From: a virus
Taxonomy: Duplodnaviria > Caudoviricetes
IMG/VR virus record: IMGVR_UViG_3300044472_000032
Span: 1 to 63,511 of that record
Length of the DNA stretch: 63,511 nucleotides
Strand: one strand, 5' to 3'
The position numbers and the translations under genes were made by a program. Numbering within the stretch: the first letter of the stretch is position 1; each line of letters starts with the position of its first letter. A model generated the notes under the pieces. The model ran no database searches. It saw nothing but the letters and a program-made list of their open reading frames with translations, and was not told the DNA's origin. Shown in pieces: positions 1 through 63,511 of this stretch.

Positions 1-13
1 CCTCGATGTGCAG

Positions 14-51
14 ACTGTATACGGTACAATGCACCCTGTCAACAACTATCT
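14..51 (-). promoter_or_regulatory. Repeated sigma70-type promoter P1 with operator-like spacer; drives the DUF932 gene across the junction
   Basis: Minus strand reads AGATAGTTG-TTGACA-gggtgcattgtaccgta (17 nt)-TACAGT. Confidence 0.8.
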
Positions 52-250
52 ACCAGGAAAGTTCCCGCCATTCGCGCCCGGTGTCGAGCTCGCAGGAATG
101 GACGGCGATCTCGGGCCCGCGCATCCCGTCGCCGCAATCGAGCCTGACGGTGCAGATCTCGCCGAACACGGATTCGACGTAAACGCGCCCATGTCCGCGC
201 CATATGGCATGCTGACCAGGTAGCGGCGGCATATTGGCGGTGGTGCTCAT
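50..250 (-). CDS. Hypothetical protein
   Basis: 66-aa ORF; ATGA overlap with the upstream gene. Confidence 0.6.
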   Translation of the reverse strand: MSTTANMPPLPGQHAIWRGHGRVYVESVFGEICTVRLDCGDGMRGPEIAVHSCELDTGREWRELSW

Positions 251-480
251 CTGGCCGCCTTCAGTTCAGCTACCCATTGTTCAAACTTGCAGCCGCGCGG
301 GAAGGCGTCGGAGAAGTCCCATGACGGCCCTGAGCGGTCCATTGGGCCGACAAATCGGAGCCGCGCTTCGGCACAACGCTTGACGATTTCTTCGTAAATC
401 GCGGCTGGCCAGATTGCCTTATAGTGATCAAGCTGGCGCTGCTGCGAAGATAGCGCATCGTTACCGTTCATCATAAGCAT
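247..480 (-). CDS. Hypothetical protein
   Basis: 77 aa; SD AGGAG upstream. Confidence 0.7.
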   Translation of the reverse strand: MLMMNGNDALSSQQRQLDHYKAIWPAAIYEEIVKRCAEARLRFVGPMDRSGPSWDFSDAFPRGCKFEQWVAELKAAR

Positions 481-494
481 CTCGGAATCTCCTA

Positions 495-668
495 TTACGC
501 GTAAAGTTCTACGACGCGCTTGCCGTCTTCGTCGAATACTTGGACAAAAGAGGCGCCAGTCTTGCCGGCGGGCGGGCTGACTACCTCGCAGCGGACGTCG
601 TCGGTGGTCAGGATTGCCGCCAGGGCTTCGCAGCGTTCGCGGGAGGCGCTGGTGTTTTTGCTGTCCAT
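495..668 (-). CDS. Small hypothetical protein, probably leaderless (not in ORF track)
   Basis: MDSKNTSASRERCEALAAILTTDDVRCEVVSPPAGKTGASFVQVFDEDGKRVVELYA (57 aa); ATG lies 6 nt after the P2 -10 box TAGAGT. Confidence 0.7.
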   Translation of the reverse strand: MDSKNTSASRERCEALAAILTTDDVRCEVVSPPAGKTGASFVQVFDEDGKRVVELYA

Positions 669-674
669 GTCCAG

Positions 675-712
675 ACTCTACAGGGTACGCTGTGCCCTGT
701 CAACAACTATCT
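675..712 (-). promoter_or_regulatory. Repeated promoter P2
   Basis: AGATAGTTG-TTGACA-gggcacagcgtaccctg (17 nt)-TAGAGT; the spacer forms the near-palindrome CAGGGCAC-agc-GTACCCTG. Confidence 0.8.
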
Positions 713-727
713 CTAACCAGCCTTGGC

Positions 728-766
728 CTATTTTGCAGCCAGCCTGGCAGCGGCTACAATTGACTC
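728..766 (+). promoter_or_regulatory. Outward-facing promoter for leaderless tail gene
   Basis: ctattttgcagccagcct (identical at 3670-3687), then TACAAT, 6 nt, ATG767; no SD. Confidence 0.65.
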
Positions 767-1666
767 ATGGCCGACTTTACCCGATGCCTGATCGCTCACT
801 GCGGACTCGTAACCCGGGCGGATCTCACCCTTACCGCGTCCGCTGCGGCGCCTGGTAGCCCCGCCAGCAACCTAGCCCTACCTCAGCCCACGGACTGGTG
901 GACTGCGCCGGCAGAGAGCCGAAGCTCGTTTGCCTTGCGGCTGGTAGTCGGCCCGCTCGACCTATCGGAGGGCGAGCTGTGGGATCTGGTCGCGCTCCCC
1001 TACTGCAACGCGGGAGATGGGGATGGATTCAAGCTCTCGGCCGCCACCACCGAGAGCGGGCTTGCGACGCCGTCATGGGAGACGGGCGAGCTGCCCCTGT
1101 CCAGGTACAGCGGGCAGGCTCGCTTTGATCCCTACGGGCGCGATAGGACCGCCTATAGCGCCGTGCACGGCTGGGCGTGGCGCGGGGATGCTGGGTGGAC
1201 TGGTGGCGCGGGGCGGAACGAGCCGTGGCTACGGATCGACTTTTACATCCGCTCGCCGCGGATCCCGGCGGACTGGACAGAGGCCGCTTATTTTAGGGCT
1301 GGAAATTTGGTGGTGGCGCAGGCCTGGCAACCAAGCGGGCATGTCGAGATTGGCGAGACTCACGGATACATGGCAGGCAGCACCCGGGTACGGACCGCCG
1401 GTAAAGCACTGCGAGTAACTCCACAGCGGCAACCTAAGCAAGGGAATTTTAAGTTGCAGTTTATGACCGAAGTTGAAAGCGCCACCAAGTCGAGCGAGCT
1501 GGCGCGGGTGGCTGGCGACGGATGGCCAGTGTTTTTTGTGCTCGATCCGGATAACGATACGACCGGACACGAAACTACATTTTTCGGGCCGATCGAAGCG
1601 AGCGATATGGCTAAAAGAAATTACGATGTGTGGGATCGCGTTATAAAGATTCAGGAAATGCTTTAA
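767..1666 (+). CDS. Putative minor tail / virion structural protein
   Basis: 299 aa, Trp/Gly rich; continues the tail module that ends at 61670; C-terminal pattern resembles distal-tail-type proteins. Confidence 0.6.
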   Translation: MADFTRCLIAHCGLVTRADLTLTASAAAPGSPASNLALPQPTDWWTAPAESRSSFALRLVVGPLDLSEGELWDLVALPYCNAGDGDGFKLSAATTESGLATPSWETGELPLSRYSGQARFDPYGRDRTAYSAVHGWAWRGDAGWTGGAGRNEPWLRIDFYIRSPRIPADWTEAAYFRAGNLVVAQAWQPSGHVEIGETHGYMAGSTRVRTAGKALRVTPQRQPKQGNFKLQFMTEVESATKSSELARVAGDGWPVFFVLDPDNDTTGHETTFFGPIEASDMAKRNYDVWDRVIKIQEML

Positions 1667-1718
1667 GTTCCGATCCCTGGAATTTCCCGGGGGCGGTGTG
1701 GCAGAGGGGTAATGTCAG

Positions 1719-2582
1719 ATGTCCAGATTGAGTAATGCTCTCTTTTGGTTTTTGTTGTCGGTGTTGGTGTTGGTGGTGCCGGCTTCCGTCGCGGTGGCTG
1801 GAGACGAGGACGAAAACGGCGGGGACTTGGAGGCGATAGCGACGATGCCAGTTGTACCAGAAACTTATGATCGAGTTTTGGAATTGACGGAAACTGCGGG
1901 CACTGGCCCCTACGCGCTGCTCGGCCATCCCGGCCCGGAATGGCGCAACTTCCGCGCGGCCATTGCGGATGGCGGCGCGGTCTATTACGCGGTGCAGCAG
2001 GTTGGAAATGGTTATGAAGTCGGCATCGGCACGCTGAGCTACGGCACCGGACCGAGCGGGGCGGACGTGCTCAACAGGACGTCTATCACCATCAGTTCGA
2101 ACGGGAATGCGGCTGTGAATTGGGGCGGTGGCAAGAAAACGATTTTCGCATCGTGGCCGGCTGACCGGTTGAGGCTGCAGGCGGTACAGCTCCAGCTTAG
2201 CACTGAGCCGACCTATGCATCAGGAATAGCCGAAGAAGTTGTATGGACTACTGAAATTTATGACACTGCGAATACTTGGACTTCGGGCTCTAGGATCACG
2301 GTTCCATCGTTCGCGAAACGCGCTCGTGTCACATTTACCGCAAGGGGTCTTGGAAACGGATATTTCAAACTCGTTAACATTGACCATGCGATTGATGCCG
2401 GCAGCGGTTTTAGGCAGAAGTTCACCGCTGATTTCCCACTTTTCGATGACGAAGCAAATGCTTCGGTTTGCTCTGGCTGGCTAGTAGTAGAGCCGGGCGA
2501 TCGGCTGGCTATCGAGGCACTTGGAATCGATAGCGTAATGTCCGAAGTGGTTGCGGCGCTCACCATCGAATGGGGCAACTAA
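1719..2582 (+). CDS. Putative tail fibre / virion structural protein (alternative start at 1845)
   Basis: DRVLELTETAGTGPYAL...YEVGIGTL...LNRT..SSNGNAAVNWGGGKK motif typical of phage tail-fibre N-termini; beta-rich C-terminus. Confidence 0.65.
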   Translation: MSRLSNALFWFLLSVLVLVVPASVAVAGDEDENGGDLEAIATMPVVPETYDRVLELTETAGTGPYALLGHPGPEWRNFRAAIADGGAVYYAVQQVGNGYEVGIGTLSYGTGPSGADVLNRTSITISSNGNAAVNWGGGKKTIFASWPADRLRLQAVQLQLSTEPTYASGIAEEVVWTTEIYDTANTWTSGSRITVPSFAKRARVTFTARGLGNGYFKLVNIDHAIDAGSGFRQKFTADFPLFDDEANASVCSGWLVVEPGDRLAIEALGIDSVMSEVVAALTIEWGN

Positions 2583-2693
2583 TCCGCCTCGCGGGAATTG
2601 GTTTATAATCCCAACCACGCCAAAGCAATCCGGCCGCCACTGGCCACCAAGAATGAAACCTGCCTCGATCCATCAAAACACAGGAGCCTCCCA

Positions 2694-3068
2694 ATGTCGA
2701 GCACTGACACCGTCAATTACGCCCAGATTGTTTCAAGCCTCCTCTGCGCCGTCACCGGCGCGGCCGCCAGTAGCTACGAGGGTGACAACAGCATCCGCAT
2801 GCATCGCGAAATCTGCGCCATCGAGCCTCACCTGTTTTTCCCTTCAAACGACCTCGCCCCAAACCTGGACAAGCTCGAGCTCGTCGCGATTTGGGTGGGC
2901 CATTGGATCAATGAGAACAGCGACCTCGACGACACGGACGGCGTGATCTGGCCTGACGTGCTCGCAAACGCGCTTGCGGCGAATCACGAGGAAAACGGCA
3001 CGCCCCTTTGCCCGCCCATGATCGAGCTTCTGCGCGAGCTCGCTGGCCGCCTGAGCGCCACTGCCTAA
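2694..3068 (+). CDS. Hypothetical protein
   Basis: SD AGGAG before ATG2694; TATAAT upstream at about 2604. Confidence 0.65.
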   Translation: MSSTDTVNYAQIVSSLLCAVTGAAASSYEGDNSIRMHREICAIEPHLFFPSNDLAPNLDKLELVAIWVGHWINENSDLDDTDGVIWPDVLANALAANHEENGTPLCPPMIELLRELAGRLSATA

Positions 3069-3129
3069 TTTTTTGAAGTCGAAAGGGTAATCCCGCAAGC
3101 TCCGAAGTTTACAAATAAGCGCTCCTCTC

Positions 3130-3179
3130 AAGGGGCGGCACGTGTTACCCGCGCGCGCCGCCCCTTATTCTTTTTCTTT
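3130..3179 (+). terminator. Intrinsic terminator
   Basis: aaggggcggc...gccgcccctt hairpin followed by a T-rich tract. Confidence 0.7.
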
Positions 3180-3340
3180 AGCGCTTTTTCGCAGCGCAAA
3201 AAGATTGCCGAGACGACGACTATTGCGATATTGCGCTGTGTCGTTTCCCATAAAAGGTTTACGATTCGCTGGCCAGCTTGCTGTCGCTATCCCGGGCTGT
3301 CATGGCCTTGGAAACATATCATAATTATTTAAGAGCAAAT

Positions 3341-3384
3341 AAAAAGGCCCCTATCGAAAGAGCCACACGCTCCGATAGGGGACC
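3341..3384 (-). terminator. Intrinsic terminator closing the P3 island
   Basis: cccctatcg/cgatagggg stem followed by TTTTT on the minus strand. Confidence 0.75.
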
Positions 3385-3419
3385 GAGGAGAAGAAGATGC
3401 GCTTTGAGTCAGTGGCGGA

Positions 3420-3563
3420 TTAGCCGCACTTAGTGCACGCGCGCATGCACTCGCCCGGCGCCCAGGTGAACGAATCGGTGAAATACCCAAAATGGGTATA
3501 ACCCGATGGTTCGCCGGGCACGGTGTAGGAACAATGGCGGGACACGGTCCCCATGTCGATCAT
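3420..3563 (-). CDS. Small Cys-containing protein (not in ORF track)
   Basis: MIDMGTVSRHCSYTVPGEPSGYTHFGYFTDSFTWAPGECMRACTKCG (47 aa); SD TGAGGAG, own promoter and terminator. Confidence 0.75.
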   Translation of the reverse strand: MIDMGTVSRHCSYTVPGEPSGYTHFGYFTDSFTWAPGECMRACTKCG

Positions 3564-3603
3564 GGCGGAATCTCCTCATCTCGCTGGCCGGCTCGTTTGC
3601 CCG

Positions 3604-3647
3604 CCTCGATGTGCAGACTGTATACGGTACAATGCACCCTGTCAACA
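3604..3647 (-). promoter_or_regulatory. Repeated promoter P3
   Basis: 44 bp identical to positions 1-44; TTGACA-17 nt-TACAGT. Confidence 0.8.
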
Positions 3648-3669
3648 GCCTGCGCAAAAAAACATCAGA

Positions 3670-3708
3670 CTATTTTGCAGCCAGCCTAGCGCGCCATAGA
3701 CTCACCCC
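3670..3708 (+). promoter_or_regulatory. Outward-facing promoter for leaderless endolysin
   Basis: ctattttgcagccagcct, then TAGACT, 6 nt, ATG3709; same geometry as 728-767. Confidence 0.65.
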
Positions 3709-4425
3709 ATGGACGCACGACAACGCCTCGCCAAGCTCCTGCATGATCAGCCCATCGGCCGCCCTGCTGCCTACAGCCCACCGTCGATCCTCGCTCCTGC
3801 CGCCGCTGGTACTCCGCCACCAGCTACCACACCAGCGGCCAGGACGTCCGCCGTCATCCCCTACACCATTCCCGATGCCGGGCGAGATCTCAAGCTCGAC
3901 CCGGCGATCATTGAGGCCTTCGCCGCCGTGGAGTCGGTTCAGGGGGCATTTGATTCTACCGGCCGACCGGTGATCCTTTTCGAGCGCCACATTTTCGACC
4001 AGAAAACCAATGGGGCATACAGGGCCGAGGCGCCCGATCTCAGCAACCCCAACCGCGGAGGCTATGGCAAGTATGCCGCCCAGCATGATCGCCTCGCTCG
4101 CGCCCGCGCACTAGGCCGCGGGGCGGCAGACGCGGCGGCAGTAATGGCCACCAGCTGGGGGAGGTGGCAAATCATGGGTTTTAACCATCTGCCGGCTGGC
4201 TTTATGACCCTGCGTGATTTTGAGACGGCTATGCGGCGCAGCGAGGCCGACCAGCTCCGAGCGTTCGTCGCTTTCATGAGACACGAGGGGATTGACGGGT
4301 TATTGCGAGCGGGAGACTTCGAGGGTGCTGTGAGAAAATATAACGGCACTGGCCAAGCGCTCTATTACCTTGGCAAGTTTAACGATGCGCTAAAGCGGGC
4401 GAGAGAAAAAAAGCGCAAGAAGTGA
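3709..4425 (+). CDS. Endolysin, N-acetylmuramidase (DUF3380/Muramidase family)
   Basis: AVES...P.ILFERHIF, TSWGRWQIMGFNH and YNG motifs. Confidence 0.9.
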   Translation: MDARQRLAKLLHDQPIGRPAAYSPPSILAPAAAGTPPPATTPAARTSAVIPYTIPDAGRDLKLDPAIIEAFAAVESVQGAFDSTGRPVILFERHIFDQKTNGAYRAEAPDLSNPNRGGYGKYAAQHDRLARARALGRGAADAAAVMATSWGRWQIMGFNHLPAGFMTLRDFETAMRRSEADQLRAFVAFMRHEGIDGLLRAGDFEGAVRKYNGTGQALYYLGKFNDALKRAREKKRKK

Positions 4426-4433
4426 TCCGCCAC

Positions 4434-4478
4434 AAAAGGCATGCGCCCGAACCGCGCTAAATGGACTCGGGCGCATGC
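4434..4478. terminator. Terminator between convergent units
   Basis: 12-bp inverted repeat gcatgcgcccga/tcgggcgcatgc. Confidence 0.65.
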
Positions 4479-4499
4479 TGGCCTGGTTATTGAATGCAA

Positions 4500-4691
4500 T
4501 TAAGGCTTAATTAATAACCTTGTTTTTAGAATCTTGGCAAGTTCTGGTCGCTCTCGCTTCAGCATGTCGCGGGCCGCAGTGGTTGTAATTACGCCTAAAC
4601 CCTGGTTAGATTCCAGTAGATTTACCAATCTATTGAATTCTGCAAATGTTTTTCCTCCGCGTCTGCCGCCTGCAATTACTTCGTACTTCAT
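4500..4691 (-). CDS. Hypothetical protein with N-terminal Walker A-like motif
   Basis: VIAGGRRGGKTF; coupled to the upstream gene. Confidence 0.6.
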   Translation of the reverse strand: MKYEVIAGGRRGGKTFAEFNRLVNLLESNQGLGVITTTAARDMLKRERPELAKILKTRLLIKP

Positions 4692-4876
4692 TTAATTAAA
4701 TCCAATTCGCACCATGCTTGATAGTTCGGAGTGTCTTCTTCTTCGAAAATGTCATCAGGGTTACCAACAGTCAGCGTAACGCTTCCCATGGTAACCAGCC
4801 TGCCGGAGCCATGCGAAGTAGACCCTTTGGTTTCATTCAAAAATAGTGACATAGAATCTTTTTCTATTTCTGCCAT
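4688..4876 (-). CDS. Hypothetical protein
   Basis: 62 aa within a tightly packed operon. Confidence 0.55.
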   Translation of the reverse strand: MAEIEKDSMSLFLNETKGSTSHGSGRLVTMGSVTLTVGNPDDIFEEEDTPNYQAWCELDLIK

Positions 4877-5190
4877 GTCGCATCCTCACGCGAGATTGTC
4901 TCCATAACCATCGCGCGCGTCCAGCACTTTGCGCACATGGTGCGCATTCCAGTTGGGTTAAAATATTGCCAACCATCGCGAAAGCACGCGGCGAACCACG
5001 CGCCATTCAGCGATTTGAATATGAACATGTCGCCTTCGTTTTCGTGCGGCCTCATGTTCGAAATGAGATCGGAAATTGCTGCTTTCCTATCAGTACCTGA
5101 ACCACGAACATCGCCAAACCATGCGCGCCAAAATCGCGGGAGCTGGCGCTCTACCTGGATATGAACTTTTGCTAACGCATCGTCTTTCAT
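4864..5190 (-). CDS. Hypothetical protein
   Basis: 108 aa; ATGA overlap. Confidence 0.6.
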   Translation of the reverse strand: MKDDALAKVHIQVERQLPRFWRAWFGDVRGSGTDRKAAISDLISNMRPHENEGDMFIFKSLNGAWFAACFRDGWQYFNPTGMRTMCAKCWTRAMVMETISREDATWQK

Positions 5191-5519
5191 TTGAATTCCG
5201 CATCGTTCCGATGATTGAACTTGCCAGAGAGAATTGCGCGTCGGTAGGCGGATCCCTCTTTGTGGCCGCGGCGATATATCGGACTCGGATTTCGATTCAG
5301 ACCTCGTGGCAGGGATAAGCTAGGAGATATTCCCAGCAGTCCGCAGCACCTGCCAAGCTCTTCATAGCCATAAAGCGTAGCGTTGCCGATTTTGATATTC
5401 AGAATGCGCTCGGAATATCTGTTTGCGTCTTCGACAATTGCCAGAATTCGCGCGCTCATGCGGCCAATGCGCACCGATTCTTTGACGTATTCCAGGATGT
5501 CAATACTTGGATTTTGCAT
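5187..5519 (-). CDS. Hypothetical protein
   Basis: 110 aa; AAGGA/AGGT upstream. Confidence 0.6.
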   Translation of the reverse strand: MQNPSIDILEYVKESVRIGRMSARILAIVEDANRYSERILNIKIGNATLYGYEELGRCCGLLGISPSLSLPRGLNRNPSPIYRRGHKEGSAYRRAILSGKFNHRNDAEFK

Positions 5520-5576
5520 GACCTATTCCTTAACAATACCATGAAATGGAAAAGATCCATATTCGCAATATTCAGC

Positions 5577-6191
5577 TTATCCGCTGCTCTTCCTGCTTAC
5601 GCACCCGCACACGTAGGCTTTTCCGCCTACGTCATCCTGAATAAAGCCCATGCCGCCGCAAATGTCGCAATCTTTATCGGCTCTATTCAGTGCTACCAGC
5701 GCGGCAGATAATAGCTCGGCGTTATTGATTTTGTTGGTCGCCGTGTCCAGCTCCTCTTGAGTCAAAACTCGCCTGGAATGCAGCTGTGATCGCTGGCACT
5801 CATTGTCGCAGGACGAAATAGCTTTTGCGAGCGCGTCGACCATAGCCGCTTCGCTGCTTTTCAGGGCGGCCAGCTGGCGAGGGTATGGCAGGCTCAGTGG
5901 GCAGATGCCGAGCGGCTGTAAAACATTTTCAAGCTCGGCGGCTAGTCGTGCCGTTATGTGTTGCCAGCTCATCTGCTCGACAGCGAAGCCGGCATCGGCG
6001 ACTTCGTCCATAACCTCTTTGATTTCCTGAGCGATAAAAAGGCAATCGATCAGGAAGGCTACATTTGATGGCAGGCTATCAAATGGGTGTCGACACGCCC
6101 AGGCAACGTAGCAAATTAGTGCCGTGCCGGGAATGCTAATCGCGGCGGTATAGATCACCGGCGCGATTACGTGCCAGGTTTCAGCGGTCAT
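5577..6191 (-). CDS. Hypothetical membrane-anchored protein with C-terminal Cys cluster
   Basis: N-terminal hydrophobic helix; CDICGG...YVCGC. Confidence 0.6.
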   Translation of the reverse strand: MTAETWHVIAPVIYTAAISIPGTALICYVAWACRHPFDSLPSNVAFLIDCLFIAQEIKEVMDEVADAGFAVEQMSWQHITARLAAELENVLQPLGICPLSLPYPRQLAALKSSEAAMVDALAKAISSCDNECQRSQLHSRRVLTQEELDTATNKINNAELLSAALVALNRADKDCDICGGMGFIQDDVGGKAYVCGCVSRKSSG

Positions 6192-6481
6192 CTCGCACCT
6201 TCATTGGAAGCGAAATACCACGCCAGGAGGCCATCATCTCCGCGGAGGCGATACGCAAAGCCTCCGCCGAATTCGGTTTTGTCAGCAGTCTCGAGATCAA
6301 AGGCCGAGAACATCTGAGGCCGCGAATGCTGGCCAACTTTATACATGGTAACCGCCCTTGGACCGGTGTATTTAATGCATGCGATCGGATCTAAATCGGC
6401 CGCCTCGAGCGCTTCGGCGGCCGATGCCCAGTCAGTAAAAGAGCCGATCGGCGTCTCGTAAGGGTTGGTGTTGGTGCTCAT
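6188..6481 (-). CDS. Hypothetical protein, first gene under P4
   Basis: SD TGAGGAG; 97 aa. Confidence 0.75.
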   Translation of the reverse strand: MSTNTNPYETPIGSFTDWASAAEALEAADLDPIACIKYTGPRAVTMYKVGQHSRPQMFSAFDLETADKTEFGGGFAYRLRGDDGLLAWYFASNEGAR

Positions 6482-6534
6482 GTTTGGATCTCCTCATCTC
6501 GCCGGCTGGCCCGTTTGCCCGCCCCGATGTCCAG

Positions 6535-6572
6535 ACTGTACAGGGCACAGCGTGCCCTGTCAACAACTATCT
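6535..6572 (-). promoter_or_regulatory. Repeated promoter P4 with perfect palindromic operator
   Basis: TTGACA-gggcacgctgtgccctg-TACAGT; ACAGGGCAC-nnn-GTGCCCTGT is a perfect 9-bp inverted repeat. Confidence 0.85.
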
Positions 6573-6711
6573 TTGTGGCGTGTGCATGAAAAGTATCCCG
6601 AGGATTGCACCCAGCCCGGCAACGCTGTGCCAGTCAGGACCGACTCGCAGTATGCGACGGCAGCGCCAGCCAGCGCGCCAATGGCCGCGCATACCAGTTT
6701 GTCGAGGGCAC

Positions 6712-7362
6712 TCATTGCGCAGGGGCCTTGTCCGTCAGGTTATCCAGGAGGTCGCACGTGGCCACCCCTGCCGCTGCCGCGGCCACGTCTGCAACGGGCG
6801 GCCTACAGGCGAACCGCTCCGCCATGGCCAGCCATCGCCTCCAATAGAGGCAGGAGCCGCTCGAAGGGCCCCTGCCGACGTAGCCAGGCGGCAAGCCAGC
6901 CGTACCGCCATCTAATTTTGCATCTCGCCTCTCAACTGGCGCCCATTCCGACGGGCCGGCGTCTCCCTTGCTCCGGTTAACAGATGCCAGGGTCGGGACC
7001 AGGTTGGCTAGGTTGTTGGCCACGCCAATCAGCTCGGCCCTGCTCATGGCGCGGATCCGCTCGCAATCCTCCCAAAGATTTTTGAGCGGGTAAATGTGAT
7101 CGACATCAAAAATACCCGGCGAGACGTCGGTGTAGATTTTTCCGGTGTAGATATCGAGGCCGCTCCACTTTTTGATAGTGCAGCCGTCCGCGCTCAAAGT
7201 GACGGACGTGGCCGCTGCGATCAAAACCCTTTCGCGAGTATCCAGGCACGCGCCAGCCCATCCCGGGCCGAAATCTGCGCGGTTATAGCGCGGGCGCGCC
7301 TCGCAGGCGGTGGCCGGCGGCAGGGAAAAAAGTGCGAGCACTAGCGCCATTGTGGAAATCAT
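6712..7362 (-). CDS. Secreted HNH nuclease (DUF1524-like)
   Basis: Signal peptide; YNRADFG..W, DVDHIYPL, NLVPTLASVNRSKGD motifs. Confidence 0.8.
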   Translation of the reverse strand: MISTMALVLALFSLPPATACEARPRYNRADFGPGWAGACLDTRERVLIAAATSVTLSADGCTIKKWSGLDIYTGKIYTDVSPGIFDVDHIYPLKNLWEDCERIRAMSRAELIGVANNLANLVPTLASVNRSKGDAGPSEWAPVERRDAKLDGGTAGLPPGYVGRGPSSGSCLYWRRWLAMAERFACRPPVADVAAAAAGVATCDLLDNLTDKAPAQ

Positions 7363-7715
7363 TGTTTTCCTTCTTTCTTGTCAAATACGACGGCGATCCT
7401 GCCAAGCATTCTCATATGGCCAATGGCCCTTCTGCGAACAAACTCTTCAATGGTTTCTGTGTATTCTTCACTGTCTTCGTCGGTATACTTTCTACCATCA
7501 GTTTCGCTAGTCCAGATTTGATTGCCGAGAAATTCAATACAGCATTCTTCAAAAAACCCACCACATGCGAAAAGTTCAAATGGATTACTGATGCCAACGC
7601 CATCTTCTGTTTCATCGAGTTCATTAAATTCCTGATTCAGCTTGATTACTATGTCGAGAAGTTCCATAGCCTCGCTGGTTCTTTCTTTCTTTTCGAGAAT
7701 CTCCATGCTGCTCAT
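7359..7715 (-). CDS. Hypothetical acidic protein
   Basis: 118 aa; ATGA overlap. Confidence 0.65.
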   Translation of the reverse strand: MSSMEILEKKERTSEAMELLDIVIKLNQEFNELDETEDGVGISNPFELFACGGFFEECCIEFLGNQIWTSETDGRKYTDEDSEEYTETIEEFVRRRAIGHMRMLGRIAVVFDKKEGKQ

Positions 7716-7723
7716 CCTTTTTC

Positions 7724-7739
7724 TGTTTCACGTGGAACT
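7724..7739. promoter_or_regulatory. parS: Chromosomal-type parS site
   Basis: TGTTTCACGTGGAACT, reverse complement AGTTCCACGTGAAACA; 15/16 match to TGTTCCACGTGAAACA; intergenic. Confidence 0.6.
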
Positions 7740-7751
7740 ATCAAATAAGCC

Positions 7752-7937
7752 CTAAGCAATGCGGAATCGTGAGAATTGCCAAAGCTGGCCACTGCCGATC
7801 TTTTTCAGCTCTTCTTCAAGCTCTTTGACGCGAAGTTCGAGCGATGCGATTTTCGCAACCATTTCCTTGCGCTCACTCCGTAGCGCTCTAACTTCGCTGA
7901 TTCTCTGGTCGTCCAGGGTATCGAGAGACGTTGCCAT
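7752..7937 (-). CDS. Small coiled-coil protein
   Basis: SD AAGGAG before ATG7937; heptad pattern. Confidence 0.6.
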   Translation of the reverse strand: MATSLDTLDDQRISEVRALRSERKEMVAKIASLELRVKELEEELKKIGSGQLWQFSRFRIA

Positions 7938-8028
7938 TATTGCTTTCTCCTTTGTGGGAATTTTGGGCGCAAAAAATGGCGAGAAGCAGCGCCTCTCGCC
8001 CAATGCAGCCTATTAGGTCCGCCGATGT

Positions 8029-8463
8029 CTAAAAACTGAACGTTGTGGGGCTCGCGCCGCCAGTACAGTTGTAGCTAACGAATCCGTTAATCGTTTTCGT
8101 GTCATAGTTTTTGTCAGTTACTACCAACCTAGTCCCGTAGGTACCGGTACCGATCGTGGTAGAAGTGGTGACAAATTCGACCGTCTGATCACTGTCGCTG
8201 CCGATGCGCTGCTTTGCGCGAACGGGGAGCGCTCCGAAATCCCATAAGAACGCATACCCGGGTTTTCCGCCGCTGGCTTGCCCGGTGAATCGGATTCGGC
8301 AGTCGCCATCGTTTGCGGCGGGAGGCGTTACGGTCACTGACCAGCCAGCGGCAAGGCCAGTCTCCGGAGCTGTCGGCAAATTACTATTGCCGCCATCTTT
8401 GTTGCATGCGTACGTCAGCAATGCAATGGCGACCATGGCAATGCGCGCGATGATTCTTTTCAT
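8029..8463 (-). CDS. Lipoprotein with PKD-like domain
   Basis: Lipobox-like LTYAC; YAFLWDFG and GTYGTRLVVTD match the PKD signature. Confidence 0.7.
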   Translation of the reverse strand: MKRIIARIAMVAIALLTYACNKDGGNSNLPTAPETGLAAGWSVTVTPPAANDGDCRIRFTGQASGGKPGYAFLWDFGALPVRAKQRIGSDSDQTVEFVTTSTTIGTGTYGTRLVVTDKNYDTKTINGFVSYNCTGGASPTTFSF

Positions 8464-8642
8464 TTCTTTTTGCTCGCTTTCAGAGTTGCTTGATCGAATT
8501 GTGGAATGATCGGTGGACGGTTAAGGGCCTCGACAGTTTCGGCCTGAAGGGTTTTCAAGACATCCAAAACATTTTGCTGAAGGTTTTGGATGTCATCTGG
8601 ATTGCATTCTACCGGGCGCAAGTCTGCATGCCGCCCGCTCAC
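8460..8642 (-). CDS. Hypothetical protein
   Basis: Coupled to neighbours on both sides. Confidence 0.5.
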   Translation of the reverse strand: MSGRHADLRPVECNPDDIQNLQQNVLDVLKTLQAETVEALNRPPIIPQFDQATLKASKKK

Positions 8643-9334
8643 TGATCCGCGCCAAATGTGCCAGGAATGATTTCGAGATACCCGGTAGGACCGGCGGCCT
8701 TCAGGACATTTTCAAGATCGTCCGCAATGTCCGCGCAGGGCCGCCCCTGTTCTGGCCATTTACTTTCGAATTCATTTACCACGGCAATTCCGCCGTCAAT
8801 CCTTTCGAGTTGGTGGTGGTGGTCGGGCGGCTTTAGCGAATTGACGTCGCTCCGCAAGTTGATCAGCATTTCACCGATACCCTTTACCGACTCACGACAC
8901 TCAGATAGCTCTTTACCGGCGCGCTTGCGCAAGTCACTTACCAGCAGCTCGATTTCTTGTCGCAGCGCTGGGCCGATCGCCCGATCCTGGTCGCCGCCCG
9001 CGGGTTCGTATCGAAACCTGATAGCAACCGGGGCGGCGCCCACCAGCTCGCGAAAGTCGATTGCCGCGATAGTGCTGGCTGTCGCCGGGTCGCTGGTGCA
9101 CGCCAGCACGGCGCCCGGGTCAGCGGCGCTCCGCTTGACGCGAAAACAGGAGCGGCCGCCGTAGTCTGCGCGGGTTTCTACCGCGCCAACCATCACGCCG
9201 CGCCATTCTCCTCCCCTTTTTGCGTTGCTGCTTTTTGCCATGTCCGGCAGCAAATCGAGCGGCCGAAACCCGGTGCCGGAGCATCCTGGCAGCAGCAGCG
9301 CCAGAATAATCAAAAGGCTTCTCGTTTTCTTCAT
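8639..9334 (-). CDS. Putative lipoprotein
   Basis: MKKTR, hydrophobic stretch, LPGC lipobox. Confidence 0.65.
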   Translation of the reverse strand: MKKTRSLLIILALLLPGCSGTGFRPLDLLPDMAKSSNAKRGGEWRGVMVGAVETRADYGGRSCFRVKRSAADPGAVLACTSDPATASTIAAIDFRELVGAAPVAIRFRYEPAGGDQDRAIGPALRQEIELLVSDLRKRAGKELSECRESVKGIGEMLINLRSDVNSLKPPDHHHQLERIDGGIAVVNEFESKWPEQGRPCADIADDLENVLKAAGPTGYLEIIPGTFGADQ

Positions 9335-9510
9335 TTCTGTGCGTCCTCTTTCTTGATTTTCAGAATTTCATTTACTTGCGATCCGCAATGGAGGCAGAAT
9401 TTTTTACCTCCTATGATACTGGGATATCTCCAGTGATGATCGCACGATTCGCATTGTTCAACCTTCTCCATTACCTCTTCCAGAAGATCAATCGCGAGTG
9501 GAGCGCTCAT
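9331..9510 (-). CDS. Small zinc-ribbon protein (not in ORF track)
   Basis: 59 aa MSAPLAIDLL...CESC...CLHC; ATGA overlaps at both ends. Confidence 0.65.
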   Translation of the reverse strand: MSAPLAIDLLEEVMEKVEQCESCDHHWRYPSIIGGKKFCLHCGSQVNEILKIKKEDAQK

Positions 9511-9764
9511 GGCGCGCTATCCATCGCAATAAAAACAGCAACGATTGTCTCATTAATAACATGCACCCGCCTTCCTTCAATCTGAGCATCATGCGAAACG
9601 CGTGAAAGTTGCCACGATTCAAGCTCATATCCATGTGTATTGCTTGTGGATATCAATCGCTCAAATCCTTTTGATAACATTTCAGTTTCTGGAGAAATGA
9701 AACCATCTACCCAGTTGACCGCAACCTCGCCGGTGATGCGCTTTTTGTTTTTGGCGTTACTCAT
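9507..9764 (-). CDS. Hypothetical protein
   Basis: SD GGAGG; 85 aa. Confidence 0.65.
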   Translation of the reverse strand: MSNAKNKKRITGEVAVNWVDGFISPETEMLSKGFERLISTSNTHGYELESWQLSRVSHDAQIEGRRVHVINETIVAVFIAMDSAP

Positions 9765-9792
9765 GGCGCTTTCGCCTCCTTTTTCTCATGGC

Positions 9793-10011
9793 CTAGAGAA
9801 TCGCCCGCCGGATGAAATACTGGCCAAGACCGAGCAACGACATTCCGATTCCGATCGCCACATCCTGCGGGATGGGAATCGGATGGCCGGTATAGAAAGC
9901 CACTGCGTAGACCGCGCCAGCAACGGCGGTAATCATCGCAGTGGTTTTCGCCTTGGACGCCCGGCCTTCGCCAGGAGCTTCGAGAACGCCCTGATGCATA
10001 GATTCCGGCAT
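9793..10011 (-). CDS. Small two-TM membrane protein, holin candidate
   Basis: Two hydrophobic segments and a basic C-terminus. Confidence 0.45.
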   Translation of the reverse strand: MPESMHQGVLEAPGEGRASKAKTTAMITAVAGAVYAVAFYTGHPIPIPQDVAIGIGMSLLGLGQYFIRRAIL

Positions 10012-10017
10012 AAGAGA

Positions 10018-11706
10018 TTATTCCTTTCCTTTTTCGAGCAGCTTCCACGATTCCATTGGGCCGCCCGGGGTTGCGCGACTAATCAGATTCTCGAGTGCGT
10101 CAATTTCTGTTACGCCAAGTCGCGGCGTGTTGCGGCTGGCTAGGTAGCCAGAGAGTCGACTATACAGAGCGGACATGACAGCGCCGAATAGCATGTCCGA
10201 GAAGTCGTAATTTCTCGCTTTGCGAACAGGGCCACAAAGGAAATTCGCCGGCTTGCTGTCTACCGCGCCAAGCTCGGCGAGGATCGGATTAATTGCCGCT
10301 GGCGCGTAGTCCTCAAGATCATTTCCCTTAATCGCGAGCGCCTCCGGCAGGGCCGCTGCGCCATAAGACACGGCAAGGGCAGTGATTGCATAATGCGGCA
10401 GCAACTTTAGCCTCTCGAATATCAGCATGGCAGGGTTGTCGTCGCCATGATCGAGACTGCCGGCCCCGACGTGAGCAGCCACGGCGTTATGCCACAAACG
10501 GAGCCACTGCCGCGCCCTGCGGGCCGCCTGCGCCTCTTCTGGCCGCTCGGGTACCAAGAGCCTGCCCGAGGTGTCTCGCGCGTGCTGGGCCAGCTGGCCG
10601 GAGCCGCAGAAGCCAGCTCGCGGCCCGTCCAGGTAAATAAAGCGGATATCGCTGCCGGGATCCCCGAAGGCATCTTCGGTGATCGATGATCCGCCAAGGG
10701 CGACTTCTGGAATGATCGCCGGTACGATCCCGGGATCGCCGGCACCCGCAACTCCGGGAGCCGCTTTCGCTCCAATTGTTGACACGAGGTAGACCGGCGC
10801 ATTTGCCAATTTGATCCGCTGCGATATTGCCGCTTTTGTTTTTTCGTTCCAGCAGGCACTATCGAGGCAGTGATCGTCTTTTTGATTGATCTCGGCGAAT
10901 AGTGGCGCATCGGCCCCCGTGCGGCGAGGGCAGTTTTTACAGGCACCAGCGCCATCGATCAGGAATTCTAGTCCTGGATCGAATGGCGCCTCGCTGATCC
11001 TGTGCATTACCGATTTACACAGATCCTCGATATCCGCCCCGCTGGGTTTCGCCAGTAACCGGAAGCGGGCGATTTGCCAAAGCTGCTCTTGGGCTGGCTC
11101 GGGCATCCTGGCGATCGTTTCGAGCGCTACCGCGCCCCACCCATAGACAGGAGATTTGATATCGTCGCTGGCCGCTCGCCAGCTGGCCGACAGGTTAAGC
11201 AAGCAAAGCCTGCGCCTGAAAAGATCCGGCGTTACGCCCGCTCGTTTCGCAGCTGCCGGCAGCGATCCGCCGCACGCGTCAAAAATCATTTTGTAAGACG
11301 TCGCCTCTTCAAGTGGGCGAATCCCGCGCCGCTTAAGGTTACCATCTGCAGTAGCCAGCGCGGCGGATGCCTCATCCATGCCGCCCACCATTGCGGAAAT
11401 GGTTGTCTTGCCGAGGTGGTGGTGGGCGCGGACGCGGCACTCCCCCTCGATCAGCAAAAACGTTCCATCATCTTGCGGCCTGAGTCGCACAGGGCAGATG
11501 AGGCCGACGCTCGCGATACTCGAAGCCAGTCCGCGCAGGCCTTCTGGCCCTTCGACAACGGCAGGCGGCAGCTCGGAAAATGGTGCGTCAAGCGGCTTGC
11601 CGGAAAGCGCCACTCGGTGTTGGTGTGGAGATTGCCGAATGAGCCGCAGCTCTACCTCGGCAAGCTGCGGTTGATCGATTTTCTTTTTTGGTGCCGACGT
11701 GCTCAC
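10018..11706 (-). CDS. ParB/Spo0J-like protein with Cys-rich extension
   Basis: LASSIASVGLICPVRLR...LIEGECRVRA, N..R..I.PLEEA, HTH-like region, GACKNCPRRT...CLDSACW. Confidence 0.8.
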   Translation of the reverse strand: MSTSAPKKKIDQPQLAEVELRLIRQSPHQHRVALSGKPLDAPFSELPPAVVEGPEGLRGLASSIASVGLICPVRLRPQDDGTFLLIEGECRVRAHHHLGKTTISAMVGGMDEASAALATADGNLKRRGIRPLEEATSYKMIFDACGGSLPAAAKRAGVTPDLFRRRLCLLNLSASWRAASDDIKSPVYGWGAVALETIARMPEPAQEQLWQIARFRLLAKPSGADIEDLCKSVMHRISEAPFDPGLEFLIDGAGACKNCPRRTGADAPLFAEINQKDDHCLDSACWNEKTKAAISQRIKLANAPVYLVSTIGAKAAPGVAGAGDPGIVPAIIPEVALGGSSITEDAFGDPGSDIRFIYLDGPRAGFCGSGQLAQHARDTSGRLLVPERPEEAQAARRARQWLRLWHNAVAAHVGAGSLDHGDDNPAMLIFERLKLLPHYAITALAVSYGAAALPEALAIKGNDLEDYAPAAINPILAELGAVDSKPANFLCGPVRKARNYDFSDMLFGAVMSALYSRLSGYLASRNTPRLGVTEIDALENLISRATPGGPMESWKLLEKGKE

Positions 11707-11837
11707 TTCTGTCCTTTCTTTGTGGGAGCCGTGGTCGAATTGTAATCATTACCACATCCTGGGCATTGCGAGGTATCGGCGTTGACCAGCTCCGCGGATC
11801 CGCAGCTATGACATGTCTTAAAAATTGCCTCACTCAA
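11703..11837 (-). CDS. Small zinc-ribbon protein (not in ORF track)
   Basis: TTG start; MSEAIFKTCHSCGSAELVNADTSQCPGCGND... (44 aa); coupled at both ends. Confidence 0.6.
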   Translation of the reverse strand: MSEAIFKTCHSCGSAELVNADTSQCPGCGNDYNSTTAPTKKGQK

Positions 11838-12460
11838 AGGTTTTCACTCGCTTTCTTCAGGTCGGTTAGTTTGATCTCACGGAGCTTAATTCTTTTCGCT
11901 CCAGTTTCGAAACCGATAATAACAATCCTATTTCCGGCCAGCAACCACGGCTTACAGATTTTAAGATCGAGAATCTTCCGAGCGCGGGCCGACATGTTGG
12001 TTATCGAAGTTGCCTGAATAGCTGTTACACCAAGGCATCCAACGCGCACGGCGACCAAATCGAATCCGCCAAAAAGATCTACGGTCGTATGCTTGACGGT
12101 GCGATTGCCTTCTTCGTCTTTCCCAAAGTGCCGCGGCAACCGTTTCTCAACAATCGCGACATGCCAGCAATAATCTAGGCCGACTTTCGAAGGAAGAAGC
12201 CAATGGAATCCGGGAGAATTGGAAAGGCATATATCCTCGAATGCAGCTAGCTTCTTTTCGCTCAGTGCGCATTCCTCGAAAAGCTTTTTAGTCAGCCCCG
12301 ATGTGGACACCCGGCGAGCGCGTCCGCGCGGGGCTGTGGTACCATCGCCGGAACCTGATCCCCTGCGCTCAGGCTTTGCGGGCCGAGTGCTCGCCCGGGA
12401 GCTCGCCCCGGTGTTGGCTTCGGCTCCGCTATTTTTTTGTCTTCTCAAGACACTTCCCAT
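11834..12460 (-). CDS. Putative PD-(D/E)XK nuclease / Holliday junction resolvase-like
   Basis: DLFGGFDLVAV...AIQATS motif. Confidence 0.55.
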   Translation of the reverse strand: MGSVLRRQKNSGAEANTGASSRASTRPAKPERRGSGSGDGTTAPRGRARRVSTSGLTKKLFEECALSEKKLAAFEDICLSNSPGFHWLLPSKVGLDYCWHVAIVEKRLPRHFGKDEEGNRTVKHTTVDLFGGFDLVAVRVGCLGVTAIQATSITNMSARARKILDLKICKPWLLAGNRIVIIGFETGAKRIKLREIKLTDLKKASENL

Positions 12461-12711
12461 CCAAGTTTAACCAGCTCGTCTATTTCTTCTTCTGTAAATT
12501 GCGGCCCATATCCTTCGATAATTATTCCGCCCTTTCCCGGCAAGAAGAATAAATGCATTCCTCTCTTGTCATGCCTAACAATTTTGCATGTAGATCCGTC
12601 GTTGTCATATCCAAAGAAAGATCCAACGGCTGGGATTGCCTCGTATTGCACTATCTTACTAATCGTTGTATTGGTTTCAAGAATCCTGAAGTAAATTGTA
12701 ATATCAACCAT
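12445..12711 (-). CDS. Hypothetical protein
   Basis: SD AGGTG; 88 aa. Confidence 0.6.
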   Translation of the reverse strand: MVDITIYFRILETNTTISKIVQYEAIPAVGSFFGYDNDGSTCKIVRHDKRGMHLFFLPGKGGIIIEGYGPQFTEEEIDELVKLGWEVS

Positions 12712-12722
12712 CTTTTCACCTT

Positions 12723-15005
12723 TTAACCTTCCATCAATTCGGCCATACTTCTTTTAAGTCGCGAAGCAGGAGATTCTTCAGTCACTTCTTCTTCTATTTC
12801 TTCCGCGCAGTTATCGGCATAGCTAGCCTGCCTGAGTCTATAAATCAGGGCAGAATGCCGCGCAGTTTCTCGCGCATCCTCGGCGGCTCTTGTTACTGCC
12901 TCTTTCTGACCGACCAGCACCACTAGCCGGCGACCGCGGGTTATGCCGGTATAAAGCAGCTGCCGCTTTAACATGATCGCGTGTCTAGTATGGACAAACA
13001 TGATCACGATAGGCGCTTCTCCACCCTGGGCTTTATGCACCGTGCAGCAATAGGCAAGATCAAGATCTCGCAAATCATTCCGGGCGTACTCGACCTTCTC
13101 GCCATCGATTTCCACTTCAACAACGCTGCGCTCTGCCGACATTGCCGTGATGTAACCCTGATCGCCATTAAAAACACCAAGACTCAATCCGTAATTATTG
13201 CGCTTTTGCATTACGCGGTCGCCGATGCGCAATTGCTCGCGCCATGGTATCGGCTCCCCATTTGGATTGAGTGCCGCTTGAAGTCTCAAATTCAAATCGT
13301 CAACGCCACCGACATATTTCTTCATCGGTGACAATACCTGTACGTCTCGCGGCGTGAGTTTCAGGCGATTGGGCGCACTTTGCGAAGCCAGCTTGACAAT
13401 TAAATCAACAGCTTCATCAGCCTCATCCGCCTCTACGAAATAAAAATCTCCCGGGTTGCCGCGATCATTGAATTTAGGGGGAAGCCCGGCGTTAATCCGA
13501 TGCGCCGCCATTACGATTGCACTTTCTGCCGCTTGCCTGAACACGTGGTCCAGGTGGGCAACCATCACCGGGCCGCTGTCGATCAAATCGCGCAGCACCC
13601 GCCCGGGGCCAACACTGGCCAGCTGATCAGGATCACCGACAATCACCACGCGGGCGCCATCCGGCGTAGCTTCGAGCAATTTTGACATCAGCTCGATGTC
13701 AACCATCGATGTTTCGTCGATCACTAGCAAATCGATAAAAAGTCGATCGTTCGAATGGTAGCCCCATGAATTGCCGTTATATTTTAACAGCCGGTGGATC
13801 GTCGAAGCGTGAAATCCCGTTGCCTCGCGCATCCTTTTTGCCGCCCGCCCGGTCGGAGCGCAAGCGGCGATACGCATGCCACCTCTGGCGGCCATGTCGA
13901 GGATCACTTTTAGCAGGGTGGTTTTACCCATCCCTGGGCCGCCGGTGATAACCAGCACCTTGGCGTTGCCGGCGACGGCATCGACAGCGGCGCGCTGTGA
14001 GTCGCTCGGTTCGAGCTCGCCCCATATCGGCTCAGCCATGACCGACTCGCAAGACGCGGCCATGATTTCCAGTAGGCGAGACGCCACCGAGCATTCCGCC
14101 CCGTAAAATCGCGGATGGTAGACGGCTGGCCCATCGACTATTACGCCCTCGCAGTCCGCCAGTTCGCCAATACATGGCGCGATCTTCTCTTTTGTCAGTT
14201 TCAACAGTCTAGCCGATGCCGATAAGAGCTTTTTGCGCGGCAGAAAAACGTGGCCCTCGCCGCTCGCCTCTTCGAGCGCGTACAGGATGCCGGCATTGAT
14301 CCGCGGCTTAAAATCAAGCGGCGTACCCATGCGCTGCGCGATCTCGTCCGCCGTCAAAAACCCGACGCCTTTATAGTGCGTCAGGCTGTACGGATCGTGC
14401 TGCACGATAGCCGCGGCCTGGTCCCGGTGATCGCGCAGCAGCCTGGTGCACAACCAATCGGGCACGCCCCACGAGCGCAACAGGACAGACGCCTCCGCCT
14501 CCTCGCGCCGCCCCTTGATGCTGGCGATAATGTCCGCGGCAAGAGCCGGGGTGATGCCCTCCACCTCGATCAGGCGCGAGGGATCCCTGTAGACCACCTC
14601 TAGGGCGTGATCGCCAAAGCGGGCGATGATGGCCCTGGCCCTGACCGGACCTACGCCAGCGAGTGTCTCGAGCCAGCTACGGAGGCCGGCGACGTCTTGT
14701 GGCTCCTCCACCACGGCGGCCAGCACCTGTAGCTGCTTACCCCATCGCGGGTCGTCTTGATACCTCGCGCGGAGCCTGAGCGTCTCGCCGGGCTTTATGC
14801 CCGAAAGCGCCGTTCCTATAGCGGCCACCGACTCGCCGGCCGCAAGCGGAATCGACTCCGCCGCCGTGACTATTTGCACGGTGGCGCTTGTCCACCCGCT
14901 CTCCGCCTTGGCGTGGCGGATGCGCTTGACTAATGCCACCACTTCGGCGGCGGATGCGTCGGCCGCGCGCCGCTTTGCCTCAAATGTACTGACTGCTGCT
15001 GCCAT
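12723..15005 (-). CDS. recD2: RecD2-like SF1B helicase
   Basis: N-terminal OB/HhH region, GGPGMGKT, IDETSM, GDPDQL, TVHKAQG; SD GGAGG before ATG15005. Confidence 0.9.
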   Translation of the reverse strand: MAAAVSTFEAKRRAADASAAEVVALVKRIRHAKAESGWTSATVQIVTAAESIPLAAGESVAAIGTALSGIKPGETLRLRARYQDDPRWGKQLQVLAAVVEEPQDVAGLRSWLETLAGVGPVRARAIIARFGDHALEVVYRDPSRLIEVEGITPALAADIIASIKGRREEAEASVLLRSWGVPDWLCTRLLRDHRDQAAAIVQHDPYSLTHYKGVGFLTADEIAQRMGTPLDFKPRINAGILYALEEASGEGHVFLPRKKLLSASARLLKLTKEKIAPCIGELADCEGVIVDGPAVYHPRFYGAECSVASRLLEIMAASCESVMAEPIWGELEPSDSQRAAVDAVAGNAKVLVITGGPGMGKTTLLKVILDMAARGGMRIAACAPTGRAAKRMREATGFHASTIHRLLKYNGNSWGYHSNDRLFIDLLVIDETSMVDIELMSKLLEATPDGARVVIVGDPDQLASVGPGRVLRDLIDSGPVMVAHLDHVFRQAAESAIVMAAHRINAGLPPKFNDRGNPGDFYFVEADEADEAVDLIVKLASQSAPNRLKLTPRDVQVLSPMKKYVGGVDDLNLRLQAALNPNGEPIPWREQLRIGDRVMQKRNNYGLSLGVFNGDQGYITAMSAERSVVEVEIDGEKVEYARNDLRDLDLAYCCTVHKAQGGEAPIVIMFVHTRHAIMLKRQLLYTGITRGRRLVVLVGQKEAVTRAAEDARETARHSALIYRLRQASYADNCAEEIEEEVTEESPASRLKRSMAELMEG

Positions 15006-15027
15006 CCGGTAAAACCTCCAGGGGCCC

Positions 15028-15090
15028 AACATAGCACGGTGTACCGCGTGCATGTCAACTATTGCATGTTACACCGTTGCATGTCAGGAT
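15028..15090. promoter_or_regulatory. Divergent control region with three TGCATGTYA direct repeats
   Basis: Repeats at 15049, 15063 and 15078; TTGACA on minus strand and TTGCAT on plus strand overlap them. Confidence 0.55.
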
Positions 15091-15139
15091 GGCCCCGCTT
15101 GGTGGATCAACCACCCGGCGAGCGGTCGAAAGGGGCCCA

Positions 15140-15595
15140 ATGAGCGCAACGCAGTGCGAAGGCGACGCTATCGCCACAGAGGACCGGCGCGAGCCGGAAG
15201 CGAAAAAACGGACGCGGAGGCGTAAGGTCGGCTCTGTCGACACCAAGGCCAAGCCACTCGGGGTACGCCTGCCGGCTAGCATGGCGAAGCGTATCGAGGC
15301 ATGGCAGGTGCGCAGCGGGGAGGGTAACGTAGCGCAAGCTTTGCGCTACATGGTGCAGGCGGGCCTAGACACCAATCCCGGCCCGCGCGAGGTCGGCCGC
15401 TTGCCACGACTAGAGCCAGGTACGGAAGCCGGTAACTATCATTTTTCCGAGGAAATGTTGGCCAAGCTTGGCACACTCAGCGCCAAGCTTGGCGGGACGC
15501 TGTCGCGCCATAGGTCCATTCTGATCTGTATTCAGATTGGGCTAGCTGTCGCGGAAGCTGCACTGGAAAACAAACAAGACGGAGGTGACGAGTGA
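15140..15595 (+). CDS. Tandem ribbon-helix-helix DNA-binding protein, candidate regulator
   Basis: GVRLPASMAKRIEAW...VAQALRYMVQAGL and YHFSEEMLAKL...SRHRSILICIQIGL. Confidence 0.6.
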   Translation: MSATQCEGDAIATEDRREPEAKKRTRRRKVGSVDTKAKPLGVRLPASMAKRIEAWQVRSGEGNVAQALRYMVQAGLDTNPGPREVGRLPRLEPGTEAGNYHFSEEMLAKLGTLSAKLGGTLSRHRSILICIQIGLAVAEAALENKQDGGDE

Positions 15596-16281
15596 AGATC
15601 GGTGCAAAAACAGAGTTTCGAGTTCCGAAGAAGGGTATGCATGATGCGGTATTCGCAGAGTGCGTAATGATGCCAAGGGGGCCATATGGTCCAAATGCTG
15701 CAATTATCTTTTTGATCGACGAAACCGATCAAAAGGGAAAGCACCTGATCACATTCTTTTTCTTCAATCCGGACGCAGGTTTTGGTTCTCCAGAAGGAAA
15801 AAAGGGATCCGCGTTTAGGCGTCTTTTGCAGAATATTACGGGGCACACTTTCACCCCTGATCAAATCCGCAAAATCGCTAGCGGAAAATCTAACTGGAAA
15901 ATTGAGGACATGGTTGGGCATCCATGCAAGATTTTCATTAAGCACAAGCAAGGAGAAGACAAAGACGGTGAAGAAAGAATCTTTGCCAGTATCGATGTTG
16001 ATCTTTGCGAACAGGGCGACAATAGCATTGATCTTGAAGGCTACGTCCCATATGAGGAGCGCAAGAAACAGCGCAGTAACGAAAGCGAAAGCGGCGATGG
16101 CGAGGAAGAAGAAAAAGCGCCACCGAAGAGCAAAGGCCTGACTCGCCGGAGTGCTGCGAAAAAAATTGACGAAGAAGAAGATGACGAATCCTTTGAACCG
16201 TCGCTCGAGGACGACGACGAACCGCCAGCCAAGTCAGCCAAGCGCAAAAGCAAAATGGACGCGGCGCCGTGGGGCGATTGA
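15592..16281 (+). CDS. Putative ssDNA-binding protein
   Basis: OB-like core, long acidic tail ending PWGD; adjacent to exonuclease. Confidence 0.55.
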   Translation: MKIGAKTEFRVPKKGMHDAVFAECVMMPRGPYGPNAAIIFLIDETDQKGKHLITFFFFNPDAGFGSPEGKKGSAFRRLLQNITGHTFTPDQIRKIASGKSNWKIEDMVGHPCKIFIKHKQGEDKDGEERIFASIDVDLCEQGDNSIDLEGYVPYEERKKQRSNESESGDGEEEEKAPPKSKGLTRRSAAKKIDEEEDDESFEPSLEDDDEPPAKSAKRKSKMDAAPWGD

Positions 16282-16292
16282 GGTAACTCGCA

Positions 16293-17072
16293 ATGACGAT
16301 CCGAATCGGAGCCGGAGGCGGTAGCGCCAGCGGAATTAAAATCGGCGCGAACGGTTTTGACTTGCCGGTCAAGGTGACCGCGAGCGAGTTCCCATGGCGC
16401 TACCGCTCCAGCTCCGGGGCGGGAATCCTCAGCGTTACCGAAATCCTTAACCTGAGCCACATTCGGGTATTGCCAAGCGGTATCGATCCGAAAGTGATTC
16501 GCAATGCTGGCGAGCGTGGCACGGCAATACATTCGCAAATCGAGAAATACTTGCGAAACGGTGATATGTCCGATGACATTGCGTTTTCGGAAAGCTCGCA
16601 AGCCGCTCCGCATCTTCAAGCGTGGCTCAATTGGAACGATCTAGTAAGGCTTGAACCGATTGATCTGGAGATGAGGATTGATTATGAGGTCGCTGGTGTT
16701 AAATACGCCGGCACTAGCGATTTTCTCGGCAGGATCGGCGCCTATAAAAAGCGCGCAAAGTGGCTGATCGATTGGAAATCAAGAGAGGTGAAGTTTGGCG
16801 ACCTACACCAGATGGTTGCCTATAAGCGCGCGCTTATTGCCGCCGGTAAAATGAGCCCAGAAGATGGGCTGGCCGTTGTCGAGGTTTTGAAAAGCGGCGT
16901 GCGCTGGATTGAGGTGCCAATGAATCGACTCCACAAAAACACAAGCGAGAGCGCGGCCTGGCGTCTTTTCGGTGCCGGCGCGCTCATTGCCTATCACAGG
17001 GTAGAGCAGGGAGATTTTGCAGATGAGTACGCGAGCAGCAGCGCAGACGAAGAAATCGACGAAATCGAGTAG
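16293..17072 (+). CDS. PD-(D/E)XK exonuclease
   Basis: SVTEIL, RGTAIH, YAGTSD, LIDWKS, Q...Y motifs. Confidence 0.8.
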   Translation: MTIRIGAGGGSASGIKIGANGFDLPVKVTASEFPWRYRSSSGAGILSVTEILNLSHIRVLPSGIDPKVIRNAGERGTAIHSQIEKYLRNGDMSDDIAFSESSQAAPHLQAWLNWNDLVRLEPIDLEMRIDYEVAGVKYAGTSDFLGRIGAYKKRAKWLIDWKSREVKFGDLHQMVAYKRALIAAGKMSPEDGLAVVEVLKSGVRWIEVPMNRLHKNTSESAAWRLFGAGALIAYHRVEQGDFADEYASSSADEEIDEIE

Positions 17073-17805
17073 CGATCCAGTGGTGATACAGCTCGAACAA
17101 TCTCAGCGTGCGCAGGTATCTACCGAGCTGGCGCAGGTAAGCAAGCTTGCCATAGCGGCAGCCAATGCACTCAATAACGAAATCGTTACCGCTGACGATT
17201 TGCGATTGGTTACGGAAATGCTTGAAGGTCCAATACCAAAGGCACTTGACCGAGCTGAAGAAATCTTCGGGCCAATGCAAAAGGCGGCAAATGCTGCCGT
17301 GGCTGCAATTCGTAAACAGCGTAAAGAAATCGAGGGGCCAGTTCTTGATGCAAAAAATACACTCAGAGCGGCTCTCCAGAATTACGAGATACGGCGGATG
17401 AAGGCAGCAGAAGAAGCGGCTGCGCTTGAGCGCAAGCGAATGCTAGAAGAGGCGAAGCTGATTACTCTTGGGCCGCCAAAGAAAGACCCCCTCTCAAGCC
17501 TGTATGAGGATGAAGACGAAGATGGCGATCCGATTCTCGACAGCGACTTGATTCTCAGCGAACCGCGCCAAGTTGAACTACTGCCACAAGTCGAGGGCGG
17601 CGGTGTTAGCTTTCGCGATAACTGGGGATATACAGTTATTGAAGCTGGAAATCTTAAGGCTGATTTTATGATTCCAGATCACGACAAGATCGCGAAGGCA
17701 GTCAGGGCCATTGGCGAGATGGCGATCGGGCTCATCAGCAAAGATCCTGCCGCACCCGCCATATCAGTAGTCAATCGACCAATCCCGGTTGTCAAGCGCA
17801 GCTAA
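17017..17805 (+). CDS. Coiled-coil phage protein
   Basis: 262 aa in the recombination operon. Confidence 0.65.
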   Translation: MQMSTRAAAQTKKSTKSSSDPVVIQLEQSQRAQVSTELAQVSKLAIAAANALNNEIVTADDLRLVTEMLEGPIPKALDRAEEIFGPMQKAANAAVAAIRKQRKEIEGPVLDAKNTLRAALQNYEIRRMKAAEEAAALERKRMLEEAKLITLGPPKKDPLSSLYEDEDEDGDPILDSDLILSEPRQVELLPQVEGGGVSFRDNWGYTVIEAGNLKADFMIPDHDKIAKAVRAIGEMAIGLISKDPAAPAISVVNRPIPVVKRS

Positions 17806-18307
17806 TCAAATGGCAATGAAAATTGGAGCATCCTCCGATGGCGGGGCGGCTCATAGAATAGCCATGGGCATCGAGCTGGCCATGGCTATTTCTAAAATGG
17901 TGCCAGCCCACCTGCTCGAGGGATCGGTTGATCCAGGATCGTTTGATGGTGATGATCCGGCCGACTTGATCATCGAATTAAGAATCAGATCCGCTCAAAT
18001 TGAAAGCATTCTTGAATTCAAAAGCTCGCTGTTGATAAAGGACCTGCCAGATAAAGAGATCGAGGTCGAAAGCGAATACTCAAGGGAATATCTCAGGCTA
18101 GTTGAAAAACCAGGCGAGACACACTCAACGGCTATGCGCAGGGCCAAGCTTTCAACGGCAAGGATGCGAAAAGAACTTTTTCAATTGCGCGCACTGCGCG
18201 ATTGGCTTGACGAAAAACAAGAGGCAATCCATATGCAGGTTGTTTCGCTGAGAAAGCGCCTTGGATTCATTGAGTCAACAATGCCGATAAGCGGTAATAG
18301 CAGATGA
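17789..18307 (+). CDS. Hypothetical protein
   Basis: 172 aa, helical. Confidence 0.6.
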   Translation: MSSAANQMAMKIGASSDGGAAHRIAMGIELAMAISKMVPAHLLEGSVDPGSFDGDDPADLIIELRIRSAQIESILEFKSSLLIKDLPDKEIEVESEYSREYLRLVEKPGETHSTAMRRAKLSTARMRKELFQLRALRDWLDEKQEAIHMQVVSLRKRLGFIESTMPISGNSR

Positions 18308-20352
18308 GAATAGACGATCTGCTGCACAAGCTAAAGCAGGTCAAGTCGTCCGGCGAGGATCGATGGATGGCGTGTTGCCCCGCCCATGACGACAGCACGC
18401 CGACGCTATCTATTCGAAAAAGCGGCGATCGAATCCTTTTGAAATGCTTTGCTAATTGCGAAACGGCTTCGGTGTTATCTGCTCTCGAAATTGAATCAAG
18501 GGATCTTTTTGATGACAACCAAACGGAGTGGAAGAAAAACAACTCAATCAGCTCAGCTTTGCAAATCAAAAAATCGACCAATAAAGCCAGCGACGAAGTA
18601 AAGCCGTCACTGGCTTTATTATCGAAGAAGTTTAAGTTGCCGGTGGATCATTTGAAATCTATCGGACTGGCTGACTGCTCGCGCGGCGTTGAGATACCGT
18701 ACCGCAATTTCGACGGATCGTTAGCGTTCTCCCGGCATCGCGTCGCCATGGGTGGCGGCCGAAAGGTAATGCAGCCAAAGGGAATCACCCTGATACCCTA
18801 TGGCCGCGAGCGATTGTCCGATTTGCGAGCATTGCCGAAAGATCAAAGATCCTTGGTGATAGTCGAGGGTGAATCCGATTGCTGGACATTGTGGCGATGT
18901 GGAATTCCAGCAATTGGGCTTCCTGGAGCTTCGAGCACTAAATGCCTAGAGTCGGAAGATGTAAAGAGAATAACTAGGATATTCGGTATTCAGGAAAGCG
19001 ATGAGGCTGGCCACAAGTTTGTTAAGTCTCTCAAGTCTAGGCTTGACGACATCGGATGGAATGGAGAATACCGGGTAATCAGAATGATGGATCCGATAAA
19101 GGATCCGGCCGAGCTTTGGAAATCTAACCCGGCAAAGTTCAAAAAGACATTCACCGAGCTGGCCATGGCTTCTGCGATTTATGGCGAAGAAGAAAAGGAA
19201 GAAGACGGCGGAGAAGATCTGCTCGAATCATTAACCTATAGGGTTGACGCAATCGATCGAAAGCCGGTCACTTTTTTATGGGAACCGTATATCCCTAAAA
19301 GTGTGATTACCATGTTTGCTGGTACGCCCGGACTCGGCAAAAGCTTTGTGAGCTGTTCGCTTGCCGCGATGGTGTCATCCGGAGATTACCTGCCAGGTAT
19401 GGACGTATTCGGCGAAGTGAAGCCACCGCCACCCGCCAGGGTTTTAATGTTTTGTACAGAAGACAATGCGAATACCACGGTAAGGCCGCGCCTTGAAGAC
19501 TGCGGCGCAAATATGAAAAACATCAGGGTATTTAGCGGTCGCAATAAGGACGGGAACGAGGTTAAGTTGTCATTCGGCGACAGGGGATTTGAGGTCTTAC
19601 GAAAGCTCATTACGGCATGGAAGCCGGAGCTGGTTATTTTTGATCCGATGGTGTCATTTACCGGATCAAAAATCGACATGAATCAACAGAACCAAGTTCG
19701 CGGCGTATTGGAGCCGCTGATTAGAATTGCCGAGGAATCCAATATTGCAATCATGCTTGTGGCACACGCAACAAAGGGCGACCTCGCCGCGGTAATGGGG
19801 AGCCAGGATTTTACGGCAGCGCCGCGTTCGGTGATTATTGCGCACCCTGATCCGGAAATAGAGCACGGGGAAGAGGGTTGCCTCTTGGTGCACGCGAAAA
19901 AGAATCTCACGCGGAGCGGTCAGACTTGGCGTGTTAGAATCGACGGGGCTCGAGTTAATTGGATTGAGGCGGTAGACGTAAATCTAACCGAGATAAAAGC
20001 GGCAACCGAAGCCAAGGTGCGCTCGCATGTTTCTCCGGCAGATGTCCTATCGTGGCTCAAAGAGGAGCTGCGACACGGGTCACACGGTGGCACACAGGAC
20101 GCGCTCGGGCTGTGGTGGGTACCGCTGCCGACCATCATGCAGCGAGCGTCAAAGTACGGCTACCCGCGCGGCATGGTGCATTCTGCGCGCAGCGAAATGG
20201 GGAATGTGGTGCAGCGGGAGCGCGGCAGCGAGAAATCTACGATGCATTGGGCGATCGACGTGGCCGCTGGTACGAAAGACAGGCACGGCGCCAGGGTGCG
20301 CAAGATGCCCGACTACGGGGATAGCGGAAGCGGAGAGAGCGCCGACTGGTAG
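18304..20352 (+). CDS. Primase-helicase (Zn-binding, TOPRIM and RecA-like AAA_25 domains)
   Basis: CCPAHDD...KCFANC; VEGESD; GTPGLGKS; VIFDP; LVAH. Confidence 0.85.
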   Translation: MRIDDLLHKLKQVKSSGEDRWMACCPAHDDSTPTLSIRKSGDRILLKCFANCETASVLSALEIESRDLFDDNQTEWKKNNSISSALQIKKSTNKASDEVKPSLALLSKKFKLPVDHLKSIGLADCSRGVEIPYRNFDGSLAFSRHRVAMGGGRKVMQPKGITLIPYGRERLSDLRALPKDQRSLVIVEGESDCWTLWRCGIPAIGLPGASSTKCLESEDVKRITRIFGIQESDEAGHKFVKSLKSRLDDIGWNGEYRVIRMMDPIKDPAELWKSNPAKFKKTFTELAMASAIYGEEEKEEDGGEDLLESLTYRVDAIDRKPVTFLWEPYIPKSVITMFAGTPGLGKSFVSCSLAAMVSSGDYLPGMDVFGEVKPPPPARVLMFCTEDNANTTVRPRLEDCGANMKNIRVFSGRNKDGNEVKLSFGDRGFEVLRKLITAWKPELVIFDPMVSFTGSKIDMNQQNQVRGVLEPLIRIAEESNIAIMLVAHATKGDLAAVMGSQDFTAAPRSVIIAHPDPEIEHGEEGCLLVHAKKNLTRSGQTWRVRIDGARVNWIEAVDVNLTEIKAATEAKVRSHVSPADVLSWLKEELRHGSHGGTQDALGLWWVPLPTIMQRASKYGYPRGMVHSARSEMGNVVQRERGSEKSTMHWAIDVAAGTKDRHGARVRKMPDYGDSGSGESADW

Positions 20353-20373
20353 CGCGAAAAGTCGATGCGTAGA

Positions 20374-20413
20374 CAAGCAAAAAGCCCGGCTAGGTTGCCG
20401 GGCTTTTTGCTTG
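20374..20413. terminator. Bidirectional intrinsic terminator
   Basis: 17-bp perfect inverted repeat with A/T tracts, between convergent genes. Confidence 0.85.
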
Positions 20414-20430
20414 AATTGGATAATCGCTTT

Positions 20431-20814
20431 TTATTCTGTGTTCCGAGGAGCAAACGGAACGGCGACCATGCGACATCCAGAAACCTCGGCCCAGGGACGC
20501 CAGGCACCGCCGCCACATTCTACCGCGCGTTCGTGGCCATCAACGATGCGAATGGTGCAATACACGTAGCCGTCGTTATTAGTATCGCGGCCGGCGCAGC
20601 TGATTCCGACAACGGACAATCCGAGCTCGGTGGCGTAACTTTGCGCCTCGGCCTTCGCGACATCACCTCGGGCGATGAATCGAACCCCGGAACATGCGCC
20701 AACTGTGGAGATCACCCATGCCACCGCAATGTTCGCAAGCAGTGCGGATCCGCCGCATCCAATGATTTCGAGCAGTGTCGCAGACCTGCCCGAGGATAAC
20801 GCTGATCGTGCCAT
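20431..20814 (-). CDS. Membrane-anchored Cys-containing hypothetical protein
   Basis: N-terminal hydrophobic segment; DTNNDGYVYC. Confidence 0.6.
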   Translation of the reverse strand: MARSALSSGRSATLLEIIGCGGSALLANIAVAWVISTVGACSGVRFIARGDVAKAEAQSYATELGLSVVGISCAGRDTNNDGYVYCTIRIVDGHERAVECGGGAWRPWAEVSGCRMVAVPFAPRNTE

Positions 20815-20815
20815 T

Positions 20816-21259
20816 TCAGACCCCGCCTTCGTTGTCGAGAAGTCCTTGAATTTCCATGGCGGCATGGAGATAGGGCAGGATCCGCGGCTCGTTGACCATC
20901 ACCGACCCGCCCTCGGGCAATAGCTGGCGGATAGCCGACACGATCTCCGCCAGCGCGATTGAAGGATCCATGCCGGCGTCGAGATCCCGGATGCTGTATC
21001 GTCGCGTGTAGACGACGGCGTCATCCTGCCAATGCCCTGCCGAACGGCGAGCGACTGAACCCACTGGCCATCCATGGCTCCCAGGCTCCGAGGTGTGTTT
21101 ATGGACAAGTACCCATGCAGCCGACGGGGCCGGGCCGATGCCGCCATTGATGCTCACTACGTATTTCGGCGATTCAACGGCGAGTGCCACAAGATCGAGG
21201 CCGCGGGCGCGCGGGTAGAGAATGACTGCGGCAACATCGGCGACGATTCCAGTGCTCAT
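20816..21259 (-). CDS. Hypothetical protein, first gene under P5
   Basis: SD TGAGGAG. Confidence 0.7.
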   Translation of the reverse strand: MSTGIVADVAAVILYPRARGLDLVALAVESPKYVVSINGGIGPAPSAAWVLVHKHTSEPGSHGWPVGSVARRSAGHWQDDAVVYTRRYSIRDLDAGMDPSIALAEIVSAIRQLLPEGGSVMVNEPRILPYLHAAMEIQGLLDNEGGV

Positions 21260-21314
21260 GTTCGAATCTCCTCAGATCGTCCGGGTTGGCTCTATCACCT
21301 CCCCGATGCCAAAG

Positions 21315-21344
21315 ACTATTTCACGGCACAATGCACCATGTCAA
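21315..21344 (-). promoter_or_regulatory. Repeated promoter P5 (variant)
   Basis: TTGACA-tggtgcattgtgccgtga-AATAGT; spacer related to P1. Confidence 0.65.
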
Positions 21345-21416
21345 GCGGCAAGCTCTAAAAAAGTCTCGAGATTCATCTTTTTGAATCTCTATCGACCTCT
21401 CCAGCCTTCGTAACAA

Positions 21417-21547
21417 TCCAGGTGCGACATTTTGCCGCACCTGGAGCCATGTTGTTACCCTGCGTAACGCCTACTGCGACAAAATGTCGCACCTGCTGGC
21501 TGGAAGCTGACAAATAGTGTCAAGTGCGGCATTTTGTCGCACTTGAC
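21417..21547. repeat. Three palindromes TGCGRCA-WWW-TGYCGCA
   Basis: Centres at about 21431, 21483 and 21533. Confidence 0.8.
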
Positions 21548-21817
21548 GGCTTCGCCGGCCCTGATTTACCCTCCGTCCATGCAAAACACAGCACAGCAGC
21601 CGGATCGCAACTGGCTGCGGGGATATGGCGCGCGGCGCCTCCCTTCGAGGGTCTCAGCCCAACCGGCTGAGCGGGCACTCCGCAGTGAGTCCCTGCCCGG
21701 GAGCGCTATGCGCACGGACTGGCGTAACGCCGCACCTCGGCGGCAATCAGGTAGACGCGAGAGGAAATCCGGGCAACGGCCAGCTGGTCTCAGATGCTGG
21801 ATCGGAGGACACGCGAC

Positions 21818-21976
21818 ATGAGCGGCACCGATTACGGGTACGCCCCGGTCCTATGGGATTCGGCCCTCGCGGGTCGTAAACAGAAACTAACTCTCGCGAA
21901 TGCCCTGCGACGGGTAACTGACCGCCTTGCCTGGCAAAAAACACCCAGAACCCACCCAGGGAGGCTAAACCACTAA
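21818..21976 (+). CDS. Small hypothetical protein
   Basis: SD GGAGG before ATG21818. Confidence 0.4.
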   Translation: MSGTDYGYAPVLWDSALAGRKQKLTLANALRRVTDRLAWQKTPRTHPGRLNH

Positions 21977-22249
21977 AAGTAACAAAAAACACAACCTGAT
22001 TTTATATAACGCGCGCTTCGCGCTGGCGTGTACCTCCAACTACCCGGGATCATAGATTAGGGTGGTAATAACAGGGTATAAAACAGGGTACAATTTTTGA
22101 GTTACTATTGTGGCTAGCCTTTTTGGGTTGGTTTTAGGTGGTTTTTATTTATTTGCCAGATCTGGGGCGCTTAGTTATTATCCCGAGGGATCCCGGTATG
22201 CCCTGCGCGATGGCCGCGGCGGGGAAACGGGAAAAACAGGCAGGGACAT

Positions 22250-23233
22250 ATGAGCGAAAGCGAGCAGGTAGAGGACATGAGCAACGGAGAATCCTGGTAT
22301 GAGGACATCGAGGAGCTCTTGACGGACAAAGAGCGCCAGCCGCTCGGCATGCAGCTGGCGACCGTCACTAGCGAGATTGCGAAAATCGAGGCCGAGAAGT
22401 CGATCGCCGTGCGCGGGTTCAAGGACCGCCTCGATTCGCTCGAAGGCACGCAGCGCGAGCTGTCGCGTGGCATGCTCACCGGCGTTATGAAGCGCGTGCG
22501 GCCAATGGTCAAAATTTTCGATCAGTTTCGCCAGCTCGTCTATCACGTGGTGGCGGACTCGAATCCGCCGATCATCACGCACGTGCGCAACATGGACGAT
22601 TTGGAAATGGAACGCGATCATGGCGGCGAGGTCGACGGCGCGATTGTCGAAGCGGCTACCGCGTGGCTAGGCAAGCATCGCGCGCCAATCAAATCCATGA
22701 TGGCCGAGAATGCCCGCGAAGCGGAGAAAAAGCGCGGACCTGGTCGGCCTCCGAAAGTGGTAGCGGCTGGCCCAAAACCTGCCGCTGGATCTAAAAAGGA
22801 AGCGGCGCCTAAATTTGACGTCACGGCGGTTAAGGGTATTTCTCCGAAAGTCAAGGCCGACCTACTCAAAGCCGGGCTGAGGACGGCTGGCGATATCCTG
22901 GACGCGGGCGAGGAAGGCCTAGCTAGCGTCAAGGGTATGGGCAAAATTCGCGCCTTCAACCTGATCGCCTATTGCCGCGAGTGGGCGCCTGGTCACGTTG
23001 CCGCTACTCCTGCGGCGGTCGCCAGGCTTGAGGCTTCGCCCCTGGCGAAACCGGCGAAGGCCGGCAAAAAGAAGGCGATCAACCTCGATGAGATCTTCGC
23101 GGCGGATGGCGATGACGAAGGCGAAGGCGCGGCGGCCGATGCTCTCAATAGCGCCATCGGCGATGACGAAGCCGCCGAGGGCGCTATTGAGCTCGATGTC
23201 GAGGATGCCCAGTACGATCCTGATGAGGACTGA
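22250..23233 (+). CDS. DNA-binding protein with AT-hook-like and helix-hairpin-helix motifs
   Basis: KRGPGRPPK; VKGISPK...LASVKGMGKIRA; acidic tail. Confidence 0.7.
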   Translation: MSESEQVEDMSNGESWYEDIEELLTDKERQPLGMQLATVTSEIAKIEAEKSIAVRGFKDRLDSLEGTQRELSRGMLTGVMKRVRPMVKIFDQFRQLVYHVVADSNPPIITHVRNMDDLEMERDHGGEVDGAIVEAATAWLGKHRAPIKSMMAENAREAEKKRGPGRPPKVVAAGPKPAAGSKKEAAPKFDVTAVKGISPKVKADLLKAGLRTAGDILDAGEEGLASVKGMGKIRAFNLIAYCREWAPGHVAATPAAVARLEASPLAKPAKAGKKKAINLDEIFAADGDDEGEGAAADALNSAIGDDEAAEGAIELDVEDAQYDPDED

Positions 23234-23246
23234 GCCGGGCCGAGGA

Positions 23247-23444
23247 TCAGGTTAGGCAGGCATCGAGGATCCCTAGGGATCCGCAAGAGGCGGCCATCAT
23301 GGTCGCCTCTTGCTTTTGATGGGGTTGCAGGAGGGCATAGGGGCAGGCGTCGCCGCGCTCCAGGGCCGCAAGGGCCTCCGGCACGGTGGCGACGGTAGCG
23401 GGCGCCACGGGGGCGCTGTGGGGCTGGTGGGTGATGGTTGGCAT
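23247..23444 (-). CDS. Small hypothetical protein under P6
   Basis: SD GGAGG before ATG23444. Confidence 0.5.
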   Translation of the reverse strand: MPTITHQPHSAPVAPATVATVPEALAALERGDACPYALLQPHQKQEATMMAASCGSLGILDACLT

Positions 23445-23492
23445 GTGATCCTCCCGGTGGGCAGCTCCCGTGCCGCCCTTGCCGTTGATAGG

Positions 23493-23521
23493 ATGGTACA
23501 GCGTACCCTCTAGCAATGCAA
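23493..23521 (-). promoter_or_regulatory. Promoter P6 with shifted operator-like site
   Basis: TTGCAT-17 nt-TACCAT; GGTAC-gct-GTACC overlaps the -10 box. Confidence 0.5.
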
Positions 23522-23752
23522 GAGAAATTTTCAGCGGATTGACGGCGGGTTCGCCGCCCATCGGTTGATCCGCAGACCTGGCAGCGCTCAGATGTGGCCC
23601 CGGCTAACCCGGCTCGAAGCCGAGTTTTTGATTTCCATTCAAAGCTTTTCGATGTTCGCTTTTGCAAATTTCCAGCCGCTTCGCTTACCATAGCGCCATA
23701 ACGGGGGCGTGATGCCCTGCTGATTTTTTGGCGAGATGCTAGGCGAGATGCC

Positions 23753-24661
23753 ATGAAAAAGCGAGATGATGACGAAACCCGGCCCCATGCAAGTGCCGCC
23801 GCGGCAGGGGTAGATAGCTACGAAGACGAAGCGGCCGAGATCGATAGCCATTTCCCATTTGATCGCCTCTGCCCGTGGGCAATAGGCAGGAAATCCGGAT
23901 CTGTCGCAAAAATGATCCCGGCATCTCGCCAGGAGTTTTTTTTTCAGGCTATTTCGTTTGCTGGTGTTTCCGAGCGCGAGGCTCTTAATTTCGCCGGCAT
24001 TAACGCTGGCCCGTGGTCAAGATTTAAGCGCGTTGCGGAGGAGTGCGCCAAAGCGCTGCGCGATGGCTGGAGTGAGCGCGGGAGCATCGCGGAAATGCGG
24101 ATGGCCGCCCGCCGCATCAAGCTCCCTATCAGCGACGATGACGGCCCGGCCGATCTCCGAATGCAGCTCGCCGAGCCTGAGCAGTATGCCGCGTTCTGGC
24201 GTCGCTACATTTCGTCGCACGTCGAAAGCGAGGTTGCGGCCGCGCGCCAGGTGCATAAGCTCGCCGTTGGTGGCGAGTATTTTACCGATCCGGATACCGG
24301 CGATAAAAAGTTCAGGCCGCTGGAAACCCGCACCGAGACAATTGATTACGAGCTGGATAAGCCGCTACCGGGCATTTCTGCAACCGGAAGGGTTGCCGTA
24401 CCTAATCAGGTCAAATGGCGTCCAATTAAGCGTCGCGTAACGGTAGAAACGCATCCGCCCAATTTTCAGGCTCTTGTTTTTATTTTGGTGCAGCGGTATT
24501 CGGAGCGCTGGAATAGTCGCAAGGGCGGAGTTGCTGGAAAGCCGGCGTTTGAATTTGCCGCTGAAATCATGGCAGCTATTGACGCTGCGAATGATTCTGT
24601 TCCGGTTGATATCGCCGGATCTGACGATTCGGAAGTTAGAATAAATCCTGGGAAAAAGTAG
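23753..24661 (+). CDS. Putative terminase small subunit
   Basis: Directly upstream of TerL; HPPNFQALVFIL..RY.ERW motif of TerS-like proteins. Confidence 0.55.
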   Translation: MKKRDDDETRPHASAAAAGVDSYEDEAAEIDSHFPFDRLCPWAIGRKSGSVAKMIPASRQEFFFQAISFAGVSEREALNFAGINAGPWSRFKRVAEECAKALRDGWSERGSIAEMRMAARRIKLPISDDDGPADLRMQLAEPEQYAAFWRRYISSHVESEVAAARQVHKLAVGGEYFTDPDTGDKKFRPLETRTETIDYELDKPLPGISATGRVAVPNQVKWRPIKRRVTVETHPPNFQALVFILVQRYSERWNSRKGGVAGKPAFEFAAEIMAAIDAANDSVPVDIAGSDDSEVRINPGKK

Positions 24662-24668
24662 CTGGCTG

Positions 24669-26012
24669 ATGAGCGGTCAGCAGCCAGCAATCCCGCGGAT
24701 TAGTTCCCGTTGGTACCCGCTGAGGTACCACGAAGGGCAAGCCGCGTTTTGGAAATCAAAAGCAAGATTCAAAATAATCGCGGCCGGCCGTCGATCCGGA
24801 AAAACAGAGCTGGCTAAAAGATGGCTTGTTAAAAAGGCGCTCGAGTGCCGCCGGGCCGATGGCAGGTTTTGCTTTCTGGCTCCCACCAGGCCACAGGCTA
24901 AGTCTATTTTCTGGAAAGATCTAAAGGAACTTGTTCCTCATCATCTAAGACTATGCGATCCCATGGAGAGCGAGCTTTGCGTTCAATTAATCCATGGTCC
25001 GTGCATTTGGGTGCTGAGCCTGGATATGCCGGCTCGTATCGAGGGCGTGCCATGGGACGCCATCGTTATTGATGAATTTCCAGATGCTCCGGCAGATTCG
25101 TGGTCCGAACATGTTCGGCCGACGCTTTCCACTGTCGACCGGTTGGGGCAAGCGGTTATTTGCGGCGTACCTCAGGGAAGAGATCATTTTTATACCATGT
25201 GGACCGATAGCATGGCAGATGATGATTACGATCGATTTACTTGGTGGTCTAGCACTGTAATTGGAGATGCCGAGGATTCAAAGGCTAAAAGAGAGCTTGA
25301 TGAAGATACATATAATCAGGAATATCGCGCGTCATGGGTTTCTTATAAGGGCCGCGTTTATAGGTATTTCAGCGAAGCCAGCCATGTCCGCCCGTGTCGG
25401 GGTCTATATTCAATTGATCGCCCGCTGTCTATTGCGCTTGATTTTAATGTGGAGCCCGGTAGTGGTGTAGTTATCCAGGAACACCCTAATCCTTTCGGCA
25501 ATGGCCCCGAGACTTTAATTCTTGATGAGCTGCATATTCAGCGTGACAGCGACACGCGGCTGATAACACAACAGTTTTGCGAGAGATGGGCTGGCCACCC
25601 TGGGAAAATTAATGTGTTCGGAGACGCGTCCGGAGGCGCCAGGGACACGCGGAATTTTTCCTCTACTGACTGGTCGATAGTAAAAACCGAGCTTTCCAAT
25701 AATTTCCAGGAAATAACGTTTCGCGTGCCGCGGGCAAATCCTCGGCAAATTGATCGGATATCCTCCGTCAACAGCCGGCTTATGACTGCCGAAAAAATAT
25801 CGCGTCTACGGATCGACCCGCGCTGCAAGCAGACCATCATGGATTTCGATGGTGTCAAGTGGCGGCATGGCGTGCGCGAGATTGACAAGAGTGACCACCT
25901 TCGCACCCACTGGGCGGACGGGGTTGGGTACTACCTGCATTACGTCTACCCGGCCGGCCGCGAAGGCAGGCCCCATGGCCGGCCAAAAAAATATCTTGAT
26001 ATTACGGTGTAA
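24669..26012 (+). CDS. terL: Terminase large subunit
   Basis: AGRRSGKT, APTRPQAK, IVIDE, LDFNV, GDASG, HWADG. Confidence 0.92.
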   Translation: MSGQQPAIPRISSRWYPLRYHEGQAAFWKSKARFKIIAAGRRSGKTELAKRWLVKKALECRRADGRFCFLAPTRPQAKSIFWKDLKELVPHHLRLCDPMESELCVQLIHGPCIWVLSLDMPARIEGVPWDAIVIDEFPDAPADSWSEHVRPTLSTVDRLGQAVICGVPQGRDHFYTMWTDSMADDDYDRFTWWSSTVIGDAEDSKAKRELDEDTYNQEYRASWVSYKGRVYRYFSEASHVRPCRGLYSIDRPLSIALDFNVEPGSGVVIQEHPNPFGNGPETLILDELHIQRDSDTRLITQQFCERWAGHPGKINVFGDASGGARDTRNFSSTDWSIVKTELSNNFQEITFRVPRANPRQIDRISSVNSRLMTAEKISRLRIDPRCKQTIMDFDGVKWRHGVREIDKSDHLRTHWADGVGYYLHYVYPAGREGRPHGRPKKYLDITV

Positions 26013-26078
26013 CTTGTTTAGGATCTTCTGGCTGGCGCTGCGGCCGATTCTGGCTCGCGCTGAGTACAGGAGGCCCCT

Positions 26079-27476
26079 ATGGTCAAGGCGGCGAATGCGC
26101 CAAAAAAGCGGCGCAGTGGTAGCGGTATTGCAGCGGGCATCGGTGGCGATGACGTAGAGCTCGATGGGCGCCAGGGCGGCTTATTGGCCCTCCTGGGTGG
26201 CTTTAGGCCTCTGCCAGCTGGTCGCATGCGCCTGGTGGTCCCAGTAGCCACTCTGGCCGCCGAGCTGGCCATGGCGGAGCGTTTCCGTCGGGCTGGTGTC
26301 TCCAGAATCGCGCGCGGGAAATCTCCGGTCGACGGAGGAATGTTACTGACGGCCAGCGCCACGGCCAGCGCCACGGCTGGGAAGCTCTTGTTTTTCACGA
26401 CTGACGGCAACCGGTCTGCAAAATTTGCCATTGCTGCCGAGGTCGAGCGGCCGGCTGCTGCGCTCACCAGCTGGAAGGCAGTTGTCGACGCCGCTAAGAT
26501 CCTGCAGATCGCGGGCGCGTGTTCGGGGCGTATTGCGTTTGAGTTTTTGCCTGACGCTCAGGAATTCTATGTCCTGACCGAAACTGGCGCGATTTATCGC
26601 CTGCGCCAGCTTGCGGAAGAGGATCGCTACCCTCAGGAGCCAATGAATTCGGACTCTGAAGTACGCTATGTGGAGGTTACTCATAGCGTACTCTCGCGGT
26701 CGCTGGCGCGGGTGCTGCCGCTTATGGGCGCGAAGGATTCTTGTCCCATTCAGATCCGCCTGGCTGGTGGTCTCGCCATGGTCGCCGGGACGGATACGCG
26801 CCGCTTAATATGGGCGGTTGATGATGATGAGTGTCTTGCGGCAAATCCTGTTGAGTCCGCAATCGTTGCACTGGTCGACGAGGATGATGTTCGGCTGGTA
26901 GCTGATGCAATTGGTGAAGATGTCGATTCAGTTGTAACCATTGGCATGGTTGCCGATCGTGGTCTTTCTTTTCGCAGCTCAAGTCTGGGCAGGGAGTTTT
27001 TCTTTAGGCTTGCGGCAGATGGATTTCCTGCTGTTGAAAAGTTTGTTAGGTCGGTTGATTGCAAAAATTTGGAAGAGGCGAGGTTTAATAAAGCCGAGTT
27101 GCTCCAGGCCATTGGAATTGTGGCCACGGCTGATGCAATGGCGTTAGTGCTGAGCATCGATGCCGATTCTGGCGAGTGCGCCATGAGCGCAAGGGGTGAT
27201 GATACTCGCGGATATGTTGATAGTGTTTCTACCGTATTGGGCTGCGAATATTCTGGAATGTCAGGCTTGAAGGGAGCGGTAGCCCTGCGGCATCTGCTGG
27301 ATGCCGTTGAGTCTATAGGCGACGAAGACGTTAAGATCTTTTTTTGTTGCGAGTCGGCTGGCGATGGTTATGTTGCAAATCAATACAGGGTTACGGACGG
27401 CAACGGCGCGCCGTCCATGGCGATGGATGAACCGTGGGTAGTCAGTGTTTTGCTCCCTGTTTCTGGGGTGATTTGA
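26079..27476 (+). CDS. Divergent DNA polymerase III beta-clamp-like protein
   Basis: GTDTRRL and TTDGNR (ATDGHRL-like), FPAVEKFV, ALRHLLDAVESI..EDVKI, VLLPV C-terminus. Confidence 0.6.
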   Translation: MVKAANAPKKRRSGSGIAAGIGGDDVELDGRQGGLLALLGGFRPLPAGRMRLVVPVATLAAELAMAERFRRAGVSRIARGKSPVDGGMLLTASATASATAGKLLFFTTDGNRSAKFAIAAEVERPAAALTSWKAVVDAAKILQIAGACSGRIAFEFLPDAQEFYVLTETGAIYRLRQLAEEDRYPQEPMNSDSEVRYVEVTHSVLSRSLARVLPLMGAKDSCPIQIRLAGGLAMVAGTDTRRLIWAVDDDECLAANPVESAIVALVDEDDVRLVADAIGEDVDSVVTIGMVADRGLSFRSSSLGREFFFRLAADGFPAVEKFVRSVDCKNLEEARFNKAELLQAIGIVATADAMALVLSIDADSGECAMSARGDDTRGYVDSVSTVLGCEYSGMSGLKGAVALRHLLDAVESIGDEDVKIFFCCESAGDGYVANQYRVTDGNGAPSMAMDEPWVVSVLLPVSGVI

Positions 27477-27477
27477 A

Positions 27478-28269
27478 ATGCAGCAGTTTTCGATGTTCGA
27501 AGACGTGTTGGAGGCCGATGATATCGAGCCGATTGAAAGCATTATAGATCGGTGTGAAATGGCATTCGAGCCAGGTATCGACAGCGCAGGGCTGATCGAT
27601 TTGGTTTCGAGCAAGAAGTTTCATCCTGTTGAAATCAAGGCCGGCCCGGCGCTCGGAATATTCAATTCTCCGAATGGGCTGGTTATTGTTTTCGCTGGCG
27701 GGCTCTCTAAGCGGCCAGAAAATTTCATGCAGGGTTACAAAGGCCGGGTTGTTTGGCTTTCAGCTCTCGAATGGCTGGAGGTTATCAGTAGTGGCCAAGA
27801 CGTAGACAGGTTGAGAATTTCCAAGAATTTTCTCTATAGTCTCTCGGCCATTATTGGTGTCAAGGAAATGTTTTCTGGATCAATTCGGCTTTCTGTTGGT
27901 GTCAAGATTCTGGCTTTTGGGATAGATCCATGCCGCTGTCCGGAATGGCGTGATTATCTCAACGAAATGCGCGCCAACGATCCCGATGTCTACCGGCAAT
28001 GGTTGGAATATGCGAAGCTCTCAGCAGGGGCGCTTTGCGACGGCGCTCCTGCTGAGTTTATTCCGCCATGGGCGAAAAAGACCGCACAAAGCTGGGCGCT
28101 CGCGCAATTGTCTCGCCGCGGCAGGGTGGCTTTGTTGCCGCCGTGGTACGCGCCCTCGCCGAAAGGGGAATGGATAAACCATCTTCGTGCCAGGCTGATT
28201 GAGTGGGAGGAAGATTCGGTGGAGAGGAACTATGAGATATCAAAGAGGGCGCGCACCAATGGCGGCTAG
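27478..28269 (+). CDS. Hypothetical protein
   Basis: 263-aa ORF in operon. Confidence 0.65.
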   Translation: MQQFSMFEDVLEADDIEPIESIIDRCEMAFEPGIDSAGLIDLVSSKKFHPVEIKAGPALGIFNSPNGLVIVFAGGLSKRPENFMQGYKGRVVWLSALEWLEVISSGQDVDRLRISKNFLYSLSAIIGVKEMFSGSIRLSVGVKILAFGIDPCRCPEWRDYLNEMRANDPDVYRQWLEYAKLSAGALCDGAPAEFIPPWAKKTAQSWALAQLSRRGRVALLPPWYAPSPKGEWINHLRARLIEWEEDSVERNYEISKRARTNGG

Positions 28270-28924
28270 AAAAAAAGGTATCGAGCTCGAGTGTCCATCG
28301 TGCGGCGCGCCTTCCGGACGTTATGGTTTCGAGTTAAGTGGTCTTCAGAGGTGGAGGTGCGATGGCGCTGTCCATCACATTTGGCATACTGTCGTATCGA
28401 GTAATTTAATCGATATCATTGGTGAGAAGGACTACCACCAGTTTTTTGTGATTCTGGGAAAGCTTAGAAGATCCGATTCGGGTCTGCTAAAGTCTTTTGC
28501 TCGGGCGGTAACCATCCTTTTTAAGATCGCAGAAAGGACGAGTTCTGGGCCTGCTGGTCATTGGTTTGTGATGATGAAAGCGGAACGGTTTTTAAGGATT
28601 TTCAATTCCGATAGCCAGCTGGCTAGGGCCACGTGGGAGCTGGTCAAGCTCACTAGTGCCGGGTTGAATTATTGCCGCGGTCCAGAGGTTTACAAAAATA
28701 CAAAAACATTTGATTTAAGACAATACGGGGGAAGGACGTGGGAGGATGCCTTGTCTCAGTTTTTATCGAGTGCCCCGGCAACTCCGTTTGTTGTGATTTC
28801 TGGTGTCGGTCGCGTTTTGAAAACGAGAGACAGGCTTATTCAGTTTGGATACGTGGTGGCGCCTTTTGAGATTGATAATGTCCAGTCGTACATTGCGCTC
28901 AGAAGAAAAACTCTAGGAGCTTGA
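28259..28924 (+). CDS. Hypothetical protein with N-terminal zinc-finger-like motif
   Basis: CPSCG...QRWRC. Confidence 0.6.
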   Translation: MAARKKGIELECPSCGAPSGRYGFELSGLQRWRCDGAVHHIWHTVVSSNLIDIIGEKDYHQFFVILGKLRRSDSGLLKSFARAVTILFKIAERTSSGPAGHWFVMMKAERFLRIFNSDSQLARATWELVKLTSAGLNYCRGPEVYKNTKTFDLRQYGGRTWEDALSQFLSSAPATPFVVISGVGRVLKTRDRLIQFGYVVAPFEIDNVQSYIALRRKTLGA

Positions 28925-28927
28925 ATT

Positions 28928-29125
28928 ATGGCCATGAGTCAAGAAAAGAAGACGGAAATGAAAATGCGCCGCGCTCGCCGTGCGGACCTGATCGCGCTTG
29001 CGCTAGATGCCGGGCTGCCGGTGCCGGCTTCGAGTCTGGAGCTGCTGCGGAGCCACCAGCTTGATCTTCCTGTTGAATCGCCGCGCCGTCGTCGTGTTGC
29101 TAACGCCGAATTGGTAAATGAATAA
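28928..29125 (+). CDS. Hypothetical protein
   Basis: SD AGGAG. Confidence 0.55.
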   Translation: MAMSQEKKTEMKMRRARRADLIALALDAGLPVPASSLELLRSHQLDLPVESPRRRRVANAELVNE

Positions 29126-30521
29126 ATTGAATTACGAAGAGTTTATTTCTCGCAAGCTCGTTTACGCGCCGCCTACCGGTATCGCTGGAGCTGTGCTTGC
29201 CAGTGAGTATTTTGATGAATTCCAATCCGACATAACAGCGTGGGCACTGCGTCGTGGGCGGGCTGCTATTTTTGCCGCAACTGGCCTAGGCAAGACTCGC
29301 ATGCAGCTTGGATGGGCCAGTTGCGTCTCCGAGTACACAGGCAGGCCGGTTTTAATCCTCGCGCCGCTGGCGGTCGCTGAGCAAACGAAAGAAGAGGCCT
29401 TTAAGGTTGGCATGAGCGCTACGGTGGCACGCGACGTGCGCGACATCAAGCCCGGAATCAATATTACTAATTACGACAGGTTGCACTTGTTCGACGCGTC
29501 TATTTTTGGCGGTGTGGTGCTGGACGAGTCGAGCATTATTAAACATCACGATGCGCAAACTTTGCGGCTCTTGATTGATGCGTTCGACCGTACGCCGTTT
29601 CGTTTGTGCTGTACGGCAACGCCTAGCCCCAATGATGACGTCGAGCTTGGTACGCATGCTGAATTTCTGGGCATATGCTCACGTTCGGAAATGCTTAGTG
29701 AGTTTTTCTGTCACGATGGCGGAGAGACACAGTCATGGCGCCTCAAGGGACACGCAAAGGCGGCTTTCTGGCGATTTGTTTCAAGCTGGGCTGCACTTGT
29801 TAGGAGCCCGGCTGATCTTGGCTATGACGGTAGCGCCTATGTGCTGCCCGGCCTCGAAACTATTAACCACGTCATTCCCGCTGATGATAAAACTGTCAGG
29901 GCTTCCGGTCGGCTTTTCGCAGCGCCGGCCGAAACGTTAATGGACAGGCGGGCTGCTCGCCGCAGTTCGATAAGCGCCAGGGTTGCCGCATGCGCCGCGC
30001 TGGTCAATGCGGATAATGAACAATGGGTAGTTTGGTGCGACCTCAATATGGAATCAGAGGAGCTCGCAGCGTCAATTCGTGGCGCGGTAGAAGTTACAGG
30101 ATCGATGACTGCTGAGCAAAAAGAAGCGGCGATGTCTGCTTTTGCGCACGGGCGCGCTCGGGTTATTGTCTCGAAGACTGCCATTTGCGGATTTGGGATG
30201 AATTGGCAGCATTGTCACAAGATGGCCTTTGTTGGTGTCACGGATTCATGGGAGCGTTACCATCAAGGCGTCCGTAGAATTTATCGATTTGGGCAGGACG
30301 AGATATGTAACATTCATGTTTTTTCGAGCGAGATGGAAGGCGCAGTTATCGACAACCTGAAACGCAAGGAAGAGTCTGCGGCGATAATGGCCGAGGAGCT
30401 TTCGCGAGAAACCGCTGCAATGGTGCGGGCTGAGATCCGTGGACAATCGCGGCAAACTGATGAATACTTTCCAAGGGTCGACATGTTGATTCCGAACTGG
30501 TGCAAAGAGGAGTTTGTTTGA
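29118..30521 (+). CDS. SNF2/DEAD-like helicase
   Basis: TGLGKT, LDESS, TATPSPND, GMNWQHC, RRIYRFGQ. Confidence 0.9.
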   Translation: MNKLNYEEFISRKLVYAPPTGIAGAVLASEYFDEFQSDITAWALRRGRAAIFAATGLGKTRMQLGWASCVSEYTGRPVLILAPLAVAEQTKEEAFKVGMSATVARDVRDIKPGINITNYDRLHLFDASIFGGVVLDESSIIKHHDAQTLRLLIDAFDRTPFRLCCTATPSPNDDVELGTHAEFLGICSRSEMLSEFFCHDGGETQSWRLKGHAKAAFWRFVSSWAALVRSPADLGYDGSAYVLPGLETINHVIPADDKTVRASGRLFAAPAETLMDRRAARRSSISARVAACAALVNADNEQWVVWCDLNMESEELAASIRGAVEVTGSMTAEQKEAAMSAFAHGRARVIVSKTAICGFGMNWQHCHKMAFVGVTDSWERYHQGVRRIYRFGQDEICNIHVFSSEMEGAVIDNLKRKEESAAIMAEELSRETAAMVRAEIRGQSRQTDEYFPRVDMLIPNWCKEEFV

Positions 30522-31408
30522 AAGTTATCAATCAAGAATTTGGCAATCGCTTCGCTTTGTATCATGGCGATTGCGTTGACGTCATGCGTGGAATGCCGGC
30601 AGCGAGTGTCGATTATTCGATATTCTCTCCGCCGTTTTCGAGTTTGTATACCTATTCGAATTCCGCGCGCGACATGGGAAACGTGCGAAACGATCGAGAG
30701 TTTTTCAGGCACTACCGCTTTGCCGTCAGCGAGCTTTTCAGGGTTACTCGCCCGGGGCGCCTGCTGTCGTTTCATTGCATGCTAATTCCGACTTCAAAAG
30801 AGCGCGATGGCTATATCGGGCTGCGCGATTTCCGCGGAGAGATGATTCGGGTATTCAAGCGTGCCGGGTTTATTCACCACTCCGAAGTAGTGATCTGGAA
30901 AGATCCGGTTACGGCCATGCAGCGCACTAAGGCGCTTGGGCTTCTACATAAAACTATCCGTAAGGATTCGGCGATGTCGCGGCAAGGGATCCCGGATTAT
31001 TTGGTGACCATGCGCAAGCCCGGGTTAAACGAAAGCCCAATTCCTCACACGCGCGAGAGCTTTCCGATACCACAATGGCAGCAGTACGCCTCGCCGGTAT
31101 GGATGGATATAAACCCGAGCGACACGCTGCAATTCCGCAGTGCTCGCGAGAATGAGGACGAGCGGCATATCTGCCCGCTGCAACTAACGGTTATTCGGCG
31201 CGGGCTCGAGTTGTGGACAAATCCAGGGGATGTAGTTTTTTCTCCGTTCGCCGGTATTGGGTCAGAGGGCTATGTAGCCCTCGAAGAAGGTCGCCGATTT
31301 ATTGGCGCGGAATTGAAAAAGAGCTATTACGAGCAGGCGTGCAGGAATCTGCATACCGTAGACGGTGGCAAGATGTCGCAAGGGTCGTTGGAATTTCAAA
31401 CAGAATAG
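30518..31408 (+). CDS. N4/N6 DNA methyltransferase (beta class)
   Basis: SPPF catalytic motif and PFAGIGS AdoMet motif; TTG start with SD GAGGAG. Confidence 0.9.
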   Translation: MKVINQEFGNRFALYHGDCVDVMRGMPAASVDYSIFSPPFSSLYTYSNSARDMGNVRNDREFFRHYRFAVSELFRVTRPGRLLSFHCMLIPTSKERDGYIGLRDFRGEMIRVFKRAGFIHHSEVVIWKDPVTAMQRTKALGLLHKTIRKDSAMSRQGIPDYLVTMRKPGLNESPIPHTRESFPIPQWQQYASPVWMDINPSDTLQFRSARENEDERHICPLQLTVIRRGLELWTNPGDVVFSPFAGIGSEGYVALEEGRRFIGAELKKSYYEQACRNLHTVDGGKMSQGSLEFQTE

Positions 31409-31416
31409 GTGTCAGC

Positions 31417-31680
31417 ATGACCGAAGATGAGATCTTGCGTGGGAAGTATCTTGAATGGCTGCGCGAAACAGTTGCTCTGAAAACTACGTGCAATGGAATG
31501 ATCGATGAGCATCGAAAAGCTACTAGGGATCTAATTCTCCAGGTTTCCATTCACGATCAATTGATTGCCGGTTACCATGAAAAAATAGATCGACTGGATA
31601 AGTCGATCGCGGATTATCGCTCTAGCGTCGCCACGGATCTTCCTGAACCAATAAACGCCAGCGAGATAATCGGCACGTAA
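31417..31680 (+). CDS. Hypothetical coiled-coil protein
   Basis: SD AGGTG. Confidence 0.55.
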   Translation: MTEDEILRGKYLEWLRETVALKTTCNGMIDEHRKATRDLILQVSIHDQLIAGYHEKIDRLDKSIADYRSSVATDLPEPINASEIIGT

Positions 31681-32243
31681 ACGATGACTTGTAAAATCAA
31701 ATCGATCCTGGCGCCCAGCGCTACCGCGCACAACACTAGCGATGGTGCTATCGCACACGCGGCGATGGTGCGACCGATCGGCAGCGGTAGGCGCCCGCCG
31801 GCCAGCATGGCGACGGCGGCCACAGCACACAGCCCGATTGATGCCGCATCGAGTGCCGAGGTCGAGATGCCCGCCAGCAGCGCCACAGGTCCGGCAGCGA
31901 GCCACCAGGATGCAACCCGCCACTCTCGCCCGTGCATGGCCAGTATCGCTGCCGCCAGGGCCACGCGAGCGAACGCGGACATGCTCGGGTCGGTCTGCCC
32001 TGTTGGTTGCGCCAAACTGCCCGCCACGATCGCCAGTAATCCCGCCCACGATTGCGCCTCCTTCGAGCCGCTGAGCCTGGTAGATACGCAGCAAATCGCG
32101 GCGCCCGTGGCCGCACACGCGCTTATTGTTCTCCACCAGTACTCAAGCGGGCTAGATATTCCGTTAAGGCAATTTCCTGCCGCCCAGATCCATGAGCCAA
32201 CGGCGTACGCGAAGATCGCGCGATCCGTGATTGTGATGTTCAT
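31614..32243 (-). CDS. Multi-pass membrane protein
   Basis: Several hydrophobic helices. Confidence 0.6.
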   Translation of the reverse strand: MNITITDRAIFAYAVGSWIWAAGNCLNGISSPLEYWWRTISACAATGAAICCVSTRLSGSKEAQSWAGLLAIVAGSLAQPTGQTDPSMSAFARVALAAAILAMHGREWRVASWWLAAGPVALLAGISTSALDAASIGLCAVAAVAMLAGGRLPLPIGRTIAACAIAPSLVLCAVALGARIDLILQVIVYVPIISLAFIGSGRSVATLER

Positions 32244-32264
32244 ATTCTGCTCGCTTCTCTCTTT

Positions 32265-32684
32265 TCAGTTTTTGCCGGCCGCGATTTCCTTCGCCGCGTC
32301 GATAACCACGCTTGCGGTATCGGGATGGCCGGAGGCCACCAGCACGGCACAGGCCGCTGCAATAATGGCGACAAAGCCGAGGAAGATCAAAAAGCGATCT
32401 GAGAATATTAGTTTAGCTATTGATCCTTGCCCGGGGTCGGCGTTATGCGCAGGGGGTTCGCTTTTGCTGCCGCCCGCGCCGCCGCCCGCCGCGGCAGAGC
32501 GGGCGAGCTCGCGCATCTCGCGGTCCCTGAGATCCTCGCGCCCGCCGGCAATTGTTTCCCGAATCGCTGAGATGTGGGCGGATATTTCCGCCATGTGGCT
32601 CGAGATCTTTTCAAGCTGCTGTTTCGAGCTAATGGAGAAAACTATCTCCTCTTGTGATGTAGAGTCGGTGCGCTGGATTTGCAT
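32265..32684 (-). CDS. Coiled-coil protein with C-terminal TM helix
   Basis: SD GGAG; TATAAT upstream on the minus strand. Confidence 0.6.
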   Translation of the reverse strand: MQIQRTDSTSQEEIVFSISSKQQLEKISSHMAEISAHISAIRETIAGGREDLRDREMRELARSAAAGGGAGGSKSEPPAHNADPGQGSIAKLIFSDRFLIFLGFVAIIAAACAVLVASGHPDTASVVIDAAKEIAAGKN

Positions 32685-32786
32685 TGCATTCTCCGGGATA
32701 AAATTGGGGATTGATTGGCCAGCGTTGTTAAGCGGTTCTCGTAGTAACGCTGATTATAATATCCAAATATTATTTTATCAAATTCC

Positions 32787-33995
32787 ATGAGATTGATTGA
32801 TTTCTTTGCAGGCGTTGGCTGTTTTTCGATTGCTGGGCATTCGCTTGGCATCGAAACTGTAGCGGCATGTGAGATCGATAAGCATGCGTCGGCCTGCTTT
32901 GCTTCACATTTCGAAGGAGTGCCAAACTTTGGCGACATCTCAAAAGCAGGACTCGAAAGAGAATTGCCCGACGCGGATATCTGGTCTGGAGGAAGTCCTT
33001 GCGTTGACGTCTCGCCCGCCGGAAAGCGAGCCGGGCTCGAAGGCGGAACAAGATCGGGGCTCGTTTATAAACTCATTGCGCTCGCCTCCGTGCGCCGTCC
33101 GCGATGGATTCTTTTGGAAAACAGCGCAGGGCTCATTACTACCGCCGGAGGAATCAACCTATGGAATCTCCTTACCGCAATTGACCACATCGGGTATCGT
33201 TGTGCATGGCGAGTGCTGGATTCTCAATACTTTGGAATTCCCCAGGCAAGGCGCAGGGTCTTTATCCTTGCGCGAGATATTGGAGCCGGAGGAGTTAGTC
33301 CCGAGGAAATATTATTTGACGAGGAAGGCGGCGGAAGGCATGCGACGGCGCGCCGAGAGACGTGGAAGAAATCTTCCGCCGGACCTTCAGGCCGCGTTGG
33401 AATTTCTCGAGCTATCTCCACTCGGCCATGTCAAAGATTAGACCCGGGAGCAGGCGGCGTTTCTTTTGTTGTTGGTGCTTTTAATGCAGAAACAGTTACG
33501 AGCGGTGAGAATAGATCGAGTGTTACGCCGCATGCTCCGACTATGAGCACGCGCGGTCTTGGGTCGATGATTGGTATAACTCCACAAGCTATTGATGGGC
33601 CAGGTTGCCATGCCGATATGGCTCCGGTGATCGGAACGCGCAATCGTGCGTCGGTTGTCGGTTTTGATTCCAAGGGGCTTATGGGCCCTGGAAATTTTGG
33701 AGATAAAAGCCCGGTTCTTCGCGCCGAGCAGCGGGCAGGTGTTGCCGGAACGATTTGCGCGAATTACGGTAAGCAAGTTGGACAGGATCAGGGAAATGGC
33801 ATTGTGGCGCATGGAAAGTCGCCAGCCGGCTACTTTGTTCGCCGCTTTACTCCGCTGGAGTGCGAAAGAATACAGGGAATCCCGGATTCCTGGACTGAAG
33901 GCTTTAGCGATGCGCAACGTTATAAAATGATCGGCAACGCCTGCCCTCCGCCGATGATCAAATGGATTCTTGGTCGGTTAATTGCAAGATCATGA
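32787..33995 (+). CDS. C5 cytosine DNA methyltransferase
   Basis: DFFAGVG, GGSPC, LENS, QARRRVF, RRFTPLECERIQG, IGNA. Confidence 0.92.
   Translation: MRLIDFFAGVGCFSIAGHSLGIETVAACEIDKHASACFASHFEGVPNFGDISKAGLERELPDADIWSGGSPCVDVSPAGKRAGLEGGTRSGLVYKLIALASVRRPRWILLENSAGLITTAGGINLWNLLTAIDHIGYRCAWRVLDSQYFGIPQARRRVFILARDIGAGGVSPEEILFDEEGGGRHATARRETWKKSSAGPSGRVGISRAISTRPCQRLDPGAGGVSFVVGAFNAETVTSGENRSSVTPHAPTMSTRGLGSMIGITPQAIDGPGCHADMAPVIGTRNRASVVGFDSKGLMGPGNFGDKSPVLRAEQRAGVAGTICANYGKQVGQDQGNGIVAHGKSPAGYFVRRFTPLECERIQGIPDSWTEGFSDAQRYKMIGNACPPPMIKWILGRLIARS
32869..33441 (+). CDS. Overprinted +1-frame protein, M.EcoHK31I beta-polypeptide-like (start uncertain)
   Basis: SGIVVHGECWILNTLEFP...SLREILE...YYLT..A..G.RRRAERRG..LP..LQAAL. 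Confidence 0.65.
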   Translation: MRSISMRRPALLHISKECQTLATSQKQDSKENCPTRISGLEEVLALTSRPPESEPGSKAEQDRGSFINSLRSPPCAVRDGFFWKTAQGSLLPPEESTYGISLPQLTTSGIVVHGECWILNTLEFPRQGAGSLSLREILEPEELVPRKYYLTRKAAEGMRRRAERRGRNLPPDLQAALEFLELSPLGHVKD

Positions 33996-34030
33996 GATTT
34001 GCTCTATTCTGACGGCGGCCGAATAGGAGC

Positions 34031-35692
34031 TTGCAATACATGCCGGTAAATACCCCTCATCCTGATTACGTTTCATCCCTCCCTGATTGGCAGATTTGCC
34101 GCGCCGTGTCCGGATCCTCCCGCGGGCTCAAGCGAAGCCCTGCGATTAGGGCCATTTTGCCGCCGTTGCCTGGGCACGATCTCGACAAAGAGGCGTATAT
34201 CCGCTACGTCGACCGCGCTTACTTTTTCCCCGCGTGCGGTCGCTTTATCGAGGGGCTGCTTGGTATGCTTTGTCAGTCTCCGCCGTCGATCACCGCGACG
34301 GGTGCGGGTGGCGGCAATGAGCCCGACTCCGGCGAGGGCGCGGCCATTCTCAAAAAAATCAATGAATGGGCCGCGGATGTCACTGGCGCCAAGTGCTCAC
34401 TGTCCGCGCTCAGGCGGTACCTCACAGATGAGATCGCACGCGTTGGGCGTGTCGCACTTGTAGTTGATTACCCCGTTGTCGATGGCGCGCCTACGGTACG
34501 CCAGGCGGCCAAGTTGCGGCTCATGCCAATGGTCTCATTTTACCCGGCCGAAGCTTTGAGGCTGTGGGATAGCGAGATTGTAGGCGGTAAAGAAGTCCTT
34601 AATCTTGCCGTGCTCGAAGAGGTATTTACCAAGCGATCAGAAAAAGACGAGTTCGTCATCGAAAAGAAAAAGCGCTGGCGCGAATGGGCGCTCGCCAGCA
34701 ATCCGGTGAACGGCGGAGTTAATAACGCCCGCGTTCGAATTTGGATCGAGCCAGATAAAAACTCCGATGGCAAGCCGGTTATATTGCAGGAGTATTGGCC
34801 GAAATTCCCTGATGGATCTTACCTTGAAGAGTTGCCTGTTTACATTGGCGGAGTTAATGGCATCGGAGCGCAAGTAACGCCGGCTGCTGTTGACGACTTG
34901 GTCGATGTGAATATCGCTCATTTTAGAAATAGCGCGGACCTTGAGCACGCGCTAGTTCTTTCTGGCCATCCGCTCAGATGGGTTACTGGTTACGATCAGG
35001 ACGAGGAGGAGGGCATAAATGCCCTAGGCATTACTCATGATGTCGGCGGATCCGCGGCAGAGGGCGTGAATATTGGCGGTGAATTTCCGATCGGTTTAGA
35101 TGCAATCGCTTCGAGGCGGATCGGTGTACGAGATAGGCCGGGATGGGCAGTTGGTAGCGATAGGATTTGGATCATTAAATCAGCCCAGGCAAAGCTCGGC
35201 TCTCTTGCGGCATCCGAAAACGAAAACGGAGCGCTATTTGCTTCGATGGCTAGCAAGAAAGAGGACATGACTGCTATCGGTGGCAGAATTCTGGCGATCG
35301 ACAAGGCGGCCGCGGAGGCCGCCAAAACCGAGGAGCTGCGTCGCGGTGGCGAGCGATCGGTAGCGCAAATGGTTTGTGACGCGGTCGCTGAAATACTCAC
35401 TGAGGTGATACGCACCGGGGCTAGGTGGTTAGGGTTTTCGCCTGAGCAGGCGATGGCGCTGGCTGTTTCCGGCAGGGTTGACATTCTCCAGTCTATGACT
35501 CCAGACGAGGCGCTTGCGTGGGCCTCGCTTTGGCAGTCCCGCGTTATCGCTCGCTCGGATTTGATGTTAATTTTTAAGCGCGGTGGAGCCATTGGCCAGG
35601 AGCGCGATGGGAAAGCCATTGACGCCGAGAACGCAGTGGATCCTCCGGAGATGGGCGGCACTGAAGTGCCCGGGGCTGGCGGCCCTGTTTGA
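34031..35692 (+). CDS. Portal protein (DUF4055-like)
   Basis: Size and position; HPDY...W, Y..RA.F, NIAHFRNSADLEH. Confidence 0.85.
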   Translation: MQYMPVNTPHPDYVSSLPDWQICRAVSGSSRGLKRSPAIRAILPPLPGHDLDKEAYIRYVDRAYFFPACGRFIEGLLGMLCQSPPSITATGAGGGNEPDSGEGAAILKKINEWAADVTGAKCSLSALRRYLTDEIARVGRVALVVDYPVVDGAPTVRQAAKLRLMPMVSFYPAEALRLWDSEIVGGKEVLNLAVLEEVFTKRSEKDEFVIEKKKRWREWALASNPVNGGVNNARVRIWIEPDKNSDGKPVILQEYWPKFPDGSYLEELPVYIGGVNGIGAQVTPAAVDDLVDVNIAHFRNSADLEHALVLSGHPLRWVTGYDQDEEEGINALGITHDVGGSAAEGVNIGGEFPIGLDAIASRRIGVRDRPGWAVGSDRIWIIKSAQAKLGSLAASENENGALFASMASKKEDMTAIGGRILAIDKAAAEAAKTEELRRGGERSVAQMVCDAVAEILTEVIRTGARWLGFSPEQAMALAVSGRVDILQSMTPDEALAWASLWQSRVIARSDLMLIFKRGGAIGQERDGKAIDAENAVDPPEMGGTEVPGAGGPV

Positions 35693-35987
35693 TGAACCGC
35701 ACAATTCGTAATCATCCATGCAAAAAATCGGCGATTGCTGTGGGCGTATCGGCCGCCGTGGGCGTACAAGGGCTGATCAGGAAAGCGATAGTGAGCCATA
35801 TCGCGATCGCCTGTTGTTTGCAAGGATGCTGCGGCGCGGGGAAAGCAAGAGTAGAGTTGCAATTCTCGCGGGAGATGAGCGGCCTATCGCAGATCGCAAG
35901 CGCGTCCATGTAATTATCGTTAGGCGGGATTATCGCTGGAATTGTTGGAATTCCGGATGGCGGCATCGAATGGGTTAGAATCTGCGC

Positions 35988-37115
35988 ATGGTTAGCGTAA
36001 TTGAACGGCTCTATCGGGAAATGACGCGGCGATCCCTTCGCCAAGCTTATGGCGTGCACCGCTGGCAGGAGGGGATTGCCGATGCTGTTTTAGCGATCGT
36101 AAACGCGGCCCTTCGCGATCTCGATATTGAGACGCGCCTAAAGGAGTCTCAGGGCAAAAAGATTCCGGTAAGACTCCAGTCGATTAGAAGGGAAATGCTT
36201 GCCATGCGTAGCGAGATGGTCAAGGCGATTAAGGAGCGCATGGCGAGCCTGGCCGAAGGCGCGGCGGCAAATCTGGCCGAGATCCACGCGAAGGGCGTAC
36301 AAGACTCGATATTTGACACTTTTGCGCTTAATTTTTCGATGTCCAGGCCGGCACCGGCAACGCTCGAAGCCATCGCGCTTTCGCGGCCATTTCAGGGTCG
36401 CGTTATGGCCGAGCATGTTGTCAAGCTTGGGGATGATTTTGTGGCGCGCGCCACCCGGGCGCTGCAGGTCGGCATGGCCAACGGACGCACCCCGCAAGAG
36501 CTTGCCGGCCTGCTGCGCGGCAATCGTCGCCGAGGTGTCGAGGATCCCTCTGCGGTCTATCCAGTGACGCGCAGGGAGTCACAGGTTATCTCCCGCACGT
36601 TTGCGCAGCACGTCCATTCAGAGGCCCGTGGCGCGCTGTACGAGGCAAACGGCAATGCGATTGGGAATGTGATGTATGTCTGTACTCTGGACGAGCGCAC
36701 GTGCATTCTCTATTGCGCCCCTCGCGATGGCCTGATGTGGACGCTGCCGGATCATAAGCCGGTGAATCACGATCTCCCGTGGCTCGGTGGCCCAGGGCAG
36801 ATTCATTTTCAGTGCCGCTGTACCAGCATTCCTGTATTCAAAAGTGGATTTCTCGAAGATTTAGGTGTTGACCCGGCGAAGCTGGCGCAGGGTGGCAGGG
36901 CGGCTATGGATGGTCCGGTTGATGTGGCGACGGATTATTCTGATTGGCTCAAAAAACAGCCGCCATCTCGGCAGGATTTGATCCTCGGCGCAAAGCGCGC
37001 GGAGTGGTGGCGCAGGAGCGGAAAGTCTTTGCTGCAAGCTACTGAGCACCGTTTCGGTAAGAAGCCAATCCAGCCAGCGCGAACGCTTGCAGATGCGTTT
37101 GACGAATTCGATTAA
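35988..37115 (+). CDS. MuF / SPP1 gp7-like head morphogenesis protein
   Basis: TLDERTC..C..RDG, HFQCRCT, YSDWLKKQ; TAGAAT-6 nt-ATG suggests a leaderless start. Confidence 0.85.
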   Translation: MVSVIERLYREMTRRSLRQAYGVHRWQEGIADAVLAIVNAALRDLDIETRLKESQGKKIPVRLQSIRREMLAMRSEMVKAIKERMASLAEGAAANLAEIHAKGVQDSIFDTFALNFSMSRPAPATLEAIALSRPFQGRVMAEHVVKLGDDFVARATRALQVGMANGRTPQELAGLLRGNRRRGVEDPSAVYPVTRRESQVISRTFAQHVHSEARGALYEANGNAIGNVMYVCTLDERTCILYCAPRDGLMWTLPDHKPVNHDLPWLGGPGQIHFQCRCTSIPVFKSGFLEDLGVDPAKLAQGGRAAMDGPVDVATDYSDWLKKQPPSRQDLILGAKRAEWWRRSGKSLLQATEHRFGKKPIQPARTLADAFDEFD

Positions 37116-37265
37116 TTAATTTCTGGATATTTTTTATCCACGCCCTCGGCGCTCCTGAAGTGTCGAGGGCGTATTGATTTGCAAAAAAAGACGGTTTCGG
37201 CGATCATTTGATTAGGGCGCGATGCCCGATCCCCAAAACAGAGGGCGTGATGCCCAAGGAGCTTT

Positions 37266-38177
37266 ATGGCTATTCCCTGGAAAGAGTCTGTGACCGCGGA
37301 TGAATTCGGCAAAATGCCGGATGCGCTCAAGGCGTTTTACGAAGTTGATTCAAACGATTCGGCGCGCTACGTGTCCGCTGTCGACGGACTGCAAAGCCTG
37401 CGGCAAGCAAAGGAAAATGCCGATCGTAACGCGAAGACGCGGGGTGATCTTCTGGCGAAGTTGGTGCCGGGAATCAAGAAAGAGGACGGCAAGGGGTTTA
37501 TCGAGTTTTCTGCATGGCCGGCGATCGTTGATCCTGTTGCGGAGGCGGTTGCCGCGCTTTACGAATCTTCTGGGTCCCAGACGATTAATGGAGAAGTCGT
37601 AAAGTCGCTGCTCGGTGGTAAGGGCGGATCTAAAAAGGACGGCACTGGTGCGGCGGATGACTCCGCGGCCAAGCTCACGCAGCTGGCGGCCGAGAAGGCA
37701 AAGTTGCTGTCTGATCTCACGATTGCAAATGCGAATCTCGCGAAGGCGACCGAAAAAGACGGCCGCGTTACCACCCGCTTGAATTCTTTGATTCGCGATC
37801 GCGAGTTCGATGCTGCCGCGGATTCGCTGAATATCGTCGACCCAGTGAACCGCCAGATGGCGCGGGCGGTATGGGCTGCGCTCAATCCGGTGGTGCAGGA
37901 AGTCGAAGACAATGGCACATCGAAAGAAGTGGTTTTCGTCAAGGATAATCAGGGCGTCGATCGCGTTCTCGGTGAGTACCTCAAAACTACCTGGGCGCCT
38001 ACTGAAGTCGGCAAGGCCTTGATGACTGCGAAAACCGGTAACGGCAGCGGCAGCGGCGGTGTTCAGGGCAGCGGCGCTGCGCGCGGCGCGGTCGACATGG
38101 ACAAAATGACGCCTATGCAGCTGCTCGATCTTGGTATGTCTCAAAGTTCTGGATTCGGGCAGTCCGGGCAAAGTTAA
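37266..38177 (+). CDS. Capsid scaffolding protein
   Basis: Coiled coil and Gly-rich C-terminus; upstream of the capsid gene. Confidence 0.7.
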   Translation: MAIPWKESVTADEFGKMPDALKAFYEVDSNDSARYVSAVDGLQSLRQAKENADRNAKTRGDLLAKLVPGIKKEDGKGFIEFSAWPAIVDPVAEAVAALYESSGSQTINGEVVKSLLGGKGGSKKDGTGAADDSAAKLTQLAAEKAKLLSDLTIANANLAKATEKDGRVTTRLNSLIRDREFDAAADSLNIVDPVNRQMARAVWAALNPVVQEVEDNGTSKEVVFVKDNQGVDRVLGEYLKTTWAPTEVGKALMTAKTGNGSGSGGVQGSGAARGAVDMDKMTPMQLLDLGMSQSSGFGQSGQS

Positions 38178-38244
38178 ACAATTCGCCAGAGAAAGCTTCG
38201 GGAAAGACGCGGCTCTCGGGCGAGAATAGAAAAAGGGGTCTGTC

Positions 38245-39189
38245 GTGGCGATCAGCAGTATGACGCTCTGGGAAATGAGCAAAATGTTCAAGGATCCTCT
38301 CTCGCAAGGGCTAACGAAGTTTTTCGCAAGCTCTTCCGATTTGTACAACTATCTGAAATTCAACGACATCCAGGGCCAGGGTGAATCCACCTCGCTCGAA
38401 GTTGGCCTAGGCGATGTCGGATTTCGCGGCATCAATGAAGGCTACCCAGCGAACATGGGCTCGGAAGAGCCGAGCAACTGGCCGCTGTTCATTGCCGGCG
38501 GCAGGCTTGCTGTTGATCGTTTTTTCATCAAGACTCGCGGTCAACAGTGGATCAATCGAAAGATCGCGGCACGCACCAAAGCGGCCGGGCTCAAGATGGC
38601 CAGTACTTTCTTCCTCGGCAACAACTCCACCAATCGCAAAACTCCGAATGGCCTGAAGACGCTTTGCGTTGGTGATCAAAAAATTTCTGCTGGCTCTACT
38701 AGCGGCGGCGACGCGCTTTCCCTGAGCCTGCTCGATGACGCTATCGCGCAGGTGGAAGGTGAGACTCGAGTTATTTTTACCAACGCCAGTATGCAGGCAA
38801 AGGTGAACTCCGCGAGTCGCAATCCGACTATTGGCGGTAACATCAATTTCCAGCCGCAGGAATTTGGCGAGCGGATTCCGTTCTACGGCGGTATTCCGAT
38901 TGTCACGATTCGGCGCGACAACACCAATACTGAGATCCTGGCTTTTGACGAGGCCGGTGCGGGTGGCGGCAGCGCCGTTACGTGTTCAATCTATGTGGTC
39001 GGTTTTGGCCCTTCTGAGGATACTGGCATCTATGGTATCCAGAATTCCGCGCCAGTGTATTACGACGTCATGTCCGCCAGTCCACATGTTGGCAAAGAAA
39101 TGGAATGGATCGTAAATCCAGTGGTGCGCGCTAACCCTCGCTACTGCGTGCGTATTTACGGTATCAAAAACGCTGCCATCGTCGCCTAG
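38245..39189 (+). CDS. Major capsid protein
   Basis: 314 aa; FRGINEGY, GG.L.VDR, LLDDAIAQV motifs; position. Confidence 0.85.
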   Translation: MAISSMTLWEMSKMFKDPLSQGLTKFFASSSDLYNYLKFNDIQGQGESTSLEVGLGDVGFRGINEGYPANMGSEEPSNWPLFIAGGRLAVDRFFIKTRGQQWINRKIAARTKAAGLKMASTFFLGNNSTNRKTPNGLKTLCVGDQKISAGSTSGGDALSLSLLDDAIAQVEGETRVIFTNASMQAKVNSASRNPTIGGNINFQPQEFGERIPFYGGIPIVTIRRDNTNTEILAFDEAGAGGGSAVTCSIYVVGFGPSEDTGIYGIQNSAPVYYDVMSASPHVGKEMEWIVNPVVRANPRYCVRIYGIKNAAIVA

Positions 39190-39229
39190 TTTTCGGCTTT
39201 GCCTAATATTCGACACAAAGGAGATTGCC

Positions 39230-39670
39230 ATGCTTTATCCCGGCCCGCCGGACATGGATCTACAATTCAAGAAAAGCGCCGTTAATGGTCCCTGGACCGC
39301 GACGGCATCGGAAAATACTGACACTTTTGACCTCGGTAGCACCGCTCATTGGATGGGCTATCTGATCGTCGATATTGATGCTCTTACTGTGGCTGACACT
39401 GACGAGACGTACAATCTCCAGATCCGCGGCGCGGACAACACGGGATTCACCACCAACGTCCAGGTCCTTGGTTCTTGGCCGCTTGGCACAGGGGCTATCA
39501 CTGGCGACTATGACACCACGGCGGGCCTGTACAAGTTCCCGTTTGCGAATTTTCTCGGCCCGGAAGGCGATACGAAAGCCGCGAAACAGTATCTCCGCGT
39601 CTATGTCGTTCACGCCGGCACCACCACCTCCTTGACCTGGAGTGCCGAGCTGGCACATTTCCCGGTTTAG
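39230..39670 (+). CDS. Capsid cement/decoration protein
   Basis: Beta-rich jelly-roll-like pattern (DLG...YLRVY) right after the capsid gene. Confidence 0.6.
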   Translation: MLYPGPPDMDLQFKKSAVNGPWTATASENTDTFDLGSTAHWMGYLIVDIDALTVADTDETYNLQIRGADNTGFTTNVQVLGSWPLGTGAITGDYDTTAGLYKFPFANFLGPEGDTKAAKQYLRVYVVHAGTTTSLTWSAELAHFPV

Positions 39671-39687
39671 TTAAAGAAAGGTAAAAA

Positions 39688-40146
39688 ATGTCTCAGCTAC
39701 AAAGGAACCAGCTCAGCACTACTGAGCTCGTTACGGTTTACGCCGCGCGGGATCTTCGCGACCCGGCCGGAGTTGGCCACAATATAGGGCATGCTCACAA
39801 AACGCGTTTCGACAATGCCAAGCTGTTGGTTCGCAGCGGTGATTACCAGTGGGAACCGCCCGAGGTGTCGACGAAATCTGTGCATCGGGAAGCCGACGGG
39901 GCTGCAAGGTCTGAATATCAGTTGTCGGATCTGGGCTTCCCGAAGAAACTGGCCAAAACGCTGGAAGGTGCCGGGCTTGTAAATAAGCGATTGCTCCTGT
40001 CGCGGACTGCCGCGGATGTCGCGCGGCAGTCCGGAATCGGCGTTGACGTGGCCGAAGCTGTCTTGCAAAAAGCGTTAGAAACTTGGGGCCCGCTCAAGCC
40101 TGAGGACGATCTCGACATGACGCCGGCTGGCGGTGAAGACGAATGA
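39688..40146 (+). CDS. Hypothetical protein with HhH-like C-terminus
   Basis: LAKTLEGAGL...SGIGVDVAE. Confidence 0.65.
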   Translation: MSQLQRNQLSTTELVTVYAARDLRDPAGVGHNIGHAHKTRFDNAKLLVRSGDYQWEPPEVSTKSVHREADGAARSEYQLSDLGFPKKLAKTLEGAGLVNKRLLLSRTAADVARQSGIGVDVAEAVLQKALETWGPLKPEDDLDMTPAGGEDE

Positions 40147-40619
40147 GTCGAGTAGCGATGCCAACGGTTCAGTGTCTTTCTGGTGATGGAAAAGTGATTA
40201 CTGTGGATTTCCAGGATTTCGACCCTAGAATTCACACTCGACTCGATGCTGAGCGCGTGTCTCTGGTCGACCTCATTCCGGAAATCCTTTGTGTCGAATT
40301 GACGGTTAACGGGATTCGCACTGTCGAGGATCTCGCGCCGCTGGTGGGCGGCGTCAGGGCCAAACACGACGAAGCGCCGGCAGATCGTTACCGGCGCGCG
40401 CTAGAGCTTGGCAAGGTCGGCCGACTGGCCGCAAGGCCGGCAGGCGAGGCGCTGGCGGCCAGTCGGCTGGCGGTCGCCGTGATCGAGCATGCGGTAGGCG
40501 CTCTGCACGCTGCTGGGCGCGCCCACGCGACGCGCGGGGCCCAGGCTGATGTCGTCGTTGATCTGCCGCTCGCGAGCCCGCCAGAGGGCGGCAGCGGGGG
40601 CCAGGAGCCTATCCCGTGA
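40143..40619 (+). CDS. Hypothetical protein
   Basis: Coupled to neighbours on both sides. Confidence 0.6.
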   Translation: MSRVAMPTVQCLSGDGKVITVDFQDFDPRIHTRLDAERVSLVDLIPEILCVELTVNGIRTVEDLAPLVGGVRAKHDEAPADRYRRALELGKVGRLAARPAGEALAASRLAVAVIEHAVGALHAAGRAHATRGAQADVVVDLPLASPPEGGSGGQEPIP

Positions 40620-41419
40620 TCGTAGAGGACGGCACCGGTATTCCGGGAGCAAACGCACTGGCAACGCCCGCACAGGTGGCCGAGCACCTGGCTGGCCGCG
40701 CTACCCTAGTAGCCGGCGCCGTCCTTGCATCTTCTGCAATTGCATTTTCGGTAGGTGGCGCAATTACTGCGCCGTCGTCGCTAACTGGCTTGGTCGCGTC
40801 TCGCATTATCCGCATCAGCGGCGCGGGCGTTACTGGTAATAACGGATGGGCGTACATTAAAACTGTTTCAGCTCCGGTTCTTGGAGTTGTAACTATCGCT
40901 CTGGCGTGGCTCGAAACGGCTACGGAAGCCGCTGGAGCCGTTGTGGGCATTGAGGTATACAACGCTGCGGGCTGGTGGGCGGTAACGCCTCAGGCGCTCG
41001 AAGGCTCGATTGTCGCGGCAACCGAATCACTTTTGCAGCTTGTTTGGATTGGTACGATAAAGTATACCTATCAGACGGTGCCATGGCCGCGCATTTATGC
41101 CTACACATGTAAAGAGGGTCGCCGGCCGCTTGGTGAGCTTATTCCGGAGACGGAAATCCCTGCCGAGGTTATTGAAGCCGTTGCGCGTCTTGCTGTCGAT
41201 CACCTGGTAGCGCCTATCGATGCGACGGTCACCACCCAGCCAGTTGCGGAAGGCCAGCTCAGAAGCAAGCAAATCGGCCCAATCAAGCGCGAGTGGTACG
41301 AGGCGCCGCCCCGTAATAGCAAATATGGCAGGGCCTATCGTCCATGGCTTGCGCCGCTTCTGCGCGGGCTTTATTACGAGGCCGATTCTGGCCCTTCGCG
41401 AAAACTAACTCGAGTTTGA
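40616..41419 (+). CDS. Head-tail adaptor (DnaT-like family) with inserted beta domain
   Basis: IVEDGTG..GAN, Q...WPR, IPAEV..A, IGPI..E. Confidence 0.75.
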   Translation: MIVEDGTGIPGANALATPAQVAEHLAGRATLVAGAVLASSAIAFSVGGAITAPSSLTGLVASRIIRISGAGVTGNNGWAYIKTVSAPVLGVVTIALAWLETATEAAGAVVGIEVYNAAGWWAVTPQALEGSIVAATESLLQLVWIGTIKYTYQTVPWPRIYAYTCKEGRRPLGELIPETEIPAEVIEAVARLAVDHLVAPIDATVTTQPVAEGQLRSKQIGPIKREWYEAPPRNSKYGRAYRPWLAPLLRGLYYEADSGPSRKLTRV

Positions 41420-41434
41420 GAAAAGGAATAGTCA

Positions 41435-41572
41435 ATGAAAAGTATTTGGCATTCGCTGATTTATGAGTTTGGGTGGCTGCTGGTGTCGATTGGTTTGCGC
41501 TCCGCTGGCGCCGGCATCCTTGGCCGCTTTGGCGTAATTATTCCAGAGCATCCTGAATATTGGAGTTTCTAG
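41435..41572 (+). CDS. Small hydrophobic protein (not in ORF track)
   Basis: 45 aa MKSIWHSLIYEFGWLLVSIGL...; SD AAGGA. Confidence 0.45.
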   Translation: MKSIWHSLIYEFGWLLVSIGLRSAGAGILGRFGVIIPEHPEYWSF

Positions 41573-41575
41573 CCC

Positions 41576-42049
41576 GTGGCTAACGCTGCTGAAATCGAAA
41601 TCGAGCGCGCGGAAGTCGCTGCCGATCTCGCCGAAGATGGCGCGGTCGGCATTCTGCGTTACGACAAATCGTTTCTGCTTTCAGGGTCTATTGATCCGCC
41701 GCCACCCGATTATGTGCAGCAGGTAGTTTACGCGCTAATTGTTTCAAATTCGCAGCGCCAGGAGTCTGGCGAGTTGCTGCCGCGCAGGCTGCGCGTGCTT
41801 ATTGCAGATGAGCATCTCGGCGGCCTGCAGGAGTTAGCTGGCTTGGTAGAGGGCGCAGACCCAGGAAATACTGGTTACGAGATTTTTATCGATCCAACTA
41901 TCCAGCCCGATCAGATTCCATCTGTAGACTCCGCCACGGTTGTCAGGTATCGAGTTTTGGCACTGTCCGAAACGGTCAGGATGGGCAATAAAGCGATCTT
42001 GCATTATTTCGATATCGTTAATTCATCCGCCGTCGTTGCGAGTCCATAG
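41576..42049 (+). CDS. Putative head closure protein
   Basis: Position and size. Confidence 0.5.
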   Translation: MANAAEIEIERAEVAADLAEDGAVGILRYDKSFLLSGSIDPPPPDYVQQVVYALIVSNSQRQESGELLPRRLRVLIADEHLGGLQELAGLVEGADPGNTGYEIFIDPTIQPDQIPSVDSATVVRYRVLALSETVRMGNKAILHYFDIVNSSAVVASP

Positions 42050-42051
42050 CT

Positions 42052-42603
42052 GTGGCCGTTTCAAATCTTGCAACGTGGGAACTCGAAGTAGAGCGAGATG
42101 CGCAAGCCGTCGGCGGAATAGGCAGGCTCATAGCGCTTCGACAGGCTTTTGTATTCCTCACCCTTGGCGCTGCAATTGAAGTCCCTGGAGGCGGGTTTAG
42201 GAGGCTTTCCGGGGTGATCCTGCTGACGCCTGTCGATACCGGGCGGGCGCGTGCCAGCTGGGATGTTTATGTGGCAGACGAGCCGCGCGCTAGCGCTGGC
42301 GCAGGTGGACAGACGGCGGCTTTTACTGTCGCGCAAAGCGCGCTTTCTTCCGCTGGTATATATAAAGCAATTTGGATCACCTCGAACCTGCCATATATTG
42401 AAGTGCTCGAGTATGGTGGATATCCGGATCCGGTTGCTCGCGGCTCTTTTGTAAATGGCAAATGGGTTATTAAGAGCGTCGGCGGGTTCTCAAGACAGGC
42501 GCCGCAGGGCATGGTTAGAATTACCGTTCAGCAAGTTGTTAACATATTCCGCGAGATGGGCTTAAAACAAAGCGGCAGGGGTGGCTTGAATGGCCCTGCC
42601 TGA
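42052..42603 (+). CDS. Neck/tail completion protein (HK97 gp10-like)
   Basis: TPVDTGRARASW, NLPYIEVLEYG, SRQAPQGMV. Confidence 0.8.
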   Translation: MAVSNLATWELEVERDAQAVGGIGRLIALRQAFVFLTLGAAIEVPGGGFRRLSGVILLTPVDTGRARASWDVYVADEPRASAGAGGQTAAFTVAQSALSSAGIYKAIWITSNLPYIEVLEYGGYPDPVARGSFVNGKWVIKSVGGFSRQAPQGMVRITVQQVVNIFREMGLKQSGRGGLNGPA

Positions 42604-43051
42604 TGCTTTCTACGCTCAGCTTGAAAGTATGCTGCCGACGTGGCTTTCCGGCAGAACGGTTATCGACCGCGGATCGCCTATTGTTTTTCCGCAGTGGATA
42701 CCGCCGCAGGGTAATGCGCCCAGCTCCGATGCTTATTTTCTGATGGATATACTGGAGGCGGGTGAGCAGCCGCAAGGGAGCTACAACAATCGCCGCATCA
42801 TGGCCATGGGGATTTTGCAGATAACGGCAGTTGTGCCAAAGTCCAGGGGTATTGGTTTGGCGCTGCGAATGATGGAGCAGCTCAGGCCGAAGCTCAGAGA
42901 TGGCTCCACAAATTTAACTGATCAAATATCTAGCAGCGTTGCTGGCATGCGCATTCAGGTACCCAGCAATGGGCGGCAGGCATTCGGACTCGCGGACGGG
43001 TGGACTGGCTGGCAAGTGGACTGCACGATATTTTATGACTATGCACCGTAA
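42590..43051 (+). CDS. Putative tail terminator
   Basis: GILQI..VP...G motif; upstream of the tail tube gene. Confidence 0.6.
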   Translation: MALPDAFYAQLESMLPTWLSGRTVIDRGSPIVFPQWIPPQGNAPSSDAYFLMDILEAGEQPQGSYNNRRIMAMGILQITAVVPKSRGIGLALRMMEQLRPKLRDGSTNLTDQISSSVAGMRIQVPSNGRQAFGLADGWTGWQVDCTIFYDYAP

Positions 43052-43090
43052 AAGTAAAAAAGACACATGAGAGAAAAGAAGGAGTAAGCC

Positions 43091-44308
43091 ATGGCGTTTC
43101 ACGATCTAACGACTTTCGCTCTTTTGAAGAAAAGGGAAACCACCTGGGGCGAAGTTGAAGCCAGCGGCGGTCCACGGTTGCTGACGCTGGTTACCGAAGG
43201 GCTCAAGGGTAAGCCCGAAATGGCGCAAAGCAAAAGCTCGCGCAGCGATCGCCGTAGCGGTCCGTCGAAGCGCGTCAAGCTCAGCGGCGAGGGACCTATC
43301 GTTGTCGAGCTACTCCCGGGCGCTGCGCAGACTACTGAGTTTTTGGAGGAGGCGCATTCGCAAGCTTTTACGCGTACGAACTTGACCGCCACGGATATCA
43401 GTTTTGCGAGCGGCGATAACTCGATAAATTCTGCGGCCGCTGCCTTCGGTTCATTTGTTGCCGGATCGTGGATCACCATTCGCGGCGCTGGCACGGCTGG
43501 AAACAATACCGATGGAGTGAGCCCGCGCAACTGGGCGGCTTACGTGGTGTCGGCCACCGCTTCCAAGATCGTCCTGGCTTATATCACCGTCACGACCGAG
43601 ACGGCGGGCGCAACGGTCAAGCTCGATGGGTATTACGCTCGCGATGGACAAACCGTAATTTCGTCTTCTTACGAGCGGCGCATGGGCGCAGCTGGCTCGT
43701 ATGAGTTTCAGCCTTATCTCGGGCAGGTGGTCAATTCAGTAGCGATCGATTATCCGGCGAATGCGATTCCTACCATGACGGTTAATACGACCGGGCTTGG
43801 CCCGGGAGCGAAAAGTGCAACTTCGATTTTTGATGGCGAAGCGATCACCGCTGGCCCGATCCCGACTGAAGGCACGGTGGCCGACACGTCGAACAATTTG
43901 AAACTGTTTCGACTGAACGGCGCACTATCTTCGATCATGAAGATGTTCAAGATCGACGCTGCGCAAAACAATGCCTATGTGAACGTTTCGCAGCAGCTTG
44001 GACCGCTTGGTATTTCTCTCGGCACTCACAAGGTGTCAGGTTCGTTTACTGGAATTTTGCAGCCGTCCGATGCGGTATCGCTACTGGCGTATAACCGGAC
44101 AGCTCACGCGATCCATTTCGCGATCGATTGCCCGGATGCCACGGAAGTGATTTACACGTCTATTTTTTCGCTCACGTTTGACGAAATGGGAGACGTGGCG
44201 AAAACCGCGGACACTGGACCGGCAGAGTACACGTTTGCGTGGACGGCGCAGGTGGATCCGACGATCGGCTGCTACTGGCAGACGTCCAGGATCCCGAAGA
44301 CCGTCTAG
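43091..44308 (+). CDS. Major tail tube protein
   Basis: ETTWGE N-terminus; 405 aa; followed by a terminator. Confidence 0.8.
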   Translation: MAFHDLTTFALLKKRETTWGEVEASGGPRLLTLVTEGLKGKPEMAQSKSSRSDRRSGPSKRVKLSGEGPIVVELLPGAAQTTEFLEEAHSQAFTRTNLTATDISFASGDNSINSAAAAFGSFVAGSWITIRGAGTAGNNTDGVSPRNWAAYVVSATASKIVLAYITVTTETAGATVKLDGYYARDGQTVISSSYERRMGAAGSYEFQPYLGQVVNSVAIDYPANAIPTMTVNTTGLGPGAKSATSIFDGEAITAGPIPTEGTVADTSNNLKLFRLNGALSSIMKMFKIDAAQNNAYVNVSQQLGPLGISLGTHKVSGSFTGILQPSDAVSLLAYNRTAHAIHFAIDCPDATEVIYTSIFSLTFDEMGDVAKTADTGPAEYTFAWTAQVDPTIGCYWQTSRIPKTV

Positions 44309-44349
44309 GCGTGGGTCGACAGCGGCATACCGCGCAAGCGGGGTTACCA

Positions 44350-44388
44350 AGCAAGGGCCGGTCTAACAAGCCGGCCCTTGCTGTTTTT
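44350..44388 (+). terminator. Intrinsic terminator
   Basis: 12-bp inverted repeat agcaagggccgg followed by TTTTT. Confidence 0.8.
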
Positions 44389-44399
44389 GAGATTAGGGA

Positions 44400-44428
44400 T
44401 TGACAGTTGACAGTGTGCTATGTAGTGT
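44400..44428 (+). promoter_or_regulatory. sigma70-type promoter of an inserted island
   Basis: TTGACA-17 nt-TAGTGT. Confidence 0.6.
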
Positions 44429-44437
44429 CGGGCATCG

Positions 44438-44785
44438 GTGGCGGCAATGGAGCCGCTGCCGGGGTGGCCGCAGGTGGGCCGCGAGGAGATTGCGATGGCG
44501 ATGAGGTTGATTGATGATCGCCGCTGGCAGCCGCTGGCGGTTAAGGGCAATCCACAGCCGTCGGAGGACGAGACCTTCATGGCGTGGATTCGCTCAGAGT
44601 TTGATGGATTCCGATTCCTCCTTCGCACTGCCGAGATTCGACGCGACGTAGCGGGGGCGGTCTATATTCAGAATCCACTGAACAATACTGCAAAGTTTGA
44701 ATGGTTGCCGTTCTTGGAGGGTGATCGCCCGGGCGTGCAAGGGGCGCGGAGGCCGCCGGCCAGGCCGAGGAGGCCGAGGAAGTGA
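44438..44785 (+). CDS. Hypothetical protein
   Basis: 115 aa downstream of the promoter. Confidence 0.55.
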   Translation: MAAMEPLPGWPQVGREEIAMAMRLIDDRRWQPLAVKGNPQPSEDETFMAWIRSEFDGFRFLLRTAEIRRDVAGAVYIQNPLNNTAKFEWLPFLEGDRPGVQGARRPPARPRRPRK

Positions 44786-44932
44786 TACCGCCGGAGTGTG
44801 GCGGATCTGCCCGGCAGGCCGAAATTGACCGCCTGTCCGAGGCCGCCAGCTATAGAGTTCCTGACACCAGGGCGATACGTGATGTGCGCGATACGGAAGG
44901 GTCGAAGGTAATTGGCCCCGGGCAGGACTGAC

Positions 44933-45313
44933 ATGGCAAATCTACCAACTGTTCCAAATTGGATGGTTGAAGCGCCAGCCGCCTACCGCGACAAGCTTTC
45001 GAAGATGTCCGACAGGGAGCTTGATCGTGTCGCTCATCGCACTAGTGATTTTTGGAATCAATGCTTTTCCGAAACTGAAGACGCGCGGCACGCGCTCAAT
45101 CTTCTGGAAAGGCGGGCAACTAAGGCGCGTCATCGAATGCTGGCGGCTAGCGAGGAGCAGGCGCGGCGAAAGGAACGCAAAGTTTATGATGAAACGGGCG
45201 TGAAAGAAGCCAGGGCCGCAGAAGCGGCAAGATTATCGATTTTAGAGGCAGATAAAGCGTGGTATCGAAAACGTCGCGAAAAGCGCGGCATCAGTGGCCG
45301 AGAAGTCAAATGA
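44933..45313 (+). CDS. Hypothetical coiled-coil protein
   Basis: SD AGGA before ATG44933. Confidence 0.6.
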   Translation: MANLPTVPNWMVEAPAAYRDKLSKMSDRELDRVAHRTSDFWNQCFSETEDARHALNLLERRATKARHRMLAASEEQARRKERKVYDETGVKEARAAEAARLSILEADKAWYRKRREKRGISGREVK

Positions 45314-45669
45314 ATAGGAAAAGCCGAATCGCAAGGAATCTACTGCCGCGGCGGGCTGCATGGCTGGAGCGAAATTGGCAACTTTGCGGGTTTCGTGAAA
45401 CATTGCGTCAATATCGCAATAACGCGATAGATTGCGCAACGATAGGCTTGGCCCGTGGACAAGCGGGGCCCGCCTGCACCCTGAGTGAGTTTATGCGTCG
45501 CGATTCGGTGAGAAAAGATCGCCTTAGATTCTGGCTTGATGCATTTTTTGAACGCAGGGGTCGCGGCGGCTGGAGTCCGTGGCTTGTGAAGGAAGATCAT
45601 GCGACGTGGGAGGCGGAGCACAATCGCAAGTTATTGGAGTTTCTCTCGCAACGCTGGCCGCCTGGGTAA
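45310..45669 (+). CDS. Hypothetical protein
   Basis: ATGA overlap. Confidence 0.55.
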   Translation: MNRKSRIARNLLPRRAAWLERNWQLCGFRETLRQYRNNAIDCATIGLARGQAGPACTLSEFMRRDSVRKDRLRFWLDAFFERRGRGGWSPWLVKEDHATWEAEHNRKLLEFLSQRWPPG

Positions 45670-45699
45670 TTTTTAGATATCCTCCAGGGCTGATAAAGT

Positions 45700-45745
45700 A
45701 AAGGGGCTTGATCTGGCGCAAATGCGCTTGGATCAAGCCCCTTTT
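45700..45745 (+). terminator. Terminator closing the island
   Basis: aaaggggcttgatc/gatcaagccccttt inverted repeat. Confidence 0.7.
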
Positions 45746-45791
45746 GGCATTTTTACCAGGGGCCGAAAACCAAAACAGGAGGATTTGAAAA

Positions 45792-46436
45792 GTGAGCGAG
45801 CAAGATTTTCTGGAACTTGTTGAAGATGGCGACAGTGATGACGTCGCCGAGGTTGTTCTGCGGCCTGATGAAGACGCCGAGGAAAGGCTTCCCGAAGCCT
45901 CCGTTACGAGCGCGGACGACGAACCGAAAGAATCCCTCGATGCGCTCTACATTTCGGCCAGGTCTGGCACGGAGCGATGGGTACAATGGCCAGGCATGCG
46001 CACGGGTTGCGAGGCCCTCATCCGCCCCATGGAGGGTAACAGCCTGTGGGATAAGCTATGGGCTAGTTTCCACGAAAAGTACGGTAACAAAAACGCCACG
46101 AAGGCGAAGAAGATGGCGTCCGATTTGATCCGCTGGGCCTCCCCGCGAATCTACGCGCAAACTATTTTCGCTGGCATTCGCGGCCCGTGGGCGGTAGGCA
46201 GTCCCGTCAAAACCGGCATCAGTGTTTTGACCATGAGGCAGGGAGAAAAACGCCCGACTCGCCAGGACAAAACCATCATCTTTGAGATTGACGCTACTGG
46301 ATATCTGTGCAACACGGAAGCGAACCGAATTTCCATGATGCAAGTTTGGCCGAAGATTGCCGATGTAGCTCTCGAGCTCGCCAGCGACAGCGAGCTGTTT
46401 AACATTGAAGCCAGCGAGGATATCGCAAAAAACTAA
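45792..46436 (+). CDS. Tail assembly chaperone (G)
   Basis: Between tube and tape measure; ends in slippery A AAA AAC TAA. Confidence 0.75.
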   Translation: MSEQDFLELVEDGDSDDVAEVVLRPDEDAEERLPEASVTSADDEPKESLDALYISARSGTERWVQWPGMRTGCEALIRPMEGNSLWDKLWASFHEKYGNKNATKAKKMASDLIRWASPRIYAQTIFAGIRGPWAVGSPVKTGISVLTMRQGEKRPTRQDKTIIFEIDATGYLCNTEANRISMMQVWPKIADVALELASDSELFNIEASEDIAKN

Positions 46437-46807
46437 CCGAATTCCTGGACTGGTGGCACAAGATCGGGCCCGAGCAGGCGGCCGCGCTGCGAGAGAAAGA
46501 GGACGAAATCGCCGAGATGGGGTGGCATAACCCGCTAGACGATGCACCGGAATTATCTCCCGCGGCGCAGGCCGCTTACGGCGCGTATGCCTGGCTGGTA
46601 GGCTGGTGCGACGCACAAGGCTCGACCTCGGTTCAGGATTTGCAGATTTACTTTTCCGAAGGATACCCGGGCCATATTCTTTCGGATAGCATGCGCCAGG
46701 TTGTTATCGAGCATGTTCCGATGGTAATTGCAAGCGAGCGCAAATACCATTACGAGAAGATCAAAAAAGAAATGGAAGAGGCGCGGCGAGGCATTAAGCG
46801 TCATTAG
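46427..46807 (+). CDS. Tail assembly chaperone -1 frameshift extension (GT)
   Basis: The -1 frame from 46433 is open (LTEFLDWWHK...) and continuous with ORF 46517-46807. Confidence 0.8.
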   Translation, partial: KKLTEFLDWWHKIGPEQAAALREKEDEIAEMGWHNPLDDAPELSPAAQAAYGAYAWLVGWCDAQGSTSVQDLQIYFSEGYPGHILSDSMRQVVIEHVPMVIASERKYHYEKIKKEMEEARRGIKRH

Positions 46808-46826
46808 TTAGAAAGCGAGCTGGATA

Positions 46827-47090
46827 GTGAGCGATGAGCTTCCTGCGCGTATCGAAAGACGAATGCCAATTCAGCGTTGCGGATTTTCCCTTCCCGAGGA
46901 TCTTGGGCTTGAGATTTACGAGGCATGCGCCCGCCAGTATGGACGTCAGCAAAGTTACGAGCGAATGGTCGAGCGCGGCGGATTCGGCCTCTTCGAATGT
47001 ATTCTAGTTCGTTATGGAATCGGGCCATCTCATCCCGACTTTCAATGGCGAATGGAGCGCTTCCTTGTTCGCGCGCTCGCGCATCATTAG
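46827..47090 (+). CDS. Hypothetical protein
   Basis: QSYERMVERGGFG motif seen in small phage proteins. Confidence 0.55.
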   Translation: MSDELPARIERRMPIQRCGFSLPEDLGLEIYEACARQYGRQQSYERMVERGGFGLFECILVRYGIGPSHPDFQWRMERFLVRALAHH

Positions 47091-47144
47091 AGTCTCTATT
47101 TAATAAACTGCGCGCAGGGGACCAGGCCAACGAGGAAACAACTC

Positions 47145-50100
47145 ATGGCAGCGCAGCAGTCTACGCATCTAATCGGCATCGGCTACAAGGTAGAGGCGGG
47201 TGGGGTTGACGAATGGGCGAAGCAATCCGCCCGCGTTCGCAACGAAGCCCGCTCTACTGCTACCGATATCGACAAAGCGGATAAAGCAATCGGCATCATT
47301 CAGGCCACGATAGCCAATATCGCCCGGGCCTCGGCGGTAGCCATGGCGCCAGTTATTGCGTTCGTGGCCGCCGTCTCGGCCATACCGGCAGCGCTGGCTA
47401 TTGTGAGCGTCGCGGCAATGGCCGCTACCTCGCCATGGCTCGAATTTGAGCGTGGCCTTGTAGGTGTAGGCAAAACTGCCGGTATTCAAGGGTCAAATCT
47501 CGAAGCCCTCGGCCGCGGTATCGAAAACCTGTCTACCGCCGGAGACATTCCGTCAAAAACGGATGAGCTACTCGAGATTGCGGAAGCCGCTGGATCCCTG
47601 GGCGTAACCGGCTCAGAAAACATTCTTCGCTTTACCGCCACCCTTGCCAAGCTCGGCGCAGCTTCCAACCTGCAAGGCCAAGCAGGCGCCGCGGCTCTCG
47701 CCGAAATCCTCACTATCACCAGCGAGGGGCCCGCCAAAGTCGAGCAGCTTGCCTCCGTCATTGTGGCGCTGGGTAATGCCTACGCTGCCACCGAAGCGCA
47801 GATCGCCGGGCACGCGGGAGATATCGCCCGCTCCACTGCTATTTATGGCGTGTCCTCTACGGAGGCCGCCGCGCTCGCTGCCGTGCTCGCCAGCATGGGC
47901 GTACAAGCTCAGCTCGCCGGCTCAGCTACGGGCCGAGCTCTACGTGTGATCGAAACCGCCATCATTACCGGCGGCGAGAACATGCGGCAGCTCTCGCGCA
48001 TAACTGGCGCATCCGCCACAGAAATTGAAAAAGCGTGGGAAAGCGGACCTATCAACGCGCTCACCCTTATGCTCGAAGGTCTCAACAAAATTAAAGCGGC
48101 TGGAGGCTCGGTTTCAGAGTCCCTGTCCTCAGTTGGCTTAGACGGGGAAGAGATCGCCAAAGTTCTCCCCGTGCTCGCGAAAAACCTGGACGTGCTCGCA
48201 GCCGCGCGCGCCACGGCGGCAAAGGAAGCTGAACATGCAACGGCGCTCGACAATGAAGCCGCGCGCGCGTCGCAAACGCTATCCGTCCAGGTGGCAGTAT
48301 TGGGAAATCGCTTCGAGCAAATGGCGCGCACCATAGGGCAGCAGCTCGCCCCTGTAGTGATGGACGCGGTAAAGCAAGCGCAGGAATGGCTATCGGCAAA
48401 TCAGGGGCTTGCAAAACAAATCGGAGGCGACCTCGCCACGGCGCTAGGGGTAGCTGTAAAAGTAGTTGCGTTCCTCGCGGAAAATATCTCACTGTTAGAT
48501 AACGCCCTAGTCGCAATTACCGCAGGTTCATTTGTCGCGTGGCTGCTAATGATCGCGCCAAGTATCGGCACGGTCACTGCAACCATTGGTACATGGGCCA
48601 GCGCACAATTAGCCGCGGCCGCTGCCACCACCACTACCGCGGGGGCCACCATTGCCCACGCTGCCGCCGTTGCAGCCAGTGTGCCCGCCGTCGCCACCCT
48701 CACCGCCTCTACAGCGGCCCTGGCTGGCGCTACCGCGGCCGAAGGGCTGGTAATGGCTACTGCGGCAGAGGGACAGGCCGCCTATGCCGCTACAGGGGCC
48801 CTGGCGGCCTCTTCCGAGCTGCTGCTAGCCGGCAGTGTCGCTGCTACCGCCGCGCCCCTGGCAGGGCAGCAGCTCTTACTACAGGCCGCCACCGTTGCCA
48901 CCGTAGAGCTCACCCTCGCGCAGCGCGCCATGGTACTCACGACAGCAGCTCTGCGCGCCGCGTGGGCTGGCATGCTGGCGACGCTCGAAGCGCACCCCAT
49001 CATCCTCATCGCTACCGCCCTCGCGCTTCTGGCAGGCGGCCTGTATGCCCTCTATGAAAAATACCAAGAAACCGAAGCCGCTGCTGCCGCTTATCATGAC
49101 GAGTTGGAGTCGGGCCGAATACTGGTAAATGGTCAGCGCGCAGCACACGAGGAATTAATCGATACTCTTTCTGATGAAATAGCAAAAAGGGCGGAGTACA
49201 GCCGCTCACTAGAAACCCAGCAACGCCGGCTAGAAGAGCTGCTGATCGCGCAGCAGCGTCTACGTGCCGCCGGAAGTGACCCCGCTGCATATGGAGCTGC
49301 ACGAAATCAAGCAAACGAATTAATAGGCGGAAGTGGAAGTGGGATGGTCTCAACACTCGAGAAGGTTAACGCGGAGGTAGATAAACTCCGCGCAGAAATC
49401 GATCAGGCGAATATCGGATGGGCTCAAAGCGGAGATGAAATCCTAGCTATCCAGGCGCGTTTAGAAGAACTTACGGGAGAACGCGCAATTAAATTAGCCG
49501 CTGATATGCAGGCACAGCGCGCGCGAATAGCTGAAATGCTGTCCGATCTTGCGCAAATCAAGCAATCACAGCTTGAAATCAGCGACGTTGCAATGTTTGC
49601 TGGCACTGACGCTGGCGTTGCCACTCTCAACGCTCTTTCTAATAAGCTAGAAATCGTTTATAGCAACTTGGACGCTGCGCGCCGCGGCTTCGCCGGCATG
49701 GGACAGGACCTTGACGCACTGCGCCCGAAGATCGAAGCGCTTATCGACGCCAGCACCCAGGGCGGTGGTAATCTCGATCAAGGCAAAAAGCTTTTAGGAA
49801 CGCTTTACACCGGGCAAGAGCTGGCCGATCAGATCGCCATGCTCGAAGCGGTTTATGAAAGCAATCAGCGCAACCGCGAGGCCATGGCGGCAGAGGAGTC
49901 CGCTCGCAAGCGTATTCAGCAAGCAACGGCAGATCAGGCTAAGCGTTATCAAGAATTGCGTGTCGAGTTAATTGCCGCTGGCACCGCGAATCAGTTTGTT
50001 ATTGCCCAGCAATTAATATCGGTAGAAGCTGGCGATGCCGCCGTACGCAGTACCGAGCGAGAAGCTCGCGCACGTTCGCAAACTAAAGGGCTCATGGCTG

Positions 50101-53100
50101 GTCAGGCCGCGGACATTAAGCACTTGATCGAGCTGCGCGATCAAGAGGAGCAGCAGATCGCAGCATCTCGCGTGGTTGCAATATCCGAGCGCCAGAAAGC
50201 GGCCAATGATGCGATCACCCTCGCGTATGGGCGCAACTTCGCTGCCGGCAGGCAGGCAGAGGCTCAAATGCAGCGAGAGGCAGATGTCCGCCGCGCGCTC
50301 GAAGGTGTCGTAAAGGAACAGCGCGCGGCAGTAGAGGCGGCCACCCGTGCCGAGCTCGATAGCGCGTCGGCTTCCGCGGCCGCTGCCGAAGTAGCGCAAC
50401 TGCAAAAGGAGGCATTCGAGCTGCAAGCCGTAAATCTCGCACGCGCCAATGGCGAGGGTGCGGCGCGGCGCCTGGCGGACGCGATCGCCGTGCAAAACAT
50501 AGCCACCGAAGCTTCCGCCGGGTTTTTCGGCCTGGAGGCCGATGCGATCGAAAGGGCGGCACTCGCGCGCGAGAGGGCTGAAACAGCTGGCCGTGGTGCG
50601 GACGAGATCGCATCGCTCAGGGAAGAAGCGCGTTACCTTGAGGACATTTCGCGCTTGCGGCGTGGCGACTTCGATACGCTGCGGGACTACGAAAAAGCGG
50701 TAGCCGATATCAACCTGCAGCGCGAAATCAGCGTAAAGCTTGTTGAGCTAGAGGCGGATAAGAATCGCGAACTGTACGCCGTAATGGCCGATGGCTTTCA
50801 ATTTGAGGATATCTTTCTCAGCGAGGAAATTGTTTCGCGTTATCGCGATCGCGCTGCCGAAATAATCAAACTGCTCACCGACATTGCGGATAAAAATAAA
50901 CAGATCGACGACGACTCTGACCAGGGCAGCACCAGGCTTGACAAGTGGGTCGAAACTGCCGGCGTACTAAAAGACGTGCTCGGCGACGTAGACGAACAAT
51001 TCAGCAAAATACTTGACAGCGTTTTGCAGCTAGTCGAGGGCATGGGCCAGGCCAGTACGGCTGCAAACAATTACGCGGGGAACGTAACCGCTGCTGTCGC
51101 TTCGGCCAACCTGGTTGGTGCCATCGGCGAGCAAGTGACCGGGCCGAAAAACTATGGAGCGGAAGGCGCGATGATTGGCGCGCTGGTGGGTGCCGTGCTG
51201 GCCGCCGTGTTTACGTGGGGTATCGGTACGGCTGGAGGTGCTGCGCTTGGTGGCGCTATCGGCGGCGCTATTGGTTCATTTATCAGCAAGGGTAGCGATG
51301 AATTCCTCGGCCAAATTCGGTTAGCCGGCGATCATGCTACCGGGCAAATGAAATTAGCTGAAGGCGCAATGGGCCAAACTGGTCGCCAGTACATGGACGC
51401 CATTTCCCGCGGTATTAACGCGGCGGTCGACGCGCTTGGGGGCGATCTGGTAAGCCTGCCGGGAATAAGTATCAAAGTGCGCGAGGGAGTTTACTCAGTT
51501 TTCTCCGGTGGAATTACTGCAAGATTTGATTCGATGAATGAGGCTATGGATTTCGCCATCCTGCAGGCGCTGAAAAATGGTGAAATAGACGGCATAGCGG
51601 ACGAGGTGCGGCTGGCGATTCAAAACTCTACGGCTGAGTCGTTCCAAAACATGAGCGCGGATCTCGACCTCGCAAAATGGATATCTCGCTTACCCGATAT
51701 TGGGCTCGAAGCCGGCAAGGGCGCGGAAGCGGTAATGGATGCCATTGAGGGCTACCACTCTGCTTTCCGCCGCGCTACCCAGCTCGGCATCGAGACTGAG
51801 AAGATTACGCAATGGTTTGCTCGGTCACTGCAAAACACCCGCAATTCTATCCTTGGCATTACCGAAACTGATCGCGAGCGCATCACTCGCGAGGCAGAAG
51901 CCTTTAACCGCGAGATCGTGATTATCAAGGCCGAGCAGGAAGTCAAACAAGCTGAGCTGCTGATCAAAAAGGCGCAGCTTGAAGCGCAGATTGCAATCCT
52001 TGGGTCTGAGATCGACTTGGCTCAGGCAGAGGCGCGGCTCGATTGGCAGATCGTCCAGGGCTACGGTGATTATGTGAGCGATCGTGCTCAGGTTGCAGGG
52101 CTTGAGATCGACATTTATAACGCGCTGCGTGAGCAGTTGGCCGCAACGATAACCGGCATTGCGGCGACCGCTGGCATTCTGGCGGGGTTGCCGGCGATTA
52201 TCACCCCGGGCGAGATCGAGGATGCTATCGGCCGGGCGGGCGGTGGCTACAGCGCGCCTGACACGTCTGCGGCAGATGCCGCGCGCGAACGCGAGCAGCT
52301 TATCCAGACGCTAAAAGATCTCGCCAGCGTCAACGTGCCAGATTTCGATAAAGCTTTACAAGACCTCGCGGACAAATTCGCAGAGGCGCAAGCGAATGCC
52401 GAGCGACTGGGCATAACGCAAGCCGAGATCGATAAAGCAAGGCTTGAGCAGGCGACCGCACTTGCTCGCAAGATCCGCGACTCTGTAAAGGATTTTTTAT
52501 CGCCTGAAAGCGGCGGCCAGTTTGGCATGAGCGACTGGCAAAAGCAGGCAGCGGACTTGCGCGATAGATTGGCCGAGGCGTTTCGCCAGTCGCAGTTACT
52601 AGCGGCCCAGGAAGGCTTCAGGGCGCTCACTCTTGAAGAGCTGGCCGCTGCTACTGCGCGGGCAAATAGGGCCCTTGCAGAGCAGGCCAGGGACTCTCTG
52701 GCGGATCCTATCCAGGCAACACGCAATGACCTCGCGAAGCTGGGCAGTACGCTGGAATTTCTGCGCGATCAGATCGCTAAAGGGATATTCACAGCGGCAG
52801 AAGGGGCGGATATCTTTGCGGGTGCTATGCGCCAGGCGGAGTCCACCGTGCTCGACCTTGCGGCGGCGCTGCTCGAACAAATGGGCTTCGAGGAAGAGGC
52901 GTCAGGAATCCGCGCCGCGCTGGCCGAGGCTGAATTCGTCGCCAAAGTGGCGCAATTGAATATCCTTGTGCAAGGGTATATCGCGCTAAACCTACTCAGC
53001 CAAGAAACTGTTGATCGGCTTAATGGATTGCTTGGAATTATCAATGATCCAACCAACTGGCCAGATTTTTACGCGCCGCCTCCGCCACCTGCCAATAATA

Positions 53101-54173
53101 ACCAGCCCGACAACGGCCAGAACGAGGCAGAGCGCCAGGCAGAAGAGGACGCGCGTCGCAGGCAAGCCATTCTCGATCAAATTGCGGAATGGGAGCGCAT
53201 TGGCGAGAGCCAAGCGATATCCACGCTACGCGACCTGAATGAAACCTTTGCTGAAATGCAGGCCGATGCGCGGCGCCTGGGTATCGACATGGACAGGCTA
53301 TCTGCTGCCTACGCGCACGCGGTAGAGGCGTTTTGGGATGACACACTCGCGCCGTGGGAAGACCATTCGCAAGAAACTATTGGCGCCGGGCTGGCTGAGA
53401 TTCAGGAACAGTTTGCAGGGTTTTATGCAGCTGCACAGCAGTACGGCGGAGACATCGAGCGCATTCGCAGGGCAAACCAGCAGGCAATAAACAATTTCTG
53501 GGAGGACGTGCTCGGCCCATTGCGTGATTGGAGAGACGAGCTCACCCAGGGATCGCTCGGCAGCTCTAGCCCAGAAGAGCGGCTATTCTCCGCGCAGCGC
53601 GCCTTTGCGGATATTGCCCAGCGGGCACTGGGTGGCGACATCTCTGCCATGCAGGGATTGCCGGATGCGATCTCGGCCTATCTTGAGCAGGCACGGGCGA
53701 TGTATGGCTCGGGAGCGGACTACCAGGCGATCTATGCCGCCGTGCAGCAGGTGATAGGCCAGGTGCTGGCCATGGGCCCCTCTGGTACCGTGCCGCCTCC
53801 AGGGCCTACCATGCCGCCTCCCTACGATCCGGTAGGCAACCTGCTGTCCTACAAGCCTCGCCCGGCGGACGCTGTGCCCGCGCAGGGTATCCCGCCGCTG
53901 CCGGCGGCAGAGCAGGCGGCCATCAGGGAGAGTGCCGAGCGGCGCGAGCTCCAGGAGGATATGCGCGCCATGGTAGCGAGGCTTGATCGCCTGATCACCC
54001 TCATGGAGCGTAATCAGGCGGCGCAGGCTGATGCGGTGGCGGACACGAGGCGGCAGGCAGAGCATAATGCCGTGGTGGTGCGCGAAGTGCGCGGGGTTGT
54101 GGATTATTTGCAGAGCGAGGCTCTCCGCAAGGGCGGGATTGGGCCGGGGAGCGGGTTTAGGAAGGCGGGCTAA
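47145..54173 (+). CDS. Tape measure protein
   Basis: 2342 aa, Ala-rich helical, TP901-type core near the N-terminus, hydrophobic segments. Confidence 0.93.
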   Translation: MAAQQSTHLIGIGYKVEAGGVDEWAKQSARVRNEARSTATDIDKADKAIGIIQATIANIARASAVAMAPVIAFVAAVSAIPAALAIVSVAAMAATSPWLEFERGLVGVGKTAGIQGSNLEALGRGIENLSTAGDIPSKTDELLEIAEAAGSLGVTGSENILRFTATLAKLGAASNLQGQAGAAALAEILTITSEGPAKVEQLASVIVALGNAYAATEAQIAGHAGDIARSTAIYGVSSTEAAALAAVLASMGVQAQLAGSATGRALRVIETAIITGGENMRQLSRITGASATEIEKAWESGPINALTLMLEGLNKIKAAGGSVSESLSSVGLDGEEIAKVLPVLAKNLDVLAAARATAAKEAEHATALDNEAARASQTLSVQVAVLGNRFEQMARTIGQQLAPVVMDAVKQAQEWLSANQGLAKQIGGDLATALGVAVKVVAFLAENISLLDNALVAITAGSFVAWLLMIAPSIGTVTATIGTWASAQLAAAAATTTTAGATIAHAAAVAASVPAVATLTASTAALAGATAAEGLVMATAAEGQAAYAATGALAASSELLLAGSVAATAAPLAGQQLLLQAATVATVELTLAQRAMVLTTAALRAAWAGMLATLEAHPIILIATALALLAGGLYALYEKYQETEAAAAAYHDELESGRILVNGQRAAHEELIDTLSDEIAKRAEYSRSLETQQRRLEELLIAQQRLRAAGSDPAAYGAARNQANELIGGSGSGMVSTLEKVNAEVDKLRAEIDQANIGWAQSGDEILAIQARLEELTGERAIKLAADMQAQRARIAEMLSDLAQIKQSQLEISDVAMFAGTDAGVATLNALSNKLEIVYSNLDAARRGFAGMGQDLDALRPKIEALIDASTQGGGNLDQGKKLLGTLYTGQELADQIAMLEAVYESNQRNREAMAAEESARKRIQQATADQAKRYQELRVELIAAGTANQFVIAQQLISVEAGDAAVRSTEREARARSQTKGLMAGQAADIKHLIELRDQEEQQIAASRVVAISERQKAANDAITLAYGRNFAAGRQAEAQMQREADVRRALEGVVKEQRAAVEAATRAELDSASASAAAAEVAQLQKEAFELQAVNLARANGEGAARRLADAIAVQNIATEASAGFFGLEADAIERAALARERAETAGRGADEIASLREEARYLEDISRLRRGDFDTLRDYEKAVADINLQREISVKLVELEADKNRELYAVMADGFQFEDIFLSEEIVSRYRDRAAEIIKLLTDIADKNKQIDDDSDQGSTRLDKWVETAGVLKDVLGDVDEQFSKILDSVLQLVEGMGQASTAANNYAGNVTAAVASANLVGAIGEQVTGPKNYGAEGAMIGALVGAVLAAVFTWGIGTAGGAALGGAIGGAIGSFISKGSDEFLGQIRLAGDHATGQMKLAEGAMGQTGRQYMDAISRGINAAVDALGGDLVSLPGISIKVREGVYSVFSGGITARFDSMNEAMDFAILQALKNGEIDGIADEVRLAIQNSTAESFQNMSADLDLAKWISRLPDIGLEAGKGAEAVMDAIEGYHSAFRRATQLGIETEKITQWFARSLQNTRNSILGITETDRERITREAEAFNREIVIIKAEQEVKQAELLIKKAQLEAQIAILGSEIDLAQAEARLDWQIVQGYGDYVSDRAQVAGLEIDIYNALREQLAATITGIAATAGILAGLPAIITPGEIEDAIGRAGGGYSAPDTSAADAAREREQLIQTLKDLASVNVPDFDKALQDLADKFAEAQANAERLGITQAEIDKARLEQATALARKIRDSVKDFLSPESGGQFGMSDWQKQAADLRDRLAEAFRQSQLLAAQEGFRALTLEELAAATARANRALAEQARDSLADPIQATRNDLAKLGSTLEFLRDQIAKGIFTAAEGADIFAGAMRQAESTVLDLAAALLEQMGFEEEASGIRAALAEAEFVAKVAQLNILVQGYIALNLLSQETVDRLNGLLGIINDPTNWPDFYAPPPPPANNNQPDNGQNEAERQAEEDARRRQAILDQIAEWERIGESQAISTLRDLNETFAEMQADARRLGIDMDRLSAAYAHAVEAFWDDTLAPWEDHSQETIGAGLAEIQEQFAGFYAAAQQYGGDIERIRRANQQAINNFWEDVLGPLRDWRDELTQGSLGSSSPEERLFSAQRAFADIAQRALGGDISAMQGLPDAISAYLEQARAMYGSGADYQAIYAAVQQVIGQVLAMGPSGTVPPPGPTMPPPYDPVGNLLSYKPRPADAVPAQGIPPLPAAEQAAIRESAERRELQEDMRAMVARLDRLITLMERNQAAQADAVADTRRQAEHNAVVVREVRGVVDYLQSEALRKGGIGPGSGFRKAG

Positions 54174-54180
54174 AGGTGCC

Positions 54181-54648
54181 TTATTTAAGTTCTGATTCTC
54201 CACCCAGGAATTTCTCACAATTGATTTCCTTCACTGCGGCCTCTATTTCATCTGACGTTGCGCCGAAAAGCGCTGCGCCAAGGTAGCGCAGCTTGTCCGC
54301 TGCCGACGTTTCGAGCGCGATGATCGCGTCGAAGACCTGGCGCACCGTCTCGTACTCGGGCGCAAGGAGAACGATCGACGATCGGCCGAACTTCGTCACG
54401 GCGTCGTCATACTCGCGCGCCAAGACACTTCTGGCCGAGCACCGAAAAAGCGCCGGTATCGGAGGCCCTGGCCAGCCAGCCAGGCAGGCGTGGAGTCCCT
54501 GGCCAATTCGCAAGGACGGGGTTGATTCCTCGGGCGGTTCGGTGCGAGCAACGTAGCGCCGCCAGGCTTTGGCTGGATCGTTGATGCCAACTCGCACCAT
54601 CGAGCTGGACCAATGACCATCCCGCTTGTGGTAAGTGTCAAAGCTCAT
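54181..54648 (-). CDS. Protein resembling the N-terminal part of RecE/DUF3799 exonucleases, possibly truncated
   Basis: YH...SSS...P...TPSLRIG..LH present; no D...DxK core follows. Confidence 0.45.
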   Translation of the reverse strand: MSFDTYHKRDGHWSSSMVRVGINDPAKAWRRYVARTEPPEESTPSLRIGQGLHACLAGWPGPPIPALFRCSARSVLAREYDDAVTKFGRSSIVLLAPEYETVRQVFDAIIALETSAADKLRYLGAALFGATSDEIEAAVKEINCEKFLGGESELK

Positions 54649-54651
54649 TGA

Positions 54652-55083
54652 TTACTCAGCACTTTCGTAGCGAACTTGCCGCATTCTTGACTGCCGATAA
54701 TACCCGCCAGTTCCCCATCCATCGGTATCGTATACCTCGCGCAAAATTGGCAATTGCTGCCAACCTTTACCATTGCTATTCAAGAACTCGCGCCCCCTAG
54801 GTTCGATGCGAACAGATTGCCTAGTAACCGCACTGCCTCGTTTGTATTTTTTCGACCGCACTGTTGGTCCAAATGAAACCATCCCAGCTTTTTTAAGGCG
54901 ATCAAGCTCGGCCGAATCAAACGTAATTGAACCCTCACTTGCTTGTGCTCCGTGAATGAAAGCACCCGGGAATTTGTAGGAAAACGCTCGTCGTTCTACT
55001 GCGCCTGTTTCAATCTGCCGAAGCAGTTCAAGCGCTCTCAGAATGTCCAAAGGCAATGCCCGGCCTTCGGCAAAACGTCCCAT
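54652..55083 (-). CDS. Hypothetical protein (winged-helix-like)
   Basis: LDRLKKAGMV...IEPRGREFL. Confidence 0.55.
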   Translation of the reverse strand: MGRFAEGRALPLDILRALELLRQIETGAVERRAFSYKFPGAFIHGAQASEGSITFDSAELDRLKKAGMVSFGPTVRSKKYKRGSAVTRQSVRIEPRGREFLNSNGKGWQQLPILREVYDTDGWGTGGYYRQSRMRQVRYESAE

Positions 55084-55084
55084 T

Positions 55085-55282
55085 TTATGCCTTCTTCTTC
55101 AACTCATGCTCGAGCCGAAGGTCCTTCGCAAGCTTTTTGGCTTCCACTCCTGAGGCGGCTTCGACTTCAAATTCCACGCATCCTGGCCACGAGTTGCTGT
55201 ACCAGCAGGTGTAAGCCGAGACGCGACTTTTTAGCAACGGTTCGATCGGGTCGTAAAACGTTCCGACTGTGAATTTTTTCAT
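55085..55282 (-). CDS. Hypothetical protein
   Basis: SD AGGAG. Confidence 0.6.
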   Translation of the reverse strand: MKKFTVGTFYDPIEPLLKSRVSAYTCWYSNSWPGCVEFEVEAASGVEAKKLAKDLRLEHELKKKA

Positions 55283-55593
55283 TGGACTCCTTTTGAGGCT
55301 GCCATCCAAGCCTTTGCCTCATCGGTCAGTTGATAGACGCGCTCGCGTCTTGGAGCCAGCTCCAGCCAGCCAGCGCGGCAAAGGTAGGTCATTGTTGCTG
55401 TTCCAAACCAAATGTCTTCAGCGCGCGAGAAGCTCTTGAAGATGAGGGTCAGCGCCCGTTCTCCAGAAACCCAGATGCCGCTTTCGGCGCGCCGAAAGTC
55501 CCGCGGTTCTGACGAACACCGAAGATGATCAATCGCGTACCTTTGCTTTGGTTTGAGGTCTTCGTAAGGGGTGCTCGCGCCAGTGATCGTCAT
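55279..55593 (-). CDS. Hypothetical protein (winged-helix-like)
   Basis: YLCRAGWLE...YQLTDEAK. Confidence 0.6.
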   Translation of the reverse strand: MTITGASTPYEDLKPKQRYAIDHLRCSSEPRDFRRAESGIWVSGERALTLIFKSFSRAEDIWFGTATMTYLCRAGWLELAPRRERVYQLTDEAKAWMAASKGVQ

Positions 55594-55967
55594 TCCGCCG
55601 AGTCGCGTCTCTTGGATCTTGCCATCCAGGCCCTTGCTTCATTGGTCAGCCGCTCGTTATTCCGCCGGAACGAGTCTTTTGGATCTTGAAGCCAACCTGC
55701 AATCCGCTTCACCCCGAGCTCTCTTGGCTGCGGTGGCGGCTCGGGCCGCGGTGGCGGATCGGGCCGCGGCATCCATCCAGCAACTCGATAAGCTTCGCCT
55801 TCTTCCGTGCGATAACTCTTTCCCCATCGTGGGCCAATGTCTCTAGTTCCAAAAGCCTCATAGACACGATAATCCCTATAAGGGTTATCCCAGTCTCCTT
55901 CAAAAACAGCAATGAGGAATGTTCCACTTTCTGGGGCGGTTTCAGCAGGAAGCCAATTGCTAGTCAT
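55590..55967 (-). CDS. DUF551-like hypothetical protein
   Basis: WLPAETAP..G N-terminus and WMP.P.PP; SD GAGG before ATG55967. Confidence 0.55.
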   Translation of the reverse strand: MTSNWLPAETAPESGTFLIAVFEGDWDNPYRDYRVYEAFGTRDIGPRWGKSYRTEEGEAYRVAGWMPRPDPPPRPEPPPQPRELGVKRIAGWLQDPKDSFRRNNERLTNEARAWMARSKRRDSAE

Positions 55968-56234
55968 TTTTTCCGTCCTCGGGCGTGCTTCCCTTGCCAC
56001 GCCGTGATTATAACCCGCTACGGCGCACGGAAGTGATGCCACGCATTCTAAGCCATGACTTTTCTCGCGGGTCGTTTGGCTCAATGGGAAACTCGACGAC
56101 GGCGCAGTCATCCCAGCAAAATCGGTGGCCGTCGTGATAGACGTTTTCGATAGCCACGTGGCCATCGCTCCATCAACCTATTTGCTTTGAAGGGCGTACT
56201 CTCTGCCAAGAAGGTTTTTTTGAGCAACCTTGGC

Positions 56235-56495
56235 ATGCCCCTTTTAGATTTGCAAGACGGCGATTTGATCGTGGCCGGAGGCGTCAACCAACTAGCGCAT
56301 ATGCTGGTGGCCGAAGCCACCAGCGAGCAACGAACGCAACAACCTAGTCAGCCGGAGAAGAATCCGGCCGCTGTGGCGCTGGGAAGGCTAGGGGGCTTGA
56401 AGGGCGGGAAGGCTCGAGCGGATAAGCTCGGTACTGAGCGGCGAAAGGAAATTGCCCAGCAAGCCGCTAAGGCCCGCTGGGGAAACAAAGGCTAG
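56235..56495 (+). CDS. Small basic protein of the KNPAAVALGRLGGLKGGKARA family
   Basis: VNQLA..LV..AT and KNPAAVALGRLGGLKGGKARA.KL..ERRKEIA..AAKARW. Confidence 0.7.
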   Translation: MPLLDLQDGDLIVAGGVNQLAHMLVAEATSEQRTQQPSQPEKNPAAVALGRLGGLKGGKARADKLGTERRKEIAQQAAKARWGNKG

Positions 56496-56719
56496 AGCAC
56501 GCCTGGGGGTAGTTCGAAACGCCGAATGATGGCGGAGATGACGCCCTTACGGAGTTCGGTTCCTTCCCCGTGGCATTTTACGGTAATTCTCCGCGGCGAG
56601 CCTGAAACATCAGGATGCGCTATGGAGCGCTCGCTGCCCTTTGCCGTGCTGAAAGTAAAGAGCTTGTCGTGGCGCTTGAGTGCCGAAACGACATCTCTGT
56701 AGCTCTTTGGACTAGGCAC
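56492..56719 (-). CDS. hicA: HicA-like toxin (variant GSE motif)
   Basis: YRDVVSALK...KGSE...ITV..H...EL.KGVI.AI; overlaps the hicB stop. Confidence 0.65.
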   Translation of the reverse strand: MPSPKSYRDVVSALKRHDKLFTFSTAKGSERSIAHPDVSGSPRRITVKCHGEGTELRKGVISAIIRRFELPPGVL

Positions 56720-57101
56720 CGGCGTGCGCGAAGCCTGGAGTGCTAAAGGCGCTGCCATTCAAGAAGGGCAGCAAAATATCTCGCAGGTTGAATTCGCGCG
56801 ATGGCGCAGGGGCGGGAGCGCCACTCGCGGCCTCCTTCAAGAAGGACTTGAAGGCTTGATTCCACTTATCGAAGTACTCGGCTTCGGCGGGGAAGAAGAT
56901 GGATTCCGGCTCGCTGGCTTCAAAGGCCGTCTGGATTTGAACCTTCATCACGTCCTGAAGCTCTGCAAGCGCCGCTTCGAAACTGTCGCCATAACCACGC
57001 AGATCCATCTCAAGGGCGAGGGCCACCCATTCGCCTTCCTCTCGGTAGCCCAAAACCCGAACGTGAAGCTCGTGGCTAGTTGAGTCGGTTCTGCTCATCA
57101 T
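56712..57101 (-). CDS. hicB: HicB-like antitoxin
   Basis: EEGEWVALALEMDLRGYGDSFEAALAELQD partial RNase H fold; SD AGGAG. Confidence 0.7.
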   Translation of the reverse strand: MMSRTDSTSHELHVRVLGYREEGEWVALALEMDLRGYGDSFEAALAELQDVMKVQIQTAFEASEPESIFFPAEAEYFDKWNQAFKSFLKEAASGAPAPAPSREFNLRDILLPFLNGSAFSTPGFAHAGA

Positions 57102-57202
57102 TTTGTCTTCTGCTCCTGGGGCCCTGCCCCTGGATTGGCACTCGGCTAAAACTTGTGCAAACTGCGTGCCAAATGTTTGCAAATAAGCCCCCGTCGGTGT
57201 GT

Positions 57203-57231
57203 ATACTAGCGCCTTGACCATGCACAGTCAA
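57203..57231 (-). promoter_or_regulatory. hicBA promoter
   Basis: TTGACT-17 nt-TAGTAT. Confidence 0.55.
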
Positions 57232-57438
57232 TTGTTTTATTCGCACAAGTGTGCAAGTGTGCCACATATGCAAACTGACTTTTTGCTTGACTTATGACGC
57301 CCTATGCGATCACCGAAAAGGGAGTTATCGAATTGTCTTGGAGACAAATAGAAGGAGCGGACTAATTCCAGATCCTTACGATGTTGATGATAAATCGAAA
57401 TATGACAACACGGCCGCGATCAAGTAACATTTCGAGCC

Positions 57439-58401
57439 GTGACGCCATCAATCCCCATCTCCGGCTACCCTATCTCGAGCGACGGACTTTATGCCGAGCT
57501 CAGCACTGCCAACCCAGCAATAGCGCTACGCGCTCATGCTGGCGAGATCTGCCATTTATTTATGGCGCTCCCGTGGGATCCTGTCGCTCAGGTAGAGGTA
57601 CCGGTTTTTGCCTCCACCCATGGTTACCAGTGGGGCTCTGCCTGGCCAGGCGTGTGCGACGCCTGGCAAACGTGGCCGGCGGTTATCGAGTCCGCTGGCA
57701 GCTGGTCTTCGTCGCTCTACCAGGGCGGCCAGTGGCGCAGCAGCAGCGTTACCTATGGTCAGATCACCGTGCTCAATCTGGACGGCGCCGTAGACGCCTG
57801 GAAACGGCTCAACTGGCGCGGCAGGTGGTTTCGCACGTGGGCTGCACCCTGGAGCCTGGACGCTGGCTATGGAGGCGCAGCGCCGCATCGGTTTACGATC
57901 ATTCGAACTGGTTACGTTGATGATATCCAGCGGGACGATCAGCGTATTTATGTGAGCCTCCGCGACGCTCGCCGGGCACTCGAGCTGCCAATTAACCCGC
58001 ATACATATATTGGATTAAATACTGCGTTGCAGTTTGGTACGAATGCCAAAATAGCTGTAACTGATTGGGCGGCAATTAACAGTAACAATTTGACATTTGA
58101 GATGTTTTTTCAGAACGAGACAGCGCACAACGGGACGCTCATGTCCTACGGATGGAAGGATGGCGGGTGGCGCCTGGTGGCGACGTCTGACGGCGCGCTG
58201 CTTTTTGAGTACCCGACAGATAGCCTTTACCTTGCGAGCGACAGCGGGCTGATAGAAAGTAATTTGCCGTACCGTGTGTCAATTTCGTTTAATAAAGAGG
58301 TCAAGATATACTTGAATGGTGAGGTTGTCGCCGCGTACGCCGGGTCGATCAGCGTGCCGGATATCATTATCGGCAGCACGCCATTTCAAATAGGAGTTTG
58401 A
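57439..58401 (+). CDS. Tail hub-like protein, N-terminal part ending in the first portion of a LamG domain
   Basis: YGQITVLNLDGAVDAW; LTFEMF...VKIYLNG...PFQIG then stop. Confidence 0.7.
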   Translation: MTPSIPISGYPISSDGLYAELSTANPAIALRAHAGEICHLFMALPWDPVAQVEVPVFASTHGYQWGSAWPGVCDAWQTWPAVIESAGSWSSSLYQGGQWRSSSVTYGQITVLNLDGAVDAWKRLNWRGRWFRTWAAPWSLDAGYGGAAPHRFTIIRTGYVDDIQRDDQRIYVSLRDARRALELPINPHTYIGLNTALQFGTNAKIAVTDWAAINSNNLTFEMFFQNETAHNGTLMSYGWKDGGWRLVATSDGALLFEYPTDSLYLASDSGLIESNLPYRVSISFNKEVKIYLNGEVVAAYAGSISVPDIIIGSTPFQIGV

Positions 58402-58405
58402 CTCT

Positions 58406-58822
58406 ATGGCTTCCACTTTTTACACTTCAGCAAAAGCGCTCCTATGGGGAGCTGGTATCAATTGGGGCAGTGCGGATATTCGCGCCGTCTTGGTCGAGAC
58501 GTCGGGCGGATCTGCCTACACCGTAAACGCTGCTACACATGATTTTCTCAATGACGTGGCCGCCGGCTCCAGGCTGGCGACGTCGGCATCAATGACGGGT
58601 CGGTCGATTTCCGGCGCATACTTGATCGCGGATAATGTGACGTTCGCTACGGTGGCCGCTGGCGCGCTGGTGGGTAGAGCGCTTATCCTTTACATTCATA
58701 CGGGTGTCGAAAGCACATCGAGCCTGATTTGTTATATCGACACGGCGACGGGGTTGCCGGTTACGCCAAACGGCGAAGATATTACTGTGCGATGGACTTC
58801 TAACCGCGTCATCTCGCTGTAA
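58406..58822 (+). CDS. Minor tail/virion protein, paralog A
   Basis: DIRAVLV, ADNVTF, LICYID, TPNGEDITVRW. Confidence 0.7.
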   Translation: MASTFYTSAKALLWGAGINWGSADIRAVLVETSGGSAYTVNAATHDFLNDVAAGSRLATSASMTGRSISGAYLIADNVTFATVAAGALVGRALILYIHTGVESTSSLICYIDTATGLPVTPNGEDITVRWTSNRVISL

Positions 58823-58828
58823 AGGTGA

Positions 58829-59026
58829 TTGATGAAAGTTTGGATTGGGCCGCGTGATGATGATTTCGGCGACGATGGCAACCTGCTGCATAGGCCTCCG
58901 CCGGAGCGCTGGCCATATGGCCCGCCCGAGGATCACGAGGGTTTTTGCAACCTTCACAACGGCGGTTCGTTCTGCGATTGTTTGGCAAGCTCGGAAACTC
59001 AAACTAGGCGGTTAAATCATGGCTAG
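58829..59026 (+). CDS. Small Cys/His protein
   Basis: HEGFCNLH...CDC; lies between the two paralogs. Confidence 0.5.
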   Translation: MMKVWIGPRDDDFGDDGNLLHRPPPERWPYGPPEDHEGFCNLHNGGSFCDCLASSETQTRRLNHG

Positions 59027-59408
59027 CGTTTTATTTGACAAGGCCCGCGAAGCGTACCTGACCGCGGCGCTAAATTTCAGTTCAAACGATGTCCGCGCGA
59101 TATTGGTAGATACTGGTGCATATACCTTTAGCGCTGCTCACCAGTACCTAACATCAGTCGCCGGAGGCGCCAGGATCGCGGTATCCGCTGCGCTTTCCAG
59201 CAAGACAGTAACCTCAGGCGTGGCGGACGCGGCGGATGTAACCTTTACTGCCGTATCAGGCGCGTCAATCGAAGCGATTATCCTTTATCGCCACACTGGA
59301 ACGGACAGCACTTCCGAGCTGATCGCCTATTGGGATGGTTTATCGATCACGCCTAATGGTGGCGATATCACCGTCAAGTGGAATGCTTCGGGAATGTTCA
59401 AGTTATAA
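59019..59408 (+). CDS. Minor tail/virion protein, paralog B
   Basis: DVRAILV, AADVTF, LIAYWD, TPNGGDITVKW. Confidence 0.7.
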   Translation: MASVLFDKAREAYLTAALNFSSNDVRAILVDTGAYTFSAAHQYLTSVAGGARIAVSAALSSKTVTSGVADAADVTFTAVSGASIEAIILYRHTGTDSTSELIAYWDGLSITPNGGDITVKWNASGMFKL

Positions 59409-59411
59409 ACC

Positions 59412-61670
59412 ATGGCTCAATACGCGCGGCCTTCGAGTGACCACACCATGGGCACATGGTCGAGCCTATCGGGTGGCGAAACTCTTTATACACAAATCGA
59501 CGAAACGTCGCCATCTGACGGCACCGACGCGATAACGAGCGCCAGCGGTACCGGCTCCGATGTTTGCAGAGTTAATACCAACTCGATCACTGATCCGGTT
59601 GTTTCCGATGGCCATATCCTGCGCATGCGCGCGAGGCGATCCTCTGGCACCGGAGGATCTGTTAATTGCAGGCTATATAGTGCTGGCGGCCTGATTGGTA
59701 TTTACACTACTATCGCGACGATATCCTCAAGTTTTCGGACATTCGAATTTACCTTGTCTGGAGCTGAAGCGGATTCAATAACTAGTTACTCGGATATTGA
59801 TATCGAGTTTGTCAAAGTGCCGGCCGGTTTTAGCTGCACCATGGAAGTCAGCTGGGCCGAATTCGAAGTTCCGAACATAAGCCTTTCCCCATCGTTTATC
59901 GCCAGCGCGGAAACGCTCTACGCGCCAAGCGCAACAATGTTTCTCTCGCCTGGATTTATTGCCAGCGCAGAGACGCTATATGCGCCTGGTGTTGAAATGT
60001 TTTTGCTGCCCGGGTTTATCGCCAGTGCAGAAGCTCTCTACGCGCCGCTGGCGGTTTACAAGCAATACGTCGACCCGCCGGCCCTGGCCGTAGATTGCGG
60101 AACCATCGCCTCTCCGTCGGTAGCTACTACTCAATTTATTGACGCAGTGGCGCTGGCAACGGATATCGGCTCGTTTATTGCCCCAGCGATATTTGCGATC
60201 CTGGTGATTAGGCCTTCTGCCCTGGCCTACGCCATGCCGAGCATTATCGCGCCCAGCTCGGTAGATTTTGTTACGGTCGTTTATCCCGATGCCCTGGCGT
60301 GGATTGCAACGATTAAAAAACCAATTGTTTCTCAGCGCCTGTGCCGATTTTACGGAATAGTTGACGATGTCAGGATATTCGACGAAGCGCTTACCAACGC
60401 CCAGGTTGCCAAAGACGCGATGCGCGCTTATGAAGATGGCGAACTTCCCGAGCATTTAATCCTTTACTGGCGACTAAATACCGGTAGCGGTACAACGGCG
60501 ACAGACGAGACGGCCGGCGGTCACAATGGAACGATTTCGGGCACGGGTAACATATGGGTAGGATTCGAGGGCCAGGCCGACATGCGCGGGCAGAGAAAGC
60601 CCGTTGCCCTTGGCGTAACCCGCTCCACTGAGCCGGTAGAGTTTGATCCAAATAGGCTTGTTTATCAGGTTGCAGATGGCGCGATTGTTTCGACAGATCC
60701 GCGAGAGGGCGGGTTTACCGGGCTCACATTTGCCGGAAATGTTGCAAACGTATACTCAACCACCGTAATGGCTGGCCAGTACAAAATAGATCCGTCACGC
60801 GGGATGGTGCGCTTTGGTGCTACTCCAGCAGATAAACTTGCTTTCGATATTTTCGCGAGTGCAACATATACCATTCGCGATGTGATCAGGGCCGCCGCGG
60901 CGATCGTGGATAAGCTCGATTTAATCGACGACGCATCGCTGCTCGAGGTCGAGGCCGCCCGCCCTGGCGCGATGGGGCTACACCTCGGCACAGGGGCGGC
61001 GGAAACCACCCTGGCGGACGTGCTCGACAGGGTTATGGACACGGTCGACGGGTGGTGGCAAACGAGCGCAACTGGTACCGTCGTTTTCGGCCTGAGGTCG
61101 GCCCTGCTGGCCGCCACGGTGGCGACAGAAGATCTTGGCGACGTGTCCCTGGTGACCACCTCGCCCGCAGGCGTCAGGTGGCCTGCTGCGCCTCCCATCG
61201 TCTACCCCTGGACAGTGCGCTACAGGCCGTACGAGGTGACCATGGAGGCGACCGAGATCGCCGGTGCGGTACCTGCCGGGGAGCGAGCCCAGTGGCTTGA
61301 CACGTGGCGCAGCGAGGTCTCTACGCCGCTCCCGCGGTACATGCGCGAGGCTCACGCAGACAAGCTCCCGAAATCGATAGATGCCCTGTGGGACGCTCGC
61401 GGGGTTGCGTGGCGCGATGCCTACCGCCGCGGGCTACTCGATCGCCACCCGCGGCGGGCTGGTACAGTAGAGATCAAGGGAGGCGCGCTCAGGGTGGACA
61501 GGATACCCGGGGCGCATACTGTGCAAATGGCGGGCGAGGCGCTGGGCGCGCTGGTAGGGATTTCGGTTGACTTCGCGGGGGATAGCGTAACCCTTACCGT
61601 GCTGGTTACGGAGAGTGAAAATGCTGAGCTCGCGCTAGCTGATGCAGTAGAGGCGAACGAAACACTTTAG
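59412..61670 (+). CDS. Chimeric tail protein: cassette-derived N-terminus fused to LamG C-part and tail hub C-part
   Basis: FYGIVDDVRIF..ALT, YWRLN.GSGTTA.D, GFEG.ADMRG.RKP.ALG, VYQVADG. Confidence 0.75.
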   Translation: MAQYARPSSDHTMGTWSSLSGGETLYTQIDETSPSDGTDAITSASGTGSDVCRVNTNSITDPVVSDGHILRMRARRSSGTGGSVNCRLYSAGGLIGIYTTIATISSSFRTFEFTLSGAEADSITSYSDIDIEFVKVPAGFSCTMEVSWAEFEVPNISLSPSFIASAETLYAPSATMFLSPGFIASAETLYAPGVEMFLLPGFIASAEALYAPLAVYKQYVDPPALAVDCGTIASPSVATTQFIDAVALATDIGSFIAPAIFAILVIRPSALAYAMPSIIAPSSVDFVTVVYPDALAWIATIKKPIVSQRLCRFYGIVDDVRIFDEALTNAQVAKDAMRAYEDGELPEHLILYWRLNTGSGTTATDETAGGHNGTISGTGNIWVGFEGQADMRGQRKPVALGVTRSTEPVEFDPNRLVYQVADGAIVSTDPREGGFTGLTFAGNVANVYSTTVMAGQYKIDPSRGMVRFGATPADKLAFDIFASATYTIRDVIRAAAAIVDKLDLIDDASLLEVEAARPGAMGLHLGTGAAETTLADVLDRVMDTVDGWWQTSATGTVVFGLRSALLAATVATEDLGDVSLVTTSPAGVRWPAAPPIVYPWTVRYRPYEVTMEATEIAGAVPAGERAQWLDTWRSEVSTPLPRYMREAHADKLPKSIDALWDARGVAWRDAYRRGLLDRHPRRAGTVEIKGGALRVDRIPGAHTVQMAGEALGALVGISVDFAGDSVTLTVLVTESENAELALADAVEANETL
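59881..60046 (+). repeat. Three tandem 60-bp (20-aa) repeats
   Basis: L(S/L)P(S/G)FIASAE(T/A)LYAP three times. Confidence 0.9.
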
Positions 61671-61699
61671 CGCGCGGTCATTGCGTGGCAATCCAGGAT

Positions 61700-62113
61700 T
61701 CAGCCCATCTTGAAATGCGGAGAAAGCTTCAGAAGCTTCTCTGCCGCCTGCATTGCTTTCTTGCTCGGCTGGTGCACGCCCTCCAGTCCAGCCAATGCCG
61801 CTTCCCTGCCGGACTCGTAAAGCGGCACAGAGCAAGGTGCTAATACCTGCTCGGTAGTAAGTATTCCGGCAAGAACCGCCATTCTTATCGCCACGCTGCC
61901 AAATTGATGACAGCTAACCCACCCGCGGCAAATAGTAGGCGTGCCGGTTACGCGCTCCTGGTGACAATGGAATGTCGCCAATTCAAGCCCATCACTGTCG
62001 TATTCTACGAGGCGAATGTATTCCGATGGCGACCATATTCCCGGCGGAGTGTCGCGACGGTAAGGGCAGGTATTGCATGGCGTCGGCGGGCAGTTTGTCA
62101 TGGTTTTGCTCAT
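61700..62113 (-). CDS. DUF6283-like Cys-rich protein
   Basis: PCNTCPYRRD.P.GIW..SEY, FHCH, ICRGW. Confidence 0.65.
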   Translation of the reverse strand: MSKTMTNCPPTPCNTCPYRRDTPPGIWSPSEYIRLVEYDSDGLELATFHCHQERVTGTPTICRGWVSCHQFGSVAIRMAVLAGILTTEQVLAPCSVPLYESGREAALAGLEGVHQPSKKAMQAAEKLLKLSPHFKMG

Positions 62114-62293
62114 TTCATCCTCGTTACGATCCATAGATCGCGCTCGTCATTGAGGTTTACCTTTTGGCCCGGCTTTAGCGCCATGATGGCGTTGATCTCG
62201 AGCTCTGCGGAAGTGGCGTCGCCATCCGCGAGGCTACTTTCGTAGTGGTCGGCCAGCAAAAATGTGGCAAGTTGGGCGGGTCAACAACTATCT
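62110..62293 (-). pseudogene. 5'-truncated ORF fused to a truncated copy of the repeated promoter
   Basis: AGATAGTTGTTGAC runs directly into an open frame PAQLATFLLADHYESS...TRMK that has no SD or clear start. Confidence 0.5.
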
Positions 62294-62294
62294 C

Positions 62295-62329
62295 AAAAAA
62301 AGGCCCGCGCCATTTTCGGGCGCGGGCCT
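62295..62329 (-). terminator. Intrinsic terminator after the DUF932 gene
   Basis: 11-bp inverted repeat aggcccgcgcc followed by a run of T on the minus strand. Confidence 0.85.
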
Positions 62330-62346
62330 GAAGGAGAGGAAGATTT

Positions 62347-63447
62347 TCAGGCGGCCATGCTCAGAAACGAGCCGGCGACGCGCTCGATCTTGACCCGGTC
62401 ATCCTGCCAGGCGATCGACCGGGCGTAAGCCGTAGCGCCCGTGGCCGCATCCCAGAGGGTCTCAATGGGTCGGCCTTCTTCGGCTTCGTGGGCCAGGCTG
62501 ATGGCCCTCGCCTGGCCCTTGGTGAAGCGGGAGGCGAGGAATTCGGCAACCCCGTCTTGATCACCGATCTTAATGGAACGGGCGGCGGCAATCGCGTTGG
62601 TGATGCCGGAGGCGGAAGCGCTGGCGTAGTTGCGAACCGCGGGCACTACCTCTTCAATCCACCTGTCGGGCGCCGACACGGTATGCCGGATCCGGATCTC
62701 CCGGTACCCTTCCGCACCCCACACGATGCGATTCTGGCAGGCGTAATCAAAAAGGAATGTGGCAATACCCAGGGTGCAGGCTCCGACTTCGGAATTCCAG
62801 ACGAAAAAGCCCCTGGCGAGCGACCCGGGTTGACCGTCGCGCCTGTTGGGAATCTCGATGCGATTCTTTTCGTCCGCCAAGAATACCCACATGTCGCGAT
62901 CCGACCCGTAAATGGTGGTGTTGCGCTTCGTAACCTTCTCGAGCGCCACCCCAAACTCACCAGGGACCGTGAATTCCCCCGTAACACCGTCGCCGAATCG
63001 GTCGACCAATGCCTGCGCCACGTCTGCATTCCACACGCGCCCGTAATTGGGGCCAGTGACCGCGGCGAGCTCGGCAGGGCCGCCGTTCTTGCGCAGCAGC
63101 ACGCCGACATCGGCGAGCGGCTTGTTTTTGAATCCCCAGTTCATCGCGTCGGCCGCGAGCGGCGCCGGCAAGGTGCGCAGGTAGGCGGCAGGGGCCGACA
63201 CTTGGGCGCAGAGCTGACCAAACGCCCAATGCGTCGGGACAGTCGGCCCGCCATTAGGGCCAATGATCGCCATGGCATCGTTGTCCCCCTCGACTGGCGC
63301 CGCGGTCAGGGCGCGGGAGGAGACGACTTTTGGCCGCGAGATGTCGCGGGAAGCCTGGCAGTGGTCGCGAAGCGCCAGGAGGGAGGTAAATCGTTCGTCA
63401 TCCGGGCGAGACGCCCACTGGCGGGAGGCTTGGGTGAGATTGGCCAT
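62347..63447 (-). CDS. DUF932-like phage/plasmid protein
   Basis: QWASRPDDERFTSL, PTHWAFGQL, GFFVWNSEVG, CQNRIVWG; SD TGAGGAG. Confidence 0.75.
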   Translation of the reverse strand: MANLTQASRQWASRPDDERFTSLLALRDHCQASRDISRPKVVSSRALTAAPVEGDNDAMAIIGPNGGPTVPTHWAFGQLCAQVSAPAAYLRTLPAPLAADAMNWGFKNKPLADVGVLLRKNGGPAELAAVTGPNYGRVWNADVAQALVDRFGDGVTGEFTVPGEFGVALEKVTKRNTTIYGSDRDMWVFLADEKNRIEIPNRRDGQPGSLARGFFVWNSEVGACTLGIATFLFDYACQNRIVWGAEGYREIRIRHTVSAPDRWIEEVVPAVRNYASASASGITNAIAAARSIKIGDQDGVAEFLASRFTKGQARAISLAHEAEEGRPIETLWDAATGATAYARSIAWQDDRVKIERVAGSFLSMAA

Positions 63448-63489
63448 TTGATTCTCCTCAGATCGGCGGGCCGGTCGTTATTGCCTCCC

Positions 63490-63511
63490 CGATGTGCAGA
63501 CTGTATACGGT
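63490..63511. repeat. Terminal overlap with positions 4-25
   Basis: cgatgtgcagactgtatacggt is at both 63490-63511 and 4-25. The base before it differs (t3 vs c63489). Positions 1-44 are also identical to 3604-3647. Confidence 0.9.

Follow-up and report, generated by a model that had tools for sequence, protein, structure and literature searches.

In an uncultured sediment phage, the gene for the baseplate hub, the protein that closes the tail tip, is split into two open reading frames, and the split is probably an inherited two-gene arrangement that yields a hub of two chains, not a freshly broken gene. We analyzed a stretch of 63,511 nucleotides (the window; positions 1 to 63,511 of IMG/VR record IMGVR_UViG_3300044472_000032, a linear fragment that is 88% complete). 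ORF1 (57439..58401, plus strand, as are all genes given coordinates here; 320 amino acids, GTG start) encodes the N-terminal fragment of the hub and ends in ...STPFQIGV (codons ATA GGA GTT TGA), with the TGA stop immediately 3' of IGV. ORF4 (59412..61670; 752 amino acids) encodes the C-terminal fragment and reads VSQRLCRFYGIVDDVRIF from residue 306 (ATT GTT TCT CAG). Removing 58400-60330 in silico (1931 bp) gave a stop-free frame of 766 amino acids that reads ...PFQIGVSQRLCRFYGIVDDVRIF... across the joint, and the tetranucleotide GTTT is present on the left (58396..58399) and on the right (60327..60330) in the same codon phase. These ORF ends, codons, GTTT positions and phase, deletion length and restored frame had all been given in a preliminary description of the locus and were confirmed from the sequence. 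In a second, independent assembly of the probable source run, a single contig of 14,397 nt showed the identical layout and differed at 0 positions.

The two fragments together are colinear with hubs encoded by single genes. We built a profile from 15 intact single-gene homologs only (Hub15, 747 positions). It matched ORF1 at positions 19-301 (101.5 bits), ORF4 at positions 328-745 (224.7 bits), and the in-silico join as one domain, 19-745 (336.2 bits). The junction was ungapped in the alignment of the join with 15/15 homologs, and continuity across it is, by these sequence comparisons, far above chance. The PHROG family phrog_8917 was matched by ORF1 (profile 90-247) and ORF4 (profile 235-610) and by nothing else in the record; a Pfam search of ORF1 gave no match at E<=1.

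Among the 1396 in-frame join pairs within ~15 codons of both junctions, 6 share at least 4 nt, compared to ~5.5 expected at 1/256. GTTT is thus a chance-level microhomology, and its proposed role as a flanking target duplication is unsupported. Nor is the removed stretch, which had been called a cassette, free-standing: its last 915 bp are coding sequence for ORF4 residues 1-305.

The split falls within a LamG domain, a domain of sugar-binding type that is itself an insertion in the hub. ORF1 consists of hub domain I, which is gpL-like (residues ~23-185), and ~130 residues from the start of a LamG sandwich (residues ~191-320), about two thirds of LamG. The last LamG strand (IVDDVRIF, residues 316-323) is in ORF4, in a segment with a helix and further strands (residues 306-390, 60327..60581) that Hub15 matches from position 328; the later strands belong to the same inserted domain. 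ORF4 matched only profile positions 129-151 of 151 of Laminin_G_3, below threshold (E 0.038). Neither ORF1 nor ORF4 has a complete LamG, which answers an objection raised in the preliminary description, that each might hold its own. A full Laminin_G_3 scored above threshold in 7/7 intact LamG-bearing relatives tested and in 0/4 tested relatives that have only the C-terminal part of the hub (C-only). Other hubs have no LamG and fuse profile positions ~189 and ~394 directly (P0121, P0079 and IMG/VR loci L005-L007), as do Azospirillum phage Cd gp48 and EBPR siphovirus 2 gp72. The existence of such hubs, together with a split inside the inserted LamG, bears out the earlier proposal of nested insertions.

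Predicted folds agreed with these assignments. Hub domain I of ORF1 was modelled at pLDDT 77-91, and ORF1 resembled lambda gpL (8iyk_L residues 1-163; Z 9.4, rmsd 3.8, 140 aligned), T5 pb3 residues 1-168 (Z 9.4 for ORF1 residues ~23-185) and RcGTA 6tba_7A (Z 9.7). Residues 184-319 resembled pentraxin, CBM40, CBM66 and LNS domains (Z 8-9.6). ORF4 residues 391-752 (60582..61670) correspond to hub domains II-IV and are like the N-terminus of gpJ, with matches to RcGTA 6tba_8A and Sf11 9occ_E (Z 16.1 for each), lambda 8xcg_Z residues 23-603 (Z 15.1) and T5 pb3 203-720 (Z 11.6).

The C part of the hub is fused in frame to additional N-terminal modules. ORF4 begins with a CBM-like jelly roll, the 'MAQYARP' domain (residues 1-157, 59412..59882), modelled at pLDDT >90 and similar to CBM4-2, CBM16 and CBM15 (Z 10.6-11.3, rmsd 3.0-3.6, ~130 aligned). 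A linker of repeat family D1/D2 follows (residues 158-305, 59883..60326), with three 60-nt (20-aa) repeats at 59894-60046 (SP.FIASAE.LYAP); residues 158-310 had pLDDT <50. Similar AEAFG repeats are present in P0003-P0006 and in mycobacteriophage minor tail proteins. The 'MAQYARP' domain occurred without a hub match in 93/150 best representatives.

The two fragments were predicted to fit together. Three predictions of ORF1 with ORF4 residues 306-752 had ipSAE values of 0.86, 0.87 and 0.87, compared to 0.00 for the best of 3 controls. The partner had pLDDT >=84, and contacts agreed in >=90% between runs. At the same mark, 116/157 solved complexes passed versus 2/215 mismatched pairs. The lowest-error contacts restore the LamG sheet in trans, pairing ORF4 316-323 with ORF1 219-225 and ORF4 383-396 with ORF1 188-197. 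Fragments of a single gene commonly pass this test, and the alignments used include single-chain homologs; the prediction is a measure of likeness to the intact fold, not proof that the chains bind. With that reading, it fits the two-chain hub that the preliminary description had put forward as one of two possibilities.

The genes between the fragments are tightly packed and two of them are related to a solved tail-tip protein. The gap between the ORF1 stop and the g2 ATG is 4 nt, and the Shine-Dalgarno sequence of g2 (AGGAG, 58392..58396, 9 nt upstream of the ATG at 58406) lies within ORF1, in the final IGV codons, as had been noted. g2 (58406..58822; 138 amino acids; phrog_644, E 9.2e-33) and g3 (59019..59408; 129 amino acids; phrog_644, E 2e-36) are paralogs with 42% identity (E 2e-32). 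Between them is a candidate 64-aa ORF (58832..59026) with AAGGTGA upstream and a stop that overlaps the g3 ATG (ATGGCTAG); PHROG and Pfam searches gave it no match and no family. The g3 stop is 3 nt from the ORF4 ATG. g3 is homologous to gp31 of mycobacteriophage Bxb1 (PDB 9d93_Ra, 'Tail wing arm, gp31'; E 2.9e-16, residues 30-127 versus 2-104 of 106), and homologs of g3 are present in 444 phage records. The tail wings of Bxb1 consist of a gp30 base, a gp31 arm and a gp33 brush (PDB 9d93); homologs of gp30 and gp33 were not identified in the present phage. According to the Bxb1 account cited here (PMC12646305), gp31 decorates the tail tip and attaches to gp30 instead of the core tail; phage without the gene for gp30 are viable, which makes the wing assembly seem dispensable.

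The split appears to be shared by distant relatives. The architecture of ORF4 was found at 34-36% identity in P0003 and P0004, in which the MAQ[YF]ARP start is conserved. C-only proteins made up 16/150 best representatives, including the window's own (P0001), and in 10/16 of these, P0001 included, hub homology starts at profile position 320-330. Five others have the same CBM-like domain, starting at residue 1-4 (P0003, P0004, P0005, P0012 and P0030), and therefore have complete N-termini. P0006, P0010, P0013, P0034 and P0036 could be gene-call or frameshift products. In a quick tree search on the hub C domain, with SH-aLRT as the sole support measure, best hits to ORF4 as rows and two LamG-less rows as the root, 15/16 C-only rows fell in one 17-row clade (SH-aLRT 97), 13 of them as one exclusive group, and the split label required 3 changes compared to a shuffled mean of 12.7. 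The 16th row, P0083, probably represents an intact protein cut off at the end of its contig, because it is from a 4-kb contig and shares a 90% cluster with a 747-aa protein of a 57-kb contig. Intact rows are present in the clade as well, namely P0028 and P0046; the branch of P0046 is long, as is that of the window (1.28). The whole group thus appears to share the cut, and the split looks old and working, not like fresh damage or a switch. This contradicts the recent event implied by the preliminary description. It had also proposed that homologs routinely split at this point would count against its reading; the clade goes part of the way, refuting a one-off recent insertion and leaving the split itself standing. 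Locus scans of collections for split relatives gave intact hubs only (L005-L007 and L009), word searches with ORF1 gave ORF1 alone, and a profile search for ORF1-like N fragments, swamped by LamG proteins, gave no partner. We infer that the split relatives have an ORF1-like partner gene.

Based on these results, we suggest that the ancestral hub was one chain of the T5 pb3 type, with LamG inserted between hub domain I and domains II-IV, and that a block of tail-tip accessory genes entered the loop preceding the final LamG strand. The hub would since have been produced as two polypeptides: ORF1, with hub domain I and about two thirds of the sandwich, and ORF4, in which the CBM-like domain and a flexible linker of 20-aa repeats precede the rest of the LamG strands and hub domains II-IV. 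The two would associate non-covalently in a trimeric tail tip, the 316-323 strand of ORF4 completing LamG in trans against strand 219-225 of ORF1 and adding to the usual hub-domain contacts. g2, g3 and the 64-aa ORF would be translationally coupled tail-tip decorations, and the N-terminus newly acquired by the C fragment may serve as a mount for varied adhesin-like modules.

A working two-chain hub need not come from a single ancient split. The loop that leads into the last LamG strand might be a site of recurrent insertion or exchange, which we consider unlikely but the most serious alternative. The modules before the last strand do vary among C-only proteins: CBM-like domain and repeats in the window, P0003, P0004, P0005, P0012 and P0030, other beta-rich modules in P0015, and almost nothing in P0010 and P0034. 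The CBM-like domain also precedes a whole hub in P0064. The 3 changes on the tree, instead of 1, and the two intact rows in the clade point the same way, as does GC content (0.49-0.55 in the LamG halves and insert versus 0.61-0.62 in the hub core), as if the block moved together. However, the exclusive group of 13 and the 15/16 in one clade favor common descent, the starred branches are compatible with one origin, and no nuclease or recombinase family was matched in the insert.

It is improbable that the hub was recently inactivated, with ORF1 and ORF4 as remnants in a defective or decaying phage. The record is incomplete and the region is disturbed: a 3-kb minus-strand gene block separates the hub from the tape measure gene (47145..54173; 2342 amino acids; PHROG tape-measure families, best E 1.4e-55), whereas L009, without the block, has an intact hub directly after its tape measure. 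Yet both frames, of 320 and 752 codons, are open and score well as members of the family, the fusion of the third inserted module is exactly in frame with its conserved start, the same fusion is found in the distant relatives, and the genes are tightly coupled.

Excision of the 1931 bp at the DNA, RNA or protein level, making a 766-aa hub and a host-range switch as the preliminary description had proposed, is very improbable. We considered site-specific excision, an intron, an intein and ribosomal bypass. The exactly restored frame and GTTT at both ends would suit them, but the GTTT match is at chance level, no direct or inverted junction repeats of >=12 nt flank the insert, an Rfam search gave no intron or other family of note at E<=1, and the four large insert ORFs and the 64-aa ORF matched no Hint/intein, recombinase or endonuclease family. 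Relatives also retain the fused N-terminal module. The only run with this sequence gave one contig carrying the insert and no cassette-less joint, which is weak evidence because contigs drop rare variants. We give as little credence to ORF4 alone being the hub, with domain I from another gene and ORF1 a leftover: the missing partner in relatives would fit, but those searches were word-limited or LamG-swamped, ORF1 and ORF4 are the only phrog_8917 matches in the record, and domain I of ORF1, modelled at pLDDT 77-91, is predicted to contact ORF4.

We read the locus as probably a stable two-chain hub, of the kind known from lambda L-K-I-J. In T5/DT57C the same hub is a single chain, pb3 (PDB 7zhj, 7zqp, 8hqz), which aligns with ORF1 23-184 (pb3 1-168) and ORF4 383-752 (pb3 203-720) at 8-10% identity; the intact ~750-aa relatives have the pb3 layout, but no LamG was seen at the pb3 joint in these comparisons. 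In fractured phage genes, as described for Aeh1 nrdA split by mobE (PMC3045599) and for genes with split inteins (PMC2677866), an essential gene is likewise cut by an insert and two polypeptides reassemble. In those accounts the inserted DNA codes for homing endonucleases, in some cases together with split inteins, whereas the insert here encodes virion parts and gave no nuclease or Hint match.

The arrangement most resembles lambda L-K-I-J and RcGTA g13-g14-g15, in which hub domain I is likewise on a separate small protein and domains II-IV are at the N-terminus of a second, with other genes between. ORF1 matches gpL and RcGTA 7A, ORF4 matches gpJ and RcGTA 8A, and in lambda, RcGTA, Chi, JBD30 and Sf11 the two halves of the hub are separate chains, with ORF1 and ORF4 matching different chains of one entry. 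In the lambda account cited (PMC10721106), gpL, gpI and the gpJ N-terminus together are the equivalent of pb3, and one domain, the HDII-insertion, is formed by the gpL C-terminus and the gpJ N-terminus. In the present phage, unlike lambda, the close sequence relatives are single-chain, the cut is within the inserted LamG and not the HDII-insertion, the genes between the halves are wing-arm-like instead of K and I, and the C fragment has an extra CBM-like N-terminal module.

ORF1 and ORF4 are the two halves of one gene family, that of a tail hub. ORF1 (57439-58401, plus strand) encodes a 320-aa N fragment that ends ...STPFQIGV (codons ATA GGA GTT TGA), and ORF4 (59412-61670, plus strand) encodes a 752-aa C fragment that has VSQRLCRFYGIVDDVRIF starting at residue 306. 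GTTT occurs on the plus strand at 58396-58399 and 60327-60330 in the identical codon phase, and AGGAG (58392-58396, plus strand) is 9 nt upstream of the ATG of the first inserted gene. The coordinates and sequences in the preliminary description were exact on re-reading, and removing 58400-60330 (1931 bp) restored an open frame of 766 aa, as it had claimed.

Both ORFs matched phrog_8917 (613 positions), ORF1 at 90-247 (E 2.3e-12) and ORF4 at 235-610 (E 1.4e-23). The two matches abut on the profile and are the only ones in the record. A full-library HMMER search with ORF4 found single-gene proteins of ~750 aa, in which the first ~300 residues are matched by ORF1 and those from ~320 on by ORF4 from its residue ~306. 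We used a profile of intact (single-gene) hubs (747 positions, from 15 intact proteins only) and found that it matched ORF1 at 19-301 (101.5 bits), ORF4 at 328-745 (224.7 bits), and the protein joined in silico as a single domain at 19-745 (336.2 bits), colinear with the single-gene homologs. In the alignment with intact homologs the join is ungapped at the junction, which is in the loop that links the '...IG' strand to the 'F.G.vDDvRiw' strand.

The split is inside the LamG domain, and each ORF contains part of that domain only. In Pfam searches, Laminin_G_3 (PF13385; profile length 151, gathering score 27.6 bits) had no match in ORF1 at E≤1 and matched ORF4 over the last 23 positions only (129-151 of 151; 14.6 bits, under threshold), in contrast to a full match (profile ~1-151, 41-82 bits) in all seven intact LamG-bearing relatives tested. 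Neither ORF therefore has a complete LamG of its own. Together they make one contiguous LamG, as seen from the one-domain profile match to the join, the sandwich fold of ORF1 184-319, and predicted strand pairing between the two chains. Both LamG halves were missed by gene callers and by Pfam, making this an annotation issue. Separately, the database entry for ORF4 (P0001, 740 aa) starts 12 codons late (window 59412-59447); the ATG at 59412 is backed by the starts of the homologs P0003 and P0004 (MPQFARP and MAQFARP).

Fold matches of the AlphaFold models of ORF1 and ORF4 identify the family as a T5 pb3-type baseplate hub, in the order hub domain I, an inserted LamG, and hub domains II-IV. The ORF1 model had a mean pLDDT of 64.8, with residues 30-175 at 77-91. 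ORF1 23-185 matched lambda gpL 1-163 (Z 9.4, rmsd 3.8, 140 aligned), T5 pb3 1-168 (Z 9.4), RcGTA chain 7A (Z 9.7), and Sf11 9occ_F (chain F; Z 10.3), and also aligned with tail-tip chains of JBD30, R4C, Chi, and T1. The Z scores are moderate, but many independent tail-tip entries are concordant, and the hub domain I fold is present in ORF1. ORF1 184-319 matched ConA-like sandwiches of pentraxin, CBM40, CBM66, and neurexin LNS (Z 8-9.6). The ORF4 model (mean pLDDT 77.6) has three parts: a CBM4/CBM16/CBM15-like jelly roll at 1-157 (pLDDT >90, Z 10.6-11.3), a region of three 20-aa repeats at 158-310 (pLDDT <50), and the fold of hub domains II-IV. This last part, 391-752, matched RcGTA 6tba_8A (Z 16.1, 293 aligned), Sf11 chain E (Z 16.1), lambda gpJ 23-603 (Z 15.1), and T5 pb3 203-720 (Z 11.6), and aligned with the Chi and JBD30 hub chains. 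By sequence, ORF4 had no match in the PDB and ORF1 had chance-level matches only; in tblastn, neither had a match at 1e-5 among 50,697 phage records.

The LamG domain is itself an insertion in the hub. The LamG-less hubs P0121, P0079, three IMG/VR loci (L005-L007), Azospirillum phage Cd gp48, and EBPR siphovirus 2 gp72 join profile position ~189 directly to ~394. This confirms the nested insertions that had been proposed from the window alone. The segment LILYWRLNTGSGTTATDETAGGHNGTISG (ORF4 340-390, after the last LamG strand, window 60327-60581) presumably resembles the usual N-terminal strands of Laminin_G_3, and the inserted domain may have undergone circular permutation or strand swapping.

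The inserted DNA encodes putative tail-tip proteins and a module fused to the hub. The genes g2 (58406-58822, plus strand) and g3 (59019-59408, plus strand) are paralogs with 42% identity, and both match phrog_644 (E 9.2e-33 and 2e-36). Residues 30-127 of g3 matched residues 2-104 of 106 of PDB 9d93_Ra, 'Tail wing arm, gp31' (E 2.9e-16, 98 of 106 residues), so that the homology covers most of that solved chain; g3 homologs are present in 444 phage records. According to passages of PMC12646305, this wing arm is gp31 of mycobacteriophage Bxb1 and attaches at the tail tip to gp30, the wing base, and a Bxb1 gp30 deletion mutant is viable (PMC12646305), suggesting that the wing assembly is apparently dispensable. 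A weak ESM Atlas lead that placed g3 in Pfam Gp80 (score 0.86) was not used.

Between g2 and g3 there is a candidate, unannotated 64-aa ORF (58832-59026, plus strand) with its own Shine-Dalgarno sequence (AAGGTGA) upstream and a stop that overlaps the g3 ATG (ATGGCTAG). It belongs to no PHROG or Pfam family and has the motif C..H....C.C. The final 915 bp of the insert are not a gene of their own but the coding sequence of the CBM-like domain and the repeats, which are fused in frame to the C part of the hub. The CBM-like domain matched only unnamed viral clusters in the ESM Atlas. In the window (59883-60326) and in the genus Marvinvirus, 20-aa repeats of the AEAFG / AETLYAP type adjoin the gp31-like arm gene. 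In the mycobacteriophage Poise (L008, 5045-11569), AEAFG-type repeats are at the end of gene 94 and the start of the minor tail gene 95, directly followed by the g3 homolog, gene 96. From this arrangement, the pairing of repeats with arm genes may be functional, and the 20-aa repeats might be docking sites for the wing arms.

The split appears to be an old, inherited state, or one that is at least strongly clustered, as indicated by the recurrence of the ORF4 architecture and by the clustering of C-only proteins (those without the N half) on a tree. The architecture of CBM-like domain, repeats, last LamG strand, and hub C part was found at full length in P0003 (746 aa, 34% identity) and P0004 (767 aa, 36% identity), and likewise in P0005, P0012, and P0030. 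We classified 152 proteins (the 150 best representatives and two extra stored sequences) against the intact-hub profile: 24 had both hub halves, 16, including P0001, were C-only, 93 had the CBM-like domain only, 18 were 'other', and the one N-only protein was ORF1 itself. The hub homology began at profile 320-330, at the same strand, in 10 of the 16 C-only proteins (P0001 counted). On a hub C-domain tree (353 columns, 39 rows; quick IQ-TREE with the two LamG-less rows as root and SH-aLRT as the only support), one 17-row clade (support 97) contained 15 of the 16 and also the intact P0028 and the long-branched P0046; 13 rows made up an exclusively C-only group (support 83). The split label required three changes, compared to a mean of 12.7 when shuffled. 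The sixteenth C-only protein, P0083, is from a 4-kb contig and shares a 90% cluster with a 747-aa protein; it is therefore probably a cut-off intact protein. The window is a deep-branching member of the split group.

The module that precedes the last LamG strand varies among relatives: it is CBM-like in some and another beta-rich module in P0015, while P0010 and P0034 have none. Modules may thus have been exchanged at that site more than once. A hot-spot model, in which several independent events at the site produced the splits, seems to us improbable, and would leave the two-chain mechanism unchanged. Both LamG halves and the insert have a GC content of 0.49-0.55 (GC3 0.54-0.60), lower than that of the hub core (0.61-0.62; GC3 0.66), consistent with a separate history for this block.

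An excisable or spliced cassette has no support. Its removal restores an open frame, but we found no recombinase, nuclease, or Hint family in ORF1, g2, g3, or ORF4 (Pfam E≤1, PHROG E≤0.1) or in the 64-aa ORF (PHROG, Pfam), no Rfam intron (57000-62000 at E≤1 gave a chance-level lncRNA match only), no flanking repeat of 12 nt or more at the junctions, and no cassette-less contig in one sequencing run, a weak point as rare excised forms could escape contigs. Searches for specific elements gave the same picture: a split intein or fractured gene was rejected (no Hint halves at the breaks and no endonuclease gene between them; Pfam, PHROG), as was a group I or II intron in the insert (no covariance-model match; Rfam, E≤1). 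The GTTT flank carries no weight: among the 1396 in-frame pairings that can be made up to ~15 codons from the junctions, 6 have 4 nt or more in common, equal to the 1/256 expectation. The intact frames, which score well, and the conservation of the fused architecture contradict a recent inactivation of the hub by insertion. The preliminary description was right in part: the results support its nested insertion and its two-chain hub, but neither a recent insertion flanked by GTTT nor a switch.

The split layout is not an artefact of one assembler. In the Logan assembly of the sole run with the sequence, a single 14,397-nt contig spans region 56500-62500 and shows neither a difference nor a joint; this run is probably the source sample, kept as contigs, and thus not independent data. 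The sequencing-run search listed that one run and no RNA run.

The two chains are predicted to rebuild the LamG sheet in trans. Complex prediction of ORF1 with ORF4 306-752 gave ipSAE values of 0.86, 0.87, and 0.87 (best of three controls, 0.00), from alignments that include single-chain homologs, with which halves of split genes tend to pass; 116 of 157 solved complexes attain the mark used, as do 2 of 215 mismatched pairs. Partner pLDDT was at least 84, and contacts were at least 90% concordant between runs. The lowest-error predicted contacts were those of ORF4 316-323 (IVDDVRIF) with ORF1 219-225 (TFEMFFQ) and of ORF4 383-396 with ORF1 188-197. As to the proposal of a two-chain hub, the halves fit an intact fold in the model, and this is not proof of binding. 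The ORF1 stop is 4 nt ahead of the g2 ATG, with the Shine-Dalgarno sequence inside ORF1, and the g3 stop is 3 nt ahead of the ORF4 ATG. This tight spacing, with the stop/start overlap at g3, suggests that all parts would be co-translated. A promoter and terminator scan was at shuffle level.

Two-chain hubs with intervening genes are textbook biology in lambda. In the PDB tail tips of lambda, RcGTA, Chi, JBD30, and Sf11, the matched halves are separate chains, and passages of PMC10721106 equate gpL, gpI, and the gpJ N-terminus, taken together, with pb3 and describe the lambda HDII-insertion as one domain made from the gpL C-terminus and the gpJ N-terminus. A two-gene hub with genes between and a shared domain is thus established biology. 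The window is like lambda L-K-I-J in having what is probably a hub in two chains with genes between, and differs in that its hub family includes both fused and split sequence relatives; as a gene in pieces, the split hub counts as the same kind of arrangement. Fused and split states in one family give a direct view of how a gpL/gpJ-type pair can arise from a pb3-type gene, or the reverse. The cut is inside a beta-sandwich, a domain that must be completed in trans, and the adhesin-like modules on the new terminus vary between relatives. If confirmed, this would be a simple way to diversify the tail tip, and the two parts of the domain would be a naturally occurring docking pair.

As a joint reading, which we consider speculative and rather doubtful, the split LamG would be a natural plug-and-socket, or host-range cartridge. 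A hub cut inside a surface domain would present a free N-terminus at the tail tip, onto which adhesin modules (CBM-like, other beta-sandwiches, or none) could be swapped by recombination. The gp31-like wing arms encoded alongside would dock onto the 20-aa repeats that come after the CBM-like domain. As a single cartridge, the entire low-GC stretch, with the accessory genes between the two LamG halves, would pass from phage to phage and snap onto the conserved hub core, setting host range.

We found no second ORF1-like fragment in searches that were word-limited or swamped by LamG proteins. Viral contigs had no relative when scanned with ORF1, ORF4 306-752, P0003, P0004, P0010, or P0025, and scans with two alignment queries gave four loci, all intact hubs. 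There was no match in metagenome contigs (an alignment query and P0010) or in genome contigs (two alignment queries). In word-limited searches ORF1 had no match among longer proteins and only itself among those of near length. A profile search for such a fragment found 34 proteins: ORF1, the intact hubs P0138, P0153, and P0157, and 30 others, most of which have precomputed LamG annotation and look unrelated to hubs. For the split relatives, we infer a partner N fragment from the requirement for hub domain I.

The neighborhoods of the hubs differ. In the relative L009, an intact hub of 769 aa comes directly after the tape measure, as does the hub of Azospirillum phage Cd after a long upstream gene. 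In the window, the tape measure ends at 54173 and ~3-3.2 kb of minus-strand genes precede ORF1 at 57439. No central fibre or further baseplate gene was seen (61700-63447 and 767-2582). The record is linear and 88% complete, so tail genes may be absent from it or located at the other end, before the endolysin (3709-4425). The region downstream of the hub (61700-63447, minus strand) has DUF6283 and DUF932-like genes, followed by the record end. The minus-strand block upstream (54181-57221) ends with a HicA-like ORF (56492-56758; HicA_toxin at 21.7 bits, under threshold); a 169-aa ORF (56712-57221) that overlaps it on the upstream side could encode the antitoxin.

Modules are also found elsewhere in these proteins. 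The CBM-like domain is ahead of the whole hub in P0064, another variable spot in the same hub family, and P0027, P0032, and P0033 have an insertion of ~220 residues after profile position ~50. The stretch corresponding to ORF4 313-378 occurs in 6-9 copies in the very long proteins P0007, P0009, and P0044.
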